NCBI GenBank assembly: GCA_000002445.1
Contig: CM000208.1
Coordinates: 2,976,001-3,040,000 of the forward strand
From: Trypanosoma brucei
Taxonomy: Eukaryota
Length of the DNA: 64,000 nt
Direction of reading: 5' to 3'
Part shown: piece after piece, positions 1-64,000 of the stretch
Layout: the number at the start of each line of letters is the position of its first letter
Numbering within the stretch: position 1 is the stretch's first letter
Notes under the pieces: generated by a model
What the model was told of the DNA's origin: nothing
The model's database searches: none
Seen by the model: only the letters and a program-made list of their open reading frames with translations
Translations under genes and position numbers: made by a program

Positions 1-2934
1 CGAATGTTGCTGTAACATCTGTTGTTTGCCTGGTGCGCATGAAAACGACCCATAGTGGAAACGGCTGTTTTTCATTCATCGCAGAAAGGAGGGTGTTAAA
101 TAAAACAGCTGTGAGAGCGTGCGGGAAGATACACTTCAAAACTGCTAATGGATGGGACAAAGAAAAGCTCCGTGCTTTACTGAGGTAATTATTTGTAGCG
201 CGCCCATTATCGATCCCTGTCCCAATATCATAAGGGGCGCCCGCCAGAAAAAAAGGAAGAAACCGCAGGGTTTTGAGGATACGTATGTGCAGTGTACCGC
301 CAAGAATCCAACAGCCGCAAGGATGCTCATTCATAGACCCGGAAAACTCCCTATTTAGACGTTTTGCGAGCGCCAAACCGGCAAAATCAAAAGAATAATA
401 AAGCAGATAAAACGGTAGCGAGGGAGAGATTGACTGCGAGAGGTTAAGGGTGACATTTACCGTCGCTTTAAAATTGCCTCCAAAGATGAGGCAGAGTTTT
501 CTGAGATGTGGAGGAGATGGGCCACCATACAAGCCCTTGAATAAAACAAACCCACGGAGGACATGAGGTCACTTTTTACGATCACACAGGGCGCTGCAAC
601 GTACAAGCTCACGGGCGAATGGCATTTGGGACGTCTCGAGGCTGTGCGCAGGAGGAGGCGTAGCTGCAACGACCAGGCCCACAACCATCGGGGACGCACT
701 ACTAACTCCTTTGAAGGGGTGGAAACCGCAATGGAAGCAGAGGAAAACTATGCCCGCAGCGCGGCAGCGCTTGTAGAGCGCGCAAGAACATTTGATCCGG
801 TGGACGAAAGCTCTACCACTAGTGAGCTGGAAAAAAAAGTTTCACAGCCAACTGAGCAGCAAAGGCCAGCAAACAGCATGTTGTCAGGGTGTGTGGTTTG
901 GTGCGCCGCGTTCCTCAGGCATTGACGTTATACCCCATTTTCTATCGCAGCGGCAAATAAGCCGAGCATAGAACCCGAGAAGAACCTGAGATTCATGCAT
1001 GGTTTATTCGGTGATGATATGAACGGTACAGCAATGAGTTCAGGCAATGCAAAACCGAGGGATGCGGTACAGCAAGGAATGGAGCGTGTTGATCAACGGC
1101 CTTCGGAACAATACATTATACGTCTGGGGAAAAGACGGGGCACACGGCACTTGGATTGGGCACTTCGAACCCACCAAGCCTTACAGTGGCGAGAAAACAT
1201 GGCAAACGATGCCAAGACCCAAAAGCCATTGACTCTCATGCTGCAGCCGTTGAAAGAAGTATTGAAGCATGCTTAACAAACGACAAGATTAGGAAGGACA
1301 AGATTACGGACGCTCAATGCCGTAGTGTTAGCTGAACGGTGCTCCACGGAAGAAAGCGTTTACAGCCTTCCACTCTGGACTTATCCACGCAAGGATGAAC
1401 TACGACGTTGCTTTTAAGTGATTTTCAGTCTCCACTTCAAGCGGGGAGAGGGTGGAAAGCATGCAACCCCGGCAACGCATGCGATTGCCGAGATTTCGTA
1501 GCACGCAAAACAAGGTGTGCCCAAATAAACTCGACTGATATTTGTTTGGAAGGCGGCAAACACGAGGGCGACGGAACACCGCCCCATGTCAAACGCTAAA
1601 AGAGGATGCTTTTCAGACATAATAAACCGGCAATATCCTAGAAGTCATCCAATACCTGAATGGCTGAATTCAGTGGAGGGATGGTGCTCCGAAACCGAAA
1701 ATCAGGGTGCACTCCATACTTAAAGCTCCTTGGACGTTGGCTCCGGAAAATAAATTTCCCTTCCGTGGGAGGGTATGAAAGCAAACGCAACAGACGAATG
1801 GAGGAGGGTTCCTGCGCTGCAAAAAATAGGGATATTCAGTAAGAAGGACTGAAAAGTTTCAACAAATGAACTGGTGAGTTTAGGCAGTTAGTCCACTGCA
1901 GAAACGATAATCTTCGGCAACACGGAAAAACACAGAATTAAAGGGATACCGGAAGATGGGCATGCGGCCATCGTGCGGAAGCAGCTCCAATGGAAATGGG
2001 GTTGAATAAAGTACTGGAAACAATGAAAGACCGAGTCGCGCGGAGGATGGAATCCCGAGCCGCGTATGGAAGGGTGATTTTCACAGCCAGTAAAAAGAAT
2101 GAGGTGATTTCTATGCAGCTTATTTTCTCCCACCGTGTTGTTTGGAAAGAGAGTGCAATAGCAGATGAGATTGCAGTGAAAGAAGCAACTGCAGAAAGAC
2201 ACACCTAATATATAAAGTTGATACATTGGTGGGAAAAATAATGCAGAAGCACAAAGAGGAATACGCTACATTCGAAATTGGATTAGGGCGAAACGCGCAT
2301 CGAAGCGATCTTCTCGCCCGTATTCTGCCGGTACCCATGACGGCTCAACTCACTAAAGTGGAGAAAATCATCTTTTCATCATTCCGTGCCTACACACCCC
2401 TAAGCATCTTCGGTGATACCGAAGGAGGATCACCCATAATAAGCGCGGTCGTGAGTGCAAAGCCGCGGCAATCAACAGGAAGAGGCGGGAGGAAGACACC
2501 CTCCCCCCCAAATATATTTGAAAGAGTTGGGCACAACGTGGCCACACTTCCCGAACTTGTAGAAGAGAGGGTCTGTAACTCGGACACCTTCTGTGCATGC
2601 ACTAAACCCTTTTAATACAAGGCACGGTGGCACACCACATGGGAAGAACTGAAAAGACGTTTTGAGGTCCCTCGTGAATGCACCCGGCGCCATATACGGT
2701 GTCTCGTTCGCATAGCAGTCCTCAGAAGCGTGACCGGGGATTGTGTGCAGAGATGGGGGTGAGTGGGCAAAGATTGCAGAATAGAGGGGTAGAAAAAAAA
2801 ATCGAAGCAGGCGATAAGGATTCATCACTTAGAATTTACTGGGTCACGGTTAGACCAAATGTTTACCGACCAAGACTATGATCAAAGCAACATACGACCA
2901 ACAAACACCTGGATAAAACTGCTGGAGCCACGAA

Positions 2935-2970
2935 ACACACACACACACACACACACACACAGAGAGAGAG
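2935..2970. repeat. Compound (AC)13(AG)5 microsatellite.
   Basis: Direct read: acacacacacacacacacacacacacagagagagag. Confidence 0.95.
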
Positions 2971-3850
2971 GTGCGTGGCTACTAGAGATATAGGCTTGTC
3001 GAAATTAAACTGGCCACCAATGCGGACGCCGGCAGAAGCATGTCGAGGCCCCCCAAGTCCAGCAAATTAATATTCTTGTTCAAGCACCGGATTACCGCTA
3101 GGCGCCGCCAGGGGTTCGAAGAGAAGCGTGCTTGATCTCGACGTTGGTAACTGCAAATTTCAAATGCGTTGCAGAGAATGCAGTTGAAGGGTTGGCACCC
3201 GGTGTCTGGAGGACCATCACCCCCGCCACCAATCTGCGGCGATTGCCCAACTGATCCCGTGCCCCGGCTGCCAACCAATCCCTGCAGCTTCCCTCTCCAC
3301 TTATGATAGTACATTTCGCAACTCACATACGATCGGGTTGTGCGTTCCCTACTTTCAAGGTCCCTACTGCACAGTTTTTTGCGTACAGCTACCAACTGGC
3401 CTGAATAGAGTCTCTGGATATTGACATTGAAATACAAAAACTGCCTACCCTTTATTATGGTAAACTCACCGACCCGTGATATTCGGGCGTCGAACATTCA
3501 CTGCGGAATCAAAAGTCACTTTACCACTAAGCACCACATCCATTGAGCCTTTTTAAAGGGGGGATGCCGACCTCCCCGCGGGTGCAGACGCCCACGGCAC
3601 CGCAATGATCATTTTGTTGACACCAGAGAATAATGTCACTACGTAAAAAGGCAAGGGTGTAGAATGTAGCACGAGTATTAAGCGATAAAAATAATTTCAG
3701 AACCAATTTCCATTCACTTCCCTCCCTTTGTCCGCAACCAAAAAAATTATAGGCAATATATATATTTCTTCATAACTACACATATGTCGCCCCCCTCCCC
3801 CCAAGCAGTGGTCTCTCAGGCACGTGCTCATCGGTTGATCTATTTATCTG

Positions 3851-6652
3851 CTACAACCAGAGTTCGTTCCTATCTGGGTTTAGCGAGTGAGTGAGATCAT
3901 TCAATGTGTGAAGCTGAACCTCACCCTTCTCGAACCCAAATACCACCATACGGCTTTCCGCCTTTGCCTCTGGTGGCGTGTCAAAGCAAGTGCAAATACC
4001 GGCGTTCGTCTGGGAAAGGGATTGCGAAAAAACGGGCAGTTCCCTTTCCCCCTTCGCCAAATCAAGCAAATAAAACATACCACCTGCGTCCAAAACCCAG
4101 TACAGCCACTTGTCCATTAGACTGCAGCGAATTTCAGTAACACGATGAGTGCTAAGGGGAATAGATATCTGTGGACTACCCTCGGTGTGCAGATACACCC
4201 TAACACTGCCATCATCGTACCCGACCATAAGGATTCTGTTATCCACAGGATTGTATTGCACACACGACGGCACAACAATGGGTTGATTAAAAAATCGCGA
4301 GGAGGGCCCGTAAACTGATGGCGCGGCCACACTACCGAAACGGCTAATGTGACGCACCCCCTCGGCGCACGCCACGACGTAATGAGACGGATCGGACGGC
4401 ACAAAATCAATGGCAAATGCTTCCTGCGATAGCGATGCTGAGTTTGCACGATCGCTGCCTTTGGACGCCGCCAATAGCAGTCGAACGGTGGAGAACATGT
4501 TCAATCCATTTTCATTATCAATGATGGCGCCCTTCGCCTGATCCTTTTCATTCACGACCCAAAAGTGTGTCTCACCGAAGGCATCGAGTGAAACTAGTTG
4601 TTCAGCTTCATCTTTCCGTATGCCCGTTGCTGTGTTGTACCCTGCAACAGTAACCGAAACCAACGGTGCCAAGTGATTACCTGCTTGCCACGATGTTGAG
4701 AAGGAGGGAAGACGGAATCTATGTCCTTCATAACGGCCGGCTGTCGTATGATTTCTCTCCGGCTCGCGGGTGTCCCATAAAAAAACAGAACCGTCTTCAG
4801 ACCCACCATAAATCAAGTAGGGTTTTCGCGGACTTGCGGATATACACGTGATCACTGATGGTGAGACAAGTACCTTCTCTGGTGCAGTGTTGTCATATAT
4901 ACTCCAGAGGAGAATCACTGACATGTAACGATCCATCTCCTTGGAGGGCCCTTCCTCCACACACGATCCATGAAGCGCCACTATATAGGTTGGATTGCAG
5001 GGATTAAAGAGGACCTTGAGCACAGGCCTGTTCCGCGCGGCAGAAAAGCAGAAGGAGACACACGATGACGAGAACTGCGTCTCACTTTTTGCCTTTGTTG
5101 CATCCGAACCCACTCCCTCGTTCTCATCCATAGCAGCGCGGATGATGGGAAAGACGCGGTTCAGAAATCCCGCCAACAGCGCCCCGTCAGCAAACTGCTG
5201 TTGTTGGGTATTTTCTGTCACAGTGCCCCCGTCCGTTCCTCCCTTTCCCGTGGTAAATTGTGCCACGTTATTTGTATGCAACTCTGGGCATAATCCCAGG
5301 TCCCGGGGCACTTCCACCCCGCGGCTTTTTACCCGCACACGCTCCGCTTGCACTCCGACGTCCGTACGATCCTCCTCTGCGGGATTTTGTACGCCTACTT
5401 GTTTACGACCCGACTCCCCAAAGCTTCGGATGTACATGTCATATTGAGATTGCGGCGGCGCATCAACCAGGGCAGCCGCAACATCATCCATATCTACCAA
5501 CCGTCGCAGTGCTGTCGCACGCTGTAAATCTTTGTCAAACTGGGTGACATACCCCTGCCGCTGGAGGTCTTCCGCGGCGAACGCGCTTGTGCCCAGAGGC
5601 CCCGTCGTCGCTTTGGAGTCATTTCCCCGCTTGTTTCGCTTCTCCTCCCGCTCTTTTCTCCGCAGTTCACGGCGTTCAAGTGCTTCTCGTTCTCTCTCTT
5701 CTTCAGCACGGCGTCTCTCATTCTGTTGAGCTGCTTCCTTTGCTTCGTGCGCCGCCTGGCGAATAGCATGATTCTCAGCCGCCATCGCTGCTGCCAGTTC
5801 TTCTGTTTTCTGCCCAGCTACTAGCGCAGTTGTGCGTCCTCGTCTACTTTCCGGTGACACACCTTGCTCATTCCTGGGGGACGCCTGCTTGGCTCCCTTT
5901 TTGTTACTAAGAATATCTTGAAGGTCATCCCCGTCCTCGTCAATGGTCTCCTCCTTTTCCTTTTCCATTTCCTTCTTTCCTTTCTCTTTTTTCTCTTCCT
6001 TTTCCTTGGCCTTGCGCTCAGCACGTTCCTTTTCTTTACGTGCTCGACGTTCTTCCTCTGTCTCGTCACGCTTTGACTTTCGCTCCTTCTCCCCATCATT
6101 CCCAACCTCTTTTTCCTCCTTTTCTTTTTTCTCTTCCTTTTCCTTGGCCTTGCGCTCGGCACGTTCCTTTTCTTTACGTGCTCGACGTTCTTCCTCTGTC
6201 TCGTCACGCTTTGACTTTCGCTCCTTCTCCCCATCATTCCCAACCTCTTTTTCCTCCTTTTCTTTTTTCTCTTCCTTTTCCTTGGCCTTGCGCTCGGCAC
6301 GTTCCTTCTCCTTACGTGCCCGGCGCTCTTCCTCTGTCTCGTCACGCTTTGACTTTCGCTCCTTCTCCCCATCATTCCCAACCTCTTTTTCCTCCTTTTC
6401 TTTTTTCTCTTCCTTTTCCTTGGCCTTGCGCTCGGCACGTTCCTTCTCCTTACGTGCTCGACGTTCTTCCTCTGTCTCGTCACGCTTTGACTTTCGCTCC
6501 TTCTCCCCATCATTCCCAACCTCTTTTTCCTCCTTTTCTTTTTTCTCTTCCTTTTCCTTGGCCTTGCGCTCGGCACGTTCCTTCTCCTTACGTGCCCGGC
6601 GTTCTTCCTCTGTCTCGTCACGTTTCGACTTCGTGGTCGTGTCGTCACCCAT
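3851..6652 (-). CDS. WD40-repeat protein (933 aa). The N-terminal third is five near-identical 46-aa Lys/Glu/Arg-rich repeats followed by a charged coiled-coil-like segment; WD-type beta-propeller repeats fill the C-terminal half. The architecture resembles a dynein intermediate chain or other flagellar WD protein.
   Basis: Long minus-strand ORF. Motifs such as GSEDGSVFLWD and VGYDDGSVRVYL are typical WD repeats. The N-terminus is 5 x GNDGEKERKSKRDETEEERRARKEKERAERKAKEKEEKKEKEEKEV. Overlapping ORFs in other frames (5821..6648 -, 5943..6695 +, 6040..6654 +) are frame artefacts of the repeat. Confidence 0.6.
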   Translation of the reverse strand: MGDDTTTKSKRDETEEERRARKEKERAERKAKEKEEKKEKEEKEVGNDGEKERKSKRDETEEERRARKEKERAERKAKEKEEKKEKEEKEVGNDGEKERKSKRDETEEERRARKEKERAERKAKEKEEKKEKEEKEVGNDGEKERKSKRDETEEERRARKEKERAERKAKEKEEKKEKEEKEVGNDGEKERKSKRDETEEERRARKEKERAERKAKEKEEKKEKGKKEMEKEKEETIDEDGDDLQDILSNKKGAKQASPRNEQGVSPESRRGRTTALVAGQKTEELAAAMAAENHAIRQAAHEAKEAAQQNERRRAEEEREREALERRELRRKEREEKRNKRGNDSKATTGPLGTSAFAAEDLQRQGYVTQFDKDLQRATALRRLVDMDDVAAALVDAPPQSQYDMYIRSFGESGRKQVGVQNPAEEDRTDVGVQAERVRVKSRGVEVPRDLGLCPELHTNNVAQFTTGKGGTDGGTVTENTQQQQFADGALLAGFLNRVFPIIRAAMDENEGVGSDATKAKSETQFSSSCVSFCFSAARNRPVLKVLFNPCNPTYIVALHGSCVEEGPSKEMDRYMSVILLWSIYDNTAPEKVLVSPSVITCISASPRKPYLIYGGSEDGSVFLWDTREPERNHTTAGRYEGHRFRLPSFSTSWQAGNHLAPLVSVTVAGYNTATGIRKDEAEQLVSLDAFGETHFWVVNEKDQAKGAIIDNENGLNMFSTVRLLLAASKGSDRANSASLSQEAFAIDFVPSDPSHYVVACAEGVRHISRFGSVAAPSVYGPSSRFFNQPIVVPSCVQYNPVDNRILMVGYDDGSVRVYLHTEGSPQISIPLSTHRVTEIRCSLMDKWLYWVLDAGGMFYLLDLAKGERELPVFSQSLSQTNAGICTCFDTPPEAKAESRMVVFGFEKGEVQLHTLNDLTHSLNPDRNELWL
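5945..6650. repeat. In-frame tandem repeat of a 138-bp unit, 5 full copies plus a partial degenerate copy, inside the 5' end of the WD40 gene.
   Basis: Unit starts (ccttttccttggccttgcgctc...) occur at 5998, 6136, 6274, 6412 and 6550, an exact 138-bp period. Copies differ by only a few bases. Confidence 0.9.
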
Positions 6653-6875
6653 AGTTACGTTTTATTTGTCTTCCTTTTTAAGTACCCTTGTGTGAGAATG
6701 CAAATAGGGGAGGGGGAATGATTGTGAGGAAGAAGACAAATAAATGTACACGTGCCCATGTATGCATGAGGTGAAAGTAAAATCCGTAAAAAAGCGCAGC
6801 AAGCAAGCCAAGGGTTACGCCCTTCCCCCGCGGTTATTCACTTTGCACCACACAGCAGTTAAATGATCTCATACG

Positions 6876-8663
6876 CTACGCCACATTATTCCAGCAACTC
6901 GCGATGTGACGTGCACTAACGCCGTGCTGGAAAAGAGCGTAGGAAAGCCATCGGATCTTTTCCCGGTTAGCCTTGTCAATCTCAGAACTGCAACCTGATG
7001 TTGCACTCGCTGCTCGCCTGTTGCCTCCAACCCCTCTTCGCCTACCGCTACCTGTAAGCAAACGTCCTCGATGAAGCACGCTCCGGAGGTGGTGCACAGA
7101 GCCTGGAAAAAATCCCAAAGAGGATAAAAACAACAGCACTTTCATTTCATCACTTGATAGAGTACGACGCGCGGACCCATAAGAGTCGTCTCCCACGCCT
7201 CGTTTAAGGGCATCTACGCCCCAGCAGTCGTAAAGAATCCACGCTAGGACAAGACGCACGTAACCCGAGGCGGATTCGGAACACCTGACGAGAGGACGTG
7301 CTGGACGATCGTTTGGGTTCCAAATTCCATTTCGCCGGTGCACTTTCCTCAGCATACACGATATTAGCGCGCAAAGACTCGCGTTGAACGGAGCAAAAAA
7401 TCGATAGTGGTAATTGACGCTCACATCCGCAAATGACAAATAACTGTCATGCTCCTGCACGACCTCATCCTCACTCGCAGCAGCGGCGAAGGCACCGCGT
7501 ACAGCTTCCCCCATCCGGTTCCATAGCGGTTTATATGGCATTTCGACGGGAGGTAGGCTACAGTAAGGAGAGGTCGTCCTGATGCAGCACAACATGTCTT
7601 CGTCTGGTCGCGTTGACAGTTCACCAAAGACTTCCTCCCATGGGAAAAGACGACCCCGAGCAAGCATATCATGTGTCCAATTGATCTCACTCCCTCCTGC
7701 GTCGGACGGCGTTAATGGGGGGACACCCGACAGCTGGGAGAGGGGGAATCGTGTCTCTTTTAACGCATCAAGCGTGACAGGTAAGGATGGCAGTACCTTC
7801 TGGCGACGCACTGCGACACGATCAGGACCTGCATGAAAAATTGAACCCTGTGTAAACATCTCCCCAACTCCAAACAGTGTGTAAGATACCCAGCGTGGAT
7901 GATACGCTTCTATGACGTAATCACAGTATCGTCGGAACTGCGCCGCCGTCATTTCAAACTTGTGGTCTTCGTGTCTCACGTTGTACGGTAAACCTGGCAA
8001 AGAGTGAGGAGCACCGTTCAACCGCGGTTGAATGCTACCTCCTAACTGACCGGTCACATTACTCTTGGCATTACCAATACCATTTCTATCACGATTGGGT
8101 GTTGTAATGACTACAACCCGCGCACCGCAAGCCGCGGCAAGGTGGGCAAAAAGGACCTCGGTGAAGAGGGGAACATCACTAACATTTATGTGTTCTAACA
8201 CTTCAATGGAGATAACGGCATCATATTGGTGTGATAACTGGGTGCGAGGAACCGCTTCTCCCAGTTGTGTAGCCTCTTTCCCGATTTCCCGTTCCCTTTC
8301 CTTGTCTTCTTCAAACGGAGTGAAGACCGGTGGTTTCGTGAGGTCCCCTTGAACGAACTCAACGTGCATGGGGTGCAGAAGTGCAACGGGGGATGAGAAT
8401 CCTAGTGCTGTTATCGCTTCTTTGGCTTCATGCAACGCCACTTTGTCCAAATCGATCGCGAGCGCGCGACTGAAAGAATGTTCTTGTAACTGGGAGGTCA
8501 GTATATGGCGTAGCAGTCCGCCACTCGAACAACCGGCATCAATGAACGAGCTACACCCATTCTCCCGTAGTAAAGTTTGCACTTTCTGCGCCCGCTGTAC
8601 GTATAATGGCGGGGAAAACGATGGAGTCCACTCGTGGTCACCGCCGTTCCCATATACGGACAT
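6876..8663 (-). CDS. HEN1: HEN1-type small RNA 2'-O-methyltransferase, a class I SAM-dependent methyltransferase. Probable start is MSVYGNGG at 8663; the ORF tracker extends it to 8834 through low-complexity sequence.
   Basis: The segment FSPPLYVQRAQKVQTLL...IDAGCSSGGLL...AVISIEVLEHINVSDVPLFTEVLFAHLAAACGARVVVITTPNRDRN aligns motif-for-motif with what I recall of animal HENMT1 (FKPPLYKQRYQFV...DLGCGDTSLL...[24 protein letters not shown]...IVISTPNSEFN). I verified by hand that the ATG at 8661-8663 is in frame. Confidence 0.7.
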   Translation of the reverse strand: MSVYGNGGDHEWTPSFSPPLYVQRAQKVQTLLRENGCSSFIDAGCSSGGLLRHILTSQLQEHSFSRALAIDLDKVALHEAKEAITALGFSSPVALLHPMHVEFVQGDLTKPPVFTPFEEDKEREREIGKEATQLGEAVPRTQLSHQYDAVISIEVLEHINVSDVPLFTEVLFAHLAAACGARVVVITTPNRDRNGIGNAKSNVTGQLGGSIQPRLNGAPHSLPGLPYNVRHEDHKFEMTAAQFRRYCDYVIEAYHPRWVSYTLFGVGEMFTQGSIFHAGPDRVAVRRQKVLPSLPVTLDALKETRFPLSQLSGVPPLTPSDAGGSEINWTHDMLARGRLFPWEEVFGELSTRPDEDMLCCIRTTSPYCSLPPVEMPYKPLWNRMGEAVRGAFAAAASEDEVVQEHDSYLSFADVSVNYHYRFFAPFNASLCALISCMLRKVHRRNGIWNPNDRPARPLVRCSESASGYVRLVLAWILYDCWGVDALKRGVGDDSYGSARRTLSSDEMKVLLFLSSLGFFPGSVHHLRSVLHRGRLLTGSGRRRGVGGNRRAASATSGCSSEIDKANREKIRWLSYALFQHGVSARHIASCWNNVA

Positions 8664-10171
8664 TTGAGCGCCTGCATGAAGCGCAGGGGCCGTCAACACG
8701 AACGAGAAGATGATTGAGGAAAGGTGGGGGCGGGAGAACAAAAGTAAATGAGGGCCAACTAAAAAAATATTAATATTGACAGAGAATGCCGCAATAAGTG
8801 AGAGGGAATACAATAATGCATACAGGACGAACAAATAAAGCGAACGGTGCTGTCAGTTAGCAGTGATGGGAGCCCATTCTCACCATCAGCTAGGGAGAAA
8901 TAATGCCGCCCTGGACCGCCGGACGGAGACAAGACTGAACGAAAACAAAAACACATACAAGGGGGCGCTAATGTAAAACGATACACATGCAAAAACCGAA
9001 GGGGAGGAATCCCCCATTAGGATGATTTGGCGTGATGACGGGAGGCGCGTTTGTCCGAAAGACGCACGACCCCCAGAAAAAGAGGGTGAGAAAGAAGACA
9101 ACAACGACAAAATTGAATAGCGTTAAAGCAGAAAGGTGTGTTTTTGTGTTTTTTTTGTGTGCGATGATGGACTAAAGTATTGAAGTGAAAAATTTACAAG
9201 CAGGAGTTTGACCGGCATGCCACATCCCGTCTCATATCCCGTCGGTGTTACTTCACCCCTCGCGTGCTGAACACAAAAACAAAAGCTGTTGGGGTGCACA
9301 ACCAATCACCTTGACAAATATATATATGTATATAAAATATCCAACTAAAGCAACACACCATACAAACTGATAAAAGTGGAAAGATAACATAAATAAGCGT
9401 ATTAATAATTTCATTGCCGCCGAATACGGAAGGTCGATGAGGAAAGGACGGAGTGACGCGAAACGTTGACTGGATTCATTTTTATTCACCACAACTTGAC
9501 CATTCCGGTGGAAAGATCTTAACAAACAGGCAAACTGCTCCATACTCCAAAAGGTCACCCGCCGAGCCCCAATGATGCACCGCGCCATCCCCGCTAAAAC
9601 CCATAAGTGAGCCTCGGCGTCACACGCTCAAGGGAGTTATAAACCAAACAAACATACGCCACCACCCTCACAAAGTTATTTGGAGGCATCAATGAAGCGA
9701 AGACCTGAATTGTTTACCAAGTGCAAACAATCGACATTTCCTTATTCGCCGTGTCCCGCTCACGGCACGCGAGAGGTGGTGAATCTCCGAAAACAAAAAA
9801 AAAACAAAAAAGGAAAAACAAAACAAAAACGTCGCCAAGATCAGTAGCAAAAAACGATGGGTCTCAATCACTCACTGGAAAAGTAGCAGCAAGATAATTT
9901 CAGCAGTTGCACACACAGGAGCGTCCTGACATCCGCATAGACCTACCTTGTACTTTTATTCCCTACCCATGTTTTTTTTTCATCTGTTCTCCCTCCTTTC
10001 CCATGTCAGCAACGATGTTGAACGTAATAGTTTCACCGATGGAGGATCCTTCCCCGACATCAATAGTGATGTGCCACCGCTGTATTGGCATGATGGACGC
10101 GTGCACACACAGACACACACACACACACACACATCATTAGTGATGTAGACACTGCACATCCCCAAAAAGGT

Positions 10172-13100
10172 TTACATACCTCCTTGACCCAAGGGTGCTA
10201 TCGGGTCGTAGAAGCGTTGGCCACGCGAAAGATATGGAGGCACAAAATTCATCATGAACCCCTCATCCTCCCTTAGCTTTTTTGTCGAGTAATGTGCTCC
10301 TTCTGGAGCTCTCCCAGGTCCTGTGGGGTAACACGGGAAGGGAGAAACATCATGCATGTACGGAAAGGTTCCCCCCAAAGGCATTGCGGGTGGCGCTGTG
10401 CAATGGTTTCGCAGAGTGCCTACATTCCTAAAACCAACCCGCATAAGCGGAGTTCCACGTAATAACTGGTTCCGTGTTGACATTGAATTCGCTGTGGGTT
10501 TTCCGTGGACTTGACTCCCCGCTCCTCCCAGCCATGCACCCCCATCTGTGCAATTGGTATGTTGCAAAGGATTTGCGGGAGCTGCGGGTGACAGGGATGT
10601 AGTGGGAGGAGGGCAACTCACAGGGAGTGGACCGGGCACAGTCTTCACCGAATGATAGGAAGGGTGCTGCTGCCTTGGCTGCTGGTTCTTCAGAACTCCA
10701 AGACCAGGATGGGAGATATAAGCATTGTCAGATGGAGTCGACAGTTGGCTGCTTCTCCCTTCAAATTCGTCATTGCTTCCGAGTACCCTTTCCTGGGAGT
10801 CGAAAAGAAACTGTGGTTCCAATACTTGTTGTACATTGGGAACGCAGAAAAATGTTGGTTGCGAACACTGTTTGCAGCTTGTTAGAGCCACACGTGGTCT
10901 TACCGGCAAATGTTCCGGACAGTAACGCTGCACATAGTACAAAGTCTGGCCGAAGAGTTCATGGAGAATGCTGTGCCCCGTCATGTCTACACATCTGTTG
11001 TACGCTGCGGCATCCACCAAATAGTGGCCCAGTGCCCCAGAGAATTGCGGTTCGCGTGTTACACTGCCCGTGACACCGCTACCAAGCCCGCTGCTCGGGC
11101 CCCGAGAAGTCGGCAGAGATTGCGCAAGCTTCGCCGATCCCATTTTAAAAAGAACGAGACCCTCCCGAAAAGCACGATAAATACGCTGAAGGTGGTTGCG
11201 GCAAACGCCCCGACACACACTTGAACCCCACCGCAGCGGATCCATGACATTCATAGTTCGAAGGGGAAAGTTAACTGTGGTTGTCACGGGGCCCGATGCT
11301 CGTCCGCCATCGTCCGCGTGGCCGCGGCTGACGGCATGTTCCTTTCTCGCTTCAGGCGTGAAGCTCTCCGGAGTGTTGCTGCTGGGGTGCGATTTGTTAG
11401 CCTGGGCGCAGGGTGGGAAGTGCCCCGCCTTTCCCCGTTGAGGACGGTGACTTTCCTGTGATAGCATCCTCTTTAATTCCCTGGGAGTTATGAGCTGCTT
11501 AGCACGTCGGCGAAGGCAATGCCCCAACGCCTCCTGACCTTCGGCTGTTAGACCAAACACAGCTGAGCCGCCAGGTTGTTGGAAGTGCTCCACCTGTGAC
11601 TCAACAAGATCGAGGTCTAATGGCACATTATTTATTTTGTCGCACGGAACAGGACCAAACAACGTGAGGCAGTAACTTTCAAAGTCAAAATAACTGAAAT
11701 ATTTGAGGAAGCGCGCAAATAACTGAAGCGGCGAGATGTGTTGATATTCTCCACGCTGCCTCTCCTCCAGATGTTTTCCGTCGCCTTCACCGCCTCGCTC
11801 TTCCCGTTCCACATCTTCAAGAAACTCAACAGTGTTTATCATAGAAATAATCATCACAGTAGCCGCGTAGGAGGATATGTACCCTCCCTGGCCACTGAGA
11901 ACATGCGCCTCGTAGCAGCACCACGCTTTCATCAGCAGCAGAGTTCGCTTCAAAAGGTGGTTACATCCGATCTTCATGTCCATCTCGTGCAAAAAACGTA
12001 TGCAACTGACACCCCCAAGTTGCCCTACCGTTATATCGTAGCTGCTTCCGTCCATTACAAGCTTTAAGACACGAACTTCAGCAACAACAACAGTGTCGAC
12101 ATACACAGACTTGTTGTTTTCCCGAAGGTAGTCCGCCACGCTCGAGAGCAATTCACCACCCGCAACAGTGGTCGCTTGAGACGATGTGCCGCTGATGCTA
12201 CTGCTGCAACTACTTCCAGCTGCGCCATCAGAAGAATCAGCATGGGCTTCGCTTTGCGTCTCAATCTTGGTTGGATTCAAAAGCCCGTCCACCTCAATCG
12301 TCATATCGTTATCACCGTCGGGCAGCACAGTCCCTGATGCCAGACTACCAAAAACATAGTACCGTTTTTCCCCATAATTTACCCCCTTTCCCCATGCTAC
12401 ATTATTGATGGCATCATTGAGGTACCCCGCGAGACGGTTCAGTTGCATTCGACGGTGCAGAGCCATCTCCTCAACATTTTTCGACAGGGGCGCAATAACA
12501 TTACTGTCGATCAGCTGGCAGAGCGCCAGCGACACCTCAGGAGTGAAGGTGTAGCTACTAGAATGACTACTAGGAGGGTCGCAGTGTTTCGTTGCTATTT
12601 GTAAACTATCGGCACCGGGACAAAGAAGATCCTTCTGACTCTGGAGGTCGTTTTCCTTCTTTGTTGTGGCGGTAGCACAAGTTTCTCCTACGGGCAATGG
12701 TTTCAAACGCTCCCTCGCCGGACACGGCTGGACTTCACACATTCCTTGCGTTTGAAAATGTATGTCCCCACGTTGCCTTGACTCAACAACTGCACCCCTG
12801 TCCGCCCTTTCCCCGTCCCCCTCCGACGTGCCTCTGCACTTCCCTGGAGGGAGTGGAGGAGATGAGGCAAATGCATGTTCTTCCGTTGGGAGTGATTGTT
12901 TTCCTCCTTCGCCATGGGGTGATGTGCTTGCTGAGCAGTCTGTGGCCGGTGCGGCCAAAGTGGTGCCAAAGTTGCGTGGAGTGGCCTGTGGGTCACCTTT
13001 TGTATCATCTGAGCGGTCACAGTACTGCTCAATGTGGGGTTCCCCCTCCTGAGACAGTGCCATACGCTCGTTTGAGTGTATTGTAGCCGTATCGTCCACT

Positions 13101-13534
13101 TGGCTGTCGTTTTGAGCTTGTCCATATGAACTTAACGTATCTCCACAGGTTGTGGAGCTGTGTTTAGGGGTATCGTCCTCCGTCACCTCCAGGCCTTCCT
13201 TTCGGGACCCAGGAAGTAGTGAAACGTGTAACCTCCCTTCTTTATCCTCCTTACTATGTCGTACACCTACCCCAAGGGGTGGGACGGTGACACAAACACC
13301 CTTTTGGTTTGCACTCACCTCGCTGGGCTGTTGCTGGTTGGAAGTGTGCTCATGTTCGTTCACACTGTTACCTGCAACGTTGGAAACTGTCTCTCCTTCA
13401 CAACGGGTTGCATCTGTGGCAGCCGATCCCCCAGCTGTTTGCTGCCCAGGTTTTTTATCGCTGACAGAGACGATTGCGCCTTTCCCCTTCAAAGACCGTC
13501 GGTTTTGTGTCTGGGTGTTCCTTTTCACGGACAT
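10172..13534 (-). CDS. Pol-beta superfamily nucleotidyltransferase (non-canonical poly(A) polymerase / terminal uridylyltransferase-like, Cid1 family), large protein of ~1120 aa. Probable start is MSVKRNTQ at 13534; the ORF tracker start at 13627 runs through low-complexity sequence.
   Basis: Motif YYVFGSLASGTVLPDGDNDMTIEV carries the GS-x10-DxD nucleotidyltransferase signature (compare Cid1 FGSLESGLALKNSDMDL). A downstream PAP/OAS1-like helical region follows (FLHEMD...LLKRTLLLMKAWCCYEAH). Long S/T/P/Q-rich flanks. Confidence 0.6.
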   Translation of the reverse strand: MSVKRNTQTQNRRSLKGKGAIVSVSDKKPGQQTAGGSAATDATRCEGETVSNVAGNSVNEHEHTSNQQQPSEVSANQKGVCVTVPPLGVGVRHSKEDKEGRLHVSLLPGSRKEGLEVTEDDTPKHSSTTCGDTLSSYGQAQNDSQVDDTATIHSNERMALSQEGEPHIEQYCDRSDDTKGDPQATPRNFGTTLAAPATDCSASTSPHGEGGKQSLPTEEHAFASSPPLPPGKCRGTSEGDGERADRGAVVESRQRGDIHFQTQGMCEVQPCPARERLKPLPVGETCATATTKKENDLQSQKDLLCPGADSLQIATKHCDPPSSHSSSYTFTPEVSLALCQLIDSNVIAPLSKNVEEMALHRRMQLNRLAGYLNDAINNVAWGKGVNYGEKRYYVFGSLASGTVLPDGDNDMTIEVDGLLNPTKIETQSEAHADSSDGAAGSSCSSSISGTSSQATTVAGGELLSSVADYLRENNKSVYVDTVVVAEVRVLKLVMDGSSYDITVGQLGGVSCIRFLHEMDMKIGCNHLLKRTLLLMKAWCCYEAHVLSGQGGYISSYAATVMIISMINTVEFLEDVEREERGGEGDGKHLEERQRGEYQHISPLQLFARFLKYFSYFDFESYCLTLFGPVPCDKINNVPLDLDLVESQVEHFQQPGGSAVFGLTAEGQEALGHCLRRRAKQLITPRELKRMLSQESHRPQRGKAGHFPPCAQANKSHPSSNTPESFTPEARKEHAVSRGHADDGGRASGPVTTTVNFPLRTMNVMDPLRWGSSVCRGVCRNHLQRIYRAFREGLVLFKMGSAKLAQSLPTSRGPSSGLGSGVTGSVTREPQFSGALGHYLVDAAAYNRCVDMTGHSILHELFGQTLYYVQRYCPEHLPVRPRVALTSCKQCSQPTFFCVPNVQQVLEPQFLFDSQERVLGSNDEFEGRSSQLSTPSDNAYISHPGLGVLKNQQPRQQHPSYHSVKTVPGPLPVSCPPPTTSLSPAAPANPLQHTNCTDGGAWLGGAGSQVHGKPTANSMSTRNQLLRGTPLMRVGFRNVGTLRNHCTAPPAMPLGGTFPYMHDVSPFPCYPTGPGRAPEGAHYSTKKLREDEGFMMNFVPPYLSRGQRFYDPIAPLGQGGM

Positions 13535-14107
13535 AACAATACTACAGTACAACAATAACAACAACAATACAGACGAATTCTGTAGAAACAAGCGTAAAAG
13601 AAACAACAAAACCGTACTCGTGATCACTTAAGGAGTGTGGGTGCAGATGAAATAGCTATTTGCCCCAAGAAACTAAGTCTCTTTTTTATAGTATTCTTTC
13701 CCCTATGCGCGTCCTTCTTTGGATGGTGTCTGGCACCCTCCTCTTCTCTTTTCAATGTCTCTGTTTCTCCAGTGCTACAAAAAAAACAAGGCAGCGGAAA
13801 AGTAAGTAAAGGAAACTGGAGCGAATACCCGCACACATGCTAATATGCGGTGTACATGAACGATAACAAAGGGCATTTGCGCATCCGCTAGTGGACACAC
13901 GGCGACAACGGCCGAGGGTGGTTGAAAGAGGGACAAACACTGTTCAAACAGTGGACGGAATTGACACCCCTTAAACTGAAGGATATATAAAAAATTAAGA
14001 CCCAGCGGAAGGGATATTCATATGGGCGCTGCGAACAATGAGAAGGGGAAGCCTGCATGGTGCCTCAGCACCAATCTATGCGCAGGATGCACAACACAAC
14101 TGCTAAA

Positions 14108-14764
14108 CTACATCAAATTCTTCATCTTCTCCAGCACCTCCGGATGCTTTTGCGTGATTAGTCTCATATCCTCTGGCCGAATGCGTCCATCCTTCCGGAC
14201 ATCTAGAAACATCATAAGCCGTTGTGCTTCCTCGTTTATGACACGCTTCACCTCCGGATCATCTATATCACAGTCACCAACATACTTCGTTGCTGCGGTG
14301 ATGGTAGTGACAATATCGTTTAGGGAAAGAAACCCATCCTGATCAGCATCGTAGGCATTGAACACAACCACAAAAAGTTCCTCCGTACTGTAAATAACTG
14401 CCAAGTGATACAGAAGGAACTCGCTAAAGGATATAACCCCATCACAATCACGGTCATAACCCCTGAAAAGATGCTCGTACATCTCCGAACTCGATGACCC
14501 TATTCTTTCCCCACCTCCCCCTCCATCCTCTTCTTCACTGTCTTCATCTACATTTTTGAGATACGACTTCGAATGGGTGTGCTTGTATGTTTTAAACACT
14601 TCCGTGCTCTCAATGTAGTGTTTGAAATCCACCGGTGTCATGATACCGTTGGGTGCTGCACGATGGAACTTAAGGAAAAGAAACTCAATCGCGCCGTCAG
14701 AGAAACGACCCTTCACAAGTTCCTTATAATCCTCCATCTGTGCACGCGAGAACGTATAGCCCAT
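14108..14764 (-). CDS. EF-hand calcium-binding protein (218 aa) with an N-terminal MG- myristoylation-type start; calcineurin-B-like or neuronal-calcium-sensor-like.
   Basis: Starts MGYTFSRAQ. Canonical EF loops DRDCDGVISFSEF and DADQDGFLSLNDI. An acidic G-rich insert (EEEDGGGGGER) sits between the hands. Confidence 0.7.
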   Translation of the reverse strand: MGYTFSRAQMEDYKELVKGRFSDGAIEFLFLKFHRAAPNGIMTPVDFKHYIESTEVFKTYKHTHSKSYLKNVDEDSEEEDGGGGGERIGSSSSEMYEHLFRGYDRDCDGVISFSEFLLYHLAVIYSTEELFVVVFNAYDADQDGFLSLNDIVTTITAATKYVGDCDIDDPEVKRVINEEAQRLMMFLDVRKDGRIRPEDMRLITQKHPEVLEKMKNLM

Positions 14765-14835
14765 GGTTTACTCTAACAAAGAAACTCGTCAGTAATTCCT
14801 GATGTTGCGAGGTCTTCCCTGCTGTCGCTCTAGCA

Positions 14836-14930
14836 CACACACACACAAAAAAAAAACAACAACACCCGTACAGGAGCAATACGGCCACCAACAATTTCAC
14901 TAAGAAAAAAAAAATAAAGGAAATAAAAGA
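14836..14930 (-). promoter_or_regulatory. Poly-pyrimidine (T-rich) tract on the minus strand upstream of the EF-hand gene. Probable trans-splicing signal, and possibly also the polyadenylation guide for the upstream J-domain gene.
   Basis: Plus strand reads acacacacacaaaaaaaaaacaacaacacc...ctaagaaaaaaaaaataaaggaaataaaag, A-rich on plus and therefore U-rich on the transcribed strand. Confidence 0.35.
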
Positions 14931-15954
14931 ACCGAGTAGTGCACGTGTGAATTGTGGTTATCAAAGTCGCCTTTTTGGCGAAGGTGGCTCGGGCCTCCCT
15001 TTGGGGCCTTTTCGTGGTGTTAACAACACAGTACCGCCCACATATATAAGTAAATTCATTTGTACAGTTTCGTGAACCTCCCGGCCTCCTTTCGGTTAGT
15101 CGGAACCAATTTGTCGAAGGAAAGGTAAACGCTACTCACACTCAAGTGCAACACCAACATTAAAGGTTACAGATATCTGCCTTTTCAACCCTACACATAA
15201 CTCGTTTCTCAGGTGTTTGTGCGTTCCTACACGCCAAAGACAGCGGTGGAGTCAACGGCGCGGACAAGAGAAAGATAATATGATGCACACCCGCGGATGC
15301 TCTAGTCAGCCGAACCACCACTTAGACATTAACTAAACCAATTAGTACCACTTCATCTAATTTAGGAACCCCAAAAGCAAAAAATACACAACATGCGCAT
15401 GCAATAAACATCCCTCCCCCCATTTGCGCATGCTCATGAGAACATCACGTGGCGCGCCGTTGCTATGAGGGATGCATTACCTGCTGCTTGTATCACCAGA
15501 GCTACTGATATGGAAAGGACCACCCTCTCTTACCTCCTCCCCCAACTGTTGGTGCGGTTTACTATCGTTAATGTATAAAAAGTAAGGAATATGTGTGTGG
15601 GGAGGAGGAGAGAGAAAACAAACAAACAAACAAGCACCAAGTTGAACAATTACTCACAATTACAGCAATGACATTCGAGAACTTGCCATAATCCGCTGCA
15701 ATGTACAAAGATGACCTTGATGCCCAGGTTCTTGTTGCAAGTCACATGCGGCACTGCTCACAAAACCGCACTGCTGCTGTCCCACAAATGTACAAAGTGC
15801 CCCCAACAAAATAGAGAAAAAGAAAATCATGACACACGAAAAAAAAAAACCCAGTATCCATATGGTATGTCTCGAGAACAACGAGGGACAAATCTAAAAA
15901 GCTTGTGAGAAATACAACAAAACCAAGGATAGCACAATCATGGACAAAACCTCC

Positions 15955-17988
15955 TCAACCCTGTGGTTTCCTCAGCTGCTGTGCGAGAGCAGCACGTTCC
16001 CGTCTGACTGCACAACCTGGAGAGCTTCCCCTTTTGGCAGTTGCTGACAACTTGACATTGAAATTGCTTCCATCACCAACGCTACTCACTCTGCGATGGA
16101 AGGTTTTTTGTGGGTCGCGCTGCGCACCGCTTGCTTCACTACGTGTCTGCACGGTAACGCCGCACGGAGGCACTACCGAGATGTCAGGTTTAGCTTCGTT
16201 TACATTGACTGCTGCACGTGCAGAGATGTCAGAAATAAAGCGTAATTCTCTTTCATAAGGAAGTTGCACTGCCAACGACTTGAGGGCATGCTGGAGGCGC
16301 TCAACTTCCTTCTGCAGTGAAGCAGTGATAACCGCATTCGACTTACGCTCTGCTAACCTTGCTTGTTCTCCATACTTCATATATACAATATGTCGCTCGT
16401 TCGCTCTCCGCCTTATCAGCTGCGTCACCTCGTCTTTTTCGGCCTCTTGCAATTGATGTCGGGCTCCACACTCGTGCATAGATACATACAACATGTTTCG
16501 AAACAACCTTTCCTCCTCCTCAATGCGTCCCCGTTGTCTTCTTAATAACTTGTTCATCACTAGTTTCCTTTGGAAAAGGCTTAGCATACAACGATAACTG
16601 AGCAGCGTACTCTCATATTCCTGCTTTATGCTCAACCTCCTTGTACTTTCGCGCTCCTGTAGAACAATTGTAGCAAAGCTAATTGCTTCATCTGTGTACA
16701 GCATTTTGTACTGTCTATTACACATACTTATGAAGAAGCCCGGGTTGTTCGCAAACATTGGATACCTCCTTTCTTCTTCCAACAGGTGTAGGACCTCCCG
16801 CGCGAGGTGGTTTTCTTCAACATACACAGCCCGCTGCCACAACTCTTTCGTCTGTAAGTACAGGAGTTTCATACGAAGTCCTGCGGCAGCCTCAATAGCC
16901 CTACGAACCGTATTCTCACTTTCTATCAATGCTGCCCCGCGAGGTCGCAGTCCTGTTGGTCGAATTCGCTGCTCTGATTCTCGCCCCACCCTTCGGTGCA
17001 GCACCGTCTCGGACTCGTTGTTTACAACCGATCGGTTTCTAGTTCCCATTCGTTTACTCAAACCGTCTGTGGAGGCGCAGCGGGTTCTCGGCGAGGGCGT
17101 GAACATGCTACTGCTGATGCTGGTGCTCATCCGGGGATGCTGCGCGGCAGAGGAACGGACTGTGGGTCTACCATTATCTGCAGAAATATGGGCTGATGTA
17201 CCGCGCTGCACCCGTGATGAATTCGTACGCCTGGCACTATTAACAGCCCTATGTAACTGGAAAATGTGCTGCGTCTCCTCTCGCCTCATCTGTTGCTTGC
17301 GAAGGGCCTCCCGCTCCCGTTCCCATTGCTCACGCTTTTCCTGCTCCCATCGCTTGCGGAGTTCCGCCTGGTGTTCTTTCTCGCGCTTCCTGAAAAACAT
17401 CCGCTGCTCTTTCGTATAGAGTGATGGTCGTACTCCCCGTGGTGTGCTAACGGAGGGCGCGCGTCGACCTGGCCGCTCTGCCTTCCGTAGTGCATATGTG
17501 TTGAGCTCTTCATAGATGCTGGTGGTTGCACAATGTGTGGGTACTTTACCTCCTTTCGCAACCGAACGGGGTGTGGTACTACCGCATCTGACCGAGCCCA
17601 CACCAAGCGGCTGACGCACTCGCAACGCCGTGTCGTATTTCCTCTTTTTCTCTTCGTTGGAAAGAATCTCATACGCTAGGGTAACGCATCTAAACCTCTC
17701 TGCTGCCGTCGGGTCGTGTAGATTTTTGTCCGGATGATACTTAAGGACGAGGGTTTTGTAAGCCTGTCTCACCTCCTCAATGCTACTGAAATCTGGAAGG
17801 TGGAGTGTCTGATAAAGTCGCCTTGATCGCTCAAGGTCATTGTTCATAACGCTCAAAGACACCGCCTTCCCCTCCCCTCCCAGTTTAGAGTTTCGACAGA
17901 TGCTTCTGATCCCTGTGATGGGGATAAGCACGGGAAGATGGAATAAAACAACAACAAAAACAAACGAAGCAACGAAGTCAAATGCCAA
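15955..17988 (-). CDS. J-domain (DnaJ) protein with a long C-terminal charged/coiled region (677 aa as ORF). The true start may be the internal Met (MNNDLERS) just before the J domain.
   Basis: J domain RRLYQTLHLPDFSSIEEVRQAYKTLVLKYHPDKNLHDPTAAERFRCVTLAYEILSNEEKKRKYD contains the HPD tripeptide. The plus-strand ORF 16628..17419 is antisense to it. Confidence 0.7.
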   Translation of the reverse strand: MAFDFVASFVFVVVLFHLPVLIPITGIRSICRNSKLGGEGKAVSLSVMNNDLERSRRLYQTLHLPDFSSIEEVRQAYKTLVLKYHPDKNLHDPTAAERFRCVTLAYEILSNEEKKRKYDTALRVRQPLGVGSVRCGSTTPRSVAKGGKVPTHCATTSIYEELNTYALRKAERPGRRAPSVSTPRGVRPSLYTKEQRMFFRKREKEHQAELRKRWEQEKREQWEREREALRKQQMRREETQHIFQLHRAVNSARRTNSSRVQRGTSAHISADNGRPTVRSSAAQHPRMSTSISSSMFTPSPRTRCASTDGLSKRMGTRNRSVVNNESETVLHRRVGRESEQRIRPTGLRPRGAALIESENTVRRAIEAAAGLRMKLLYLQTKELWQRAVYVEENHLAREVLHLLEEERRYPMFANNPGFFISMCNRQYKMLYTDEAISFATIVLQERESTRRLSIKQEYESTLLSYRCMLSLFQRKLVMNKLLRRQRGRIEEEERLFRNMLYVSMHECGARHQLQEAEKDEVTQLIRRRANERHIVYMKYGEQARLAERKSNAVITASLQKEVERLQHALKSLAVQLPYERELRFISDISARAAVNVNEAKPDISVVPPCGVTVQTRSEASGAQRDPQKTFHRRVSSVGDGSNFNVKLSATAKRGSSPGCAVRRERAALAQQLRKPQG

Positions 17989-20507
17989 TTGAAAGCCGAC
18001 TCGACGTTATCACTGGTGTTGGCTGCAGCCCTCTCTTTCTCTTTTTTTAAAAATTTTGTTTTCTTCTGCTCACGACCCCCAACTTTCGCGATGCCTTCTT
18101 GTCTCTACTGAGTCTTCGACTCCGCTTCCCTAGCTCCCGTCTTACGAGATGTGGCGTGTCTCCCCAACTCAGTTTTCTTTTACCACAACCATAAGTAATG
18201 TTCATACATTGGAACAAGAAGAGATACAACGAGAAGGGGGAAAGAAATGAATTAGAGAAAGAGAGATTTTCACGGGCAGTAAATACAACAAAGAATTTAA
18301 GAGTAAAACACTGTAAAGGATGGGTGAAAACGAGAATACCCCTCCCAAAACAACAACAACAAATATAATCTAATGGAACGCAAACGACAAACCGATGCCT
18401 TTCCCCCCACTGCTTATTTGTTCAACTGTTTGGTGGCTTCTTCATATCCTACGATTAAGCAAAACTAATGACAAAAAACGGATTGAAGAAAAAGTAAAAG
18501 GAGGAGGAGGAGGGAAATGATTCAAACGGGTTCCACCAAAAATATGCACAGGTCAACGTAGAGTCAATTTACAAAAGATGATAACAGGGGCAGCATATAC
18601 ATAATATTTATAATATATAGTATATATTATAGCTTATTTATTTATAAACGTAATTATATTTGCATAAATCTGCGACGGTTGCTGCACGCCTCACATGCGG
18701 TCAAAGGAACACAACAACACATCAACAAGACGCAACACAGCACGGGTACGTGAGAAGCGATAGGAAAAAAGTAAAACAAAAAAAAGGAAATAAAAACAGA
18801 ATGAAGTAAATTTTTTTTTTTAAAAAAAAAAAGAAGCCGAAAACTAAACAAAACAATGATGGAGAGACATATGCAGATAGACACAGTGATTGATGGAGCG
18901 ATGGACGGAGTCAAGTTACAGTTGTAAGGGAGATACAGAGTTCACTGTGTAAACATAAATATATACATATTTAAAGTATTTTTCCTTTTTTTTTTTTGCG
19001 ACACGTGCCTACACTATATGCTGCTGTCCGTCATATATAGGTGTTGTACCGAAGAAGAGAGTGAGCATTGGATGAAATATATATATATATATATAAAGAA
19101 GCAAAAACAAAAAAAAGTCTCAAACAAACATTGGGGGGGGGGAGGAGGGAGGGAAACCGTAAAGGAAAATATAACGAAAAAGATAAAACTGCTAAAAAAC
19201 GAAAGGGTATTTAAACCCCTTTTATTTACATACGACCGCGGCGGGGGCACCACAAAAAAAAAAACACTTTTTCCACCTTCAGCTTTCAGGTTATCATTAT
19301 CTTGTATTGCTATCGTTTTTATTATCTTTTGATTGCTGCTGCTGATGCAACCGCCCAACTTGGTAAAGGGGCGGGGTGTTTATCTGAATGCGTGTTTAGA
19401 ATGAAAAGAAACAGAAAGAAGGAAAAAAAAAAGAAGGGAAGGGAAAAGGTAAAGGTTTGGTGGTTATTACAACTCCGTTTTGGCACATGAAGGAAGTTGT
19501 GCACACTCAACTCGCCATCTCTTCCTCTTCTGTTATAAACAATACCAAAACAAAACAAGAAATATCAACACCAGTGAATATTAAAACGAAAAAAAAAAAG
19601 AGCAAACAGATAAAAGCAATAATTGAAAAGAAATCTATCCCACACAAATTAATGGAAAAAAAAACAAATCGCACTTGCCAATTCTTTGTTTTCTTTTGTT
19701 TTTTAAAAGAAAAGGCACAAGAGTTCAGGAGGAGTATGCAGACCAAAAGAAAAAAAAAACAACAAAAAGTATTGGCATACAACTCACCACACCATCATCA
19801 TCACCATTACAAGTTGGTAAGGGACTTCAAACAACTTCACATACCAAACTCTTCTTCCCATCCAATTTAATTCCATCGCGGTCACATCGTCACCGTTTTT
19901 TTTTTCTTTCGTTCTTATTATTTTCTTTTTTTCTTTTTTTGATATATATATATATATATTAAATTATTACTGCTATCATCATCCCACAGTTTGATGCTGT
20001 CACGGCCACCTGCGACGGCCTGACCATTTCGGTTCATAATACCCAAAACCAACAAAAAGCGTTATCATCATCGTTATTGTGCGAAGGGATTTGTGTGTGT
20101 GTCCTTTTTGCACGTGGGCTTCCTTTATTTTCCTCCTTCCACTCGCTACTTCTTCTTTCCAACTACTCATAAAAAAGGAGGAAGTAGTGCCTTCATGAGG
20201 AATAACGACAAGAATCGGCTAAAAACAAAAACAAAAACAAAAACAATAATAAAAACGAAAACAACAAAACAGAAAAAGGTCCGTAACGGACACAACACAA
20301 CGAAACGAAAAAAGGTCAGCATGAAGGCGCTTGTGCAAAGAGAGAAAAAAAAAAAGGAGGATCTGATAATAAAACTACGGGTAAAAGTCAATGTTCGAGT
20401 TCACAATATCAGCTTTCAGAAGCCGTATTTAACGACGTTTTTTTTTCCCCCCTCCTCTCTTTCTTTCTTTCTTTCCTTCTTTTTTTGGTTTTAGGTTTAT
20501 GAAAAAA

Positions 20508-20510
<3 letters not shown>

Positions 20511-20548
<38 letters not shown>
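20511..20548. repeat. (AT)19 dinucleotide microsatellite.
   Basis: Direct read: 38 bp of uninterrupted at-at. Confidence 0.95.
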
Positions 20549-20553
<5 letters not shown>

Positions 20554-23500
20554 TAAAAAAGTATGTAAATGACTGCTTGATATTCCCTGATCCATCTCGC
20601 GACTACTTCCCCCCTTCCTCTTTACCATTTTCGTCCTTTTTTTTTCTATTCGTTTTACACAACTTATTTTTTAAAAAAATTTTTTTTTAAAAATTAAGAG
20701 TCGTAAAGAAGACAAGCGAATATTAAAAGCACGAACATAACAACAGACGATTCACAAAATATTTTCTCCCTCCCGTTTTCGAAAAGTTGGGACACGAGGC
20801 CTAAACAACAACAACAAAAAAAAACATCATCGTTACAACGATGTTCCATGTGGCAAAAGGAAAACAAAAAAAAGAAGACAAAAACAAAAACAAAAAACAC
20901 AACCGCAACAATACCATGCGGAAGGGAAGATAGGAAAGTTCTTTTTTTTGAAATAATAGTAATAATAATAATTATTATTACTACTACTACTGCTACCATG
21001 GTGTCATCTCTGACATTTCTTGGCTTCCACATGGTATTGTTATAGTTGTTGTTGCAGTTGTGATATATATATATATATATATGTACCCATCTCAATTTAT
21101 TAAAATACAAGTCTAAAAAAAAATTATTATCGTTACTTCGTTTTGAACCTCACCCGTAATAAACCCTCCCCCACCACATTCTTTTCCGAGACGTACACCA
21201 CACCAAAACAAAAAACAAAAGACAAAAAACAAGAAGAAGAAGAGCATATCCACCCAACACTTACAAAATAAGAGAAGGGAGAAAAAAGAAGAAAGAAAAC
21301 AAAACAAAACAGAAGGAAAAAAATTCCCTTCGTAAAAATATGGAGTTATATTTATGTGCTTAAGGATGACCTTACGCAATTTCATTATAAAACAAATGCA
21401 ACAACGCATCCCTTTTTTTTTTTTTTTGCACTCTTTCTTCCACTTTGCTTTTTTAATTTTTTTACCGTACCACCTCTTTTACTACTTTTCCTGCAAATCC
21501 TATCTTTCTTTCTTTTCTTTTTTTTTTTAAATAAAAAACTTTTTGAAAACCTTTTCGCTTTCTCTTTCTCTTTCAATTTTATTTTTCTGTTTGCCACTGC
21601 TCCCATCACTTTTTTCTTTTTTACTTTTCTTTTCCCACGTTTGTATTTTCATCTTCTCACTTGAATGGAAACGGTTGCAAAAAAACATACACACGAACAT
21701 ATATATTATATTATATATATTATATATATAATTATATACTCAAAAAGTACAAATGTGTGTATATAGTATATATATATATATATTTATTTATTTATATATT
21801 GAAAGCGCAGCTCCCGCTATTGTAATTAAGGTAACGTCATGAGCTTATAGACAAGTGGAAAAGAGTTAATAAACGAATGAAGAGAACATAATTTTAGGAG
21901 ATGGAAACCATCATGCAGAAAATGACAAAACAGATAAAGAAAGAAAGAAAGAAAAGTAAGTAAAAAAAAAAGAGATGGTATGGATGGGGTGGTGGTGGTG
22001 AGAAATAAAACAACAGGAAGTAAAAGCAAAAAAAAAAAAATCAGGAGAAAATGAAGCGGTGGATGATCACAGGCGTGACTTGAGATCACACCCAAAATGA
22101 CACCGCCATATATACTTTCAACGACTGAATGGAGAAAAATAAAAAAGAAAATCAAGAAAAATAAAACCAATGCACAAATATATATATATATATATTTGCA
22201 TCACTCTTTTGTTTTGTTTACATCTGTCTCATGTGTACTTAAATACCCCAGCACGGTCTCTCGCACTTAATCAAACCTCCGACACGAATATGAAATATGT
22301 CAATAGATAATATCAGTTCTTCTTTTTGCTACACATCCGATTTCCACCTTCCCTTTTTCTCTTTTTTTTCTTTCTTTCTTTCTTTCTCTCTCTCTCTCGT
22401 TACACCAAACCCTCACATAATCCAAAACCACACAATAAAATAGAAAAAAGAAGAAGAAGGGAGAAACTAAAAAAAAAAAACAACAACCGAACAACAACAA
22501 CACCAACAAATAGAGGGTGCGTGTGTGGAAGAGAGAAAAGAGGGAGAGAGGAAATGGGGGAAAAAAAAGATTAACCATCAACGTTTCCAGATATATCTCT
22601 CTCTTTTTTTTTTTCCTTCTCCCTTTTTATTTTGATTTTTGTGCGCGTAGTCACTTAATATATGGTTTTCAGAAAAGCAAAAAAAAACAAAACAAAAAAC
22701 AACAACAACAGCAGACAACAAAAGAAGAAGAAAAATAAAAAAACAAAATCAAAAGGCACACATATCGTGCAAAAAAAAAAAAGAAACCCTTATAGAACAT
22801 CATATTCCCTTTCCTTATGCCACCACACCGTCACCTTCCCCCATCTGCATCTGCCTCCACCTCCGCCAATTAAAAAAAAAAAAGCAAAAACCAAAACCAA
22901 AACCAAAAACAACAAAAGACCATAAACGAAAAGTAAAATGAAATAAAGACTATAAATAAGACGAGACAAGAATAAAACAACAGGAGTGGCACCGGCAGCA
23001 TTACAAGTAAATATGAAATGGAGGGAAGGGGAGAGGGGTAAAATAAAAAAAAAAAAGGAAGGGACGCTCACGAAGGAGGGTTGGAGTTTGGATCTGGGAA
23101 TGATGTACTCTACAAACCAAAAACAACAACAACAACAACAACAACAACACACCACACGGAAATCATATGTGTAGTCGTCTCCACGTATTTAAACAGACGT
23201 GAAGAAGAAGAAGAGGGATTGAGGGATTGGTAAGAAGGGTTGCCCTCCCATCGACGCGCTGTTAAAATTAGAAGGACTTTAAAATCTCTCTTTTCTTTTC
23301 TTTTCTTTTCCTTTCTCTCTCTCTCTCTCTTTTGTTCTTATTTATTTATTTTTGCTTATTGTTCTGCTCCTACATATTAGCTCAATCACACACAGATATG
23401 TAAATAAATAAACGAATACACTAGTACATATATACATTCATATATATATGAATGTATATATGTATACCCTGCTCATTTCATTTTATTTTCTTTAAACCGT

Positions 23501-25635
23501 CAGCTTCAGCATTCTCAGTTACTCACGCATTCTTTATTTACTTCTCCTTGTTTTCATTGCGCTTGCGTTTGTATGTGGGATGAAAAGAATATAACAACAA
23601 TAACAATATTAATGGTAATAACACGTCCCAATAAACCACAACCAAAAACCAGTAAGCAAAATACAAATGGGAAAGGGGTGGAAAGAAAAAAAAGAAAACA
23701 CATTCGTTACAACAAACAGACGCACAAACTCGGAGTGTATGCACACCAAATGAAGCAAACTCAACGTAAAAGTCATACCGACCGAACAGCTGAAATAACA
23801 AACAAATCATCACACATTTGAAGTCAAATCAAAAACTAACGGCATCCATGAGCTTTTTTGCCCTTCCGCTCACAGTGTAGTGAGGAAACAAAAAAAAAAC
23901 AGGTAAGGGCACAACTGCATCATAGAAGTGAAGTGAAGTGAAGTGATGAGAGAAAGTTATAAAATATCTCTGCACTTCCCTCTCTGCCTACGTTCGTGAT
24001 CGGTGCAAGCGGAGTTTCGCAAACAAAATCAAAAAAAAACATAAAGTCAAAACAACACATTCAAAATGCACTCCCCTCCACTTTTTCTCTTTATTTCCTC
24101 CGGTTTTTATTTCATTCTGGTCACACATCCCAGTCTGTCACATCACATCACATTTCATTTGCCCCTTCGCTTATTATTTTTATTATATTTCCTCACCTAC
24201 ATTTTCCTCTTCTTTTTTTCTCATTAGTTATGTTTCTTTTTTTTTTTTCCTTGCTGTCTTCTACTTTTTCCATTCGCAGTGAAAGTAGTTTCCCCACTGA
24301 CGTATTTTTATTTTCTTTTCTTAATATAAGTATACCTATCATTAGGTATTTTGTCTGAACAAATATATATATATATATAACCGTACATATCCATACATAT
24401 ATATATATATATTTATTTATAAATTTTCTCTTACTTACATTTAGACAAAGTGGAAAATATCCCTCCCTCTCTCTTTTCTTATATTTGTTTTTGAGGTTCA
24501 CTCTTCGCCTATTATAATCACTGTTATATTTTTTGTTTTGTTTTTACCTACGTATCATGCGTGCCGACGGCAATGTGTAAAAAGGAAGGAAGTGAAAGGG
24601 GGGGGGGAATGATGGGCTTGAAAAATTTTTAGTTTTTCTTCTCATTTATTTATTTTTATCTTATTTATTTTTGTATTTTCCGGCTCACAGTTTCTTTTCC
24701 TTTGTAATTTTTCTTGAGCATGTGGCAGTAGTAGACATCGACCACGGGTTAAGTTTGTTCACACAATCACAAATGAAAGAAACTAAAAGAAACAGGAAAA
24801 AAAAACACCAATAATAATAATAATGGTAATAGTAATAACAAGCGAAAGACATAACTCGATTCTTTTGTAATTTCTTTTCCTTTTTTGCTTTTTCTCCACA
24901 CAGACACAGAACAACAGCTGCAACGACAATCATATCCACACACACACACACAAACAAACAAACACATAATATAAACAGTTGAAAGCAGGCACCAATGCCA
25001 TGCAGAAGGATGGAAAATGAAGATGGAATTGGGGTAATTAACTAAATAAGGATCACAAAACAAACAAAGACGCACACACAAACACATAAAGAAAGGAAAA
25101 AAAACAAAAGGAATATAACGGAGGTGTGGGAAGGAAAACATTAACGGGGTGGAGAGCCAAAAGTACATATAAATGAATGGACCCATATTCCTCTTTCTGT
25201 TTCTCCTTCCTTTCCCTCCGAGTTCAAAATGAGATTTTGGTGACTCATATATATATATATATATATTCTTTACATTTTTACCTTCATTTTCATCATGATG
25301 CGCGGAAAATAACATTAAAGGAAAACGGAAAGAAATGTATATACTCACACGCAAACTCATCTGGACGTAAACGTACGTGAAGGCGTCTTTTTTTTCCTTT
25401 TTCTTTTTTTAAATAAAGGAGGGGGCCCTTAGTTGGAAGTTTGTCTTCTCCCTTCTAATACCTGAAAACTTTACCTTTAAAGCCAACGTGCATTTCGAAA
25501 ACAGCTATCACAGCAATATTAAAGGGAGAAAAAAAAACAAATGAAGCAACGACAACAATAACAACACGTCCCCCCACTAACAAACAAACATCCGCGTAGA
25601 TAAACGCTAACACCTGCATGACGCTCCTCTACCGC

Positions 25636-28203
25636 CTACAGCGTTGGCATGCAGGAGTAAAAACTCTGAGCCCCACCTCGGTAGAAAACCCTTGGGGCTA
25701 AAGTTGCGGGATACGCCTGAAACGGATGTGCAAAACCATCAGAAGGTGTGGGACTCATAATTTCCCCACGACCCCGCGTGTACACGAGCCCTGCCGAGTA
25801 CATGTCCCGCCCATCCGACATTGAGCGTTGAGGTGGAGACATCATGCCTGGGAAACATGCCTGACTACTGATTGCCAGGCCGGGTGTGCCCATGGGAAGT
25901 TGTTGTGGTTGCTGCGGCGGCGGCGGCGGCGCACGCGTCATAATCATCGTGTCGGTTGGGGAACCGATATAACCGTAACCGCAGTGTGCACCACCAGTTG
26001 TTGCAAGTGGGAGCATAGGTTGACCACCAAGCGCAACAGCACCTGGAGAAGGTTGCGGATATGTATTGCCAGGGATCATCGAGTGTTCTACCAAACTCAT
26101 GGAGTTACTGTGTATCCCCTGCGTGTTACTCATGCTGCTGTGGCCCGTCGAACTTTGTCTTGGTTTCCGACTTCCTCCGCGACCCATACTACTCGGAGAA
26201 TGTGAACCATTAAAGTCACAGGGGAAACTTCCACCATACACAGCACCCGCCTCTCCCCACAGTGGCATGCCCATGCACTCCATTTTCTGTACAAGGTGCT
26301 GTCCATATACAGAGCAACGTATGGTGTGGAGGTGCGGCCTTATCTGCTCCGCAATGTGCTGCTGCTGTGCCTTTGTCACTTGCTGGAGTAAACGTTGGAC
26401 GACATAGTTTGCGTACTGATCCTGCATCATAAGCACGAGGTAGTTGCCATCTTCTGAAGCACCTAAAGGATGGGTGAGCGTCTCTACAACTTGCTGCAGT
26501 TCTTCTGCATTTGCCTTGATAATAGTTTTTTCGGCAACATTAGACGCAAATTTGCTACACGAAAGGGCATATACGTGCGGTATTAACTGAGTCACGAAGC
26601 GTTGTCGTAATTCCTCAGGCGCATTCAAAAGAGCATACTGCACAACATAATTTCCATACTGGTCCATCACGTACTCATGTACATTCTCGAGCACGGCTTC
26701 TAACATGGGGCGAATGTTCACTCCATGTGCTGTAGAACACCTCTCGAAAACGCACTGCAACACACGGCAACCGTACGGGTGACGCGAAAGCGCCTTTAAG
26801 TGCGGCATGAAGGAGTCCACCAACAGCTGCGTCTTCTCTGGGATGACTTCAATGAGTTTCTGGGCTACGTGGTTAGCGTTTTGGTCAAATATACATTCTA
26901 CAAGGCAATCCTTTAGCTCGAAGAGCACCTCCTCCCGCTTCTCCGGTGAGGCCTTTTCCAACATCTTCTGGATTACGCGGCAGCCGTACATCTGAAACGA
27001 GTACTCCTTTAACCTTCCGCTAACTTGCTTTATGAGTCGTTTGCACATGTCACTCTCAGTAGGTAGCATGTCCAACAACTTCTGTAAAACATAATTTCCA
27101 AATACGTCAATGATCAATTCATGTGTACGTGGAAACACCTCGTTGAAGATCGGTTCGATGTTCTCCGGATTATTTAGGAGACGTTGTACACAGCGGCTTC
27201 CGTCCTGATCCTTGCAAAGGGAAACAACCTGCAACCTGAATTCGTCAGAGACAGCAAGGGCATGATTCGATTCAAGATTATCGCGTGCTGTTGTCGGTTC
27301 TTCGTTTGTGAACCTGTCACCACCAACTTCACCGTTACTAGGCTGCTTAAATGCACCGTTCTTTTGTCCATAGTTTGACGTAGAACGGTTCCTGCTGCTG
27401 CCTGGTGCCCGTCGTGAGAGTGTATCAACTTGCTGAGGCTGCTGCCCACTGGATGTGTCCTGTTGCGTCAACGAGCCGTTTTGCATTCCTTCGCCGTTGG
27501 CTTTCATATTCGCGAGGTCAACAGCACCAACGTTTACACTAAAAGAACCGCTACTACCGGGTGCTGCGGAGGGTGGCTCGAGGGAGCCCATGGCCGAATG
27601 AAGCCGCTTGAAACCTTCCGTCTCCCCTCCTGTGGGAGCGGCGTCCCGCGACCCCCTCCGCGGCGGTGAGGCGCTCCCGCTGTTCAGCCTCGCCACTTCG
27701 CCGCAGAGGTCATGCCTTGGCGTGCGCTCTCCTACTGAAGTTCCTACTGCTGTGGAGCCCGTCACTTTAGTTGTGCCGCTGTCACCGACAACTCCGACAC
27801 CGTCTTGCGGTTGTGTGTTGGTGGCGGAGGTGCCACGTCTTCCTGCACCACTGCCACGTCTTCCGAAGTTATTGGAGCGTAGCGGAACAAGCATGCGCGG
27901 GTCACGGGGGTATTTGGAGTAATATTCCCGGTGATATTCCTCTGCATATCGGTACTCCTCCTCCGGGGGAACGTCCGCCTCAAGGCTACCAATACAAAGC
28001 GTCCCATCGGATGAAAACATGGTGAGAACCATAGGCGCCGTTTCAGCCCGCCGCACGTCACGCGGGTCGGCAAGTAAAGCCCCGCTGCCACTGAATATAT
28101 CGTCGGCTCCAGCAAGCCAATCTGCTTCACCGCTGCCTGGTGGCGTGTTTGATGAGACGGGTTCGTCCCAACCAGACATGTTTCGTGCTGCAATCCGTTT
28201 CAA
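25636..28203 (-). CDS. Pumilio/PUF-family RNA-binding protein (855 aa) with 8 Puf repeats and S/G/Q-rich flanks.
   Basis: Eight repeat cores are readable: FGNYVLQKLL, YGCRVIQKML, DQNANHVAQKLIE, PYGCRVLQCVFE, DQYGNYVVQYAL, KFASNVAEKTI, DQYANYVVQRLL, YGQHLVQKM. Confidence 0.8.
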   Translation of the reverse strand: MKRIAARNMSGWDEPVSSNTPPGSGEADWLAGADDIFSGSGALLADPRDVRRAETAPMVLTMFSSDGTLCIGSLEADVPPEEEYRYAEEYHREYYSKYPRDPRMLVPLRSNNFGRRGSGAGRRGTSATNTQPQDGVGVVGDSGTTKVTGSTAVGTSVGERTPRHDLCGEVARLNSGSASPPRRGSRDAAPTGGETEGFKRLHSAMGSLEPPSAAPGSSGSFSVNVGAVDLANMKANGEGMQNGSLTQQDTSSGQQPQQVDTLSRRAPGSSRNRSTSNYGQKNGAFKQPSNGEVGGDRFTNEEPTTARDNLESNHALAVSDEFRLQVVSLCKDQDGSRCVQRLLNNPENIEPIFNEVFPRTHELIIDVFGNYVLQKLLDMLPTESDMCKRLIKQVSGRLKEYSFQMYGCRVIQKMLEKASPEKREEVLFELKDCLVECIFDQNANHVAQKLIEVIPEKTQLLVDSFMPHLKALSRHPYGCRVLQCVFERCSTAHGVNIRPMLEAVLENVHEYVMDQYGNYVVQYALLNAPEELRQRFVTQLIPHVYALSCSKFASNVAEKTIIKANAEELQQVVETLTHPLGASEDGNYLVLMMQDQYANYVVQRLLQQVTKAQQQHIAEQIRPHLHTIRCSVYGQHLVQKMECMGMPLWGEAGAVYGGSFPCDFNGSHSPSSMGRGGSRKPRQSSTGHSSMSNTQGIHSNSMSLVEHSMIPGNTYPQPSPGAVALGGQPMLPLATTGGAHCGYGYIGSPTDTMIMTRAPPPPPQQPQQLPMGTPGLAISSQACFPGMMSPPQRSMSDGRDMYSAGLVYTRGRGEIMSPTPSDGFAHPFQAYPATLAPRVFYRGGAQSFYSCMPTL

Positions 28204-30982
28204 ACGTTCGTATCACTTTACGTAATCTCCCCACTTCGGTATTTCGTAAGATGTTTTTCTTTAGGTACCCCCTCCCCTTCCAATATCGTCTTGTTATGCG
28301 TTATAGGAACAGTTTCCGTCTCGGTGTTTGTTCTCACCTTTTCCCTTCTTTTGTTTCCCACCCTTTAATTTTCTAGGCGTTGGCTCCCCTCTGCCCCTTT
28401 CCCCCTTCGCTTTCGTTCGCCCGCTTCTCCTATATATACCCTGCACCCGAAGGAGTAACAACGGGGTCTTTGTCCCTCAACCTGCCTTTCGTCCCCCCCT
28501 CCTTTACTGTGTGGTAGCAACGCTAACGTACTTTTGTCGACTATTAATAATTATTTTTGCTTTGCCTGTTTTCTTTTCCCCTTCTCCCTCCTATGCACCT
28601 ATTTGAACGGCTCGCTGTATGTTTAATCGAGCGCGCACGAAGAGAAGGATGAGATAATAGCGATAGTAGTAAACAAGATCCAAGCCAATGCAGCATATAT
28701 ATATATATATATATATATAAAGAGGCGTTTACGACACTGCAATCCCCTCCCTTTCGCCATTTTTTTTTTGCATTCAGGATAGGCTGAAACTCCCATTGAA
28801 TTCACGCATGCACGCGACACACACACGAAAAAAAAAAATGAAATAAAAAAGAAAAGATTACTGGATCGCATGTATAATTAAAGAAATTACAGATCTCACA
28901 TCCTTTCTCGCTCACACACTCTCACATTGCTCTTTTCACTTCATCAACGGAGAGAACCGAACATCCGCATTCTGAGTTGTATTCCACCATTCACTGTTGC
29001 GATTGTAAGTGGGTGACGGTGGCACGCTTTCTCAAAAAAAAAAAATAATAATAATAAAATAATAATAATAATAATAATAATAAATAATAGCAACAACAAA
29101 GAAGTTGGAATTCCGTCTCCCCCCAAAAAAAATTCTTCCTCACTACCCCCTTGCCTCCGGTATAGAAAATTTCACACTCTCAAAAGATTATGGACAAATG
29201 AACACAATACAAGAGCACCTCTTCCTGTTAGTTCTCGCTTGGTTTCTACATGCAGTATTTTTTTTTTAAAAAAAAAAATGGGACGCCGCTATCGGTCACA
29301 GCAACAGGTGTAGACACAAGATGCGATTCGATATGCGGAAGGGTGAATCATGGTTTCTCATTTATCTTTTCATATCTTCTCGCGTGGCATGTTGTTAAAT
29401 AGTTTTTCCGTATTCGTCTTCACCATCCTTCAAAGTTATTCGCGAGAGAAAGCGAAACCTCTCAAAGAGAATAAGGAAAGACAGTGAATAGAAAGTTAAT
29501 ATAACAACACGCTATGTGTGTATGTGTGTGTGTGTGGGAGGGTGATACGAGGTAAAAACAAAAATGGTAAGGGCCATTTGTGAAGTGGCAACACGTTTTG
29601 GATTGCGTGCTTACACCGTATCCTCTCATTTTTACCACACAGCGATGTTAGCAACTCATGAACAGGAAGCAACAGCAACGAAGAAAAAAAAAAGTTACAA
29701 AAAAAAAAGGAAATTTCCCGCCCACCCCACCCTCTGCACTTCAGTTTTGCGACATCCCGCTTACATCCATCGGATCTCAGATGTACTGAAATGCTCAACG
29801 AACACCACCGGCTCTTGATTTGAATGGGAAGGTGCGGCAAGGCTGAAAAAGCAAACAAACAAACAACAGAAACTCAAGAAAGAAAAATGATAAACACACA
29901 CCTTCTGCCTTTCTTCACATACTGGTTTCAACATTCCTCAACTTACTCTTTTTTAAACCGGCAACGTGTATCAGCGACAAGAACAGGAAACCGGGACTTG
30001 AACAAAACACGGTAATGCCTGATTCGTAATGGTGTGGTTGATTATTCGTATATATGGATGCCTTCTTTTTTTTTTTTTTGAGGGGGATCCACAGTTTTCC
30101 CTTTTTGTGTTTTAGTATACCGAAATCCCACTTTCCTTCGAAATATTTTATTCTTTTAATATAATAAAGGTACAATAATGATGACATAACCAAAAATCAT
30201 GCCATCATCGTTTTACTCCCGGTTGCCCGCCATCCCAGAAGGGGGAAAAAGCGGTGAATGACCGACGTGAAGACTGTTTAAGTGAATCTACCGAAGATCA
30301 GCACGGGAGGAGATGTTCGACAATCCCAAAAAAAGCAGTTCCTCCTCTCCTCCCATTTCCCAATTTCTTATTTATTCCCTTCTAATTTTTCTCCTCATTC
30401 CCTTTCCTGACAGTTACGAGTCTCTAATGTTTATACACATAACATTCTGCTTAAAAAAGCTTCCGAATTTACAACAACCCACGTGACAGGCGTCTGCTTG
30501 GTAGATTTGGCGAGCATTATTCATTTCATTTTTTAAAAAAAACTCCTGAACGCATGAAAAGTCGTTTTCGCATTTGTGACACATGCTAAGACACCAGAGA
30601 AGAAAAACAAACAAACAAGCGCGCGCACACATACATACATACATACATACACAAACAAACAGACATCGCTCCCAAATATATCTGAGTGTGTGTGTGTGCT
30701 GGGTGCGCAAGCCGTGTCCAGCGCAAAACCAGCCACAACGAAACAAGGGCAGAAATAACGAGAACGAAAAATAAAGAAATCCTGTTAAGTGCGCGCTTAA
30801 AAAAGAAGAGGAAGGAAGAACAACAAGGCATGTTCATATATATATATATATATATATATTTACAGATATCGCACATCAACGCCCTTCTAAATTTATCATG
30901 TTCTCATTCTTGCCCACTTCCTACAGTGTTATGCGCTTCCCTCCCCTTCCTTCGGAAGCGGATTTTGGTAGCAATGTGCTGC

Positions 30983-32593
30983 CTATATGGACGGACGGAC
31001 GACCTGACCGGTGTGCAGCTCACTTCGTGGTTTGCGCATTTGTGTATAAAAACTCTGGAAATAACGCTGCCGTTGAGTTCGGTACCTGCTGTCTATTGCA
31101 CTTTGCGTACGCTGCAGCCGCAACGCACTCCCATAGTGGGAAAACCGCGTTTCCGAAGTGACTCGTTCCACCGGGTGTCTCTCGCTCGCAGACTCCTCAT
31201 GGACTGAGTCACACAATCTCATGCACGGAGAGTTAAGAGGTGACAAACCACCCCAAATATTGGATGTACTCGCGCGACTGCGCTCTGTAGCCGCGTACGA
31301 CTGGGGCTGATATTTTGAGGCGGAAAATAAGCGTGCAAAGACGTTTTCCTTCCCGGAGGGGCTCTTTGGTGCGGCAGTGGCCGCATCTCTGGTAATTGCC
31401 TGCTGCTCTTGATGCCCCGACTCCGACACGCCCTTTGCAGTTTTCTTCGATTCTCTTTGCCTTTGCTGGGGTTGTTTTTCATCGTTTCCAAATCCACGGT
31501 TGTGTTGTTCATCATGACCCATCTGTAACGGTGCGACCAGTTCACCATTACGGGTGCTTATTGGCTTCTGTGCACATTGGCGTGCAGCCGCTATGCCGCC
31601 GACTGGGGAGTGCGTTCGCCCTTCTCTCGTTAGGCGCCTCAAAGCGGCACCACCGCCGCGGCGGACTGCATCCGGCGATGTTCTCATTTTCTCTAATTCT
31701 CCCACGCATCTCAATTGATTTGGATGCACAATATAAGTTTGAAGACGTTCATCCCAAGCGGAGCAAGTGGATTGGTTGAATTGCTTCGATGGTCCTTGCG
31801 CCGTAACCGTTGGAACGGTGGTCACTGACATTGTAAGGGGGGAGCCTGTGGCATTGAGTTGCGTGTAGTGGTCACCCATGGCTTTGCTCGTTACATGTGT
31901 GTTGCTCATTGTGTTGACGGCCACTTCGGTGAGTGGTTGCTTGGCGATTTGATGCCCATGGGACTTTGGTGACGGCATTCGAATAGAGGGCGAAACAGAG
32001 CGGCTGTGGGCCGCAGTGCTTTCGCAATCGGTCAAAAGTGCCGAATTCCAAATGGTTTGTTGCATCGAGAGAAGAGGCGGTGCCACTTCTGCGGAAGAAA
32101 GTGATTCTTTGCTGTTGCTACTGCCACAGAATACCGCCGTGCTGCCTGCATCCCACTCGTTTGACCTAGCAGCTTCCACTGAACTATTATCCAACCCTGT
32201 TATAATGATAGGGAGGAGCGATGACGCTGACTTTGTCTTGCTCCTTTTTGGTGAGTCCTTCCCGTTGTACGCCCCAAGGAGAAACGCTATCGCCTCATCG
32301 GCTGATTGACCCTCAAACACCATTCGCAGTGCGGTACAGCGATCTTCAGCTGTTGAGTTCACCATAGCTTTTATTTCTGACTCGGACAAGGAACACTTGG
32401 AACGCGAAAGCATCGCTTGAATAGAAGCAGGAATACGTTGGTCTATCCTCTCCCCATCTCCGCCGCGACTCTCGTGGCTAACAGAAGAAGTTGCTGAAGG
32501 TTCGGCCTTCTTCTTGGGTTTCTTGCGCTGCGCATTGCCTTGGGCATGGTTGCTCGTGGGCACGTTCACCGTTTTCCTTACACTTATCATCAT
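30983..32593 (-). CDS. Hypothetical Ser-rich protein (536 aa) with an N-terminal UBA/CUE-like helical segment. No enzymatic motif was recognised.
   Basis: Long minus-strand ORF. Segment IQAMLSRSKCSLSESEIKAMVNSTAEDRCTALRMVFEGQSADEAIAFLLGAY resembles ubiquitin-binding UBA/CUE helices. The remainder is low-complexity S/T/A/Q-rich. Confidence 0.45.
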   Translation of the reverse strand: MMISVRKTVNVPTSNHAQGNAQRKKPKKKAEPSATSSVSHESRGGDGERIDQRIPASIQAMLSRSKCSLSESEIKAMVNSTAEDRCTALRMVFEGQSADEAIAFLLGAYNGKDSPKRSKTKSASSLLPIIITGLDNSSVEAARSNEWDAGSTAVFCGSSNSKESLSSAEVAPPLLSMQQTIWNSALLTDCESTAAHSRSVSPSIRMPSPKSHGHQIAKQPLTEVAVNTMSNTHVTSKAMGDHYTQLNATGSPLTMSVTTVPTVTAQGPSKQFNQSTCSAWDERLQTYIVHPNQLRCVGELEKMRTSPDAVRRGGGAALRRLTREGRTHSPVGGIAAARQCAQKPISTRNGELVAPLQMGHDEQHNRGFGNDEKQPQQRQRESKKTAKGVSESGHQEQQAITRDAATAAPKSPSGKENVFARLFSASKYQPQSYAATERSRASTSNIWGGLSPLNSPCMRLCDSVHEESASERHPVERVTSETRFSHYGSALRLQRTQSAIDSRYRTQRQRYFQSFYTQMRKPRSELHTGQVVRPSI

Positions 32594-32858
32594 GATCCGG
32601 ACGAGTGCTGCCTAACTACGCGGAAGAACATACATTATCGAAGGCAGATCATCAAAAAACGAAAAAAAACGAAGAAAGAGGTTAAACGTTGAGGAAATTT
32701 GGAGGAAATGAGTAAAACAACGGTAGTTTGCTGAGCAGCAGTGTGCAGAGATAGCGCAAGTGATGTCCAACAAATTTAAATAAGTAAAAGAATCAAAACA
32801 TGGAGAGCCCGGATGCATTACTATAACCTATACGTGGTCAATGGAGCTTCAGGTGCGA

Positions 32859-33371
32859 TCACTTCTTCAGCTTCGCACCAACAGGGGCCTTACCAGCCTT
32901 CCTTTTGGGTGCTTCCTTCTTCGCGACGAGGGACTTGGTGCCGACCTTCGCTGCTACCTTCTTTGCCACGGCAGCCACCTTCTCTTCCTTGCTCTTCCTC
33001 TTGGCGGCGCGGCGCTTCTTTTCCTTCTGGACCTTCGCGTGTGCCTTCAGTGCCCGCTTCACGATGCGCTGCTCCTCAATGAGGAAGGCACGGACGATGC
33101 GGTCGCGTACCTGTTCGTGGCTCAACACACCACCGTATGGGCGCGAAGTCGTCTTCTGATGACGTGGGGCGAGACGCGCCTTTGTGTGGCGCAACGCCTT
33201 CGTGCCAGCGAGACGTTTGTGGCCAAGTACCCACGGAGTGTGTGGGCCCTGCGACCGCTTACCGCGCTTCTGCATCACGAGACGGTTTCCGGGTGTTCGC
33301 ACTAGGCGCATGCGGTTGCCACGCGTGGCGTAATGCATGCGCCGACGGTATTGCACACGGGGGCAAGACAT
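32859..33371 (-). CDS. RPL34: 60S ribosomal protein eL34 (170 aa) with a Lys/Ala-rich C-terminal extension.
   Basis: MSCPRVQYRRRMHYATRGNRMRLVRTPGNRLV...RPYGGVLSHEQVRDRIVRAFLIEEQRIVKRALKAHA matches the eL34 family (recalled consensus MVQRLTYRRR...TPGNR...RAYGG...VRDRIKRAFLIEEQKIV). I verified the ATG at 33369-33371 by hand. The ORF tracker's extension to 33560 is 5'UTR read-through. Confidence 0.85.
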   Translation of the reverse strand: MSCPRVQYRRRMHYATRGNRMRLVRTPGNRLVMQKRGKRSQGPHTPWVLGHKRLAGTKALRHTKARLAPRHQKTTSRPYGGVLSHEQVRDRIVRAFLIEEQRIVKRALKAHAKVQKEKKRRAAKRKSKEEKVAAVAKKVAAKVGTKSLVAKKEAPKRKAGKAPVGAKLKK

Positions 33372-33731
33372 CGCCTTCGTTATCTCCGTGCGCACAAGAC
33401 CTCCAGAGACTCCTAATCCGCCAGTATTTAAAAGAATGAATACAAAGATAAAGTGAACGAAACAGGAAGTAATCGTGTGAACAGTGGTGAGGAAGATGAC
33501 GTTATACACGAAAAGAGAGGTGCCCGTGCGGAGGAAGGGAGTGTATGTGCAAAGCATCAACGATATGACAGGAGGAGACCATACTGCCTACAAAAAGGAA
33601 GGTGGGGTACGTATCATTACCGGTGTGCACATGGCAGTCTCGCAATGTAGTGTGATTTGTAAATCCAGGAGAGAGAGACAGAGGGGAGGGGGCGTTTTAC
33701 TTGCGGATCTAATCGATCGTAACATTACTTA

Positions 33732-34778
33732 TTATTTTTTTTTGCTTGGTGGTGGTTCAGAGCCTTGCTCAACAAAACTCGCTTCTGCGTCGCGCAATTT
33801 TTGCGCCTGGCGGACTTCAATAAGATCGCCGAAGCGATCAGAGAAAAGTTCCCCACCGCCAGTTACAGCGGAGCCGATATACATGACTGCCCAGTAAATA
33901 ATATGGATGAAATCCAAGTCTTCTACGGCTGATCGCGGGTATCGCGTGCGTCCTTCAAGCTCCCAGTCGATTTTGTGCCAACCCTTCTCTCTTGCAGCTT
34001 CCAAAATAAGGTGGTAGCGTGCTGGGCTGGGGAGTGCTTCCAGGGGGTCTTCCTTCCCGAGTACCTCCATTGAAAGACGATAAATCTCGCTAAAACGCAT
34101 CCCTGTCACAATTTTTTGGTAATCAGAGCGATCCTCCGGACTTAACAACAACACAGTTTCCACCTCACGGTAGTACATCACAAGTGCAAGAACAACCCCG
34201 GTCAACCCCACGATGATTAGAGCAAGATGAGCGATGCGACGCCACCATTTGAACTGGCGCTCCGTTACGTTGCGAAAGGGATACCACATAAATCCGTACC
34301 AGCGTGTTTGGGCATAGCGATTGACGATATCGTGTTGCTGCTCCGCTGTCATTTGCATTGTGATACCCTCCTTTCGGCTTCGCCGCTTGCCGTTTAACAG
34401 TTCAACTGCTTTCAGAAAGCGAGCGGTGCTTCGGTCCTCTTTCGCATCGGTTTTCTGAGGTCTCAGCACAGCGAGGGGGTTAAGCGGCATCGCACGACCT
34501 GCTACTTTCCCGAAACCCAGAAAACCACGCCGTCCTTCCTCCACTTCACCGACAGGCATGCCGGTTGTATTTAAAAAGACGTTGGCAGCGGCGACAGTAG
34601 TTCGACCCGGGGACGTTGTCGGTGGAACATGTGTCTCCTCCCTTTTTGGTAACCGCAGTCTTCCTGGAGCGGTGCGGTGCCCTCTCCAAGCTAAGAATAT
34701 CACTGGCAGCCTCGGTATCCGAGAGTAGCCGGCGTTTGTTGCAGCAGGTGGATGGGATTGAATGCGCCACCGCAACAT
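33732..34778 (-). CDS. Hypothetical protein with one predicted transmembrane helix (IAHLALIIVGLTGVVLALVMYY) and an Arg/Pro-rich N-terminus that could be a presequence. The start codon is uncertain and the real start may lie downstream of the ORF tracker's.
   Basis: 348-codon minus-strand ORF with a hydrophobic 22-aa segment flanked by WWRR. No catalytic motifs. It sits about 360 bp upstream of eL34. Confidence 0.4.
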   Translation of the reverse strand: MLRWRIQSHPPAATNAGYSRIPRLPVIFLAWRGHRTAPGRLRLPKREETHVPPTTSPGRTTVAAANVFLNTTGMPVGEVEEGRRGFLGFGKVAGRAMPLNPLAVLRPQKTDAKEDRSTARFLKAVELLNGKRRSRKEGITMQMTAEQQHDIVNRYAQTRWYGFMWYPFRNVTERQFKWWRRIAHLALIIVGLTGVVLALVMYYREVETVLLLSPEDRSDYQKIVTGMRFSEIYRLSMEVLGKEDPLEALPSPARYHLILEAAREKGWHKIDWELEGRTRYPRSAVEDLDFIHIIYWAVMYIGSAVTGGGELFSDRFGDLIEVRQAQKLRDAEASFVEQGSEPPPSKKK

Positions 34779-36018
34779 TGGTAGTCAAAGTGCCAAATAC
34801 AACTAATGCCTTGCCTATGAACTACGATAAACGTGGACAAATTGATCAATGTCAAGTAGACATGCGCACTCTTGTTGAGGCGCGGCGCAGCAATTGATTT
34901 AAACTCCGCGGAAGAGTAGCCCCCGGCGGCATCGACCTATGAAAACGTGAGGAAAATGGAAGTAGCGGAAGAGGAAGATTAGAGAATCTTCGTTTTGAGT
35001 GACGACATATGGAAGGAAGCCATTCAACTCACAATTACCCCCCCCCCCACACACACACACGGTAAAAAGAGGTCCAACGAATAATACGATCCGCACTTCG
35101 CACACACAAATATGCATACGCTTTTGTCGCAAAGGCATATATACGTACGAGTATTACATTGTGCCTTTGACTTTGCACAATTTTTTTGTCTTCACTACCT
35201 CCCTCTACTCATTTTACCGTTTCCATTCCTTCTCTCCTTCCCGTTATTTCGTACGTTTGTTTTCCCTTTTGCCCCCTTCCCCCACTTCATATCGTCCAAA
35301 AAGTGAGCAAGTAAAACAAGAACTGCCCCCACCCCCTACGTTCGCTTCGTTTTGTCATTTTAAAGTCGTATTTCTTTTCCCTCCAACCCTCTCATCTCAG
35401 CTCCCATCTTCGATATAACACTAATATTTTGGTTCGTTCTGAAAACCAAATACGCAACCACCGTGGTGGGCCGTTGAAATCATCGTGAGTGAAGCTGCGC
35501 GAATAGTGAGAGAGTAAAATAAGAAAAAAAATGAGAAGGGAGAACAAAAAAAAAATGTACGCAAAACGAACAGGAAGAAAAATATAGTATAAACCAAAAC
35601 ACAAACGCAAACACAATAGGAATAGGAAAAAGGAAAGAAGAAATAATCGTTCCCTGACGTTACATCACCTTTTCATCTCCTGTTATCTTTTCCCACTTTC
35701 TCGCACTTCAGTGATAGGATAACTCGTTCGCCTATTTCCCCGTTCACCCGTGCATTACCTAAAGAGAGCCCCCAGCACCTTCTTCATGAGCGCGTGGAGC
35801 CACGCCGAATAGCTGACGAATCGGAAGAATGCATCCGTGACTTGTTTTGTGTTTGAGGTGGGTGCGCTTTCATCGTGTAAGTGGCAATTTGGCAGCCCAG
35901 TGACGGAATAACACGAGGTATCTGGGGATTCCTTTCTTACCGCTTCCGCACGCTCAAAAACTATATTAGACGATCCCCTGCTACCAGTGACCTCACTGTA
36001 TAGCACTGGGTCAGCCGT

Positions 36019-37155
36019 TCACGGCTTGGCATAAACTGTTCCTTGTGTTGTACGATGTTCGTACTGCTCTCCACAATAAATATCCGTGAAGAGTTCTTTC
36101 AGAGGGGTAATGGCCTGCTTCTCCGCAGGGGGAAGTTCCTTGTCCACCTCCTTCTTCACGTCCTTTTCCATTTGTTTAATTTCCTCGACCGTCATGATGC
36201 CCTCACTCACCACAAATTCCTTCATTTTTTCAATACAATCGCGTGTCCTGCGCACCTCCTGGATATCATTTTTGGTGCGGTACTGGCTGTCGGGATCACT
36301 CATCGAGTGACCCATGTAACGATATGAATCCATCTCTAGTACGACAGGTCCCTTGCCGGCAAGGCACCACTCCTTCGCCCAGCGCGTGCCCTCTTGAACC
36401 GCAAGGACGTCCATACCATCAACACGCAGCCCGGGAATATAATCACCACGGCGGTACATCTGTGGTTGATATGCAGCGCGGTCCTCCCTGGTGCCCATAC
36501 CATAGTGATTATTCTCACAACAGAATATGACGGGGATGCGCTGCAGTGCGGCGATATTCATTGCCTCAAACACCTGTCCTTGATTGGCTGCACCGTCACC
36601 ATAGAATGTAACAGCCACATTTGAGGGTTTGTCGCGGTTCTCGAGGGCATAGCGCCACGCGAGGCCCGCACCCAAGGGAGCCTGCGCACCAACGATGCCG
36701 TTCCCACCGTAGAAGTTTTCTTTAACCCTGTACATATGCATACTTCCACCTTTACCCTTGGAGCAGCCACCCTCTCGACCAAAGAGTTCCGCAAAGAGTT
36801 CCTCAATCGTGCCTCCCCGCGTCATAAATAATCCATGATCTCGATAACCGGTGACAACGGGGTCGCCACGCGAGAGGACGTTTTCCATACCCACAGGAAT
36901 GGCCTCCTGACCGATGCAGAGGTGGCAGAAACCGCGGATCTTCTTGAGTTTATATGACTGATCGGCAAGTGCCTCCACCCGACGGATACGAATCATCATC
37001 GCAAGGTTCTCTTTGATTTTCTCTGGTTCATATGTGGCGGTGGTCGGGATGGGCGGTAAATCATCGCGACCAGCCGTGTGCAGTTTGAAGGGAACATGAG
37101 GGTTAAGAGGTACCGTTTTGGCTCCCAAGAATACTCGGCTGACACACTTAAGCAT
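36019..37155 (-). CDS. PDHA: Pyruvate dehydrogenase E1 component alpha subunit, mitochondrial (ThDP-dependent); ~379 aa from MLKCVSRVFLGAKT. The ORF tracker extends it to 37284.
   Basis: CHLCIGQEAIPVGME...GYRDHG...GGCSKGKGGSMHMY...YGGNGIVGAQAPLGAGLAWRYAL...YGMGT is the E1-alpha ThDP-binding fold. The N-terminus looks like a mitochondrial presequence. I verified the ATG at 37153-37155 by hand. Confidence 0.85.
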   Translation of the reverse strand: MLKCVSRVFLGAKTVPLNPHVPFKLHTAGRDDLPPIPTTATYEPEKIKENLAMMIRIRRVEALADQSYKLKKIRGFCHLCIGQEAIPVGMENVLSRGDPVVTGYRDHGLFMTRGGTIEELFAELFGREGGCSKGKGGSMHMYRVKENFYGGNGIVGAQAPLGAGLAWRYALENRDKPSNVAVTFYGDGAANQGQVFEAMNIAALQRIPVIFCCENNHYGMGTREDRAAYQPQMYRRGDYIPGLRVDGMDVLAVQEGTRWAKEWCLAGKGPVVLEMDSYRYMGHSMSDPDSQYRTKNDIQEVRRTRDCIEKMKEFVVSEGIMTVEEIKQMEKDVKKEVDKELPPAEKQAITPLKELFTDIYCGEQYEHRTTQGTVYAKP

Positions 37156-38105
37156 GATTTTTTCCGATATTCTCCAATACCTTTCCTTTGTTCTTTCTTG
37201 CCGCGGCTGCTTGATTTTGTTGTGTGTGTCCAAACGTGTGTCTTTCTTACAGATTTCTCCAGTGAGTTTCCCACGTGTGCGCAATTACAATAGTCACTAC
37301 TGCGCACGCTTGTATGGCTAGTTCTTTGTGATCAACGGACTAAATTAAAAAAAAAAACGCGTTACCTATAATAACCGCGATATCATTTGTTTTGGCGACA
37401 GTTTCGGGGGTGAAGGGGTAAATTTTATAGGGTTGTATTAAGTTATATGAGACGACAAAGGTTACTTCTGGGAAGCCTCCCCGGGGGATTACCATTACGG
37501 TAACCTTCCCGAGGTGTTGTAAAGAGCGAGTTTTGGAAAAGAAAGAAGAGAAAGGGTGACCACAAATGCTGTCTACTTCGTTCTCCTTTTTCTCTCCTTC
37601 TACCTCACAGTTCTTTCTTTCCCGTTAGATTTAGGTAGCCAACTTAAAACAGTAATAATAATAATAATAGTAATAATAATAATAATAAATCGTAATAATA
37701 ATAGGTGGTGGTTCTGTGTCGTTGTAGCACGGTGGGAAGAGTGTTAGGATGCCTTGATAAGCCCCTGTGCATGCGTTGAACGCTCATCTGTTTTCCTTTG
37801 ACCACTTCCAACGGCCCTGACCCCACATAATCCCGTGGGCCCGCTTACCTGTATACATCCACAAACAGTCGTAGGGGTGTTGAGGTGCTGTGTATACAAG
37901 ACAGAAGGCGTTTCCCCACAAGAAAATAATAATAATATAAAGAAGTCCTGGGCAACACGTGCACTGATACCCCACACTCACCGAACTCTGTTACACATCG
38001 TGTCTAAAGTGCAAAAGGGAAGATGGGTATGAGAAGCATCCATCACGGAAACCGAATAACTTTCTTCCCCTTCCTCACATTCGTGCTTATCACGAACCTC
38101 CTCTC

Positions 38106-40541
38106 CTAGTCAAGCTGATCATCCGACGGGGGCTTCTCCCCGTCTCCCGCCTGAGACACTTCAGGCGGCACATTACCGTCGGCAGCCGTTTCCCCATCTT
38201 TCGCCTCGGGCGTGGCCTCCTTCGGTTTCGGTGGGGGTGGTCGCTTCACAACCGCACGGACCGCTTCGGCGACTTCTTTCTGCTTCTCCCGCAACGTGGA
38301 ACACGTGAGTACCGGGGACTCGCTTTTGTGCTGTTTACGATATTTCTCCATTTCATTCTCTGCCCACGCCAGAGCCTCGTCGCATTTGGCTGCCGCTCCT
38401 CGTAGTTCCTCTTCGGTGATGTGCGCTTCCTTTCCAATGGCTGCTAGTGCTGTATTTTTTGCTTTGTTCACCTCCTGCTTGAAGGTGGGAAGTTCAAACT
38501 CCACATCTTCGAAGTTGCGGCGGCGGTCACTTGCTGCGTCCGCGATCGCACGGAGAGTCTTAACGCGCTCTTGGTACACATTGAGTTCTGCGTCAGCACC
38601 GTCTTCATAAAGCCAGTTTTCATACTCATTTGCCAGTTGAATGAACTTTGCTTGTTGCTCCTTTGTGACGTACTCGCATAGGATTCCTCCATCGGCAATT
38701 CGCGGGCGGTTGTCTAGGATATAGCTTTCCAGTTCGTTTTTGCTGTCGCGCGTCTTGGTTATCAGGGCGTCTCGATCGTTCATTTCTGTCTCTTTCTTCT
38801 GGAACTCCACAATCTCCTGGCCAGTCAAACCAATGACGTCAAGGCGGGGAGTAACGCTCAGCTCCACGCGGCGCTGCTTCTGCTTCTTCACCATTGGCTT
38901 CTTCTCTGCTGGCTGCTCTCCTTCCTCGTTAGCGGTCTCGCCCTTCCCCCCCTCCTCAGCATCAGCGGGTTCCTCCACCTCATAGACCTCCACTGAGACG
39001 GCAGATTCCACTGACACAAGGCCGTTGGGGAGCAGCCGCACGCGCACGCGTACTTCTGTAGCGTTGGAATCTTTTCTCTGCGTCCCGATTTCCCATTCAC
39101 CAATGACAAAATCTTTGCGGGGCAAGTATGCCTTCACTTTTGGGTGCTCGCTGTCATAAAAGGCGTACAACTTGAAACCACCGGGCCGCTTGATAGTGAT
39201 CTCCAGCACCTTTGGATAATGGTCATCCGTGCCTTGTACAGACACTACCTTGTTGATGTCCGGAAGAAATGGCACGTGGCTTACAGCACTTGCGTTTTCC
39301 ATGTAGTATCCAAGCTTGATGGGATACGTTGGGATATCGCTCACAACAAATTCACGTACCTTGAACTTGGGAGAATAAACAGCTGCGGTAATTGCTGCAC
39401 CACGGGCCGCTGTTTCAGACGCGTTAAGGGTGAAATTTGGCGCACGTCCCAGTAACTCCTCCGCTGCGCTTTTGAACATGGGTATACGACTGCCACCGCC
39501 AATCATCTCAATGCTGTGGAATTGATCTGGAGAAAGTCCGGACTCCTCAAACCCCTTCTTGATCACTGCCTTGAACCGTTCAACAAGACAAACAGAGAGT
39601 TCCTCAAGTGTGGACCGCGGGAATGACGGAATGTTCACGTCAACGTCCATGAGGTTTTCCACGTTGAGTTGTGCAACCTGATTGCCTGAGAGAAGATATC
39701 TGAGGCGCTCGCATGCCTGGAGAAGGCGGAGACTCGCTCTTTTGTTCTCCTTCACATCCACGTGATACTTCTTCTTCACTTCTTCCGCCATATACTCAAA
39801 GAGTTTGTAGTCGATGTCCCGTGTTCCAAGATGACGGTCAAATGTACGGCTCAGCAACTTCAGATGACCGCGCCAGAAGCATGCAACAGCAAACACCGTG
39901 GTGCCGTAGCCCATATCAAGGATACCGACTACCTGCCCCTTGTCTTCTGTCTCTCCAAGCGAAGAGCCACGGAAGATGCCGTAGTCGATGCCGGCTGCCG
40001 TCGTGTCGTTCACGAGCGAAAGGCAGTTTAACCCAGCAATCTCACACGCTTGCATGAGCAACTTCCTTTGTTCAGCGGTATAGTAACAAGGAACTGTCAG
40101 CACGCATTCACGAGAGTCTACTGTAACCTTTGAGTCGGACAAACTTGCCAGGTTGACGTAACCGCGAAGTCGCTGCAGCATCATTGCAAGTACTTGCTCT
40201 GGGTAGAAATAAGTCAGTTCTCCGCAGTAATTCACGCCGAACATAAGCCGCCCCTTGTCATCACCTTTTATCGCGCACGTCAAAAAACGCCTCTCAGATT
40301 CAAGGCTGGGGTCGTCCATATACATGCCGATGAAACGCTTAAGCAAGAAAATAGTGTTTGAGGAATTGCGCACATAGCGGTCCAGGCCCGGTTCACCGAT
40401 AAAACGTTCATTGTCAACAAACGAAGCGATGGTAGTCGTTTCACGCTTGCTGACTTCGTTCGTCACGATGTCAACACCACCGTGTCGGGTGATGGCGACG
40501 GTGGTGTTCAAATTTCCAAAGTCCACACCGAAGACTGACAT
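38106..40541 (-). CDS. HSP110: HSP110-type protein of the Hsp70 superfamily, a nucleotide-exchange-factor class member (811 aa).
   Basis: N-terminal Hsp70 ATPase motifs MSVFGVDFGNLNTTVAITRHGGVDIVTNE...ASFVDNERFIGE and DMGYGTTVFAVA. The substrate-binding and acidic C-terminal region is extended, as in Hsp110/SSE rather than canonical Hsp70. The plus-strand ORF 38212..38610 is antisense. Confidence 0.85.
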   Translation of the reverse strand: MSVFGVDFGNLNTTVAITRHGGVDIVTNEVSKRETTTIASFVDNERFIGEPGLDRYVRNSSNTIFLLKRFIGMYMDDPSLESERRFLTCAIKGDDKGRLMFGVNYCGELTYFYPEQVLAMMLQRLRGYVNLASLSDSKVTVDSRECVLTVPCYYTAEQRKLLMQACEIAGLNCLSLVNDTTAAGIDYGIFRGSSLGETEDKGQVVGILDMGYGTTVFAVACFWRGHLKLLSRTFDRHLGTRDIDYKLFEYMAEEVKKKYHVDVKENKRASLRLLQACERLRYLLSGNQVAQLNVENLMDVDVNIPSFPRSTLEELSVCLVERFKAVIKKGFEESGLSPDQFHSIEMIGGGSRIPMFKSAAEELLGRAPNFTLNASETAARGAAITAAVYSPKFKVREFVVSDIPTYPIKLGYYMENASAVSHVPFLPDINKVVSVQGTDDHYPKVLEITIKRPGGFKLYAFYDSEHPKVKAYLPRKDFVIGEWEIGTQRKDSNATEVRVRVRLLPNGLVSVESAVSVEVYEVEEPADAEEGGKGETANEEGEQPAEKKPMVKKQKQRRVELSVTPRLDVIGLTGQEIVEFQKKETEMNDRDALITKTRDSKNELESYILDNRPRIADGGILCEYVTKEQQAKFIQLANEYENWLYEDGADAELNVYQERVKTLRAIADAASDRRRNFEDVEFELPTFKQEVNKAKNTALAAIGKEAHITEEELRGAAAKCDEALAWAENEMEKYRKQHKSESPVLTCSTLREKQKEVAEAVRAVVKRPPPPKPKEATPEAKDGETAADGNVPPEVSQAGDGEKPPSDDQLD

Positions 40542-40620
40542 GTGAATTGGCTCTTTTGTGCTTCACTTACCTGAAGTTTTCCCTTGCAGAACTTGTATTT
40601 AAATCACTCCTTTCTTTGCT

Positions 40621-40697
40621 CTACTTCGGACAAGAGAAAGGGGGAAAAGGCAGCAATGCAGAGGAAGGATCTGGGGAAAAGGGACCGAGGAAAAATG
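40621..40697 (-). promoter_or_regulatory. Poly-pyrimidine tract on the minus strand (purine-rich on plus) 80-150 nt upstream of the HSP110 start. Probable trans-splicing (SL acceptor) signal.
   Basis: Plus strand reads caagagaaagggggaaaaggcagcaatgcagaggaaggatctggggaaaagggaccgaggaaaaatg, i.e. a CT-rich tract on the coding strand immediately 5' of the gene, as is typical of trypanosomatid pre-mRNA processing signals. Confidence 0.4.
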
Positions 40698-41209
40698 TAT
40701 TCATGCAAAAAACAAACAAACAACACTCGGACACAAGACTCTCCCGGGTTGGATTGAGTTTTCCACACCTCTCCTTCAAACCTCGACAAGCAACGGTCGC
40801 ACCTCGGCGCCCCATGTGTGCTGATGACTTGCGACGAGAACGTTGGAAGGGAAGTGGAAGAAAAAAAAAACATGAAAGGATAATGCGCAACTATGTGACG
40901 CAACACACAGCAACTGACACAGAGAAAACACTAAACCGCGTTAAAGTATTTCCACCCTCATTTCCTTTTTTTCTAAAATCATCCAACCTTCCCCCATACC
41001 CTTCAGAAAATGCACAAACTGATACCCACAGCAACACAGTGCGTAGAAGCAAAGATGGTGGCAGATCATCAAAGAATGCAGCTTCTTACCTTCGCCAAAC
41101 TCCTTATATTGTTCCAATGGCTGTGCGAGGGCAAACCCTGTACGACACATAAAGTGGACAACTTCACAATGCTACTGGTTACTTGAGTAACTTTGATAGG
41201 GCACGCAAC

Positions 41210-43918
41210 TTAGCGCCATGGTCGAGGCATTGTGGCCCCATTTGATTGGGTTGGACTTTCAACTAACTGACAACAGCCCTGGGTCGCTGAGCATTGCTGT
41301 TGTTTGCGGCCACCACTAAGAGAACGCTGATTGTTACGGTACATTTCACTGTAGCCACCGGGTCGAGTGGTGATACTTAGCGGAATGCCCTCCTGTTGTT
41401 TCCATGATCTTGGCATTGAGGGTTTCCCATCGAGCTGTTGGACCTGCTCCTTGACGTTGTGCAGAAGATGCGTCCACTCTACATCCGTCTTTGGGGCCCG
41501 CCTCCTAATGTCGAGGAAGCTATCCAACTTTTCTGCCATCGTGTCGCGTTCCTGTCGTAGTGCCTCAGTTTCTTCTACTGCCCGCTCAACATCGCGCCTG
41601 GCTTCCTCAGCAGCTTCTCTCAACGCAGGTAGCACAAGTAATCGCTCCCGCGCATCCTCCAACTGCTTAGAAAGATGCTCTACACTTTTCATCTTTTTAT
41701 TGATTCGCTTTATTTCTTCACGAAGCGACTCATTCTCTAGTTTAACTTCGCGGTTTTGGGTTTGGAGCTGCAGATTCTTCTCTTCCAACTTCTTCTCATC
41801 ATCGGCTTCTTTTAAGGATTTCTGCTGCTGTTGCTCGAGTTCGGTTATGCGAAGTCGGGCTTTATGGAGTTTCTCTTGCAGCGTGTTACTATTTTTGTCT
41901 ATCTTCTGTACATCTTCCTTGTACTTTTGTGAATCATGTGTGTGCGTCTCCCGCTCCTTAGCGAGCTGCTGTTCCACCTCACACTTTTGGTCTTGCAGAC
42001 GATTCAACTCAAGTTGAAGCTGCCTTACCTCATTCTCGGCAGAATCACGCTTCTGCCGGAGATGATCTGCCTCTAAGTCCATTCTCTGTGTACGTTCTGT
42101 AAGTTGCTGTAAACGATATTGTTGCTGTTGGTTCTCCGTACGCAAACCAGCCAATTCCGCCTCTAATTTCGCCACAGTTGCCTCCACTGCCCGACGCTCC
42201 GATCGCTCCTTGTCGCGTTCTCGTTCTAACTCCCCGACTGCATCGAGTTGCTTTTGTAACCTACGCTGAGTGACATCTAGTTCGTGTTCAAGCCGTTTCT
42301 TTGTTTTTGCCAGGTCCTCCTTCATTGACCGCGCCATTTCTTGCTGCTGGCCTTCCGACTGCTGTTTGTAGTTCTCAAAGGAGAGGTCGCGGTTGTTTAG
42401 CTCTCGTTGAAGTGTTTTGGCACTTTCTTCCGCTTTATGCAGCTCATCCTTCAACCGTTGACACTCTTTTCGTGCCTTTTCCTGTTCCTTAGCTAGCCGT
42501 TCAGAGAGGTTCTCACAATCTCTCCTTAGCTTCTTGCAATCCTCCGTCATCTGTGCTATCTTCTCGCCTGACTGGCGCCTTTCTACACTTAGAAGCTCCC
42601 ACAACTCGTCTGCGCGCCGTGTCGACTCCTTTACTGTAATTTTATTTTCCCTCAGCTGGTCTTTGCACTGTCCCGCTTCCGCCTGCGCTGCCGAAATATC
42701 TCCGGTTAAGCGCTTTATTTGATCTTTCAGAGATCTATTGGTGGCTTTCAGTTCATTGATCTGTGCTTCATGTGCCTTCCTTTGCCTAGTTTGTGTTTCG
42801 ATAGCTTCTAAGGCGTCTGTCAGTTTGTCGGTGGTTAAGGCAAGTTTTTTCTGCGTGCACTCATGTTGATCCCGCGGGACCACATCACCTCTCCGCCGCT
42901 CAGCTTCCAACTTTGTAGAAAGGGTTTCATTCTCACCTTTCAACTTCGAGAGATGTTTCCACAACTCCTTGTTTTCAACAATAAGGGTATTAATCATTTC
43001 CATTGTTTCTTGCTCCGACACCTCGCTGAACGCAAGCATCTGCTCTTGAAGAGATGTTAGTACATCCTCCACGCCATTCAACTTCGATTCAAACTCCGCA
43101 ACGAGCGAAAGCACAGAGTTTCGAGTGGCAATAGCCGAAGCCTCGTCTTCTTCCTGTGCACGAAGTAACACACTAAAGGAGTCCGTTAGTCTGCCTGCAA
43201 AGGCTTTGTGCGTGTCGCGTATCTCATCTATACGTTGTTGCACCTCCCCAGTTGGAATGTACCGCGTACGGTCATTGAGCAAACGTTGAACCTCGCTCTG
43301 GTCCACAGTGGGCCGCTCGCGTTCTTGCTGCAGCTCACGACGAGCCCTCTCAACTTCCCATTGTGTCTCTTGGAGCATTGTTTTCAGACGGTCACACTCC
43401 CCACGCACATTGGCATGCTGCTGACGTTCGTGCACAAGGTGCTCCTCCAGCCGTTTTACACTACCCTCTGTTGCAGTTAGTTTTTCAACTGTTTCCCCGT
43501 ACCGCTGAGTCAAAGAACTAAACTCTACCTTTTGTTCATTTAGCTGCTTTGTCACGCGTGAGAGGCGTGAGTTCGTCTCCTTCAGCTCCTCTTGCATGAC
43601 ATCTGCCTCATGTTGTATGTTCTGAAGCTTCTGCTCCATTAAACCGCGGTGCAAGTCTCGAGTGCATGAGAGGCCCCCGATTACATCAGCGCCGTCGATC
43701 ACTCTTTCCAAGGGGGAGGAGGTGCCGCTACGGCGCCCAAAGGCGGATGCAGACCGGGAGGCAATACCAAGTTCCCCTTTTGGAGATGAAATATCTATGG
43801 TTCTAGGACCAGCACCTGGAGCACGGGACCCGCTTCTGTTCACACGCTCATCGGCTTTTCGTGATGGCGAACGGTCGGCATACAGTGAAGCGTCTTTCCA
43901 GCCGAGGTGCGTCTCCAT
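41210..43918 (-). CDS. Large coiled-coil protein (902 aa); probably structural, cytoskeletal or flagellar. No motor or enzymatic domain recognised.
   Basis: Nearly the whole ORF is heptad-like E/K/R/Q/L-rich sequence (e.g. ELKETNSRLSRVTKQLNEQKVEFSSL..., LQLELNRLQDQKCEVEQQLAKERE). The N-terminal ~100 aa are Ser/Arg-rich. The plus-strand ORF 41367..42017 is an antisense artefact. Confidence 0.6.
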   Translation of the reverse strand: METHLGWKDASLYADRSPSRKADERVNRSGSRAPGAGPRTIDISSPKGELGIASRSASAFGRRSGTSSPLERVIDGADVIGGLSCTRDLHRGLMEQKLQNIQHEADVMQEELKETNSRLSRVTKQLNEQKVEFSSLTQRYGETVEKLTATEGSVKRLEEHLVHERQQHANVRGECDRLKTMLQETQWEVERARRELQQERERPTVDQSEVQRLLNDRTRYIPTGEVQQRIDEIRDTHKAFAGRLTDSFSVLLRAQEEDEASAIATRNSVLSLVAEFESKLNGVEDVLTSLQEQMLAFSEVSEQETMEMINTLIVENKELWKHLSKLKGENETLSTKLEAERRRGDVVPRDQHECTQKKLALTTDKLTDALEAIETQTRQRKAHEAQINELKATNRSLKDQIKRLTGDISAAQAEAGQCKDQLRENKITVKESTRRADELWELLSVERRQSGEKIAQMTEDCKKLRRDCENLSERLAKEQEKARKECQRLKDELHKAEESAKTLQRELNNRDLSFENYKQQSEGQQQEMARSMKEDLAKTKKRLEHELDVTQRRLQKQLDAVGELERERDKERSERRAVEATVAKLEAELAGLRTENQQQQYRLQQLTERTQRMDLEADHLRQKRDSAENEVRQLQLELNRLQDQKCEVEQQLAKERETHTHDSQKYKEDVQKIDKNSNTLQEKLHKARLRITELEQQQQKSLKEADDEKKLEEKNLQLQTQNREVKLENESLREEIKRINKKMKSVEHLSKQLEDARERLLVLPALREAAEEARRDVERAVEETEALRQERDTMAEKLDSFLDIRRRAPKTDVEWTHLLHNVKEQVQQLDGKPSMPRSWKQQEGIPLSITTRPGGYSEMYRNNQRSLSGGRKQQQCSATQGCCQLVESPTQSNGATMPRPWR

Positions 43919-45920
43919 GGAGGCACACTACAATATTTTCTATTATTTGCTCTGTGACTAGTAAACCACAACGAAGCAACAATTTGTAAAAGAGAGAGGA
44001 AGGAAAAAGAAAAAGGCAGCTTGTAGAAATAAAGTGAACGTGAGAGTAGTTCAACGGCAGCTCGGGGAGTTGAGAGAGAGGGGGAAAAGTAACACAAGGT
44101 AATTACCAACAAGAAACTCCAAAAATGAAGCAGAGATAGTCCAAACACATAGCTCTCCCTCTTTTTATCTCGGTTTGTTGTCTTCTGTTGGTGACTCGCG
44201 TCTTTTGTTTTTGTTTTCGCGTCAAACTTTGCTTTGCTTTGTTTTTTTATTATATTTTGTTATTTTTTTTTCTGTTTTTTTTTTTGCTTATTTGCTCTTC
44301 CCACTTATCCTCTTCTGTTCCTCAATTATTTTTTTTTGTTGGAGCGCAATAATATAAGTCAATCAAATAATAAAATGGAGGTGTTGAGGAAAAGCAAAGG
44401 AAGAAGGGTAGTGGCGGCGTATAGAGGGAGTACGTAGAAAATAAAACGAAAAATAATGAAAACAACAAAACAAAAACAATGATGATAATGGTAATACATA
44501 TAAGTAAATAAATATAAATAAATATAAATAAATAAACATATATATATATATATATGTATGTGGAGAAACGGGATGAAAAAGGTGGGGAAATCGCTACTGT
44601 TGATTGCAACAAGCCCCAACCACCCGGCTACCGTGCATCAACAAAGGAAGAACACGAAATAATGCAAATAAAAGTTAATGTCGACTGTAACAAATAAAAT
44701 AAAAGAGGACAGGTGGAAATGAGTTTTTCAAATCTTTTATTTTTGCGTCTTCAAATTGTTTTATTCGACACAGTTTGACGCCTGATTGTTTGCTTTTCCC
44801 ATTTTCACTCTTTTCTTTTTCCTGCCGTGCACTCAATTGACAGAAGATGGGGGAGTGGGAGAAAAAAAATACAGTGAGAAAAAAAAAAAACAACGAACAA
44901 CAGCAAAAAAAAAAAAAAGATCCACAAGTGTAACGCACGGCAACTGTGGCGCACATGCATGTCCCCACACACATATATAAATAAATAAATAAATATATGA
45001 ATGGTTGCGTCACAATACGGCACTGCTGTTGGTCTTTAACAGCGAAAAAAAAAAAACAGTGATAATGTTGAGGACGCAAGTGAAACGAGTAAGCGGCTCG
45101 ACAGAGTGAACTAGGGAACAAATGAAAAAAAAAAAAAGCAGCCAGCACTAAAGAGAATAATGACTGTAACAAACAGTAAATCCGGTTACTCGTCATTTTC
45201 CTCCTTTTCTTCTTGTTGAATTTGATGTTGTTTTCCCTTCGTTCTTCCTCCCTCTTTTTTTTTCTTTTTCTTTTTTTTAAACTCAATAAGACAAAGTCAC
45301 TTCATTCCCAATGAATGTAGTAATAACAACTGTACCACACTTGTTTTTACCCGGTGTTGTTTATTCGTGATTCCCCTTGTTGTGTTTATTTTTGTTTTAT
45401 GCTTAAACTTCAATTTAAGCAGAAGAAAAAGCGGATGATTTCCCTTCCTTCTGTTTTTTAATGCCTTTTTCTTCTGTTTTATTTTTTTTTAATTACTTTT
45501 AACTGTTGTTATTGTTTTCTTTTTGTTCGACCCTCATGAACCTGAGAGGTTTAATTTTTCTTAACAACGAAAAAAAAAAACATCATCTTGAAGCCGGTAT
45601 TGTTGTCATATTACCGTCGGTGTAACACATGTTACGACAATGATTATAAAATACCCTTCGATTATTTACTTCTACATTTACCCTCCCCAATCCCAATCAA
45701 TCCCTTTTGTTTTTCTTTTGCGTCTTTTTTCCTTTTCCTTTTTCTTTTTCTTCTTTCGTTTGACTACTTCCAACATTTCCTCTTCCTTTTCTTGTTTCTT
45801 ATTTGTGTATTATCATTCTTCTCACTTCATTTCTTCATCTGCCTCATCTCATTTAACTCACCTTTCTTTTCCAAACCCACATTTTGAGTATTTTCTTTTT
45901 TTTGTTTTCCTTTTTTCTTC

Positions 45921-45921
<1 letters not shown>

Positions 45922-45959
<38 letters not shown>
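45922..45959. repeat. (TA)19 dinucleotide microsatellite, followed by a degenerate (TA/TG) tail.
   Basis: Direct read. Confidence 0.95.
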
Positions 45960-45965
<6 letters not shown>

Positions 45966-46812
45966 TACCTATATATGTATTTGTATTTGTGTGTTTGTAT
46001 GTTTTATTTTTTGTTCTTCCCCCCTCCTGGCTGTATCTTTCCCTATTTCCTCCATGCAATAATTCGATACGATGACAACAACCTGAAGGAGGTGTGGATT
46101 AACCAAAAGGGTTAATTTATTATTTGTTTCTTTTCTTTTTTTTTTGTGTGTGTGCGTATTTATGTGTGTCTGTGATTCCTGTTTTTCCTTTTCATCCCTT
46201 TCCTTTTCTCCTCCTGTTTTTTCTTTTTTAAATATGGAAGGGTAAAGGAAGGAATGTGAAATGAACACAACGGTGGACCACCGCTGCTAAACTACTCTCC
46301 CGCAGAGACACTACAAAAACGGTAAGAGACGCTACACAACTCTCGCTTCAGCACCGCGGCGAAATGCTCAAAAAAACAAAAAACAACAACAACAACAAAA
46401 AGAAGAAAAAAGAAAACGATGTGTGCACACTTCTTCAGAAAGGCTCAGGGTGGCGGAATAAAGGGGTTGAGGAAGAGATGCAAAAAAAAAAAAGAAGGAG
46501 AAAAGAGCCAGTACGATATCAAACTTTAAGAAGCACATCTCCCCTGACTTCCTGCCTGACCCGGTTTGTTCAGCATACACACACGACACTTCAAAATAAA
46601 AAAAAGGAGGGGGGGGGGAGGAAAGCGAAGTACTAATAACGAAGAAAGAAAAAAAACAAAAAAAAAGGCACGAAGGTAGTGACATGAGGCGCTACTTCCC
46701 AACAAATAAGATAGAAAAAAGTTTTCCCCATCACGATGAATACAATTCACCAGAAAAGCTGGTGGTACAACACATGATGCCATGCGGGCAGAGGCATTAC
46801 AACACGTGGTGT

Positions 46813-48237
46813 TTACCTCGCGTATGGCCAATTTAAAGGAACAGTGCCATCGTGTCCGGGTATTTGAGAGTTGTATAACTGCCATACATCCCCCAACGGC
46901 TGCGGCCGTGGCTGTTGAATGGTTCCGGTGCAACGTCGCTGCCCTGCGCCAAGAGTTACCACCGTGCTCAAAAACGAGCCATCAAAAACAGGTTGAACCG
47001 CCACTGCTTCAGCAGCGCCACGGGGGAGGAAAAGTAACGTTCCCACCGCAGCGGGATCATCCAACTGAGGAGACGGAGCAACGGTAATTGTCCGCGGAGC
47101 CGCTGCCTGTTGTGCCATGATGGAGACAAGTTGTGAGAGAAGAGTATTCATTTGATCTTGTGGAACTGTTCTGCCCGTTGTAGCGGAAGCATATCCAGTG
47201 CCGCAAACCCCCGCTGTTCTTAATGCGGCAAGTATTTCTTGGGTATTGGTGTCTCCCATTGGCGGTGTAGTGGCGGAGGGGCTACGTGGCCCTGAAGTTG
47301 GCTTCTGAGGGGCATTTTGTGGGAGACCACATGTTCCATTTAATCCTTGTCGAAGCGCCATTTGCACAACGGGACTTGGTTCAAAGGAGGGTGAACTAAC
47401 GTTGGGCACCCACCCGGATCCTCCATCGTGTCGACCTTCTTCTGGTGCTTTCCTCATCCCTGCGCTATGTTCTTCTTTATTGAAACCGCTGCCGTTATTT
47501 CCAACGACACTCTTTTTCCCCTTGATATTGTTGGAGTGCTGAGGAGATGTGCATGCTGAGGCATTTGGTTCAGCAACAACCTTTGGTGCACGCTTGAAGG
47601 CACCTTGTGCGTTTGGATCAACGCAAACAACATGGATAAAATTGCATCGTTCCCCAGTAAAACAGGTTTGGTTCGTTTCAAAGTACTTGCAGCGGATCAG
47701 CGGCTCAGCAATGTCATGACGGGCACAAGCTCCGCGCGTGTTAAGAACTTGTTCACTGGGGATTAAATTTACGGTAGTCATATCAGCGGAAAGAACCTCC
47801 AAAACTTCTCCGGCTGGTAGCCGTTCGTATGTACATTCACTCTCGTGGCGCCATATGTAATTCACATGAATGGGATGCGTCTCCAACGTGTTGTAATCAA
47901 CATCGGCATGAACAAATTTGCAACCGCTACCCATGGTGCATGAACTCGGCTCATATGATTTATAATTGCGGCAGGCCACCAACCGGGTAATATTCAACCG
48001 TGCTGATGGCATGTGCACTATGAGATGTGAAGGAACCTCATACAAACACTTAAACTCGGCGTCAAATACTTTTGTTAAATTAGCATTCGCACAGTTCTCG
48101 GTGCTGACACTCAACGGAAAATTTGTGCTTCCACACAACTCATTGCTTTGTTTCCATTGTTCCCAAATTTCATCAATTGCCCACATCGGCAACAACTCGT
48201 TGTCCATACTGTCCCCCTCGATAATATCCATCGTCAT
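46813..48237 (-). CDS. CCCH zinc-finger protein, paralogue A of a tandem family (474 aa). It has two CCCH fingers around a conserved HPIHVNYIWRHE core and a long S/P/G/Q-rich tail.
   Basis: Finger 1 CRNYKSYEPSSCTMGSGCKFVHA (C-x10-C-x5-C-x3-H), finger 2 CKYFETNQTCFTGERCNFIHV (C-x8-C-x5-C-x3-H). Family identity rests on domain-level similarity to the ORFs at 52670, 56498 and 61528. Confidence 0.7.
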   Translation of the reverse strand: MTMDIIEGDSMDNELLPMWAIDEIWEQWKQSNELCGSTNFPLSVSTENCANANLTKVFDAEFKCLYEVPSHLIVHMPSARLNITRLVACRNYKSYEPSSCTMGSGCKFVHADVDYNTLETHPIHVNYIWRHESECTYERLPAGEVLEVLSADMTTVNLIPSEQVLNTRGACARHDIAEPLIRCKYFETNQTCFTGERCNFIHVVCVDPNAQGAFKRAPKVVAEPNASACTSPQHSNNIKGKKSVVGNNGSGFNKEEHSAGMRKAPEEGRHDGGSGWVPNVSSPSFEPSPVVQMALRQGLNGTCGLPQNAPQKPTSGPRSPSATTPPMGDTNTQEILAALRTAGVCGTGYASATTGRTVPQDQMNTLLSQLVSIMAQQAAAPRTITVAPSPQLDDPAAVGTLLFLPRGAAEAVAVQPVFDGSFLSTVVTLGAGQRRCTGTIQQPRPQPLGDVWQLYNSQIPGHDGTVPLNWPYAR

Positions 48238-51200
48238 CCAGTGGGTCGGGAGGTGTCACCTCACCCTTCTTTTTTTCTTTTATTTTTTTGCCTTCTGTGG
48301 TAAAACCACACCTTCCCTTCACAATTATTGTTTCCTTTCCCTTCCTTTTTGGTTTACACTATTTTTCTTCGCTTATTCACTGTAACTTTGGTCACTTTTC
48401 ACGCCTTCAGTTTGTCTCTCACCTCGTTGACCTTCAACCGCGCAAATGTGAAAAGGGGAAAGGACGTCAAAAGAAAAAAAAGAAGGGTGAGGTGAGGTTG
48501 AAACATACAAACACACACACACATATATATATATTAGTCGAGCTACCGAGGCATTTATTTTTTGTATTCAGCAGCAAATACTTAAATGCACATTTCCATA
48601 CTGTGTAACATAACACAAAGTATTATCACATGCATATGCATAAGCAGAAAGACAAATAAATACATTTAATTGCCAGCTTGCCATTCGCAAGTTATTTAAG
48701 GTTCCTCCTTTTTTTTCTTTTTTAGGAGGAGGAGGAGAACATTCCGTTAGTTTTCATCACACCAATTGCGTCCATAACCGACGTTTAGTCACCGCAAATA
48801 CGACATTTCCCCCCGTTTCTGCACGTCATTTACTATATATATATATATACAAATTATACTATATGCATCTAACTGTACAAAATAAAATATAAATGGATAA
48901 CTAAAAAACAAAAAAGAATAATTATACGGAGAGAGAGAGAAAGAGAGAGAGCGCGTATGTGAAACGTTTATTTGAGATGAAAAGTGACTCATGTCGACTC
49001 AATTAAACCATCATGAGAGGGGGGGGGAAGAAATAATTAAATAAAAAACAACAAATCACAGAAACAAAATAATGTTAAAAAAGAAAAAAAAAGAAAACAT
49101 TGGAAAAAAATGAAGTGTAGGAACAAAAAAAATGTTGGAAAAAACGACGAAATAAACAAAGTACGTAAAAAAAAAATAAGCAAATAAATAAATGGTGTGG
49201 AGCTTTTTTTTTTTTGATGAAAATAGGAAGGGATACTGAAAAAACATACCAAGAAAAAGAAAAAAAAGGCAAAAAAAATAATCCCAATAAATAAAATCAA
49301 GTAAAGGAGATAGAGAGGGGAATGAAAATAATGAAAAAAAAAAGATCCAAACGACCCACTGAAAAAGAGAAAAGACGAGGGCAAAAGCAAAGGCAAAGGA
49401 GGAAGAAGGTGACAGAGACAGTTTCAAAAAATAAAAAAAAATAAAAAGGGGAGGAGGGGAATTAGTTGGTGGAGTGGAGTGTAGGAGGAATAAAAAAGAA
49501 AAGAAGAATGGAAGGAAGGAAGGAAGGGAAGTAAAGAAAAAAAAAGAAGGTAAAATAATATAAGTAATATAAATGATATAATTATATACGCACATGTCAG
49601 GCAGCTTCAAAAATAAATAAACAAACAAATAAACAGAAAGAAGGGGACAAAAAAAAGTTTTTTTAAAAAAAATTATGATATAAAGATAAAATGAGTAAGG
49701 GGTTCGAGTTATATAAAAATGGTGGAAGCGACCGCAACGCGTTGAGGCCCCGAATGAACGGAATGAAAATTACCGGCAGTGCTGCTGATTTCACACACAC
49801 ACCACACACCACACACGCAAAAAGAAAAAAATAAATAAAAATAAAAATAGACAGACAAACAACAGCCACACAAACAAACACTTCCCGTAGATTAGAGAGT
49901 ATAAAAAGGTACCAACTTATAAATTCCGTGGCCCGTATTCACGTTGAAGGAAAACAAAAATATATATTAATATTATTAATAAGTAATGAAAAATGTGCGG
50001 GTGGTAGGTGAAGAGACAATAAATTGGCATAATGAAAACTCACATAATTCTACTCGCTTCCCACATATTCGCCGCAGAAATACGCGCATAAAAATACGCG
50101 ACAGTGAAATCAGGCGTGTCAGTGGTTGCGTTAGTTCGTATTTATTTTTTCTTTTTTCTTGTTTTGTCTTATTTTTCTTTTTATCTTACTTGACTTTTGC
50201 TTTGGCATCAAAGAAGGATTGGAAAATTATGTGGGGAGGGGAGAAACGAGGATAATAATAATAATAATAAAGGGAAGGGAGTGACAATGGGAAAAGGTAA
50301 ACAAGAGGGGAAACTAAGTTAAAGTAATAAAAATATGAAAGTAAAGGGTAAAAAGTCGACACAACAAAAATGAGAACGTGTGTAAATTAGTGGCCCATTT
50401 AAAAACTTAAAGAAAGAGGGAAAAAAAGAGTAAAGTAATGTTTATTTGTTCGCTGCGTATTTATTGGCAAGTTGAACGATGCAAAAATAGGAGAGAAATT
50501 ATGTTGGGGCATAGGGAATAGTTGCTCCGCCTCCCCACCCTCTTTAGAACCATCAGCATCGTGTTTTGTTCTCTTTTTTTTCTTTTTTTTTTCATTTTAA
50601 AGGTTTCTTGTAAATGTTGCTATAGTATATAATGAAAGGTAATAATCCCACAAAAATAAATGCAAACATTTATATATTCATACATTCACACAAAAACACT
50701 GCTTTTCGGAGTTGGCGGAGGGATATGAGCGTTTTTAAAACCACACGTATGCGTTAGCGGAAGATGATACGCACAAAATAAAGTTTAAAAGAAAGGAATT
50801 GGGTAAAAACAAAAAGAAAAACAGAAACAAAAAAGGAAGGGAAGGGAAGGGAAGGGGAAAAAGAAAAGAGAAAAAGGGATGATGCATGCCCGGGGAAACA
50901 TATAAATGGATATGCAAATATATAAACATATATGCAAGTGTCAGATCATATAAAAATGCAAACATATATAAGTGTCAGGTCATATAATGACTTAAACAAA
51001 CACATATATAAATTTATATACATTAATTTACTTATACATATTTTTTTTTTAAAAAATAACAAAAATAGTTTAGGGAGGAGTAAGACAAAGACGATAAGGA
51101 AACAAAAAAAAATATTCAAACACAAAGCTCAAGTGTCACATTATTTCATTTCATTTCATTTCTTTTGTTTTGTTTTTTTTCTTTTTTTAAAAAATACCAC

Positions 51201-52669
51201 CTTTTTTTTCTTTCCTTTCCTCCTCTTTTTCTTTACCTTTTTTTTCTTTCAAAAATGGGGTAGTGAAAAGAAGCGTCGAAGGAAATTATATTGATAATAA
51301 TTAAACACTAAAATGAGAGAAAATAAGTAAATAAACAAAAAAAGCAATCACAACATGATGAGATGAGGTGTACATAAGGGGAAACTCATGTCAGTCGTGT
51401 TTTGCCTTGTTTGACCCCGGTCATACGTGTAGAAGTGGAGAAATAAAAATAACGATAAGAAAAAAAAAGAAAAGAAAAAGAAACAACACGACACAGAACA
51501 AGTAATGTTACGTATATGTTTTTTCTTTTGTTTTCAACACACCAAAACAAAATAAATAAATAAAAGAGGGGGCGTAAGGTTGAAACTAGTTATGCGTATT
51601 ATCATTCGGAAATGGAAGCGACGAAATGTTTAAAGGAAAATAAGTTAATTAAATAATAGAAAAATGGAGGGAAATGCGGAAAAGCTCTCGTCATTGGCCT
51701 ACATTTCATATTTGACCTCGAGGCACGTTATTTTTCTTAAAATTTTTGTGTTATAAATGCCGAAACGACAACGCCAATAATTATGGTTGTATAATGTGAA
51801 AGGAGTTAAAACCAATAGGAAAAAAAGACAAAAATCAGAAAAAAAAAGAAGGAGGATGGAGGGAGAAAAACAAAACAATATATCAGTAATAATTCAACAA
51901 ATAAAACGCTCCTCAAAAAGTCAAATATGTCTCATAATCGGTACCCTTCTACAACATATAAAAAAAACCAATTCCCCACAGTCGTATAGTTCGTGGCTAT
52001 TTTCTTTGCCTTATATTCAAGTTTCTCCATCTTTTTTTTCCTTTTCACATAAACCACAAATGTATGCACATACACGCCGATGAAGAGCCCTCTTTACCCC
52101 TCCCCCCCTTTTTTTTTTAAAAAAGAAAATTTAGTTCTTTCTTCATCCCATGAATCCGCTCAAATAAATAAGTAGAAAGACAAACCAAAGACAAAAAAAA
52201 ACTTAAAGACAATCCCAATAAAAATAAATAAAATAATAAAAAAATATATACTTATTATCTTATATTATTTCCTCCACCCCCTTTTTTTCCCCCACTGTCT
52301 TGTCTCCCCTCTCCACTCCAAAACCCACGCAATGTCCCCCTTTCCGTTGTCATATTTCCTTCATCAGTTATCCTCTTGCTTCGTATTTCTCTTTCAATTC
52401 ATACGTGCACTCGTATATTTTATTGTACTTACTCATAACCATATATATAAAGATATGCTTGTACGTTTGTTTATACGCACATAGGTTATACACAAAGGGG
52501 AAGTCAAAAGGCAGAGAGACGAGTAACGAGAAAGAAAGAGAAAGAGAGAGGAATAGAGAAGGAGAAAATAAAAAGGCACACATATACAAACATATATATA
52601 TATATATATAAATGTTTGTGTGCTTGTGTGTATATGTATGCATTGCTGTATGGATTGAAATATTCATCT

Positions 52670-53620
52670 TTATGACCTGCAGAGAACAGGATAGTAAGGA
52701 TTATGGCAATATGAAGCGGGCCGTGAGTTGGTTGCCATGGCGCTCCGTCTGGAGACTGAAGCATCGCTGAAGGCTGCAACAAGTGTCGGTCGGCTCTTCA
52801 CGACGGTACTCGTGCGGACGCGTGCGGTCACTCGGCATCGTGGAATTACGCTGCATGTTGCTGGAAGTGGCTCACCAGCGGCATCTACACGAAAAGACAA
52901 GGCGGTGTAACCGCCTGCTCCCATGGATAACGCTGGCGCCTCACGCTCCGGTGACGAAATGCAGAAGTCGCTTAACATCGGAGTCCCGCTTGCAAACGTA
53001 CGCGGCATCTTTTGAGAATCCGTGGCACTCGCGACTGCAGGGGACCTCGGCGTTGGAGTTACGGCTGCGGTACGGGCGGGTGCCCGTTTAAAGTCACCCA
53101 CAACAGTCGGGTCAACACAAAGTGTATGAATAAAACTGCATCGCTCGCCACGGCTGCACATTCGGTTGGTTGTATAAAGAGGGCAACGCATCAGTGAGTG
53201 CGGGAGTGCATTATGGTGTGCCACTGACCCGCGTGTGACGAGGACAAGTTCGCTGGAAATAAGTTCATGCTCTTGAGGGTTTTCCTGTGAGCAAACCTCC
53301 AAAACGTCTCCAGCTGGTAGCCGTTCGTACGTGCAATGGTCCTCATGGCGCCATATGTAATTCACATGAATGGGATGCGCCTCCAGCGTGCTGTAATCAA
53401 CATCGGCATGTACGAAGCGACAACTTTCCTCCTTTGCGCAGGAGTTTGGAACGCCAGATCTGTAATTGCGGCAAATCACAAGGCGGGAGATATTCAACCG
53501 TGCTGGTGGAACATGTAAAACAAAGTGGGCGGGCACCAGGTAAAGGTACTTGAAGTTGGGATCAAATACCTCCATGACGCCGTTTTGAACGTATTTGGCG
53601 CGATTGTCCTGCGATGACAT
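52670..53620 (-). CDS. CCCH zinc-finger protein, paralogue B (~317 aa from MSSQDNRAKY). The ORF tracker start at 53887 reads through a poly-pyrimidine 5' region.
   Basis: Carries VFDPNFKYLYLVPAHFVLHVPPARLNISRLVICRNYRSGVPNSCAKEESCRFVHADVDYSTLEAHPIHVNYIWRHEDHCTYERLPAGDVLEV and a second finger CPLYTTNRMCSRGERCSFIHT. About 85-90% nucleotide identity to paralogue A across the core. I verified the ATG at 53618-53620 by hand. Confidence 0.7.
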   Translation of the reverse strand: MSSQDNRAKYVQNGVMEVFDPNFKYLYLVPAHFVLHVPPARLNISRLVICRNYRSGVPNSCAKEESCRFVHADVDYSTLEAHPIHVNYIWRHEDHCTYERLPAGDVLEVCSQENPQEHELISSELVLVTRGSVAHHNALPHSLMRCPLYTTNRMCSRGERCSFIHTLCVDPTVVGDFKRAPARTAAVTPTPRSPAVASATDSQKMPRTFASGTPMLSDFCISSPEREAPALSMGAGGYTALSFRVDAAGEPLPATCSVIPRCRVTARVRTSTVVKSRPTLVAAFSDASVSRRSAMATNSRPASYCHNPYYPVLCRS

Positions 53621-56497
53621 ATTTCCACTTCCTTGTCTTTTCTTTTCCTCCCTTTTTTTTTCTCCTGCTTTCCTTTTGCAAGCGTTTCCTGTTGTCACGT
53701 TCAAACCGTTATCCGCTGTGCGATGCTTACTTTGTTTTAACTTTAAGAAACTGAAGATGAGTGTATTCGGCTTAACTTTGATATTTAAACCAAACCAGGT
53801 TTGCAAAAAATAAAAAAAGGGGGGAAAAAATTGAAATCCATGAATATGCTTCAGAAAGAGAAACAGATAAGAAAAGTATGCACACAAACCTTTTTATAGT
53901 TTAACTTTCCAGTTTCCCTTTTCTCCTGGTCTGTTGGATGGGGAGTGCGGTGCCAATGTTAACACACTTCCCTCCCCCTCCCCTCCCTAACAAAAACAAA
54001 AAAAAAACAAAAAAAACAAAAAGACGAGAGAAAGATGGAGAGAGAAAAAAAGAAAAAGAAAAACGCTGTAAATTCCGTTTTTATTCCTTCTTAACCCTCC
54101 TAATGTAGAAAAAATAAAATTTAAAGAAAAAATCTCCTGAATAAGTAAACGAAAAAGGAAGAGAATGGGGGAAAAAAATAATTAAAAAGCCCCCGGTAAA
54201 AAAAATAAAATAAATACTCCACTAACGAACGATTTCGCCCTCACAGGCATATTTTTCTTTTGTTTTTTTTTTAAAACTTTTCCTACCTCTCCATTACACT
54301 TCTCTGTTTTAATTAATCACTTTGGCCTCTTTTTTTTCTTTTTAACACCCTCTCGTTTCGTTTAGTTCGAGCTGTTAAATTAAACTTAAAAAAGAAAAAA
54401 AAGGAAAAAAAAATCACGCTCACAAATGTTAAATGTGTTGCCGCAAGTCGAAGAGAAATAAGAAAGAGGAAGTAAAAAAGGGATAAAAAGACAATAAAAT
54501 CCAAAATAAAAAAAAGTGAAGGTAAAAAGAGTTTTTCCCCTTCACAAAGTGAACCAACTAAATTAAAAAAAGCTGATAATAATAATAATAAACTAAGAGT
54601 AGAAAAAAAAGGTTTTCTCCCACATAAATCCATTTAATAATAATAACCATCATCATCATCGAAAGAAAAGAAAAAAGTATAATGAAATAAGTGAAGAAAA
54701 ACAATAAATAAAAATAAAAAAGAAAAAAAAAGACAAGAAAACAAAACAAAACAAAATGCAAACAAAGAAACGAAATAAAACTAAAAAATTAAGACGACGT
54801 GAGTGTGCTCTGTGTTTGCAGCTTGTGCAACTACACTGTGTGGGATATCCAACACCATATGGTATCTTACATATGGTTTGGTACATATTTTTCACATAAA
54901 TGTAGCAGAAACACATTTAAAGCATCATCTTTCTTTTTTTTTTTGTTATTGTCCCCCTTCTTTCCCTCTTTTCACACACCACCTTCATCTAACGCACATT
55001 TTAAATCCATTTACATGCACATGTATGCATTTAATTCACTTTCATTCGTTAATTTATTCAATCATACACATATATTCATATATGTATATTCTTTTCATTT
55101 TCCTATCTCTCTATCTCTCTATTTCTTGCCATTCAGTTTTTAATGTCCATCAGGTACCGGTAACTTTCATAAAATTATAAACAGTTATTGTATGAAGGAA
55201 AATCAGAAAGTGTCGGAGGAGGGGAAATAATAAATGAAAGAGAATTCCCTTTTTCATTTTTTTTTCAAAAATAAAAAAAAATGAATTACTTCAATACATA
55301 AACTTAAGCTAATCGAAACAACTGCAGCCACAAAAACCAAAGGAGAGTTTGTTTTTTTTTTTAAAAAAAAAGAAAATTTGAGGGAAACGAACAAAATAAC
55401 AAAACAAAAAATTTTCTCTTCCCAACTTTTATGACGTAACGTAATGACAAATAAGCATAATTTTAAAAGGAAATAAAATGGGACAGGGGGAAAAGGCTGA
55501 GTAAGCTCAAATGATAAATCACAGTGATATAAAAATCAGTGTATCATCAGGAAAACAATAAAAAAAAAGACTAAAACAAGGGCGTTAGTACAGGAGTGAA
55601 AATAAATCCCGCTGCATTCCCATTTAAAAAAAATGAATAAACAATACATGAGGAGTAAAGAAAAAGGAAGTGAAAATATATATATATATATATATATATA
55701 ATTATTTTTTAAAAAAGAACGCACTCCATCGAAAAGAAATGCGGAAAGTGTGGGAAGAAATCGGTACAGGAAGAAAAATAAAATGCACATGGTTGTGGCC
55801 AGTGCCCAAGTGATACAAAATGATTCAAAGAAAAAAAAAGAAAGAAAGAAGAAAGAAGAGAAACTAAAGACGGATGCGACGTAAGGCCCGTAGGAACTTG
55901 AATCCGCTTTTCTCTTCTTCTTATTTTCTTTGTGCATCATTTTCTCCTCGCGGAATAAATATGGGTACAAATATATATATATAGATAGATAGATACATAT
56001 ATAAGTAAACGTAAAAACAAAACAAAACTCAAGGTGAGGTGTCACAGCGCATTAGATCTTACTATATTATTATCATTAATATATTTTTTTTTAAAAAAAG
56101 GAAATGAAAAAGCATAAATGAATTCGGCGTTACGCCCACTCTAAAACGTTTCATAATGAAACAAACGAAATGACGCATAAAAGAAGTCACTCAAACCAAC
56201 CCAAAACCTTTAAAGGCCCATGGCCGCCGATAACATTCGATATCTCGATAGTATTAATTTAACGAACGGTAAACAAACTAAAAAAAACCACAAACTAAAA
56301 TAATGTGCGATAAAAAGGGTTTAAAAGAACATGAATAAGAAAAGATAAACTAATAAGTTTATTATTAACAATATATGAGAGTAAAATAAAGGAAAAGGAA
56401 CGAAATAGAGAGTTAAAAAAAAGTGGGGAAAAAGACGCACCTCCCACCGAACAACTCATCACTGGTTACAATTAAACTCAGCGAATATTATCCTCAT

Positions 56498-57358
56498 TTA
56501 TAACCCGTAAGGATTATGTCGGTAGAAACGTGGGCGCCGAGGAGCACTGCCATCAGAAATGGTGTTCATGTCAGATGTAGTGCAATCATCATGTTGATGG
56601 CCACTTCCAGAAAGTCCGAGATGCCCGTTATCGCGACCTGAAGTGGGACTCGTCACATCGCTACTGCCGACGGAAGGAACTCTTTTGTGCACAACCATCG
56701 CGAAACCAAGTGGCGTCCCATCGGGAAATGAACCGGGAGAACTGTCGAGAGGGCTCCCAGCTGATAATTTTTCTCCGGATTTATTACCACTGGCGTGATG
56801 GCGCCGATGAGAGCGGCAAAGAATACGATTGGAGCTGAGATCCACTTCAGGGTCGACGGCAACAGCATGAACAAAGTTGCAGGACGCGCCACGATGACAT
56901 ACGCCATTAAAATAGTAATGTGCGCAATGAGAAAGTGGTCTTCCCTCCGCAGAGGGCTGTGGAATAACTGCTTGTGTAACAAGAACGAGTCCGCTAGCAA
57001 TCCTCTCAATTGGTTTTTTATTATTGGGAAGCAGAACCTCAAGCACATCACCCGATTGACAGCGTTCGTATGTACATTCACTCTCATGGCGCCATATGTA
57101 ATTCACATGAATGGGATGCGCCTTCAGCGTGCTGTAATCAACATTGGCGTGTAGAAACCTGCAATCGCTACCCGCAAGACATGAGTTCGGGTCGTAAGGT
57201 TTATAATGAGTACAAATCATTGTGTACGGGTTGCTTGGATGCACATGTGGCATGTGGACCACTGAATGAGAAGGTATCTCGTACATGTACCTGAACTCTA
57301 TATCAAATACCTCCACAGTGGTTTTACGGTTTTTTGCCATAGATTTCTTTGAGGGCAT
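56498..57358 (-). CDS. CCCH zinc-finger protein, paralogue C (286 aa).
   Basis: Finger 1 CTHYKPYDPNSCLAGSDCRFLHA, core HPIHVNYIWRHESECTYERCQSGDVLEV, finger 2 CAHYYFNGVCHRGASCNFVHA. The coding region is ~98% identical at nucleotide level to paralogue D, apart from one ~150-bp patch. Confidence 0.65.
   Translation of the reverse strand: MPSKKSMAKNRKTTVEVFDIEFRYMYEIPSHSVVHMPHVHPSNPYTMICTHYKPYDPNSCLAGSDCRFLHANVDYSTLKAHPIHVNYIWRHESECTYERCQSGDVLEVLLPNNKKPIERIASGLVLVTQAVIPQPSAEGRPLSHCAHYYFNGVCHRGASCNFVHAVAVDPEVDLSSNRILCRSHRRHHASGNKSGEKLSAGSPLDSSPGSFPDGTPLGFAMVVHKRVPSVGSSDVTSPTSGRDNGHLGLSGSGHQHDDCTTSDMNTISDGSAPRRPRFYRHNPYGL
56508..57308. repeat. Duplicated block, copy 1: ~800 bp near-identical to 61541-62341. 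It matches almost exactly the coding region of CCCH paralogue C.
   Basis: Long runs of exact identity read directly, e.g. taaggattatgtcggtagaaacgtgggcgccgaggagcactgccatcagaaatggtgttcatgtcagatgtagtgcaatcatcatgttgatggccacttccagaaagtcc in both copies. Identity ends at the stop codon on one side and near the start codon on the other. Confidence 0.85.
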
Positions 57359-60300
57359 TATGTCTTTGCTTCAATAGTTGCTTTCTTTTTTTCCCCCCTT
57401 TTTGTGCTTCTTGCTGTTGCTTTGTTGGTGTTTTCTTATGCTTTTTTTCTATTGTGTTTGCCATGTGTCCATTTTTTTTTTTTTAGTTTATGGTGAGGAA
57501 TGACAAAGAATAAGAAAATTAACGGAGGATAAATTTGATCAAATAAGAAGTTTTCGCATGTATACAGACAAATCAGTTGATTGGTACGAATGTTAATACA
57601 AGAAGATATTACGCTCACCCTGAACCACAAGGAAGTACATATTACAAAACTAAGAAAACAGCAACAGCAACATTATTTAAATTGGAAAGAGAAAAGAGTC
57701 ACAACACCAAAAAAACGAAATAATTATTTTCTCATGCTTTACCGTCAGCACTTACTGAACACATCACCACACAATGGGAAATTGCGAAGATGTTGTGTTC
57801 AAGAAGTGGGAATGACAGCACTAGATGAAGAAATAAGTGATTACAACGTCTGACTTCATCATCCCTTCTTCTTTCCCGCGCAAATTTATGACAAGTAGAG
57901 GAGATTATTAAGAAAAGAGGAAAAAAAAACAATAAAAAACAATAAAAGAACAAAGAAACGAAAAAAAAAGAGGAGGATGAACACATACGCGCACGTTCTT
58001 TTTCCCCACCCGTGACCCCGAGAGTCACGCTTTCGCTTAATCATCCCACACCCCATATTTTCTTTCCCTTTATTTCCTTCAGTTACCTTCGTCTTTTTCT
58101 TTCTTCCCCTCATCTCTCTCTCTCTCTCTTATTTTCTTTTTTTTTTGTTTTTTGTTTGTAAGTTAAATTGTAGAGGAGTGTGCGTATGCATTAAATCCAT
58201 ACCTTTCTTCACTATTTTTTTAAAATTTCTTTTACCTCTCCTCCTATTTTTTATTCTCTCTTTACCTTTTGTTAACAAAACAAAACAAAGAAAAAATTAC
58301 ATAATTTCTCCCTTCTCCTCTTCCTCTTCCTCCTTTTTTTTCTCTCTCGTTCTTTCTATTTACTCTGTTTCCTTTAATATTTTCACAAAAAAAAACGGTA
58401 AGACGGCATTAACGACACCGGTAGAAACATTTGGAAGAAGCAGAGGAGGAAAAAAAAAAGAAAGAAAGCAATTAGAAGGGAGAGTTAAAAAAGGTACATC
58501 CCCAAAATAAGACATTAACAAAACAAAACAAAGGAAAAAAAAGAAAAAAGAAGACAAACACGAACACAAAAACACACACACACACAAAAAAAAGAAACAA
58601 TGATCGGCACAGTTTGTTATTATTTACTACTGCTGCTGCTCATTTTTTTTTAATTTGTTTATTTGGATTTTTCTTTTATTCTCTCATCGCTGTTTGAGGT
58701 ATTTGGAACGATTATTCATATCATATTCATCTTCCCTCGCGTGTTGTCTTCGTTTTACATCCACTCGACTCTCCCTCATTCTATCTTCCCTTCCCCTCCA
58801 ATTGCGTCAAATCAATAAAAAAAAGAAAAGAAAAAAAAAGACAAAGACAAAGAAAAATGCGACTAAACCCTTCGCACCTCTTTTATCTTTATCCTTGCTT
58901 TTTTTTTTAAAAAAAAGAGAAATTTACAAAAATAATAACAATAATGATTTTAAAAAAGTTTCATTATTATTTTTATTATTGTGGTCATATATATATTTCT
59001 TTTCTTTTCTTTTCTTCTTTTCTTTTCTTTGTTAAAATTTGAAACATTTGTCTCTTCCTTTACACTCTTTCTTTCTTTCTTTCACCCTTTCTCTCTCTCT
59101 TTTCTTTCCCCCTTCACATACACTTAAACTTGAACTTTTCATTCCTTCACACCTTCATACAACATACACATATGTGCGGTGACTCGCATTTTAGTTCCAT
59201 CGCCACATTATTTTACTCCGCAAGCACTTCAATATAATATATATATATATATATATATTTATTTATTTATTTAAAAATAGAAGAAAATTGAGAAACAAAC
59301 GAAAAGAGGTTGAGGAATAGTAATGGCGGAGGTGATGAGGCAAACGTGTTGCTCCCAACTAATACAGCTGCGGGTCCGACGGCAACTTCTGTTTTTTTCT
59401 TTTCTTTCCTTTTCTTTTCTTTTCTCTTCTTTTCTTTCCTTTTCCTTCATCTTTTTTATTCTTTACTTTACCTTACTCTTCTCTTCACTTTTATTTATTT
59501 ATTATATATTTGTTTGTTTCTTCATTCTTTTTTTCTTCGTTTTTAAATCCCACCGCTGCGAAGTGATGGTCCATTTTTCTTTTCCTTTGTTTTTCGAAAT
59601 TGCAGGACAGAGGAGTAAAATGCAAGAGCGTGTAAAAAGAAGTTGTTGAAGGAAGATACGAAAGAAAAAAAAAGGAGGAGGGGGGGGGGTGAAATAACAC
59701 ACCGGAGAAGGGAAAGAGACAAATAAAAAGAGAAAAAAGAAAGGAAGAAAGAAAAAAAAATACATATATTGACTGAGCGAATAACTGAGTAGTTCTTCTT
59801 TCTTTTTTTTTCCTTCTTCTCTTTTTCTTCCTTTTCTGTTAGGGTTTCTCAGCATTCTGACATTATTTATTATTTTTTTTGTTGTTGTTTCCCCTGCCAT
59901 AAAGGAGAGGAACATGGAGTGGAAGGAAGTTTGGAGATAAATAGGGAAAACATGATTGAGTGAAGTGGATTGGGAAGTCATGGCGTAACCCGTTCCATTC
60001 ATTACGTTGCATATATATATATATATTATTTTGCATTTGTTTGTTTGTGTTCATTGTGTTGTTGTTGTTGTTGTTTTTATCTTCTAGAGGGTAGTTATGA
60101 CGACAACAGAGGCTCAGCAAGCAAAATAGTAGTAATAGACAATAATAATAATAATAACAATAGCAATAGTAATAATAATAATAAGCACTAAAATTAAAAT
60201 TTTCTCTTCTTTATATTTTAAAAACAGAGCAATACCACCTTTCCATATCCGACATTTTACTCTTGCCTCCTTCTTAAGATTTTCACTCGTGTTATTATAT

Positions 60301-61428
60301 CAACCTTAGACAAAATTGCCATGAACGGACGAACCCCTCTCATTAGTAATATTATTATCAACGCTATTATTTCTTTTTTTTTTCCCTCCCTTTTAAGTTG
60401 ACACTCCCTTCTCCATTCTCTCATTACATTGGATCTCTTATTTTTCTTTGCTTTTTTCTTTTTTAAAAAAACATTCTCATTTATCTATCTGTTTGTTGTT
60501 CCTTCACTAACCACTATATTTATATTTATTTATAACAGAGGTTACCGCAGAAATTCTTAAGGAAAAGCAAATCAAAATATATTTTGTTGTGGCTCTCCTT
60601 CGATTTCTCTCGCTCTTTTTTCTTTTCTTTTCTTTTATTTATTTTTTCTCCCACACCACACCACGTGTTGTGGTATGCGGAAACGGAGCAGCGGGACGCG
60701 AAAGTGTGGAGAAATAATAAACAAAATCGGGCGTGCCACATGCAAAACAAAAAAAAAGAAAAAAAAAGAAAAGAAGCGGATCTACAGAACACAGGTACGC
60801 TCCAGCAAATACCTGTAAGGCATATTAAGCAGCAATACAAATAAACAAGAAAAAAGAAAAGGAAGAAGAAAAAGAAAAAGAAAAATGACATTTGCAAGGA
60901 GGGTAGGCGGGGGAAACGATCGTTAAAGTAAAAAAATTCACACACATTTTCATTTCTTTGTTTGTTTTTCTTTTTCTTTTGTATGAACCACAATCATGCA
61001 GCATCGTTTCTGGACGTTTGGCTGCCTTCTCTTTCCTTCTATTTTTCCGTTTCTTCATCTCTTTGGTTCCTTAACAAAAAAAAAAAAAGAGTCGTATCCG
61101 TCACGACCGTTCACGTTAATAAAAGATATGTTGTGAATTTAAACTATTTTCGATCGACCCCGCAGTAAAACAAAACGCAAAAAAAAAAAATTCAACAACA
61201 AGAGCAAACGAACGAAAATTAAAACGGCAACGGCAAAAAAAAACGCGCCTTTTTTTACGGTATGAAGGGAAAGGAAGATTGAGGAAAAGAAAACACGCAT
61301 AGTATCACTTCGCCCACAATCAAAATGGACGCACCCAAAAAGGGCCGCAGGGATCAGACAAAAAGTTAAAGTAAAAAAAAAGAAAAAGAAAGAAAAAAGA
61401 AAGGTGGACAAACGGGGGAGGGGAAACA

Positions 61429-61461
<33 letters not shown>

Positions 61462-61527
61462 ATTACAAACAAGTCCACAAGACGAGTGCAGCAGAGTAGA
61501 CTAAATGAGAGAAGGGATTCCCCACAT

Positions 61528-62436
61528 TTACAGCTGCTGGTAAGGATTATGTCGGTAGAAACGTGGGCGCCGAGGAGCACTGCCATCAGAAATGGTGTTC
61601 ATGTCAGATGTAGTGCAATCATCATGTTGATGGCCACTTCCAGAAAGTCCATATTGCATACTTCCAACTGCAGAGGCGGAAAATGATGAGCCGCTGTAAA
61701 CTGTAGAAGGGGCTCGCTTACAAACCATTGTTGCAATGCTGGCGGGTACTCCTGCAGCACACGGGTTCGGAGAACTGTCGAGAGGGCTCCCACACGCCGT
61801 CTTCACAGCGGATTTATTACCACTGGCGTGATGGCGCCGATGAGAGCGGCAAAGAACACGTTTGGAGCTGAGATCCACTTCAGGGTCGACGGCAACAGCA
61901 TGAACAAAGTTGCAGGACGCGCCACGATGACATACGCCATTAAAATAGTAATGTGCGCAATGAGAAAGTGGCTTTGCCCTCGGTCTCCGGCGAGGAATAA
62001 CTGCTTGTGTAACAAGAACGAGTCCGCTAGCAATCCTCTCAATTGGTTTTTTATTATTGGGAAGCAGAACCTCAAGCACATCACCCGATTGACAGCGTTC
62101 GTACATACAGCACTGCTCGTGGCGCCATATGTAATTCACATGAATGGGATGCGCCTTCAGCGTGCTGTAATCAACATTGGCGTGTAGAAACCTGCAATCG
62201 CTACCCGCAAGACATGAGTTCGGGTCGTAAGGTTTATAATGAGTACAAATCATTGTGTACGGGTTGCTTGGATGCACATGTGGCATGTGGACCACTGAAT
62301 GAGAAGGTATCTCGTACATGTACCTGAACTCTATATCAAACGCACTGGTCACATCAGTTGCTGTGGTCATCTTGACTTTGTTTGGTTCTTCTTGATATTC
62401 TTCTCTTTCTTGATGAACTATTCGGTGCTGTGCCAA
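61528..62436 (-). CDS. CCCH zinc-finger protein, paralogue D (302 aa as ORF). The start may be the internal Met, MTTATDV.
   Basis: Same two-finger architecture as C. Identical C-terminus ...GLSGSGHQHDDCTTSDMNTISDGSAPRRPRFYRHNPY. The nucleotide block 61541-62341 matches 56508-57308. Confidence 0.65.
   Translation of the reverse strand: MAQHRIVHQEREEYQEEPNKVKMTTATDVTSAFDIEFRYMYEIPSHSVVHMPHVHPSNPYTMICTHYKPYDPNSCLAGSDCRFLHANVDYSTLKAHPIHVNYIWRHEQCCMYERCQSGDVLEVLLPNNKKPIERIASGLVLVTQAVIPRRRPRAKPLSHCAHYYFNGVCHRGASCNFVHAVAVDPEVDLSSKRVLCRSHRRHHASGNKSAVKTACGSPLDSSPNPCAAGVPASIATMVCKRAPSTVYSGSSFSASAVGSMQYGLSGSGHQHDDCTTSDMNTISDGSAPRRPRFYRHNPYQQL
61541..62341. repeat. Duplicated block, copy 2 (CCCH paralogue D coding region).
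   Basis: See copy 1. Flanking UTR and intergenic sequence on both sides is unrelated between the two loci. Confidence 0.85.
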
Positions 62437-63426
62437 CTAAAAAACTGTCTAGAGGAGAACAATATACCAAATATTGCATCAGGAAGGCGGAAGGTAAGTG
62501 ACCACAGAATTCCAGTATGACTTGTATGACAGCATCATATCGCTATTAAGGGGAGGGGGGATGAGATAACTTAAATGGCCTGTACATGAAAGGAGTGAAT
62601 CGGCACAGGGTGAATAGGAATCGTTTATTCGGGCATTGCGATCAAAAAAAAAAAAAGAGAGAACGAAAGGAAAAAAAAATGGGGCGATACGTAAATCAAC
62701 CACCACAATTGAGAATGTTTTCCGCTGATGTCACCCGATCTACCATTTTTTTTTTTACCCCTACTCCTACCTCGCCTCCTCCTCCGCCTTCGATATATAT
62801 AGAGAGAAATTTCCCCTCTTTTCTTCACAGACCTTTTTTTTTTAATTATTACTCCTATATCCACAAAACATGCCACTAGCGCCAACACCATCGCGCAATA
62901 CACCCCCATGTTCCCCCTTCACGTTTCCAAGTCCTGGCATTTTTTTTTTTTTGCACCTCAACTCACTTCTCCCCCTTGAGGTAATCTGGTTGAAGGCAAC
63001 AAGTACAGCATGAGTCAACGAAAGAAATGAAACTTCGTGTGAGGAGGAGGAGGAGGAGAATCAAAACCAAAATCAGGACGTTTTCTAATTTTCTTCCCGA
63101 GCGGAAACGAATGATTGCAATGTTAAAGGAAAGGGAGAAATACCCCCAGAGGAGACACCACCCACCCAAACTAAAACACTTTGGCATTTCCCCCTCCTCA
63201 TCTTACACTAATAAAAGTAATGCTTTCACCACCTGTACCGAAACACACAAACATCTAGCAATCGACCACTACTCCCTTTAAACTTCCCCAAAGGACATGC
63301 GACACACGGGATGGACTGCGCTTTTTTTTTTTTTTTAAAATGCTCTTTACAGAGCCCCCGAGTATACAAGGAAAGTAAGGGAGTGTAGAAGGAGGGGGAA
63401 AAAAGAAAAGAAAAGAATCAGTTCAA

Positions 63427-64000
63427 CTACGACCCCTCCATAACAGTTGATCGACTACTCGCATTGTCCCTTCGAGATAACTCCACTTCAGTAGCATCAC
63501 GAATGCGGGCAATTAGCAGACTTGTTGATATCCCTTCCGTACGTGGTGCTGTCCGAAGAATACCCATTCTGCGTGGCACTGCATAATACGTGTCATCAGG
63601 GCGGTTGTATTCATCACCACACACCACCACGTGAATATTGTAGCGTTTGATCATTTCTTCAGTGACGCCGGTAACAGGGCTGTTCCGAATAACCTGTGAA
63701 ACAAACTTACACATCTTTACTTCATTCACCCTTTCATCGACTGTCATGATTGGCCGTCGTTTGTACGCTTCGCATTCATCATCTCCACAAACACCAACAA
63801 TGAGGCGATTGCCGTAGAGAAGAGCATTCTGCAGGAAGTTCTTATGTCCCGCATGACACAAGTCAAAAACACCATCACAGAACACATTTCTCACAGGCGC
63901 GAAAAGGGGAATACGCGCGGAATATGACAGATCCGCCATCATCCCAATAACGTACAGGATCGATGCGCCTATGGAAAGAATATCGTTAAATACGGATCCC
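63427..64000 (-). CDS. Choline-phosphate cytidylyltransferase (CTP:phosphocholine cytidylyltransferase), partial. The N-terminus runs off the window edge, because the in-frame reading continues with no stop upstream of the first Met. The C-terminus at 63427 is complete.
   Basis: HxGH CTP-binding motif in VFCDGVFDLCHAGHKNFLQNA. CCT signature RTEGISTSLLIARI (compare recalled mammalian RTEGISTSDIITRI). By hand translation the frame stays open upstream (...GSVFNDILSIGASILYVIGMMADLSY) to position 64000. Confidence 0.75.
   Translation of the reverse strand, partial: GSVFNDILSIGASILYVIGMMADLSYSARIPLFAPVRNVFCDGVFDLCHAGHKNFLQNALLYGNRLIVGVCGDDECEAYKRRPIMTVDERVNEVKMCKFVSQVIRNSPVTGVTEEMIKRYNIHVVVCGDEYNRPDDTYYAVPRRMGILRTAPRTEGISTSLLIARIRDATEVELSRRDNASSRSTVMEGS

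What the first reader, a model, noticed from the sequence alone, without database searches (positions are those of the whole stretch)
17989..25635. 7.6-kb gene-free, extreme low-complexity stretch 3' of the PUF gene: giant 3'UTR or hidden ncRNA locus
No ORF above ~200 codons lies between the J-domain gene and the PUF gene. The few ORFs present (e.g. 19014..19358, 24767..25360) are low-complexity artefacts. Typical trypanosome intergenic regions are 0.5-2 kb, as in the lower half of this window. In a minus-strand polycistron this region is the 3' flank of PUF, which would imply an unusually long, homopolymer-rich 3'UTR of the kind associated with tightly regulated RBP mRNAs. Alternatively it could host snoRNA or other small-RNA genes that cannot be recognised by eye.
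Basis: partly seen in the sequence, partly recalled or inferred. Interest (0 to 1): 0.5.

Follow-up and report, generated by a model that had tools for sequence, protein, structure and literature searches.

The report
Giant non-coding tail of trypanosome PUF2 gene
The 7.8-kb "empty" stretch is a fast-evolving, low-complexity non-coding spacer downstream of the Trypanosoma brucei PUF2 gene, most likely almost all a roughly 7-kb 3' untranslated region, which is a known feature of trypanosome RNA-binding-protein genes and hides no detectable gene or small RNA.

Summary
The window is T. b. brucei TREU927 chromosome 10. Between the PUF2 stop (25636) and the true DnaJ ATG (17847) lie 7,788 bp with GC 0.35 and 17.6% homopolymer or microsatellite. 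No ORF of 200 aa or more is present.

The reference annotation does place one gene model here: the 197-aa ORF at 24767..25360 (EAN78642, inferred Tb927.10.12650). It is frameshifted in two sister subspecies, has no family match, and the Clayton lab labels it "3'-UTR of 12660?".

Published read counts over that ORF track PUF2 (r=0.82 across 38 samples; same slow decay) and not DnaJ. The annotated DnaJ 5'UTR of 329 nt fits exactly an AG at 18178 that follows a 51-nt pyrimidine tract. That caps the PUF2 3'UTR at about 7.3 kb.

Rfam, tRNA, C/D-box, tandem-repeat and folding scans found no small-RNA gene.

The PUF2-DnaJ gap is the longest in its locus in six Trypanosoma species (2.6-7.8 kb), yet it does not align between them. 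Four CCCH zinc-finger genes in the same window carry the same kind of gap.

Verdict: an ordinary member of the known class of multi-kb 3'UTRs on RNA-binding-protein mRNAs. Continuity over the distal 6.4 kb is inferred, not shown.

The parts
25636..28179 (-). PUF2 coding sequence (Tb927.10.12660, 847 aa)
   Evidence: Pfam PUF repeats at E=1e-47. The exact sequence equals EAN78643.1, 'pumilio RNA-binding protein', T. b. brucei TREU927. Orthologues in other trypanosomes are named PUF2.
18320..25635 (-). Putative PUF2 3'UTR at its maximal extent of about 7.3 kb. The distal end is inferred, not mapped.
   Evidence: The start is the base after the PUF2 stop codon. The distal end is placed about 142 nt upstream of the DnaJ splice acceptor, using the median splice-site to poly(A)-site distance from Kolev 2010. 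The region has low GC and low complexity. No ORF is conserved. Only the proximal 275-870 nt has transcript-level support.
24767..25360 (-). Annotated 197-aa ORF (EAN78642.1/XP_823470.1; inferred Tb927.10.12650), judged a spurious gene model inside the PUF2 3'UTR
   Evidence: It is in the collection as 'hypothetical protein, conserved', in a cluster of one member. GenBank accession order places it between DnaJ (EAN78641) and PUF2 (EAN78643). It has no Pfam match. It carries 6 frameshifting indels and 5-6 in-frame stops in T. b. equiperdum and T. b. gambiense. tblastn splits it across frames at only 70-76% amino-acid identity, although the DNA is 95-97% identical. The Clayton lab annotates it '3'-UTR of 12660?'. 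Its read counts co-vary with PUF2.
21243..22489 (.). Central 1.25-kb segment absent from T. b. gambiense DAL972; also the most indel-rich part in the comparison with T. b. equiperdum
   Evidence: The blastn alignment breaks at gap positions 3146 and 4394. The three-way MAFFT alignment is 100% gap in T. b. gambiense over 21448-22247. No Ns are present in the T. b. gambiense gap sequence.
18496..23698 (-). Span holding 12 sense-strand pyrimidine tracts of 18 nt or more, each followed by an AG within 5-116 nt. These are potential internal trans-splice and polyadenylation signals.
   Evidence: Regex scan. The tracts lie at 23680-23698, 23201-23218, 23045-23064, 23020-23038, 22527-22554, 22442-22466, 21936-21956, 21270-21299, 20337-20361, 19413-19449, 19133-19156 and 18496-18517.
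18216..18266 (-). 51-nt pyrimidine tract (88% Y) that most likely directs trans-splicing of the DnaJ mRNA. The first AG after it is at 18178/18177.
   Evidence: The distance from that AG to the ATG is 329 nt. This equals the DnaJ 5'UTR obtained by subtracting the Tb927.10.12640 figures in Mulindwa 2018 S2 Table: mRNA 3125 minus CDS 1893 minus 3'UTR 903 (the column meanings are my reading).
17848..18176 (-). DnaJ (Tb927.10.12640) 5'UTR, 329 nt
15955..17847 (-). DnaJ-domain protein coding sequence (630 aa, Tb927.10.12640)
   Evidence: Pfam DnaJ at E=4.7e-20. The ATG was located. The exact sequence equals EAN78641.1. The CDS length of 1893 nt matches the table entry.
23398..23483 (.). AT-rich palindrome; the only strongly structured spot in the gap
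   Evidence: Fold z-scores of about -5 on both strands. Sub-threshold miRNA-like Rfam hits of 31 bits or less, against gathering scores of 75-101. The equal signal on both strands points to a DNA palindrome, not an RNA gene.

Best explanation
The interval 17848-25635 is non-coding DNA inside a minus-strand RNA polymerase II polycistron of T. b. brucei TREU927 chromosome 10.

Polymerase reads through it. The 3' end of PUF2 mRNA is set by polyadenylation, which in trypanosomes is coupled to trans-splicing of the next mRNA. That next mRNA is DnaJ, with its acceptor AG at about 18178 after the 51-nt pyrimidine tract at 18216-18266. In the main isoform, nearly the whole interval (up to about 7.3 kb) therefore stays attached to PUF2 as its 3'UTR, giving an mRNA of 10 kb or more.

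The 12 or more internal pyrimidine-tract/AG signals must normally be ignored, as shown for other long 3'UTRs that depend on DRBD18. When they are used, they would give shorter PUF2 isoforms plus capped, polyadenylated UTR-derived fragments.

Functionally, the long low-complexity tail is expected to keep PUF2 mRNA scarce, through length-dependent loss before processing. It would also offer many redundant binding sites for regulatory proteins, in the form of U-rich, GU-rich, (AU)n and A-rich polypurine tracts.

Shown here:
- the non-coding nature of the interval;
- its composition;
- the conserved oversize of the gap across species;
- co-behaviour of the proximal 0.9 kb with PUF2 mRNA;
- the position of the DnaJ acceptor.

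Inferred:
- continuity of the UTR over the distal 6.4 kb;
- suppression of the internal sites;
- the regulatory roles.
For: Identity of the window. PUF2, DnaJ and their neighbours are exact matches to TREU927 proteins EAN78637-78644.

Non-coding nature.
- All 21 ORFs of 80 aa or more are broken by frameshifts or stops in T. b. equiperdum or T. b. gambiense.
- No ORF has a Pfam match above cut-off.
- tblastx against the syntenic gaps of four species gives only low-complexity scraps, while an EF-hand control gives E=1e-112.

Transcript evidence.
- In the Fadda 2014 raw counts, the fraction left 20 min after transcription block is 0.78 for Tb927.10.12650 and 0.85 for PUF2. The five neighbouring genes are at 0.04-0.17.
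- Read density over the ORF is 0.5-0.85 of that over the PUF2 CDS, in both total and poly(A)+ RNA.
- In the Mulindwa 2018 expression matrix, 12650 against 12660 gives r=0.82 (p=4e-10), while 12650 against DnaJ gives r=0.18.
- The same supplement annotates 12650 as '3'-UTR of 12660?'.
- The DnaJ 5'UTR of 329 nt derived from that table coincides exactly with the first AG after the 51-nt pyrimidine tract.

Comparison within the window. Gaps 3' of PUF2 and of the four CCCH genes are 2.9-7.8 kb, GC 0.31-0.35, 13-18% low complexity. Gaps after housekeeping genes are 0.2-1.5 kb, GC 0.42-0.47.

Synteny. The PUF2-to-DnaJ gap is the largest in its locus in T. brucei (6.5-7.8 kb), T. vivax (4.8), T. cruzi (5.2-5.3), T. 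theileri, T. melophagium (2.8) and T. grayi (2.6).

Literature.
- mRNAs for RNA-binding proteins and kinases often have multi-kb 3'UTRs (PMC6597758).
- RBP10 has a 7.3-kb 3'UTR rich in low-complexity sequence (PMC8982893).
- DRBD18 suppresses internal processing sites (PMC9380746).
- mRNAs longer than 3 kb are less abundant than expected, which was modelled as co-transcriptional loss (PMC4285177).
- PUF2 mRNA is at rpkm 7, about 0.35 copies per cell, and falls 25-fold together with the very long mRNAs after CTR9 depletion (PMC3332058).
Against: - No read, spliced-leader or poly(A) data were available for the distal 6.4 kb, so a single continuous UTR is not demonstrated.
- Twelve strong internal pyrimidine-tract/AG signals could be real processing sites.
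- Kolev 2010 reported 3'UTRs only up to about 6,000 nt among 1,902 mapped in procyclic forms.
- Read density over the proximal ORF is somewhat lower than over the CDS, at 0.5-0.85.
- The central 1.25 kb is missing in T. b. gambiense, and the gap accumulates about 3 times more substitutions than the flanking CDS plus 5% indel columns. Much of the sequence is therefore under little constraint.
- The equation Tb927.10.12650 = ORF 24767..25360 rests on accession order, step-10 locus numbering and the curators' note, not on a direct coordinate look-up.
Confidence: 0.65

Rival explanations
1. PUF2 has a short or moderate 3'UTR of about 1-2 kb. The rest of the interval is cut at internal pyrimidine-tract/AG signals into one or more independent trans-spliced, polyadenylated long non-coding RNAs, either functional or processing by-products.
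For: There are 12 sense-strand pyrimidine tracts of 18 nt or more followed by AG. TREU927 carries about 1,491 annotated lncRNAs, mostly intergenic and low in GC (PMC9200285; PMC10048164). UTR-derived transcripts are documented. The transcript evidence I found covers only the first 0.9 kb.
Against: Nanopore sequencing found that about 20% of annotated lncRNAs are really parts of UTRs. Comparable gaps after RBP10, DRBD12 and ZC3H22 proved to be single long UTRs. PUF2 mRNA, whose CDS is only 2.5 kb, behaves like the long mRNAs in the CTR9 data set. No block of the distal region is conserved even between T. brucei and T. vivax.
Confidence: 0.2
2. The interval hides snoRNA or other small structured RNA genes processed from the polycistron.
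For: Kolev 2010 found 27 cases of snoRNAs lying within 3'UTRs. The grumpy lncRNA, on the same chromosome, hosts a snoRNA. One weak C-box...D-box pair lies at 19804-19725.
Against: Rfam gives no hit at gathering score anywhere in the window. In E-value mode it gives only miRNA-like hairpin hits of 31 bits or less, against cut-offs of 35 or more. There are no tRNAs. Only microsatellites are present, with no tandemly repeated gene cluster. The C/D candidate lacks a terminal stem and arises from a (GAT)n repeat; 0.56 such pairs are expected by chance. Strong fold z-scores appear only at (AT)n palindromes and equally on both strands. Nothing is conserved between species.
Confidence: 0.03
3. Tb927.10.12650 (the 197-aa ORF at 24767..25360) is a genuine protein-coding gene specific to salivarian trypanosomes, so the interval is not gene-free.
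For: It is annotated as 'hypothetical protein, conserved' in TREU927. The stop-free run that contains it (213 codons) is longer than in any of 300 global shuffles. It is transcribed.
Against: The ORF is low-complexity with no family match. It carries 6 frameshifting indels and 5-6 in-frame stops in both sister subspecies, and amino-acid identity is only 70-76% at 95-97% DNA identity. It was not called in the T. b. gambiense or T. b. equiperdum annotations. Shuffles that preserve local composition reach its length in 2-4% of trials. Its RNA behaves as part of PUF2 mRNA, and curators marked it as probable UTR.
Confidence: 0.03
4. The interval acts mainly at the DNA or chromatin level, for example as an internal Pol II start or termination region with GT-rich promoter-like sequence, or as a replication origin, and not through its transcript.
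For: GT-rich tracts are strongly biased to the sense strand (37 per kb sense against 3.5 per kb antisense). The gap's size of 7.8 kb resembles the width of histone-variant-marked start regions (my recollection, not tested here).
Against: The same GT bias is seen in ordinary short gaps of this polycistron, for example the DnaJ 3' gap at 31.9 against 0. Both flanks are on one strand with no tRNA or strand switch. Reads over the proximal part follow PUF2 kinetics.
Confidence: 0.03

Closest known systems
RBP10 (Tb927.8.2780) 7.3-kb 3'UTR of T. brucei
   Same: It lies 3' of an RNA-binding-protein CDS and is about 7 kb long. It is full of low-complexity tracts, including (AU)n repeats and many pyrimidine tracts. 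The mRNA is of low abundance and developmentally regulated (PMC8982893; PMC9380746).
   Different: The RBP10 UTR length is supported by RNA-seq, ribosome profiling and Northern blots, and at least six regulatory fragments have been mapped in it. For PUF2, only the proximal 0.9 kb has indirect transcript support. PUF2 differs about 3-fold between bloodstream and procyclic forms, whereas RBP10 is bloodstream-specific.
Long 3'UTRs of ZC3H20/21/22, DRBD12, ZC3H32 and ZC3H8 mRNAs (the class of trypanosome RBP and kinase mRNAs with multi-kb 3'UTRs)
   Same: The same gene class, genomic layout and composition. Four CCCH genes in this very window show the same pattern. Literature.
   Different: At 7.3-7.8 kb, the PUF2 gap sits at the upper end of the class. 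The ZC3H20-22 UTRs carry 2-9 RBP10 motifs UA(U)6, whereas the PUF2 gap has none on the sense strand.
T. brucei intergenic lncRNAs such as grumpy, which has an embedded snoRNA
   Same: Low-GC, non-coding, Pol II-transcribed sequence next to an RNA-binding-protein gene on chromosome 10.
   Different: grumpy is a discrete spliced-leader-to-poly(A) transcript that hosts a snoRNA. No discrete transcript ends and no snoRNA could be shown here.
Trypanosomatid snoRNA gene clusters
   Same: They also lie inside Pol II polycistrons on the coding strand, sometimes within 3'UTRs.
   Different: No Rfam family was matched, there is no convincing box C/D architecture, and there is no tandemly repeated unit.

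Membership tests
Multi-kb 3'UTR of a trypanosome RNA-binding-protein mRNA | Lies directly 3' of an RBP (or kinase) CDS, on the same strand and within one polycistron | tested here: met
   PUF2 is identified by Pfam and exact accession match. All 16 genes are on the minus strand.
Multi-kb 3'UTR of a trypanosome RNA-binding-protein mRNA | No conserved protein-coding potential | tested here: met
   Every ORF of 80 aa or more is broken in a sister subspecies. There are no Pfam matches above cut-off. tblastx against four species is negative while the control is positive.
Multi-kb 3'UTR of a trypanosome RNA-binding-protein mRNA | Low GC and abundant low-complexity tracts (poly-U, pyrimidine tracts, (AU)n, polypurine) | tested here: met
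   GC is 0.346 and low-complexity sequence 17.6%. Microsatellites are listed.
Multi-kb 3'UTR of a trypanosome RNA-binding-protein mRNA | Continuous transcript from the stop codon to a poly(A) site just upstream of the next gene's splice acceptor | tested here: inconclusive
   The proximal 275-870 nt co-varies with PUF2 and shares its decay kinetics. The DnaJ acceptor is placed at about 18177. No data were available for the 6.4 kb in between.
Multi-kb 3'UTR of a trypanosome RNA-binding-protein mRNA | Confers regulation on a reporter | not testable with these tools
   This needs reporter constructs in bloodstream and procyclic forms.
snoRNA gene or cluster | Match to a known snoRNA covariance model, or box C/D or H/ACA architecture with a terminal stem | tested here: not met
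   Rfam gives 0 hits at gathering score. The best snoRNA-type hits in E-value mode reach only 16-17 bits. The single C...D pair lacks a stem.
snoRNA gene or cluster | Tandemly reiterated gene units, as is typical in T. brucei (my recollection) | tested here: not met
   Only microsatellites with periods of 2-20 nt were found.
Independent lncRNA gene (Guegan 2022 definition) | Its own spliced-leader acceptor and poly(A) site, length over 200 nt, low coding potential | not testable with these tools
   Low coding potential is met. Candidate acceptor signals exist. No transcript-end data could be reached.
Protein-coding gene (Tb927.10.12650) | Reading frame preserved among close relatives | tested here: not met
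   There are 6 frameshifting indels and 5-6 stops in both T. b. equiperdum and T. b. gambiense. tblastn hits are split across frames.
Dispersed repeat or retroposon remnant | Similarity to other copies elsewhere | tested here: inconclusive
   blastn of the gap against the other 56 kb of the window, with the low-complexity filter on, found nothing. No genome-wide or ingi/RIME reference search was possible.

The most novel reading that the evidence does not exclude
Length, not sequence, is the selected trait. An oversized spacer has been kept at the PUF2-to-DnaJ junction in every Trypanosoma lineage examined, while its sequence has turned over completely. It would act as a sequence-independent kinetic delay, or dosage limiter, for PUF2 mRNA maturation through length-dependent co-transcriptional loss. 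Its internal pyrimidine-tract/AG sites might also release an independent regulatory RNA.
Probability: 0.15. Interest if true: 0.5.

Novelty: already known. Interest (0 to 1): 0.18.

Why it matters
It matters little beyond annotation hygiene. The work argues that Tb927.10.12650 should be retired as a gene model and read as PUF2 3'UTR. It also places PUF2 among the trypanosome regulators with the longest 3'UTRs, at about 7 kb, comparable with RBP10.

The one modestly new point is comparative. The PUF2-DnaJ spacer is the longest gap of its locus in six Trypanosoma species, although nothing in it aligns between them. That pattern fits selection for a long, low-complexity tail and not for particular motifs. 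If confirmed, the locus would be a convenient natural test case for how 3'UTR length and internal processing-site suppression set the dose of an essential RNA-binding protein.

Tried and rejected
- Rfam on the whole window at gathering scores gave 0 hits. In E-value mode on 17.5-26 kb it gave only sub-threshold miRNA-like and hairpin hits at (AT)n palindromes.
- ARAGORN found no tRNAs.
- Tandem Repeats Finder found only microsatellites.
- A home-made box C/D scan found one stem-less locus produced by a (GAT)n repeat, which I judged to be chance.
- A sliding fold z-score scan gave signal only at palindromes and equally on both strands.
- blastn and tblastx of the gap against the syntenic gaps of T. 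vivax, T. cruzi, T. theileri, T. grayi, T. melophagium and L. infantum found no collinear conservation. Only the sister pair T. theileri and T. melophagium align, at about 73%.
- Motif counts showed no sense-strand enrichment for UGUANAUA, and there were 0 RBP10 motifs UA(U)6 on the sense strand.
- blastn of the gap against the rest of the window for dispersed repeats found none.
- I tried to obtain transcript ends from Logan contigs that carry the DnaJ gene (L008, L011). They have no spliced leader or poly(A) and look like genomic assemblies broken at repeats, so they are uninformative. An exact look-up of ORF197 found no contig on record.
- I searched for a published PUF2 3'UTR length. Jha 2014 is not held. 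The supplements of Clayton 2019, Antwi 2016, Kolev 2010 (which uses the old Tb10.389 gene names), Bishola Tshitenge 2022, Erben 2021 and Guegan 2022 either lack the row or are not held.
- No T. congolense orthologue surfaced in either protein search.
- I first mislabelled L001 as Lister 427. Its accessions show it to be T. b. equiperdum.


Full report
**What the window is.** The PUF ORF (25636..28179, minus strand), the J-domain ORF and their neighbours are exact matches to T. b. brucei TREU927 chromosome 10 proteins EAN78637-EAN78644. Orthologues of the PUF protein in other trypanosomes are named PUF2, and PUF2 is Tb927.10.12660 in the literature. All 16 large ORFs lie on the minus strand, so the window sits inside one polycistron.

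**Checking the observation.**
- The J-domain ORF listed from a TTG at 17988 really begins at an ATG at 17847, giving 630 aa. This equals EAN78641.
- The CDS-to-CDS gap is therefore 17848..25635, or 7,788 bp.
- No ORF in the gap reaches 200 aa; the longest is 197 aa at 24767..25360.
- GC falls to 0.30-0.37 per kb, against 0.45-0.54 in the flanking CDS.
- Homopolymers of 6 or more plus microsatellites cover 17.6% of the gap, and purine or pyrimidine tracts of 15 or more cover 11.9%. In coding sequence the homopolymer/microsatellite fraction is 0-1.7%, and R/Y tracts are absent from most CDS; the exceptions are the repeat-bearing WD40 gene (9.5%), DnaJ (2.6%) and HSP110 (0.7%).
- Only microsatellites with periods of 2-20 nt are present.

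First, the reference annotation is not empty here. The 197-aa ORF is EAN78642.1/XP_823470.1, 'hypothetical protein, conserved'. Second, the window holds two classes of gap, not one 'typical' class plus an outlier:
- Housekeeping genes are followed by gaps of 0.2-1.5 kb with GC 0.42-0.47.
- PUF2 and four CCCH zinc-finger genes (46813-48237, 52670-53620, 56498-57358, 61528-62370) are each followed by gaps of 2.9-7.8 kb with GC 0.31-0.35 and 13-18% low complexity.

**Is anything coding hidden in the gap?**
- None of ten ORFs of 100 aa or more matches a Pfam family above its cut-off.
- All 21 ORFs of 80 aa or more carry frameshifting indels or in-frame stops in T. b. equiperdum (L001) or T. b. gambiense (L002), or in both.
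- The annotated 197-aa ORF has 6 frameshifting indels and 5-6 stops in each subspecies.
- tblastn splits that ORF across frames at 70-76% amino-acid identity, although the DNA is 95-97% identical.
- tblastx against the syntenic gaps of T. vivax, T. cruzi, T. theileri and L. infantum returns only low-complexity scraps of 35 bits or less. An EF-hand control from the same locus gives E=1e-112.
- The longest stop-free run (213 codons) exceeds all 300 global shuffles. Shuffles that keep local composition reach it in 2-4% of trials, so the tract structure largely explains it.

I conclude that there is no real protein-coding gene in the gap.

**Is a small-RNA gene hidden?**
- Rfam gives nothing at gathering scores on the whole window.
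- In permissive mode it gives only miRNA-like hits of 31 bits or less, against cut-offs of 35-101. These centre on an AT-rich palindrome at 23398-23483 and on other (AT)n runs.
- There are no tRNAs.
- My box C/D scan found one locus (19804-19725) where a (GAT)n repeat mimics a C box. It has no terminal stem, and 0.56 such pairs are expected by chance.
- Fold z-scores below -4 occur only at palindromic repeats and equally on both strands.

Novel RNA classes cannot be excluded, but nothing points to one.

**Evolution.**
- Within T. brucei, the gap shows 1.8% substitutions and 5% indel columns against T. b. equiperdum. The flanking CDS show 0.55-0.69% substitutions and no indels.
- T. b. gambiense lacks 1.25 kb in the middle of the gap (window 21243-22489), with no Ns in its sequence.
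- Between species, synteny from PUF2 to DnaJ is conserved.
- The gap is the largest in its locus every time: 7.7 kb in T. b. equiperdum, 6.5 kb in T. b. gambiense, 4.8 kb in T. vivax, 5.2-5.3 kb in T. cruzi, 2.9 kb in T. theileri (including 1.2 kb of Ns), 2.8 kb in T. melophagium and 2.6 kb in T. grayi. Other gaps in these loci measure 0.2-2.8 kb, the largest being the one just upstream of PUF2.
- Nothing aligns between species except the sister pair T. theileri and T. melophagium, at about 73%.

So a long spacer is retained while its sequence turns over.

**Transcript evidence recovered from published tables.**
- GenBank accession order runs DnaJ = EAN78641, ORF197 = EAN78642, PUF2 = EAN78643. 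The same rule holds in T. b. gambiense and for EAN78638.
- Combined with step-10 locus numbering, this makes ORF197 = Tb927.10.12650 and DnaJ = Tb927.10.12640.
- The Mulindwa 2018 supplement confirms the DnaJ assignment. It lists Tb927.10.12640 as 'chaperone protein DNAj' with a CDS of 1893 nt, which matches the window exactly.
[quoted passage not shown]'.
- In the Fadda 2014 raw counts (headers), the bloodstream series II fraction remaining 20 min after actinomycin D is 0.78 for 12650 and 0.85 for PUF2. For the five neighbouring genes it is 0.04-0.17.
- Procyclic forms show the same split.
- Read density over ORF197 is 0.5-0.85 of that over the PUF2 CDS in total and poly(A)+ RNA. The poly(A)+ figures assume that the columns follow the order of the sample list.
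- Across the 38 expression values shown from Mulindwa file 14, 12650 against 12660 gives r=0.82 (p=4e-10), and 12650 against DnaJ gives r=0.18.

The proximal 275-870 nt of the gap therefore behaves as part of PUF2 mRNA.

**Where the next mRNA begins.**
- In the same Mulindwa table, the DnaJ row reads 1893 / 3125 / 903. I take these as CDS, mRNA and 3'UTR lengths, which leaves a 5'UTR of 329 nt.
- Before I saw that table, my scan had listed a 51-nt pyrimidine tract at 18216-18266. Its first downstream AG, at 18178, lies exactly 329 nt from the ATG.
- Kolev 2010 gives a median of 142 nt between a splice acceptor and the upstream poly(A) site, with an interquartile range of 123-178 nt.
- The most distal PUF2 poly(A) site is therefore predicted near 18.30-18.36 kb. 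That gives a maximal 3'UTR of about 7.3 kb and an mRNA of 10 kb or more.

This last step is inference.

**Mechanism.** By established trypanosome biology, a 3' end is defined by trans-splicing of the downstream mRNA. Everything between the stop codon and that coupled site becomes 3'UTR unless an internal signal is used.
- The gap holds 12 sense-strand pyrimidine tracts of 18 nt or more followed by AG.
- In RBP10, DRBD12 and more than 200 other mRNAs, such internal sites are kept silent by DRBD18. When they are used, they yield shortened mRNAs plus trans-spliced UTR fragments (PMC9380746).
- Long, low-complexity 3'UTRs are characteristic of mRNAs for RNA-binding proteins and kinases. They have been proposed to lower abundance and to provide many redundant, 'fail-safe' binding sites (PMC6597758; PMC8982893).
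- mRNAs longer than 3 kb are less abundant than their half-lives predict, which was modelled as length-dependent co-transcriptional loss.
- A-rich polypurine tracts in long UTRs correlate with translation efficiency (PMC12304876). The gap has 27 overlapping 15-nt all-purine windows per kb on the sense strand.
- ZC3H28 binds long low-complexity 3'UTRs and co-purifies with PUF2 protein.
- PUF2 mRNA is scarce, at rpkm 7 or about 0.35 copies per cell. It drops 25-fold together with the very long mRNAs after CTR9 depletion, despite a CDS of only 2.5 kb.
- PUF2 mRNA is about 3-fold higher in bloodstream than in procyclic forms.

**What remains open.** I could not reach read, spliced-leader or poly(A) data for the distal 6.4 kb. 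The alternative is a 1-2-kb UTR followed by separate non-coding RNAs, and I keep it at about 0.2. About 20% of annotated T. brucei lncRNAs turn out to be pieces of UTRs, and the analogous gaps that have been studied are single UTRs. Both points tilt the balance towards one long UTR.

**Comparison and novelty.** The closest known case is the 7.3-kb RBP10 3'UTR, and the broader class includes ZC3H20-22, DRBD12, ZC3H32 and ZC3H8. The PUF2 gap meets the testable defining features: position, lack of coding potential and composition. It is inconclusive on transcript continuity. It fails the tests for a snoRNA locus and for a protein-coding gene.

Specialists had already suspected that Tb927.10.12650 is PUF2 3'UTR, so I file the finding as already known, with low interest. 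The small new element is the conserved oversize of this particular spacer across Trypanosoma without any sequence conservation.

Noticed in passing
window 43919-46812, 48238-52669, 53621-56497, 57359-61527: Four consecutive CCCH zinc-finger genes lie at 46813-48237, 52670-53620, 56498-57358 and 61528-62370, on the minus strand. They are probably ZC3H35-38, which is my inference from the locus numbering; ZC3H36 = Tb927.10.12760 appears. Each is followed by a 2.9-4.4-kb gap of low GC (0.31-0.35) and low complexity, the same class as the PUF2 gap.
   Followed up: partly
window 59502-60002 (-) and 9253-9588 (-): Two further small ORFs lying in intergenic or UTR sequence are annotated TREU927 genes. 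EAN78653 (Tb10.389.0760, 'T. brucei spp.-specific protein') sits inside the gap 3' of a CCCH gene. EAN78638 (Tb10.389.1050) sits in the gap 3' of the DUF3648 gene. Like Tb927.10.12650, they may be spurious models.
   Followed up: partly
window 5978-6631: A 138-bp unit is repeated 4.7 times at 97% identity inside the WD40-repeat gene (3851-6652). It encodes 46-aa repeats. It explains the strong strand skew and the overlapping ORFs on both strands in this region.
   Followed up: no
window ~570-3850: About 3.3 kb 3' of the WD40 gene has no ORF of 200 aa or more, yet its GC is 0.48-0.50 with positive AT skew. This is a long gap that does not belong to the low-GC class. An ORF of at least 189 aa runs off the left edge of the window.
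   Followed up: no
window 21243-22489; L002: T. b. gambiense DAL972 lacks this central 1.25 kb of the gap. The break points lie in T/G-rich low-complexity tracts and there are no Ns. It is either a real length polymorphism or an assembly collapse.
   Followed up: partly
window 28180-30982: The gap upstream of PUF2 is also long, at 2.8 kb with GC 0.41. It is the second-longest gap of the locus in most species, at 1.1-2.8 kb. This suggests either a long PUF2 5'UTR or a long 3'UTR on the upstream 536-aa gene.
   Followed up: no
window 23398-23483: An AT-rich near-perfect palindrome gives fold z-scores of about -5 on both strands and the weak miRNA-like Rfam hits.
   Followed up: partly
window 6876-8663: UniProt names the methyltransferase-domain gene 'Small RNA 2'-O-methyltransferase', while the T. 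b. gambiense annotation calls it 'T. brucei spp.-specific protein'. The two labels are inconsistent.
   Followed up: no
window 32859-33557: The RPL34 ORF can be read as 232 aa from an upstream ATG, as it is in T. b. gambiense. It is called as 170-171 aa in T. b. equiperdum, T. vivax, T. cruzi and T. theileri, so the longer N-terminus is probably a mis-annotation.
   Followed up: no

What the first reader, a model, noticed from the sequence alone, without database searches (positions are those of the whole stretch)
56508..57308. ~800-bp near-identical tract shared by paralogues C and D matches the coding region almost exactly: gene conversion signature
56508-57308 and 61541-62341 are virtually identical at nucleotide level, while the paralogues A/B versus C/D are far more diverged. 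Identity begins within the last two codons before the stop, and the flanking UTR and intergenic DNA, about 5 kb apart, is unrelated. Identity ends again near the start codon. A recent segmental duplication would carry flanks. Identity confined to the CDS instead points to ectopic gene conversion homogenising the two coding sequences. Alternatively it could be a collapsed or mis-assembled region.
Basis: seen in the sequence. Interest (0 to 1): 0.55.

Follow-up and report, generated by a model that had tools for sequence, protein, structure and literature searches.

The report
Mosaic gene conversion between ZC3H37 and ZC3H38
Two neighbouring Trypanosoma brucei genes for RNA-binding zinc-finger proteins (ZC3H37 and ZC3H38) share four letter-for-letter identical stretches of coding sequence set in otherwise unrelated DNA, which is the footprint of repeated copying between the genes (gene conversion), a process already known in trypanosome gene arrays and here documented for this regulator pair.

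Summary
The repeat is real, at the stated coordinates (offset 5033), but it is not "virtually identical". It is 86% identical over 801 nt, as a mosaic. Four blocks (221, 110, 163 and 111 nt) plus a 24-nt island total 612 nt, with no synonymous and 2 non-synonymous differences. They are separated by four equal-length patches (189 nt) that are saturated (pS 0.90) and no more alignable than shuffled sequence. The flanks are unrelated.

The window is T. brucei TREU927 chromosome 10. A to D are ZC3H35 to ZC3H38, tandem CCCH proteins; ZC3H36 to ZC3H38 end in the MKT1-binding HNPY motif.

Both copies are present in two further T. brucei assemblies, so this is not a collapse. In T. b. gambiense, ZC3H37 carries ZC3H38-type sequence in two short tracts (16-163 and 65-92 nt). 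One TREU927-specific variant sits in both paralogues.

In the patches, each paralogue is closer to the T. congolense orthologue (about 38%) than to the other paralogue (23%). In the blocks they are 99% identical.

CDS-limited or partial homogenisation also occurs in this cluster in T. melophagium and T. cruzi, whereas T. vivax has a plain whole-unit array.

Verdict: ectopic gene conversion is supported. It is a new example of a known kind, of modest interest.

The parts
56498..57358 (-). ZC3H37 CDS (paralogue C; 286 aa; Tb927.10.12780; EAN78652)
   Evidence: The ORF is listed. The exact protein matches T. b. brucei TREU927 EAN78652, and its 90% cluster is named ZC3H37.
61528..62370 (-). ZC3H38 CDS (paralogue D; 280 aa from ATG at 62370; Tb927.10.12800; EAN78654)
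   Evidence: Searches give the ORF. The exact protein matches EAN78654. The name ZC3H38 is inferred from gene order and the IDs.
57087..57307 (-). Identical block 1 in ZC3H37 (221 nt, 0 differences; partner 62120-62340). It encodes FDIEF through zinc finger 1 to WRHE.
57071..57086 (-). Divergent patch 1 (partner 62104-62119): SECT in ZC3H37, QCCM in ZC3H38. The ZC3H37 version is nucleotide-identical to ZC3H35. In T. b. gambiense ZC3H37 it is replaced by the ZC3H38 version.
56961..57070 (-). Identical block 2 (110 nt, 0 differences; partner 61994-62103)
56939..56960 (-). Divergent patch 2 (partner 61972-61993), 5 residues upstream of zinc finger 2: QPSAEGR in ZC3H37, RRRPRAK in ZC3H38. The basic ZC3H38 form is shared with T. 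congolense and T. vivax.
56776..56938 (-). Identical block 3 (163 nt, 2 non-synonymous differences N/K and I/V; partner 61809-61971). It includes zinc finger 2 (56867-56926).
56618..56775 (-). Divergent patch 3 (158 nt; partner 61651-61808). It consists of patch 3a (56760-56775), a 24-nt identical island (56736-56759) and patch 3b (56618-56735). It lies in a predicted disordered linker. Patch 3a is ZC3H38-type in T. b. gambiense ZC3H37.
   Evidence: Local alignment of patch 3b is no better than shuffles. Residues 185-276 have pLDDT below 50.
56507..56617 (-). Identical block 4 (111 nt, 0 differences; partner 61540-61650). It encodes GLSGSGHQ...RFYRHNPY and ends with the C-terminal HNPY motif (56507-56518).
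   Evidence: HNPY as the MKT1-binding motif and the ZC3H37/38 interactions with MKT1 are from PMC3985637.
61540..62340 (-). The whole mosaic tract in ZC3H38, in register with 56507-57307 at offset 5033.
52670..53620 (-). ZC3H36 CDS (paralogue B; 316 aa; EAN78651). Its 24-codon core at 53339-53410 is nearly identical in nucleotides to the other three paralogues.
46813..48237 (-). ZC3H35 CDS (paralogue A; 474 aa; EAN78650; no HNPY). Its core at 47839-47910 is shared with the other paralogues.
57308..61539 (-). Spacer between ZC3H38 and ZC3H37. It holds the first 51 nt (17 codons) of the ZC3H37 CDS, the last 12 nt of the ZC3H38 CDS (3 codons plus the stop), the ZC3H38 3' flank and the ZC3H37 5' flank. 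It is low-complexity and AT-rich, and is unrelated to the corresponding flanks of the other copy.

Best explanation
ZC3H37 and ZC3H38 are old tandem duplicates in the four-gene ZC3H35-38 cluster of T. brucei chromosome 10. Their intergenic and UTR DNA, and four internal patches, have diverged beyond recognition. Most of the coding sequence is kept identical by repeated, short-tract, non-allelic (interlocus) gene conversion. I infer that this conversion is homologous-recombination repair that uses the other copy, 5 kb away on the same strand, as template.

Tracts can start and resolve only where the two copies are still alike, so homogenisation is confined to the CDS and broken up by the divergent patches. 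The outcome is two proteins with the same zinc-finger and MKT1-binding modules. They sit under different UTRs and differ in a few discrete patches.

Shown here: the mosaic, the bimodal divergence, the presence of both copies in three assemblies, the subspecies-specific tracts, and the discordance with the T. congolense orthologue.

Inferred: the enzymology (RAD51/BRCA2-type HR with mismatch-limited heteroduplex), the direction of individual events, and any selective value.
For: 1. Mosaic with abrupt edges. There are 612 nt of blocks with 0 of 135.5 synonymous and 2 non-synonymous differences, against 189 nt of patches with pS 0.90 and pN 0.46. The run-length permutation test gives P < 5e-5.

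2. Patch 3b (123 nt) aligns no better than shuffled sequence, and the flanks are unrelated. The duplication is therefore old while the blocks are young.

3. Block 4 is predicted disordered and evolves fast between species (22/37 identical to T. congolense), yet it is 111/111 nt identical between the paralogues. Protein constraint cannot explain that identity.

4. Discordant relationships. In the blocks, 37-38 is 208/210 against 128/210 to T. congolense. In the patches, 37-38 is 13/57 against 22/57 and 21/57 to T. congolense.

5. Both genes are present and colinear in T. b. gambiense and T. b. equiperdum.

6. T. b. gambiense ZC3H37 equals ZC3H38 at 21 clustered sites in two tracts, positions 225-236 and 483-547 counted from the first base of the FDIEF codons. 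It keeps ZC3H37-type sequence between and beyond them. The ZC3H37 orthologues differ at 26/801 sites, whereas the ZC3H38 orthologues differ at 2/801.

7. Position 728 is T in both TREU927 paralogues and C in all four genes of the other two genomes. Positions 111 and 116 separate the paralogues in the other two genomes but not in TREU927.

8. Block lengths (110-221 nt) and tract lengths (16-163 and 65-92 nt) fit measured T. brucei recombination. Efficiency rises from 50 to 200 bp of homology and mismatches impede it (PMC1904282). Break-induced mosaic VSG formation gives templated insertions under 300 bp, and 100 bp of flanking homology is sufficient (PMC13233330).

9. The same cluster shows lineage-specific partial homogenisation elsewhere. 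In T. melophagium two copies are identical from -7 to +822 with unrelated flanks. In T. cruzi the 37-like and 36-like genes are identical from -178 to +329, with tree incongruence between the gene halves.

10. A 24-codon core has pS 0.14-0.22 among T. brucei paralogues but 0.74-1.1 between orthologues of different species.
Against: 1. Only one ZC3H37/38-type protein from T. congolense was found, and no T. congolense DNA. Positional orthology of each copy could not be tested, and the age of the duplication is inferred only from saturation.

2. The subspecies-specific tracts rest on single assemblies. The T. b. gambiense assembly was ordered on the TREU927 template, and near-identical paralogues are prone to consensus errors. 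No reads were available to check this.

3. All four unalignable patches have exactly the same length in both copies. Conversion does not explain this, so a constraint on length must be invoked.

4. No direct evidence of the recombination pathway or of non-reciprocity is available from sequence alone.
Confidence: 0.85

Rival explanations
1. Conversion plus selection. The blocks are homogenised by conversion, but the patches persist because selection removes converted alleles. The candidate specificity element is the basic RRRPRAK or neutral QPSAEGR lead-in to zinc finger 2. The pair would then be a maintained 'same module, different patch and different UTR' design rather than a passive by-product.
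For: Each copy keeps the outgroup state in different patches. ZC3H38 keeps the basic patch 2 seen in T. congolense and T. vivax. ZC3H37 keeps patch 1, much of patch 3b and the GL tail. Patch lengths are exactly conserved. The two mRNAs are reported in different contexts: ZC3H38 among slender bloodstream-form markers, and ZC3H37 mRNA reduced after ZC3H20 RNAi in procyclic forms.
Against: Patch 1 and patch 3a have been overwritten in T. b. gambiense ZC3H37 without loss of the reading frame, so at least those patches are dispensable. High divergence alone is a barrier to heteroduplex formation (PMC1904282) and would preserve patches without selection. No functional data separate the two proteins.
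Confidence: 0.3
2. The blocks descend from one recent replacement of the whole CDS, or a recent CDS-only duplication. The divergent patches were imported afterwards from other donor genes.
For: The ZC3H37 version of patch 1 is nucleotide-identical to ZC3H35, so at least one patch could be an import from another family member.
Against: No donor for patches 2, 3a or 3b, or for the N-terminal segments, exists in the window or in the other fetched loci. No additional T. brucei paralogue appeared in the protein search. The patches of both copies each share residues with the T. congolense orthologue at homologous positions, which fits vertical descent. This scenario still requires ectopic conversion.
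Confidence: 0.07
3. A plain recent segmental duplication without conversion. The CDS is similar because little time has passed.
For: T. vivax shows such a state, with three copies in a 3.73-kb unit that is 99-100% identical including the intergenic DNA. Kramer et al. 2010 counted tandem CCCH genes with more than 40% identity as recently duplicated.
Against: Neutral flanks should be at least as similar as synonymous sites, but they are unalignable while the blocks have 0 of 135.5 synonymous differences. The internal patches are saturated. Variants are shared between paralogues within a strain, and tracts are strain-specific.
Confidence: 0.03
4. An assembly artefact. Either one gene was assembled twice, or two diverged genes were made partly identical by co-assembly of reads.
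For: Near-identical 100-220-nt blocks are the kind of sequence in which consensus calling can blur paralogue-specific SNPs. The T. b. gambiense assembly used TREU927 as template.
Against: Three assemblies from three subspecies have both genes, with the same unique flanks, the same interleaved patches and the same 5-kb spacing. The interleaving of copy-specific patches with identical blocks over 800 nt is not what a collapse produces. The proteins have been handled separately in experiments: two-hybrid for both, and V5-tagged ZC3H38.
Confidence: 0.03
5. The identity is maintained by purifying selection on the nucleotide sequence itself, through codon usage or an RNA element.
For: The blocks include the most conserved protein segments, namely the zinc fingers and the HADVDY...WRHE core.
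Against: Orthologues of different species differ at most synonymous sites in the same segments (pS 0.74-1.1). Block 4 is disordered and poorly conserved between species, yet identical between the paralogues. Selection does not create strain-specific variants shared by both paralogues.
Confidence: 0.02

Closest known systems
Concerted evolution and sequence mosaics in T. brucei tandem gene arrays (Jackson 2007, PMC1855330; Jackson et al. 2010, PMC2854126)
   Same: Both involve gene conversion between tandem duplicates. Mosaics differ between T. b. brucei and T. b. gambiense, and paralogues group by genome rather than by position.
   Different: The 2010 recombination analysis covered arrays with more than 3 copies. 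In the 2007 study non-coding DNA was usually as conserved as the CDS or more so, and only the histone arrays showed non-coding DNA more variable than the CDS. Here there is no repeat unit at all: the flanks are unrelated and homogenisation is confined to parts of the CDS. The ZC3H35-38 gene IDs and names were not found in those papers.
Phosphoglycerate kinase genes of T. brucei (Le Blancq et al. 1988, as cited in PMC1855330)
   Same: Both are tandem paralogues with distinct expression and localisation in which one copy is a chimaera made by gene conversion.
   Different: PGK genes encode metabolic enzymes with a three-gene chimaera structure. The present case is a pair of post-transcriptional regulators with at least four homogenised blocks and subspecies-specific tracts. 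I did not examine the PGK sequences here.
Break-induced mosaic VSG formation in T. brucei (Smith et al. 2026, PMC13233330)
   Same: Both show short templated insertions (under 300 bp, mean about 46-55 bp) bounded by shared sequence. In the VSG system the donor is left intact, the reaction is RAD51- and BRCA2-dependent, and about 100 bp of flanking homology is sufficient. The tracts in T. b. gambiense ZC3H37 (16-163 and 65-92 nt) and the block sizes here fit those parameters.
   Different: That system diversifies an expressed antigen gene from silent archive copies under immune selection. Here two core-chromosome housekeeping-type regulators homogenise each other, and no break source or selection is known.
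ZC3H20/ZC3H21/ZC3H22 cluster of T. brucei (Liu et al., bioRxiv 10.1101/646547)
   Same: It is also a tandem cluster of two-finger CCCH proteins, two of them with a C-terminal MKT1-binding motif and stage-specific expression. Its duplications appear lineage-specific in phylogenies.
   Different: It is a different chromosome and a different family. Those authors interpret species-wise clustering as independent duplication, and conversion was not discussed ('gene conversion' occurs 0 times). I did not analyse that locus.

Membership tests
Non-allelic (interlocus) gene conversion / concerted evolution | Two physically separate copies exist (not a collapse or a single locus) | tested here: met
   Both genes are found with unique flanks in TREU927, T. 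b. gambiense and T. b. equiperdum assemblies, colinear over 17.4 kb. No read-level check was possible.
Non-allelic (interlocus) gene conversion / concerted evolution | Sharply bounded segments of near-zero divergence, including synonymous sites, embedded in old divergence | tested here: met
   Blocks have 0 of 135.5 synonymous differences. Patches have pS 0.90. The flanks are unalignable. The permutation test gives P < 5e-5.
Non-allelic (interlocus) gene conversion / concerted evolution | Paralogues within a genome are more alike than orthologues between species in the converted segments, but not in the unconverted ones | tested here: met
   Blocks are 208/210 between paralogues against 128/210 to T. 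congolense. Patches are 13/57 between paralogues against 22/57 and 21/57 to T. congolense. Only one T. congolense copy was available, so positional orthology was not tested.
Non-allelic (interlocus) gene conversion / concerted evolution | Phylogenetic incongruence along the alignment, or lineage-specific shared variants | tested here: met
   88 sites split the sequences into 37 versus 38. 21 clustered sites place T. b. gambiense ZC3H37 with ZC3H38. Site 728 groups both TREU927 paralogues together. This depends on assembly accuracy.
Non-allelic (interlocus) gene conversion / concerted evolution | Non-reciprocal transfer (donor unchanged) by homologous recombination | not testable with these tools
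   This needs experimental break-repair assays or pedigrees. ZC3H38 is almost invariant between subspecies (1-3 differences in 801 nt) while ZC3H37 changed. That is compatible with ZC3H38 acting as an unchanged donor.
T. brucei tandem gene array in the sense of Jackson 2007/2010 (repeated unit of CDS plus intergenic sequence; the 2010 recombination analysis took arrays with more than 3 copies) | A repeated unit including the intergenic and UTR sequence | tested here: not met
   The flanks of all four paralogues are unrelated. The T. vivax orthologous locus does meet the criterion, with a 3.73-kb unit present 3 times.
CCCH (C3H1) zinc-finger RNA-binding proteins | C-x7-11-C-x5-C-x3-H motifs | tested here: met
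   Each of the four proteins has two motifs, C-x10-C-x5-C-x3-H and C-x8-C-x5-C-x3-H. The cysteines and histidines are invariant across 18 homologues. UniRef names the proteins C3H1-type domain-containing.
CCCH (C3H1) zinc-finger RNA-binding proteins | Pfam zf-CCCH family score above the curated threshold | tested here: inconclusive
   ZC3H37 and ZC3H38 score below the gathering thresholds (zf_CCCH_4 23.1 against 29; zf-CCCH 15 against 20.5). ZC3H36 passes zf-CCCH (22.2 against 20.5).
MKT1-recruiting activators with the H(N/D)PY motif | An (H/N)(D/E/N/Q)PY motif and interaction with MKT1 | tested here: met
   HNPY is present at residues 281-284 of ZC3H37, 274-277 of ZC3H38 and 306-309 of ZC3H36, and is absent from ZC3H35. 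The two-hybrid interaction of ZC3H37 and ZC3H38 with MKT1 and their activator behaviour when tethered come from the literature, not from tests here (PMC3985637; PMC4055773).

The most novel reading that the evidence does not exclude
The ZC3H35-38 cluster may be a recurrent, selectively maintained 'shared module, private patch, private UTR' system across Trypanosoma. Conversion keeps the zinc-finger and MKT1-binding modules of differently regulated paralogues identical. A few conversion-resistant patches, notably the basic or neutral lead-in to zinc finger 2, set different RNA targets. The repeated independent homogenisation seen in T. brucei, T. melophagium, T. cruzi and T. vivax would then be an adaptive feature of post-transcriptional regulator evolution, not neutral repair noise.
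Probability: 0.15. Interest if true: 0.5.

Novelty: new member of a known kind. Interest (0 to 1): 0.3.

Why it matters
1. It changes how this pair should be read. Kramer et al. 2010 counted tandem CCCH genes with more than 40% identity as recent duplicates. The data here indicate an old duplication whose coding sequence is continually re-homogenised. Trees of this family, and probably of similar trypanosome regulator clusters, therefore understate duplication ages and overstate lineage-specific duplication.

2. It has practical consequences. With 612 nt identical, CDS-directed RNAi, probes, short reads and most peptides cannot tell ZC3H37 from ZC3H38. Only the N-termini, the four patches and the UTRs can.

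3. The patches are a short, concrete list of candidate determinants for any functional difference between the two proteins.

4. The subspecies-specific tracts give a natural read-out of tract length and homology needs for ectopic recombination in core chromosomal genes of T. brucei. That can be compared with the recently measured mosaic-VSG reaction.

Tried and rejected
1. Gapped or frame-shifted relationships between the divergent patches, and reverse-complement relationships. Local alignments are no better than shuffles for patch 3b (P = 0.4), patch 3a and patch 2. Patch 1 is marginal because of the shared TGT and TAC codons. Rejected.

2. Residual homology in the flanks. Only low-complexity, non-colinear hits were found. 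The one roughly colinear 61-nt hit downstream of the stop codons falls on a polypurine or polypyrimidine run. Rejected.

3. A donor for the patches elsewhere in the window or in the T. vivax, T. cruzi or T. melophagium loci. None was found.

4. cDNA-mediated (processed-mRNA) conversion as the reason for CDS-limited identity. In T. brucei the tract lies wholly inside the CDS. In T. cruzi it starts about 8 nt upstream of the first AG that follows a polypyrimidine tract, and it contains a further polypyrimidine tract. The boundaries do not match mRNA ends. Rejected.

5. T. congolense DNA for a positional-orthology test. The protein is held only in UniRef and nr, and no contig is on record. This was a dead end.

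6. Literature search for a prior description of conversion between ZC3H37 and ZC3H38. Nothing was found under the gene names or IDs. The library is incomplete, so absence is not proof.

7. Fold search of the predicted 165-residue zinc-finger domain against the PDB. There was no match better than E = 1.7. This does not bear on the finding and was not pursued.
Full report
**Source and genes**

The four paralogues translate to proteins that are exact matches to Trypanosoma brucei brucei TREU927 entries on a 4.05-Mb chromosome. They are EAN78650 (A, 474 aa), EAN78651 (B, 316 aa), EAN78652 (C, 286 aa) and EAN78654 (D, 280 aa). Sources name A ZC3H35 and C ZC3H37.

With the gene IDs given in PMC3985637 and PMC4055773, the cluster reads as follows:
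- ZC3H35: Tb927.10.12740
- ZC3H36: Tb927.10.12760
- ZC3H37: Tb927.10.12780
- ZC3H38: Tb927.10.12800

D being ZC3H38 is inferred from gene order. All ORFs of 200 aa or more in the window are on the minus strand, as expected for one polycistronic unit.

Each protein has two CCCH motifs. ZC3H36, ZC3H37 and ZC3H38 end in HNPY, and ZC3H35 does not.

From the literature:
- H(N/D)PY is the MKT1-binding motif, and ZC3H37 and ZC3H38 interact with MKT1.
- ZC3H36 to ZC3H38 activate a tethered reporter, whereas ZC3H35 represses it.

**The observation**

At a constant offset of 5033 nt, 56507-57307 matches 61540-62340. The tract is not uniformly identical.

In gene orientation it is made of these segments:
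- Block 1: 221 nt, 0 differences.
- Patch 1: 16 nt, SECT versus QCCM.
- Block 2: 110 nt, 0 differences.
- Patch 2: 22 nt, QPSAEGR versus RRRPRAK, just before zinc finger 2.
- Block 3: 163 nt, 2 non-synonymous differences.
- Patch 3a: 16 nt.
- An identical 24-nt island.
- Patch 3b: 118 nt.
- Block 4: 111 nt, 0 differences, ending in the HNPY codons.

The N-terminal 17 codons (ZC3H37) or 10 codons (ZC3H38) are unrelated, as are the last 2 or 3 codons. There is no indel anywhere in the 801 nt.

Permuting the 110 differences never gave an identical run longer than 97 nt in 20,000 trials, against 221 observed. The flanks show chance-level ungapped identity and only low-complexity, non-colinear blastn hits.

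**Two ages in one gene**

Nei-Gojobori counts were made on codon-aligned segments, which differ slightly from the nucleotide run boundaries above.
- Blocks plus island (612 nt): 0 synonymous differences in 135.5 synonymous sites, and 2 non-synonymous differences.
- Patches (189 nt): pS 0.90 and pN 0.46.

Patch 3b aligns no better than shuffled sequence, on either strand. An AlphaFold2 model places residues 14-180 in a confident domain and residues 185-276 in disorder. The model has mean pLDDT 69.8 and was built from 18 sequences.

Block 4 lies in the disordered tail and is poorly conserved between species, at 22/37 identical to T. congolense and 12/37 to T. vivax. It is nevertheless 111/111 nt identical between the paralogues. 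Purifying selection on the protein therefore cannot be the cause of the identity.

**Not an artefact**

The loci fetched from T. b. gambiense DAL972 (L001) and T. b. equiperdum (L002) are colinear with window 64000-46605 at about 96.5% identity. Both contain ZC3H38, ZC3H37, ZC3H36 and ZC3H35. ZC3H38 is not annotated in L002, but it is intact there.

**Exchange within the species**

I aligned the six ZC3H37 and ZC3H38 sequences from the FDIEF codons to the HNPY codons, and count positions from the first base of the FDIEF codons.
- 88 sites separate ZC3H37 from ZC3H38.
- 21 sites, in two clusters (225-236 and 483-547), place T. b. gambiense ZC3H37 with the ZC3H38 sequences. These clusters correspond to patch 1 and to patch 3a plus the I/V site.
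- That gene keeps ZC3H37-type sequence at 347-368, at 479 and from 572 onwards.

The implied tract lengths are 16-163 nt and 65-92 nt. No other source of the ZC3H37-type patch 3a is known, so transfer from ZC3H38 into ZC3H37 in the gambiense lineage is the parsimonious reading. That direction is an inference.

The ZC3H37 orthologues differ at 26/801 sites between T. b. brucei and T. b. gambiense, while the ZC3H38 orthologues differ at 2/801. The reported genome average for coding sequence is 99.2% identity.

Site 728 is T in both TREU927 paralogues and C in the four genes of the other two genomes. Sites 111 and 116 distinguish the paralogues in the other two genomes but not in TREU927.

Caveat: these points rest on single assemblies, and the gambiense assembly was ordered on the TREU927 template.

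**Comparison with other species**

The protein search found one ZC3H37/38-type protein in T. congolense, and homologues in T. vivax, T. grayi, T. cruzi and T. melophagium.
- In the blocks, ZC3H37 and ZC3H38 are 208/210 identical to each other and 128/210 and 127/210 identical to T. congolense.
- In the patches they are 13/57 identical to each other, but 22/57 and 21/57 identical to T. congolense.

Each copy retains the outgroup state in different places. ZC3H38 keeps the short N-terminus and the basic patch 2. ZC3H37 keeps patch 1, much of patch 3b and the GL tail. The split seen in the patches is thus at least of the order of the T. brucei-T. congolense divergence, whereas the blocks coalesce within T. 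brucei.

**The same cluster elsewhere**

- T. vivax has three 275-aa copies in a 3.73-kb unit that is 99-100% identical including the intergenic DNA. This is a plain array.
- T. melophagium has two copies identical from -7 to +822 with 0 mismatches in the first 800 nt. Their upstream DNA, C-termini and downstream DNA are unrelated.
- In T. cruzi Dm28c the 37-like and 36-like genes are identical from -178 to +329 apart from a divergent patch inside zinc finger 1. Beyond that they show ordinary paralogue divergence.

Neighbour-joining trees were built separately for the two halves of the domain. The C-terminal half gives clean 35, 36 and 37/38 groups. The N-terminal half joins the two T. cruzi genes to each other.

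A 24-codon core (HADVDY...WRHE) has pS 0.14-0.22 among T. brucei ZC3H35, ZC3H36 and ZC3H37, against 0.84 in the 46 codons upstream. The same core has pS 0.74-1.1 between orthologues of different species. In T. vivax the low-pS pair is 35 with 37 (0.11), and in T. cruzi it is 313 with 437 (0.00). Partial interlocus homogenisation is therefore recurrent and lineage-specific in this cluster.

**Mechanism**

The pattern is what homology-dependent repair using the paralogue as template would leave. Experimental work in T. brucei gives these parameters:
- Recombination efficiency rises linearly from 50 to 200 bp of homology.
- Recombination is impeded by mismatches.
- Mismatches may be corrected by short-patch repair (PMC1904282).
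- Breaks in a VSG are repaired from homologous family members with templated insertions under 300 bp (mean about 46-55 bp).
- That reaction is RAD51- and BRCA2-dependent, leaves the donor intact, and runs at full efficiency with 100 bp of flanking homology (PMC13233330).

The 110-221-nt blocks and the 16-163-nt and 65-92-nt tracts seen here fall inside those ranges.

I infer a sequence of stages.
1. A whole-unit duplicate arises, as T. vivax has today.
2. The low-complexity intergenic DNA diverges fastest.
3. Conversion then becomes confined to the CDS, as in T. brucei and T. melophagium.
4. Strongly diverged internal patches act as barriers that split the CDS into separately homogenised blocks.

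It is not decided whether the patches persist only because of that barrier or also because of selection. The overwriting of patches 1 and 3a in T. b. gambiense shows the barrier is not absolute.

Expression notes from the literature fit different UTR-borne regulation of near-identical proteins. ZC3H38 is listed among slender-form markers, and ZC3H37 mRNA fell after ZC3H20 RNAi in procyclic forms. I did not test this.

**What is known**

Gene conversion, mosaics and concerted evolution in T. brucei tandem arrays, including subspecies-specific mosaics, are established (PMC1855330 and PMC2854126). The PGK genes are the classical case.

In the 2007 survey, non-coding DNA was usually at least as conserved as the CDS, and only the histone arrays showed non-coding DNA more variable than the CDS. 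The 2010 recombination analysis covered arrays with more than 3 copies. The present locus has no repeat unit.

I found no description of conversion between ZC3H37 and ZC3H38. The CCCH survey counted such tandem pairs as recent duplicates.

**Verdict**

The interpretation as gene conversion is supported, with confidence 0.85. It is a new, well-resolved example of a known process, of modest general interest. It has practical relevance for anyone working on these two regulators.

Noticed in passing
window 47839-47910 (ZC3H35), 53339-53410 (ZC3H36), 57080-57151 (ZC3H37), 62113-62184 (ZC3H38): A 24-codon core (HADVDY...HPIHVNYIWRHE) is nearly nucleotide-identical in all four paralogues, with pS 0.14-0.22 against 0.84 just upstream. 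Orthologues of other species differ at most synonymous sites there (pS 0.74-1.1). This points to an older conversion event spanning the whole family. The ZC3H37 form of patch 1 is nucleotide-identical to ZC3H35.
   Followed up: yes
L005 (T. melophagium JAJSEB010000031) 2205-3113 and 4759-5676: Two tandem ZC3H37/38-like genes are 100% identical from 7 nt before the ATG to nt +822. Their upstream DNA, last ~30 codons and downstream DNA are unrelated. This is a second, independent CDS-limited homogenisation.
   Followed up: partly
L004 (T. cruzi Dm28c PRFA01000097) 10001-10942 and 12254-13567: The 37-like (313 aa) and 36-like (437 aa) genes are identical from -178 to +329, except for a divergent patch inside zinc finger 1 (TMGENCK versus PKGEGCR). 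Trees of the N- and C-terminal halves disagree.
   Followed up: partly
L003 (T. vivax SOPI01000011) 1-11000: Three 275-aa ZC3H37/38-like genes sit in a 3.73-kb tandem unit that is 99-100% identical including the intergenic DNA. This is a plain whole-unit array, unlike T. brucei. A 164-nt stretch of these genes is 88% identical to the ZC3H35-like gene but only 67% identical to the ZC3H36-like gene.
   Followed up: partly
window 56618-56775 vs 61651-61808, and the other patches: All four unalignable patches have exactly the same length in the two paralogues. The T. congolense protein aligns without gaps through patch 3. The cause of this length conservation in a predicted disordered linker is unexplained.
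   Followed up: partly
ZC3H37 residues 14-180 (window about 56819-57319): AlphaFold2 predicts one compact, beta-rich domain (pLDDT about 87-96) containing both CCCH motifs and the conserved core. Foldseek finds no match in the PDB better than E = 1.7. It may be a kinetoplastid-specific fold.
   Followed up: partly
window 5978-6631: A 138-nt tandem repeat (4.7 copies, 97% identical) lies in the 5' part of the 933-aa ORF at 3851-6652 (minus strand). It encodes a 46-residue K/E/R-rich repeat.
   Followed up: no
window about 18000-25600: A 7.6-kb AT-rich stretch (GC 0.32-0.38) has no ORF of 200 aa or more. It lies downstream of the 855-aa ORF at 25636-28203 on the minus strand. It could be a very long 3' UTR or an unannotated non-coding region.
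   Followed up: no
L002 (T. b. equiperdum CM010681) 4974-5816: An intact ZC3H38 ORF, with one S-to-N change near the N-terminus, is present but no gene was called there in that assembly's annotation.
   Followed up: yes
window 57359-61527; L001 7367-7729, 8452-8766, 4358-4696: Short hypothetical genes (104-120 aa) are annotated in the low-complexity spacers between the zinc-finger genes in T. b. gambiense. The TREU927 accession numbering skips EAN78653 between ZC3H37 and ZC3H38, which suggests a similar call there. These are probably spurious ORFs in UTR or intergenic DNA.
   Followed up: no
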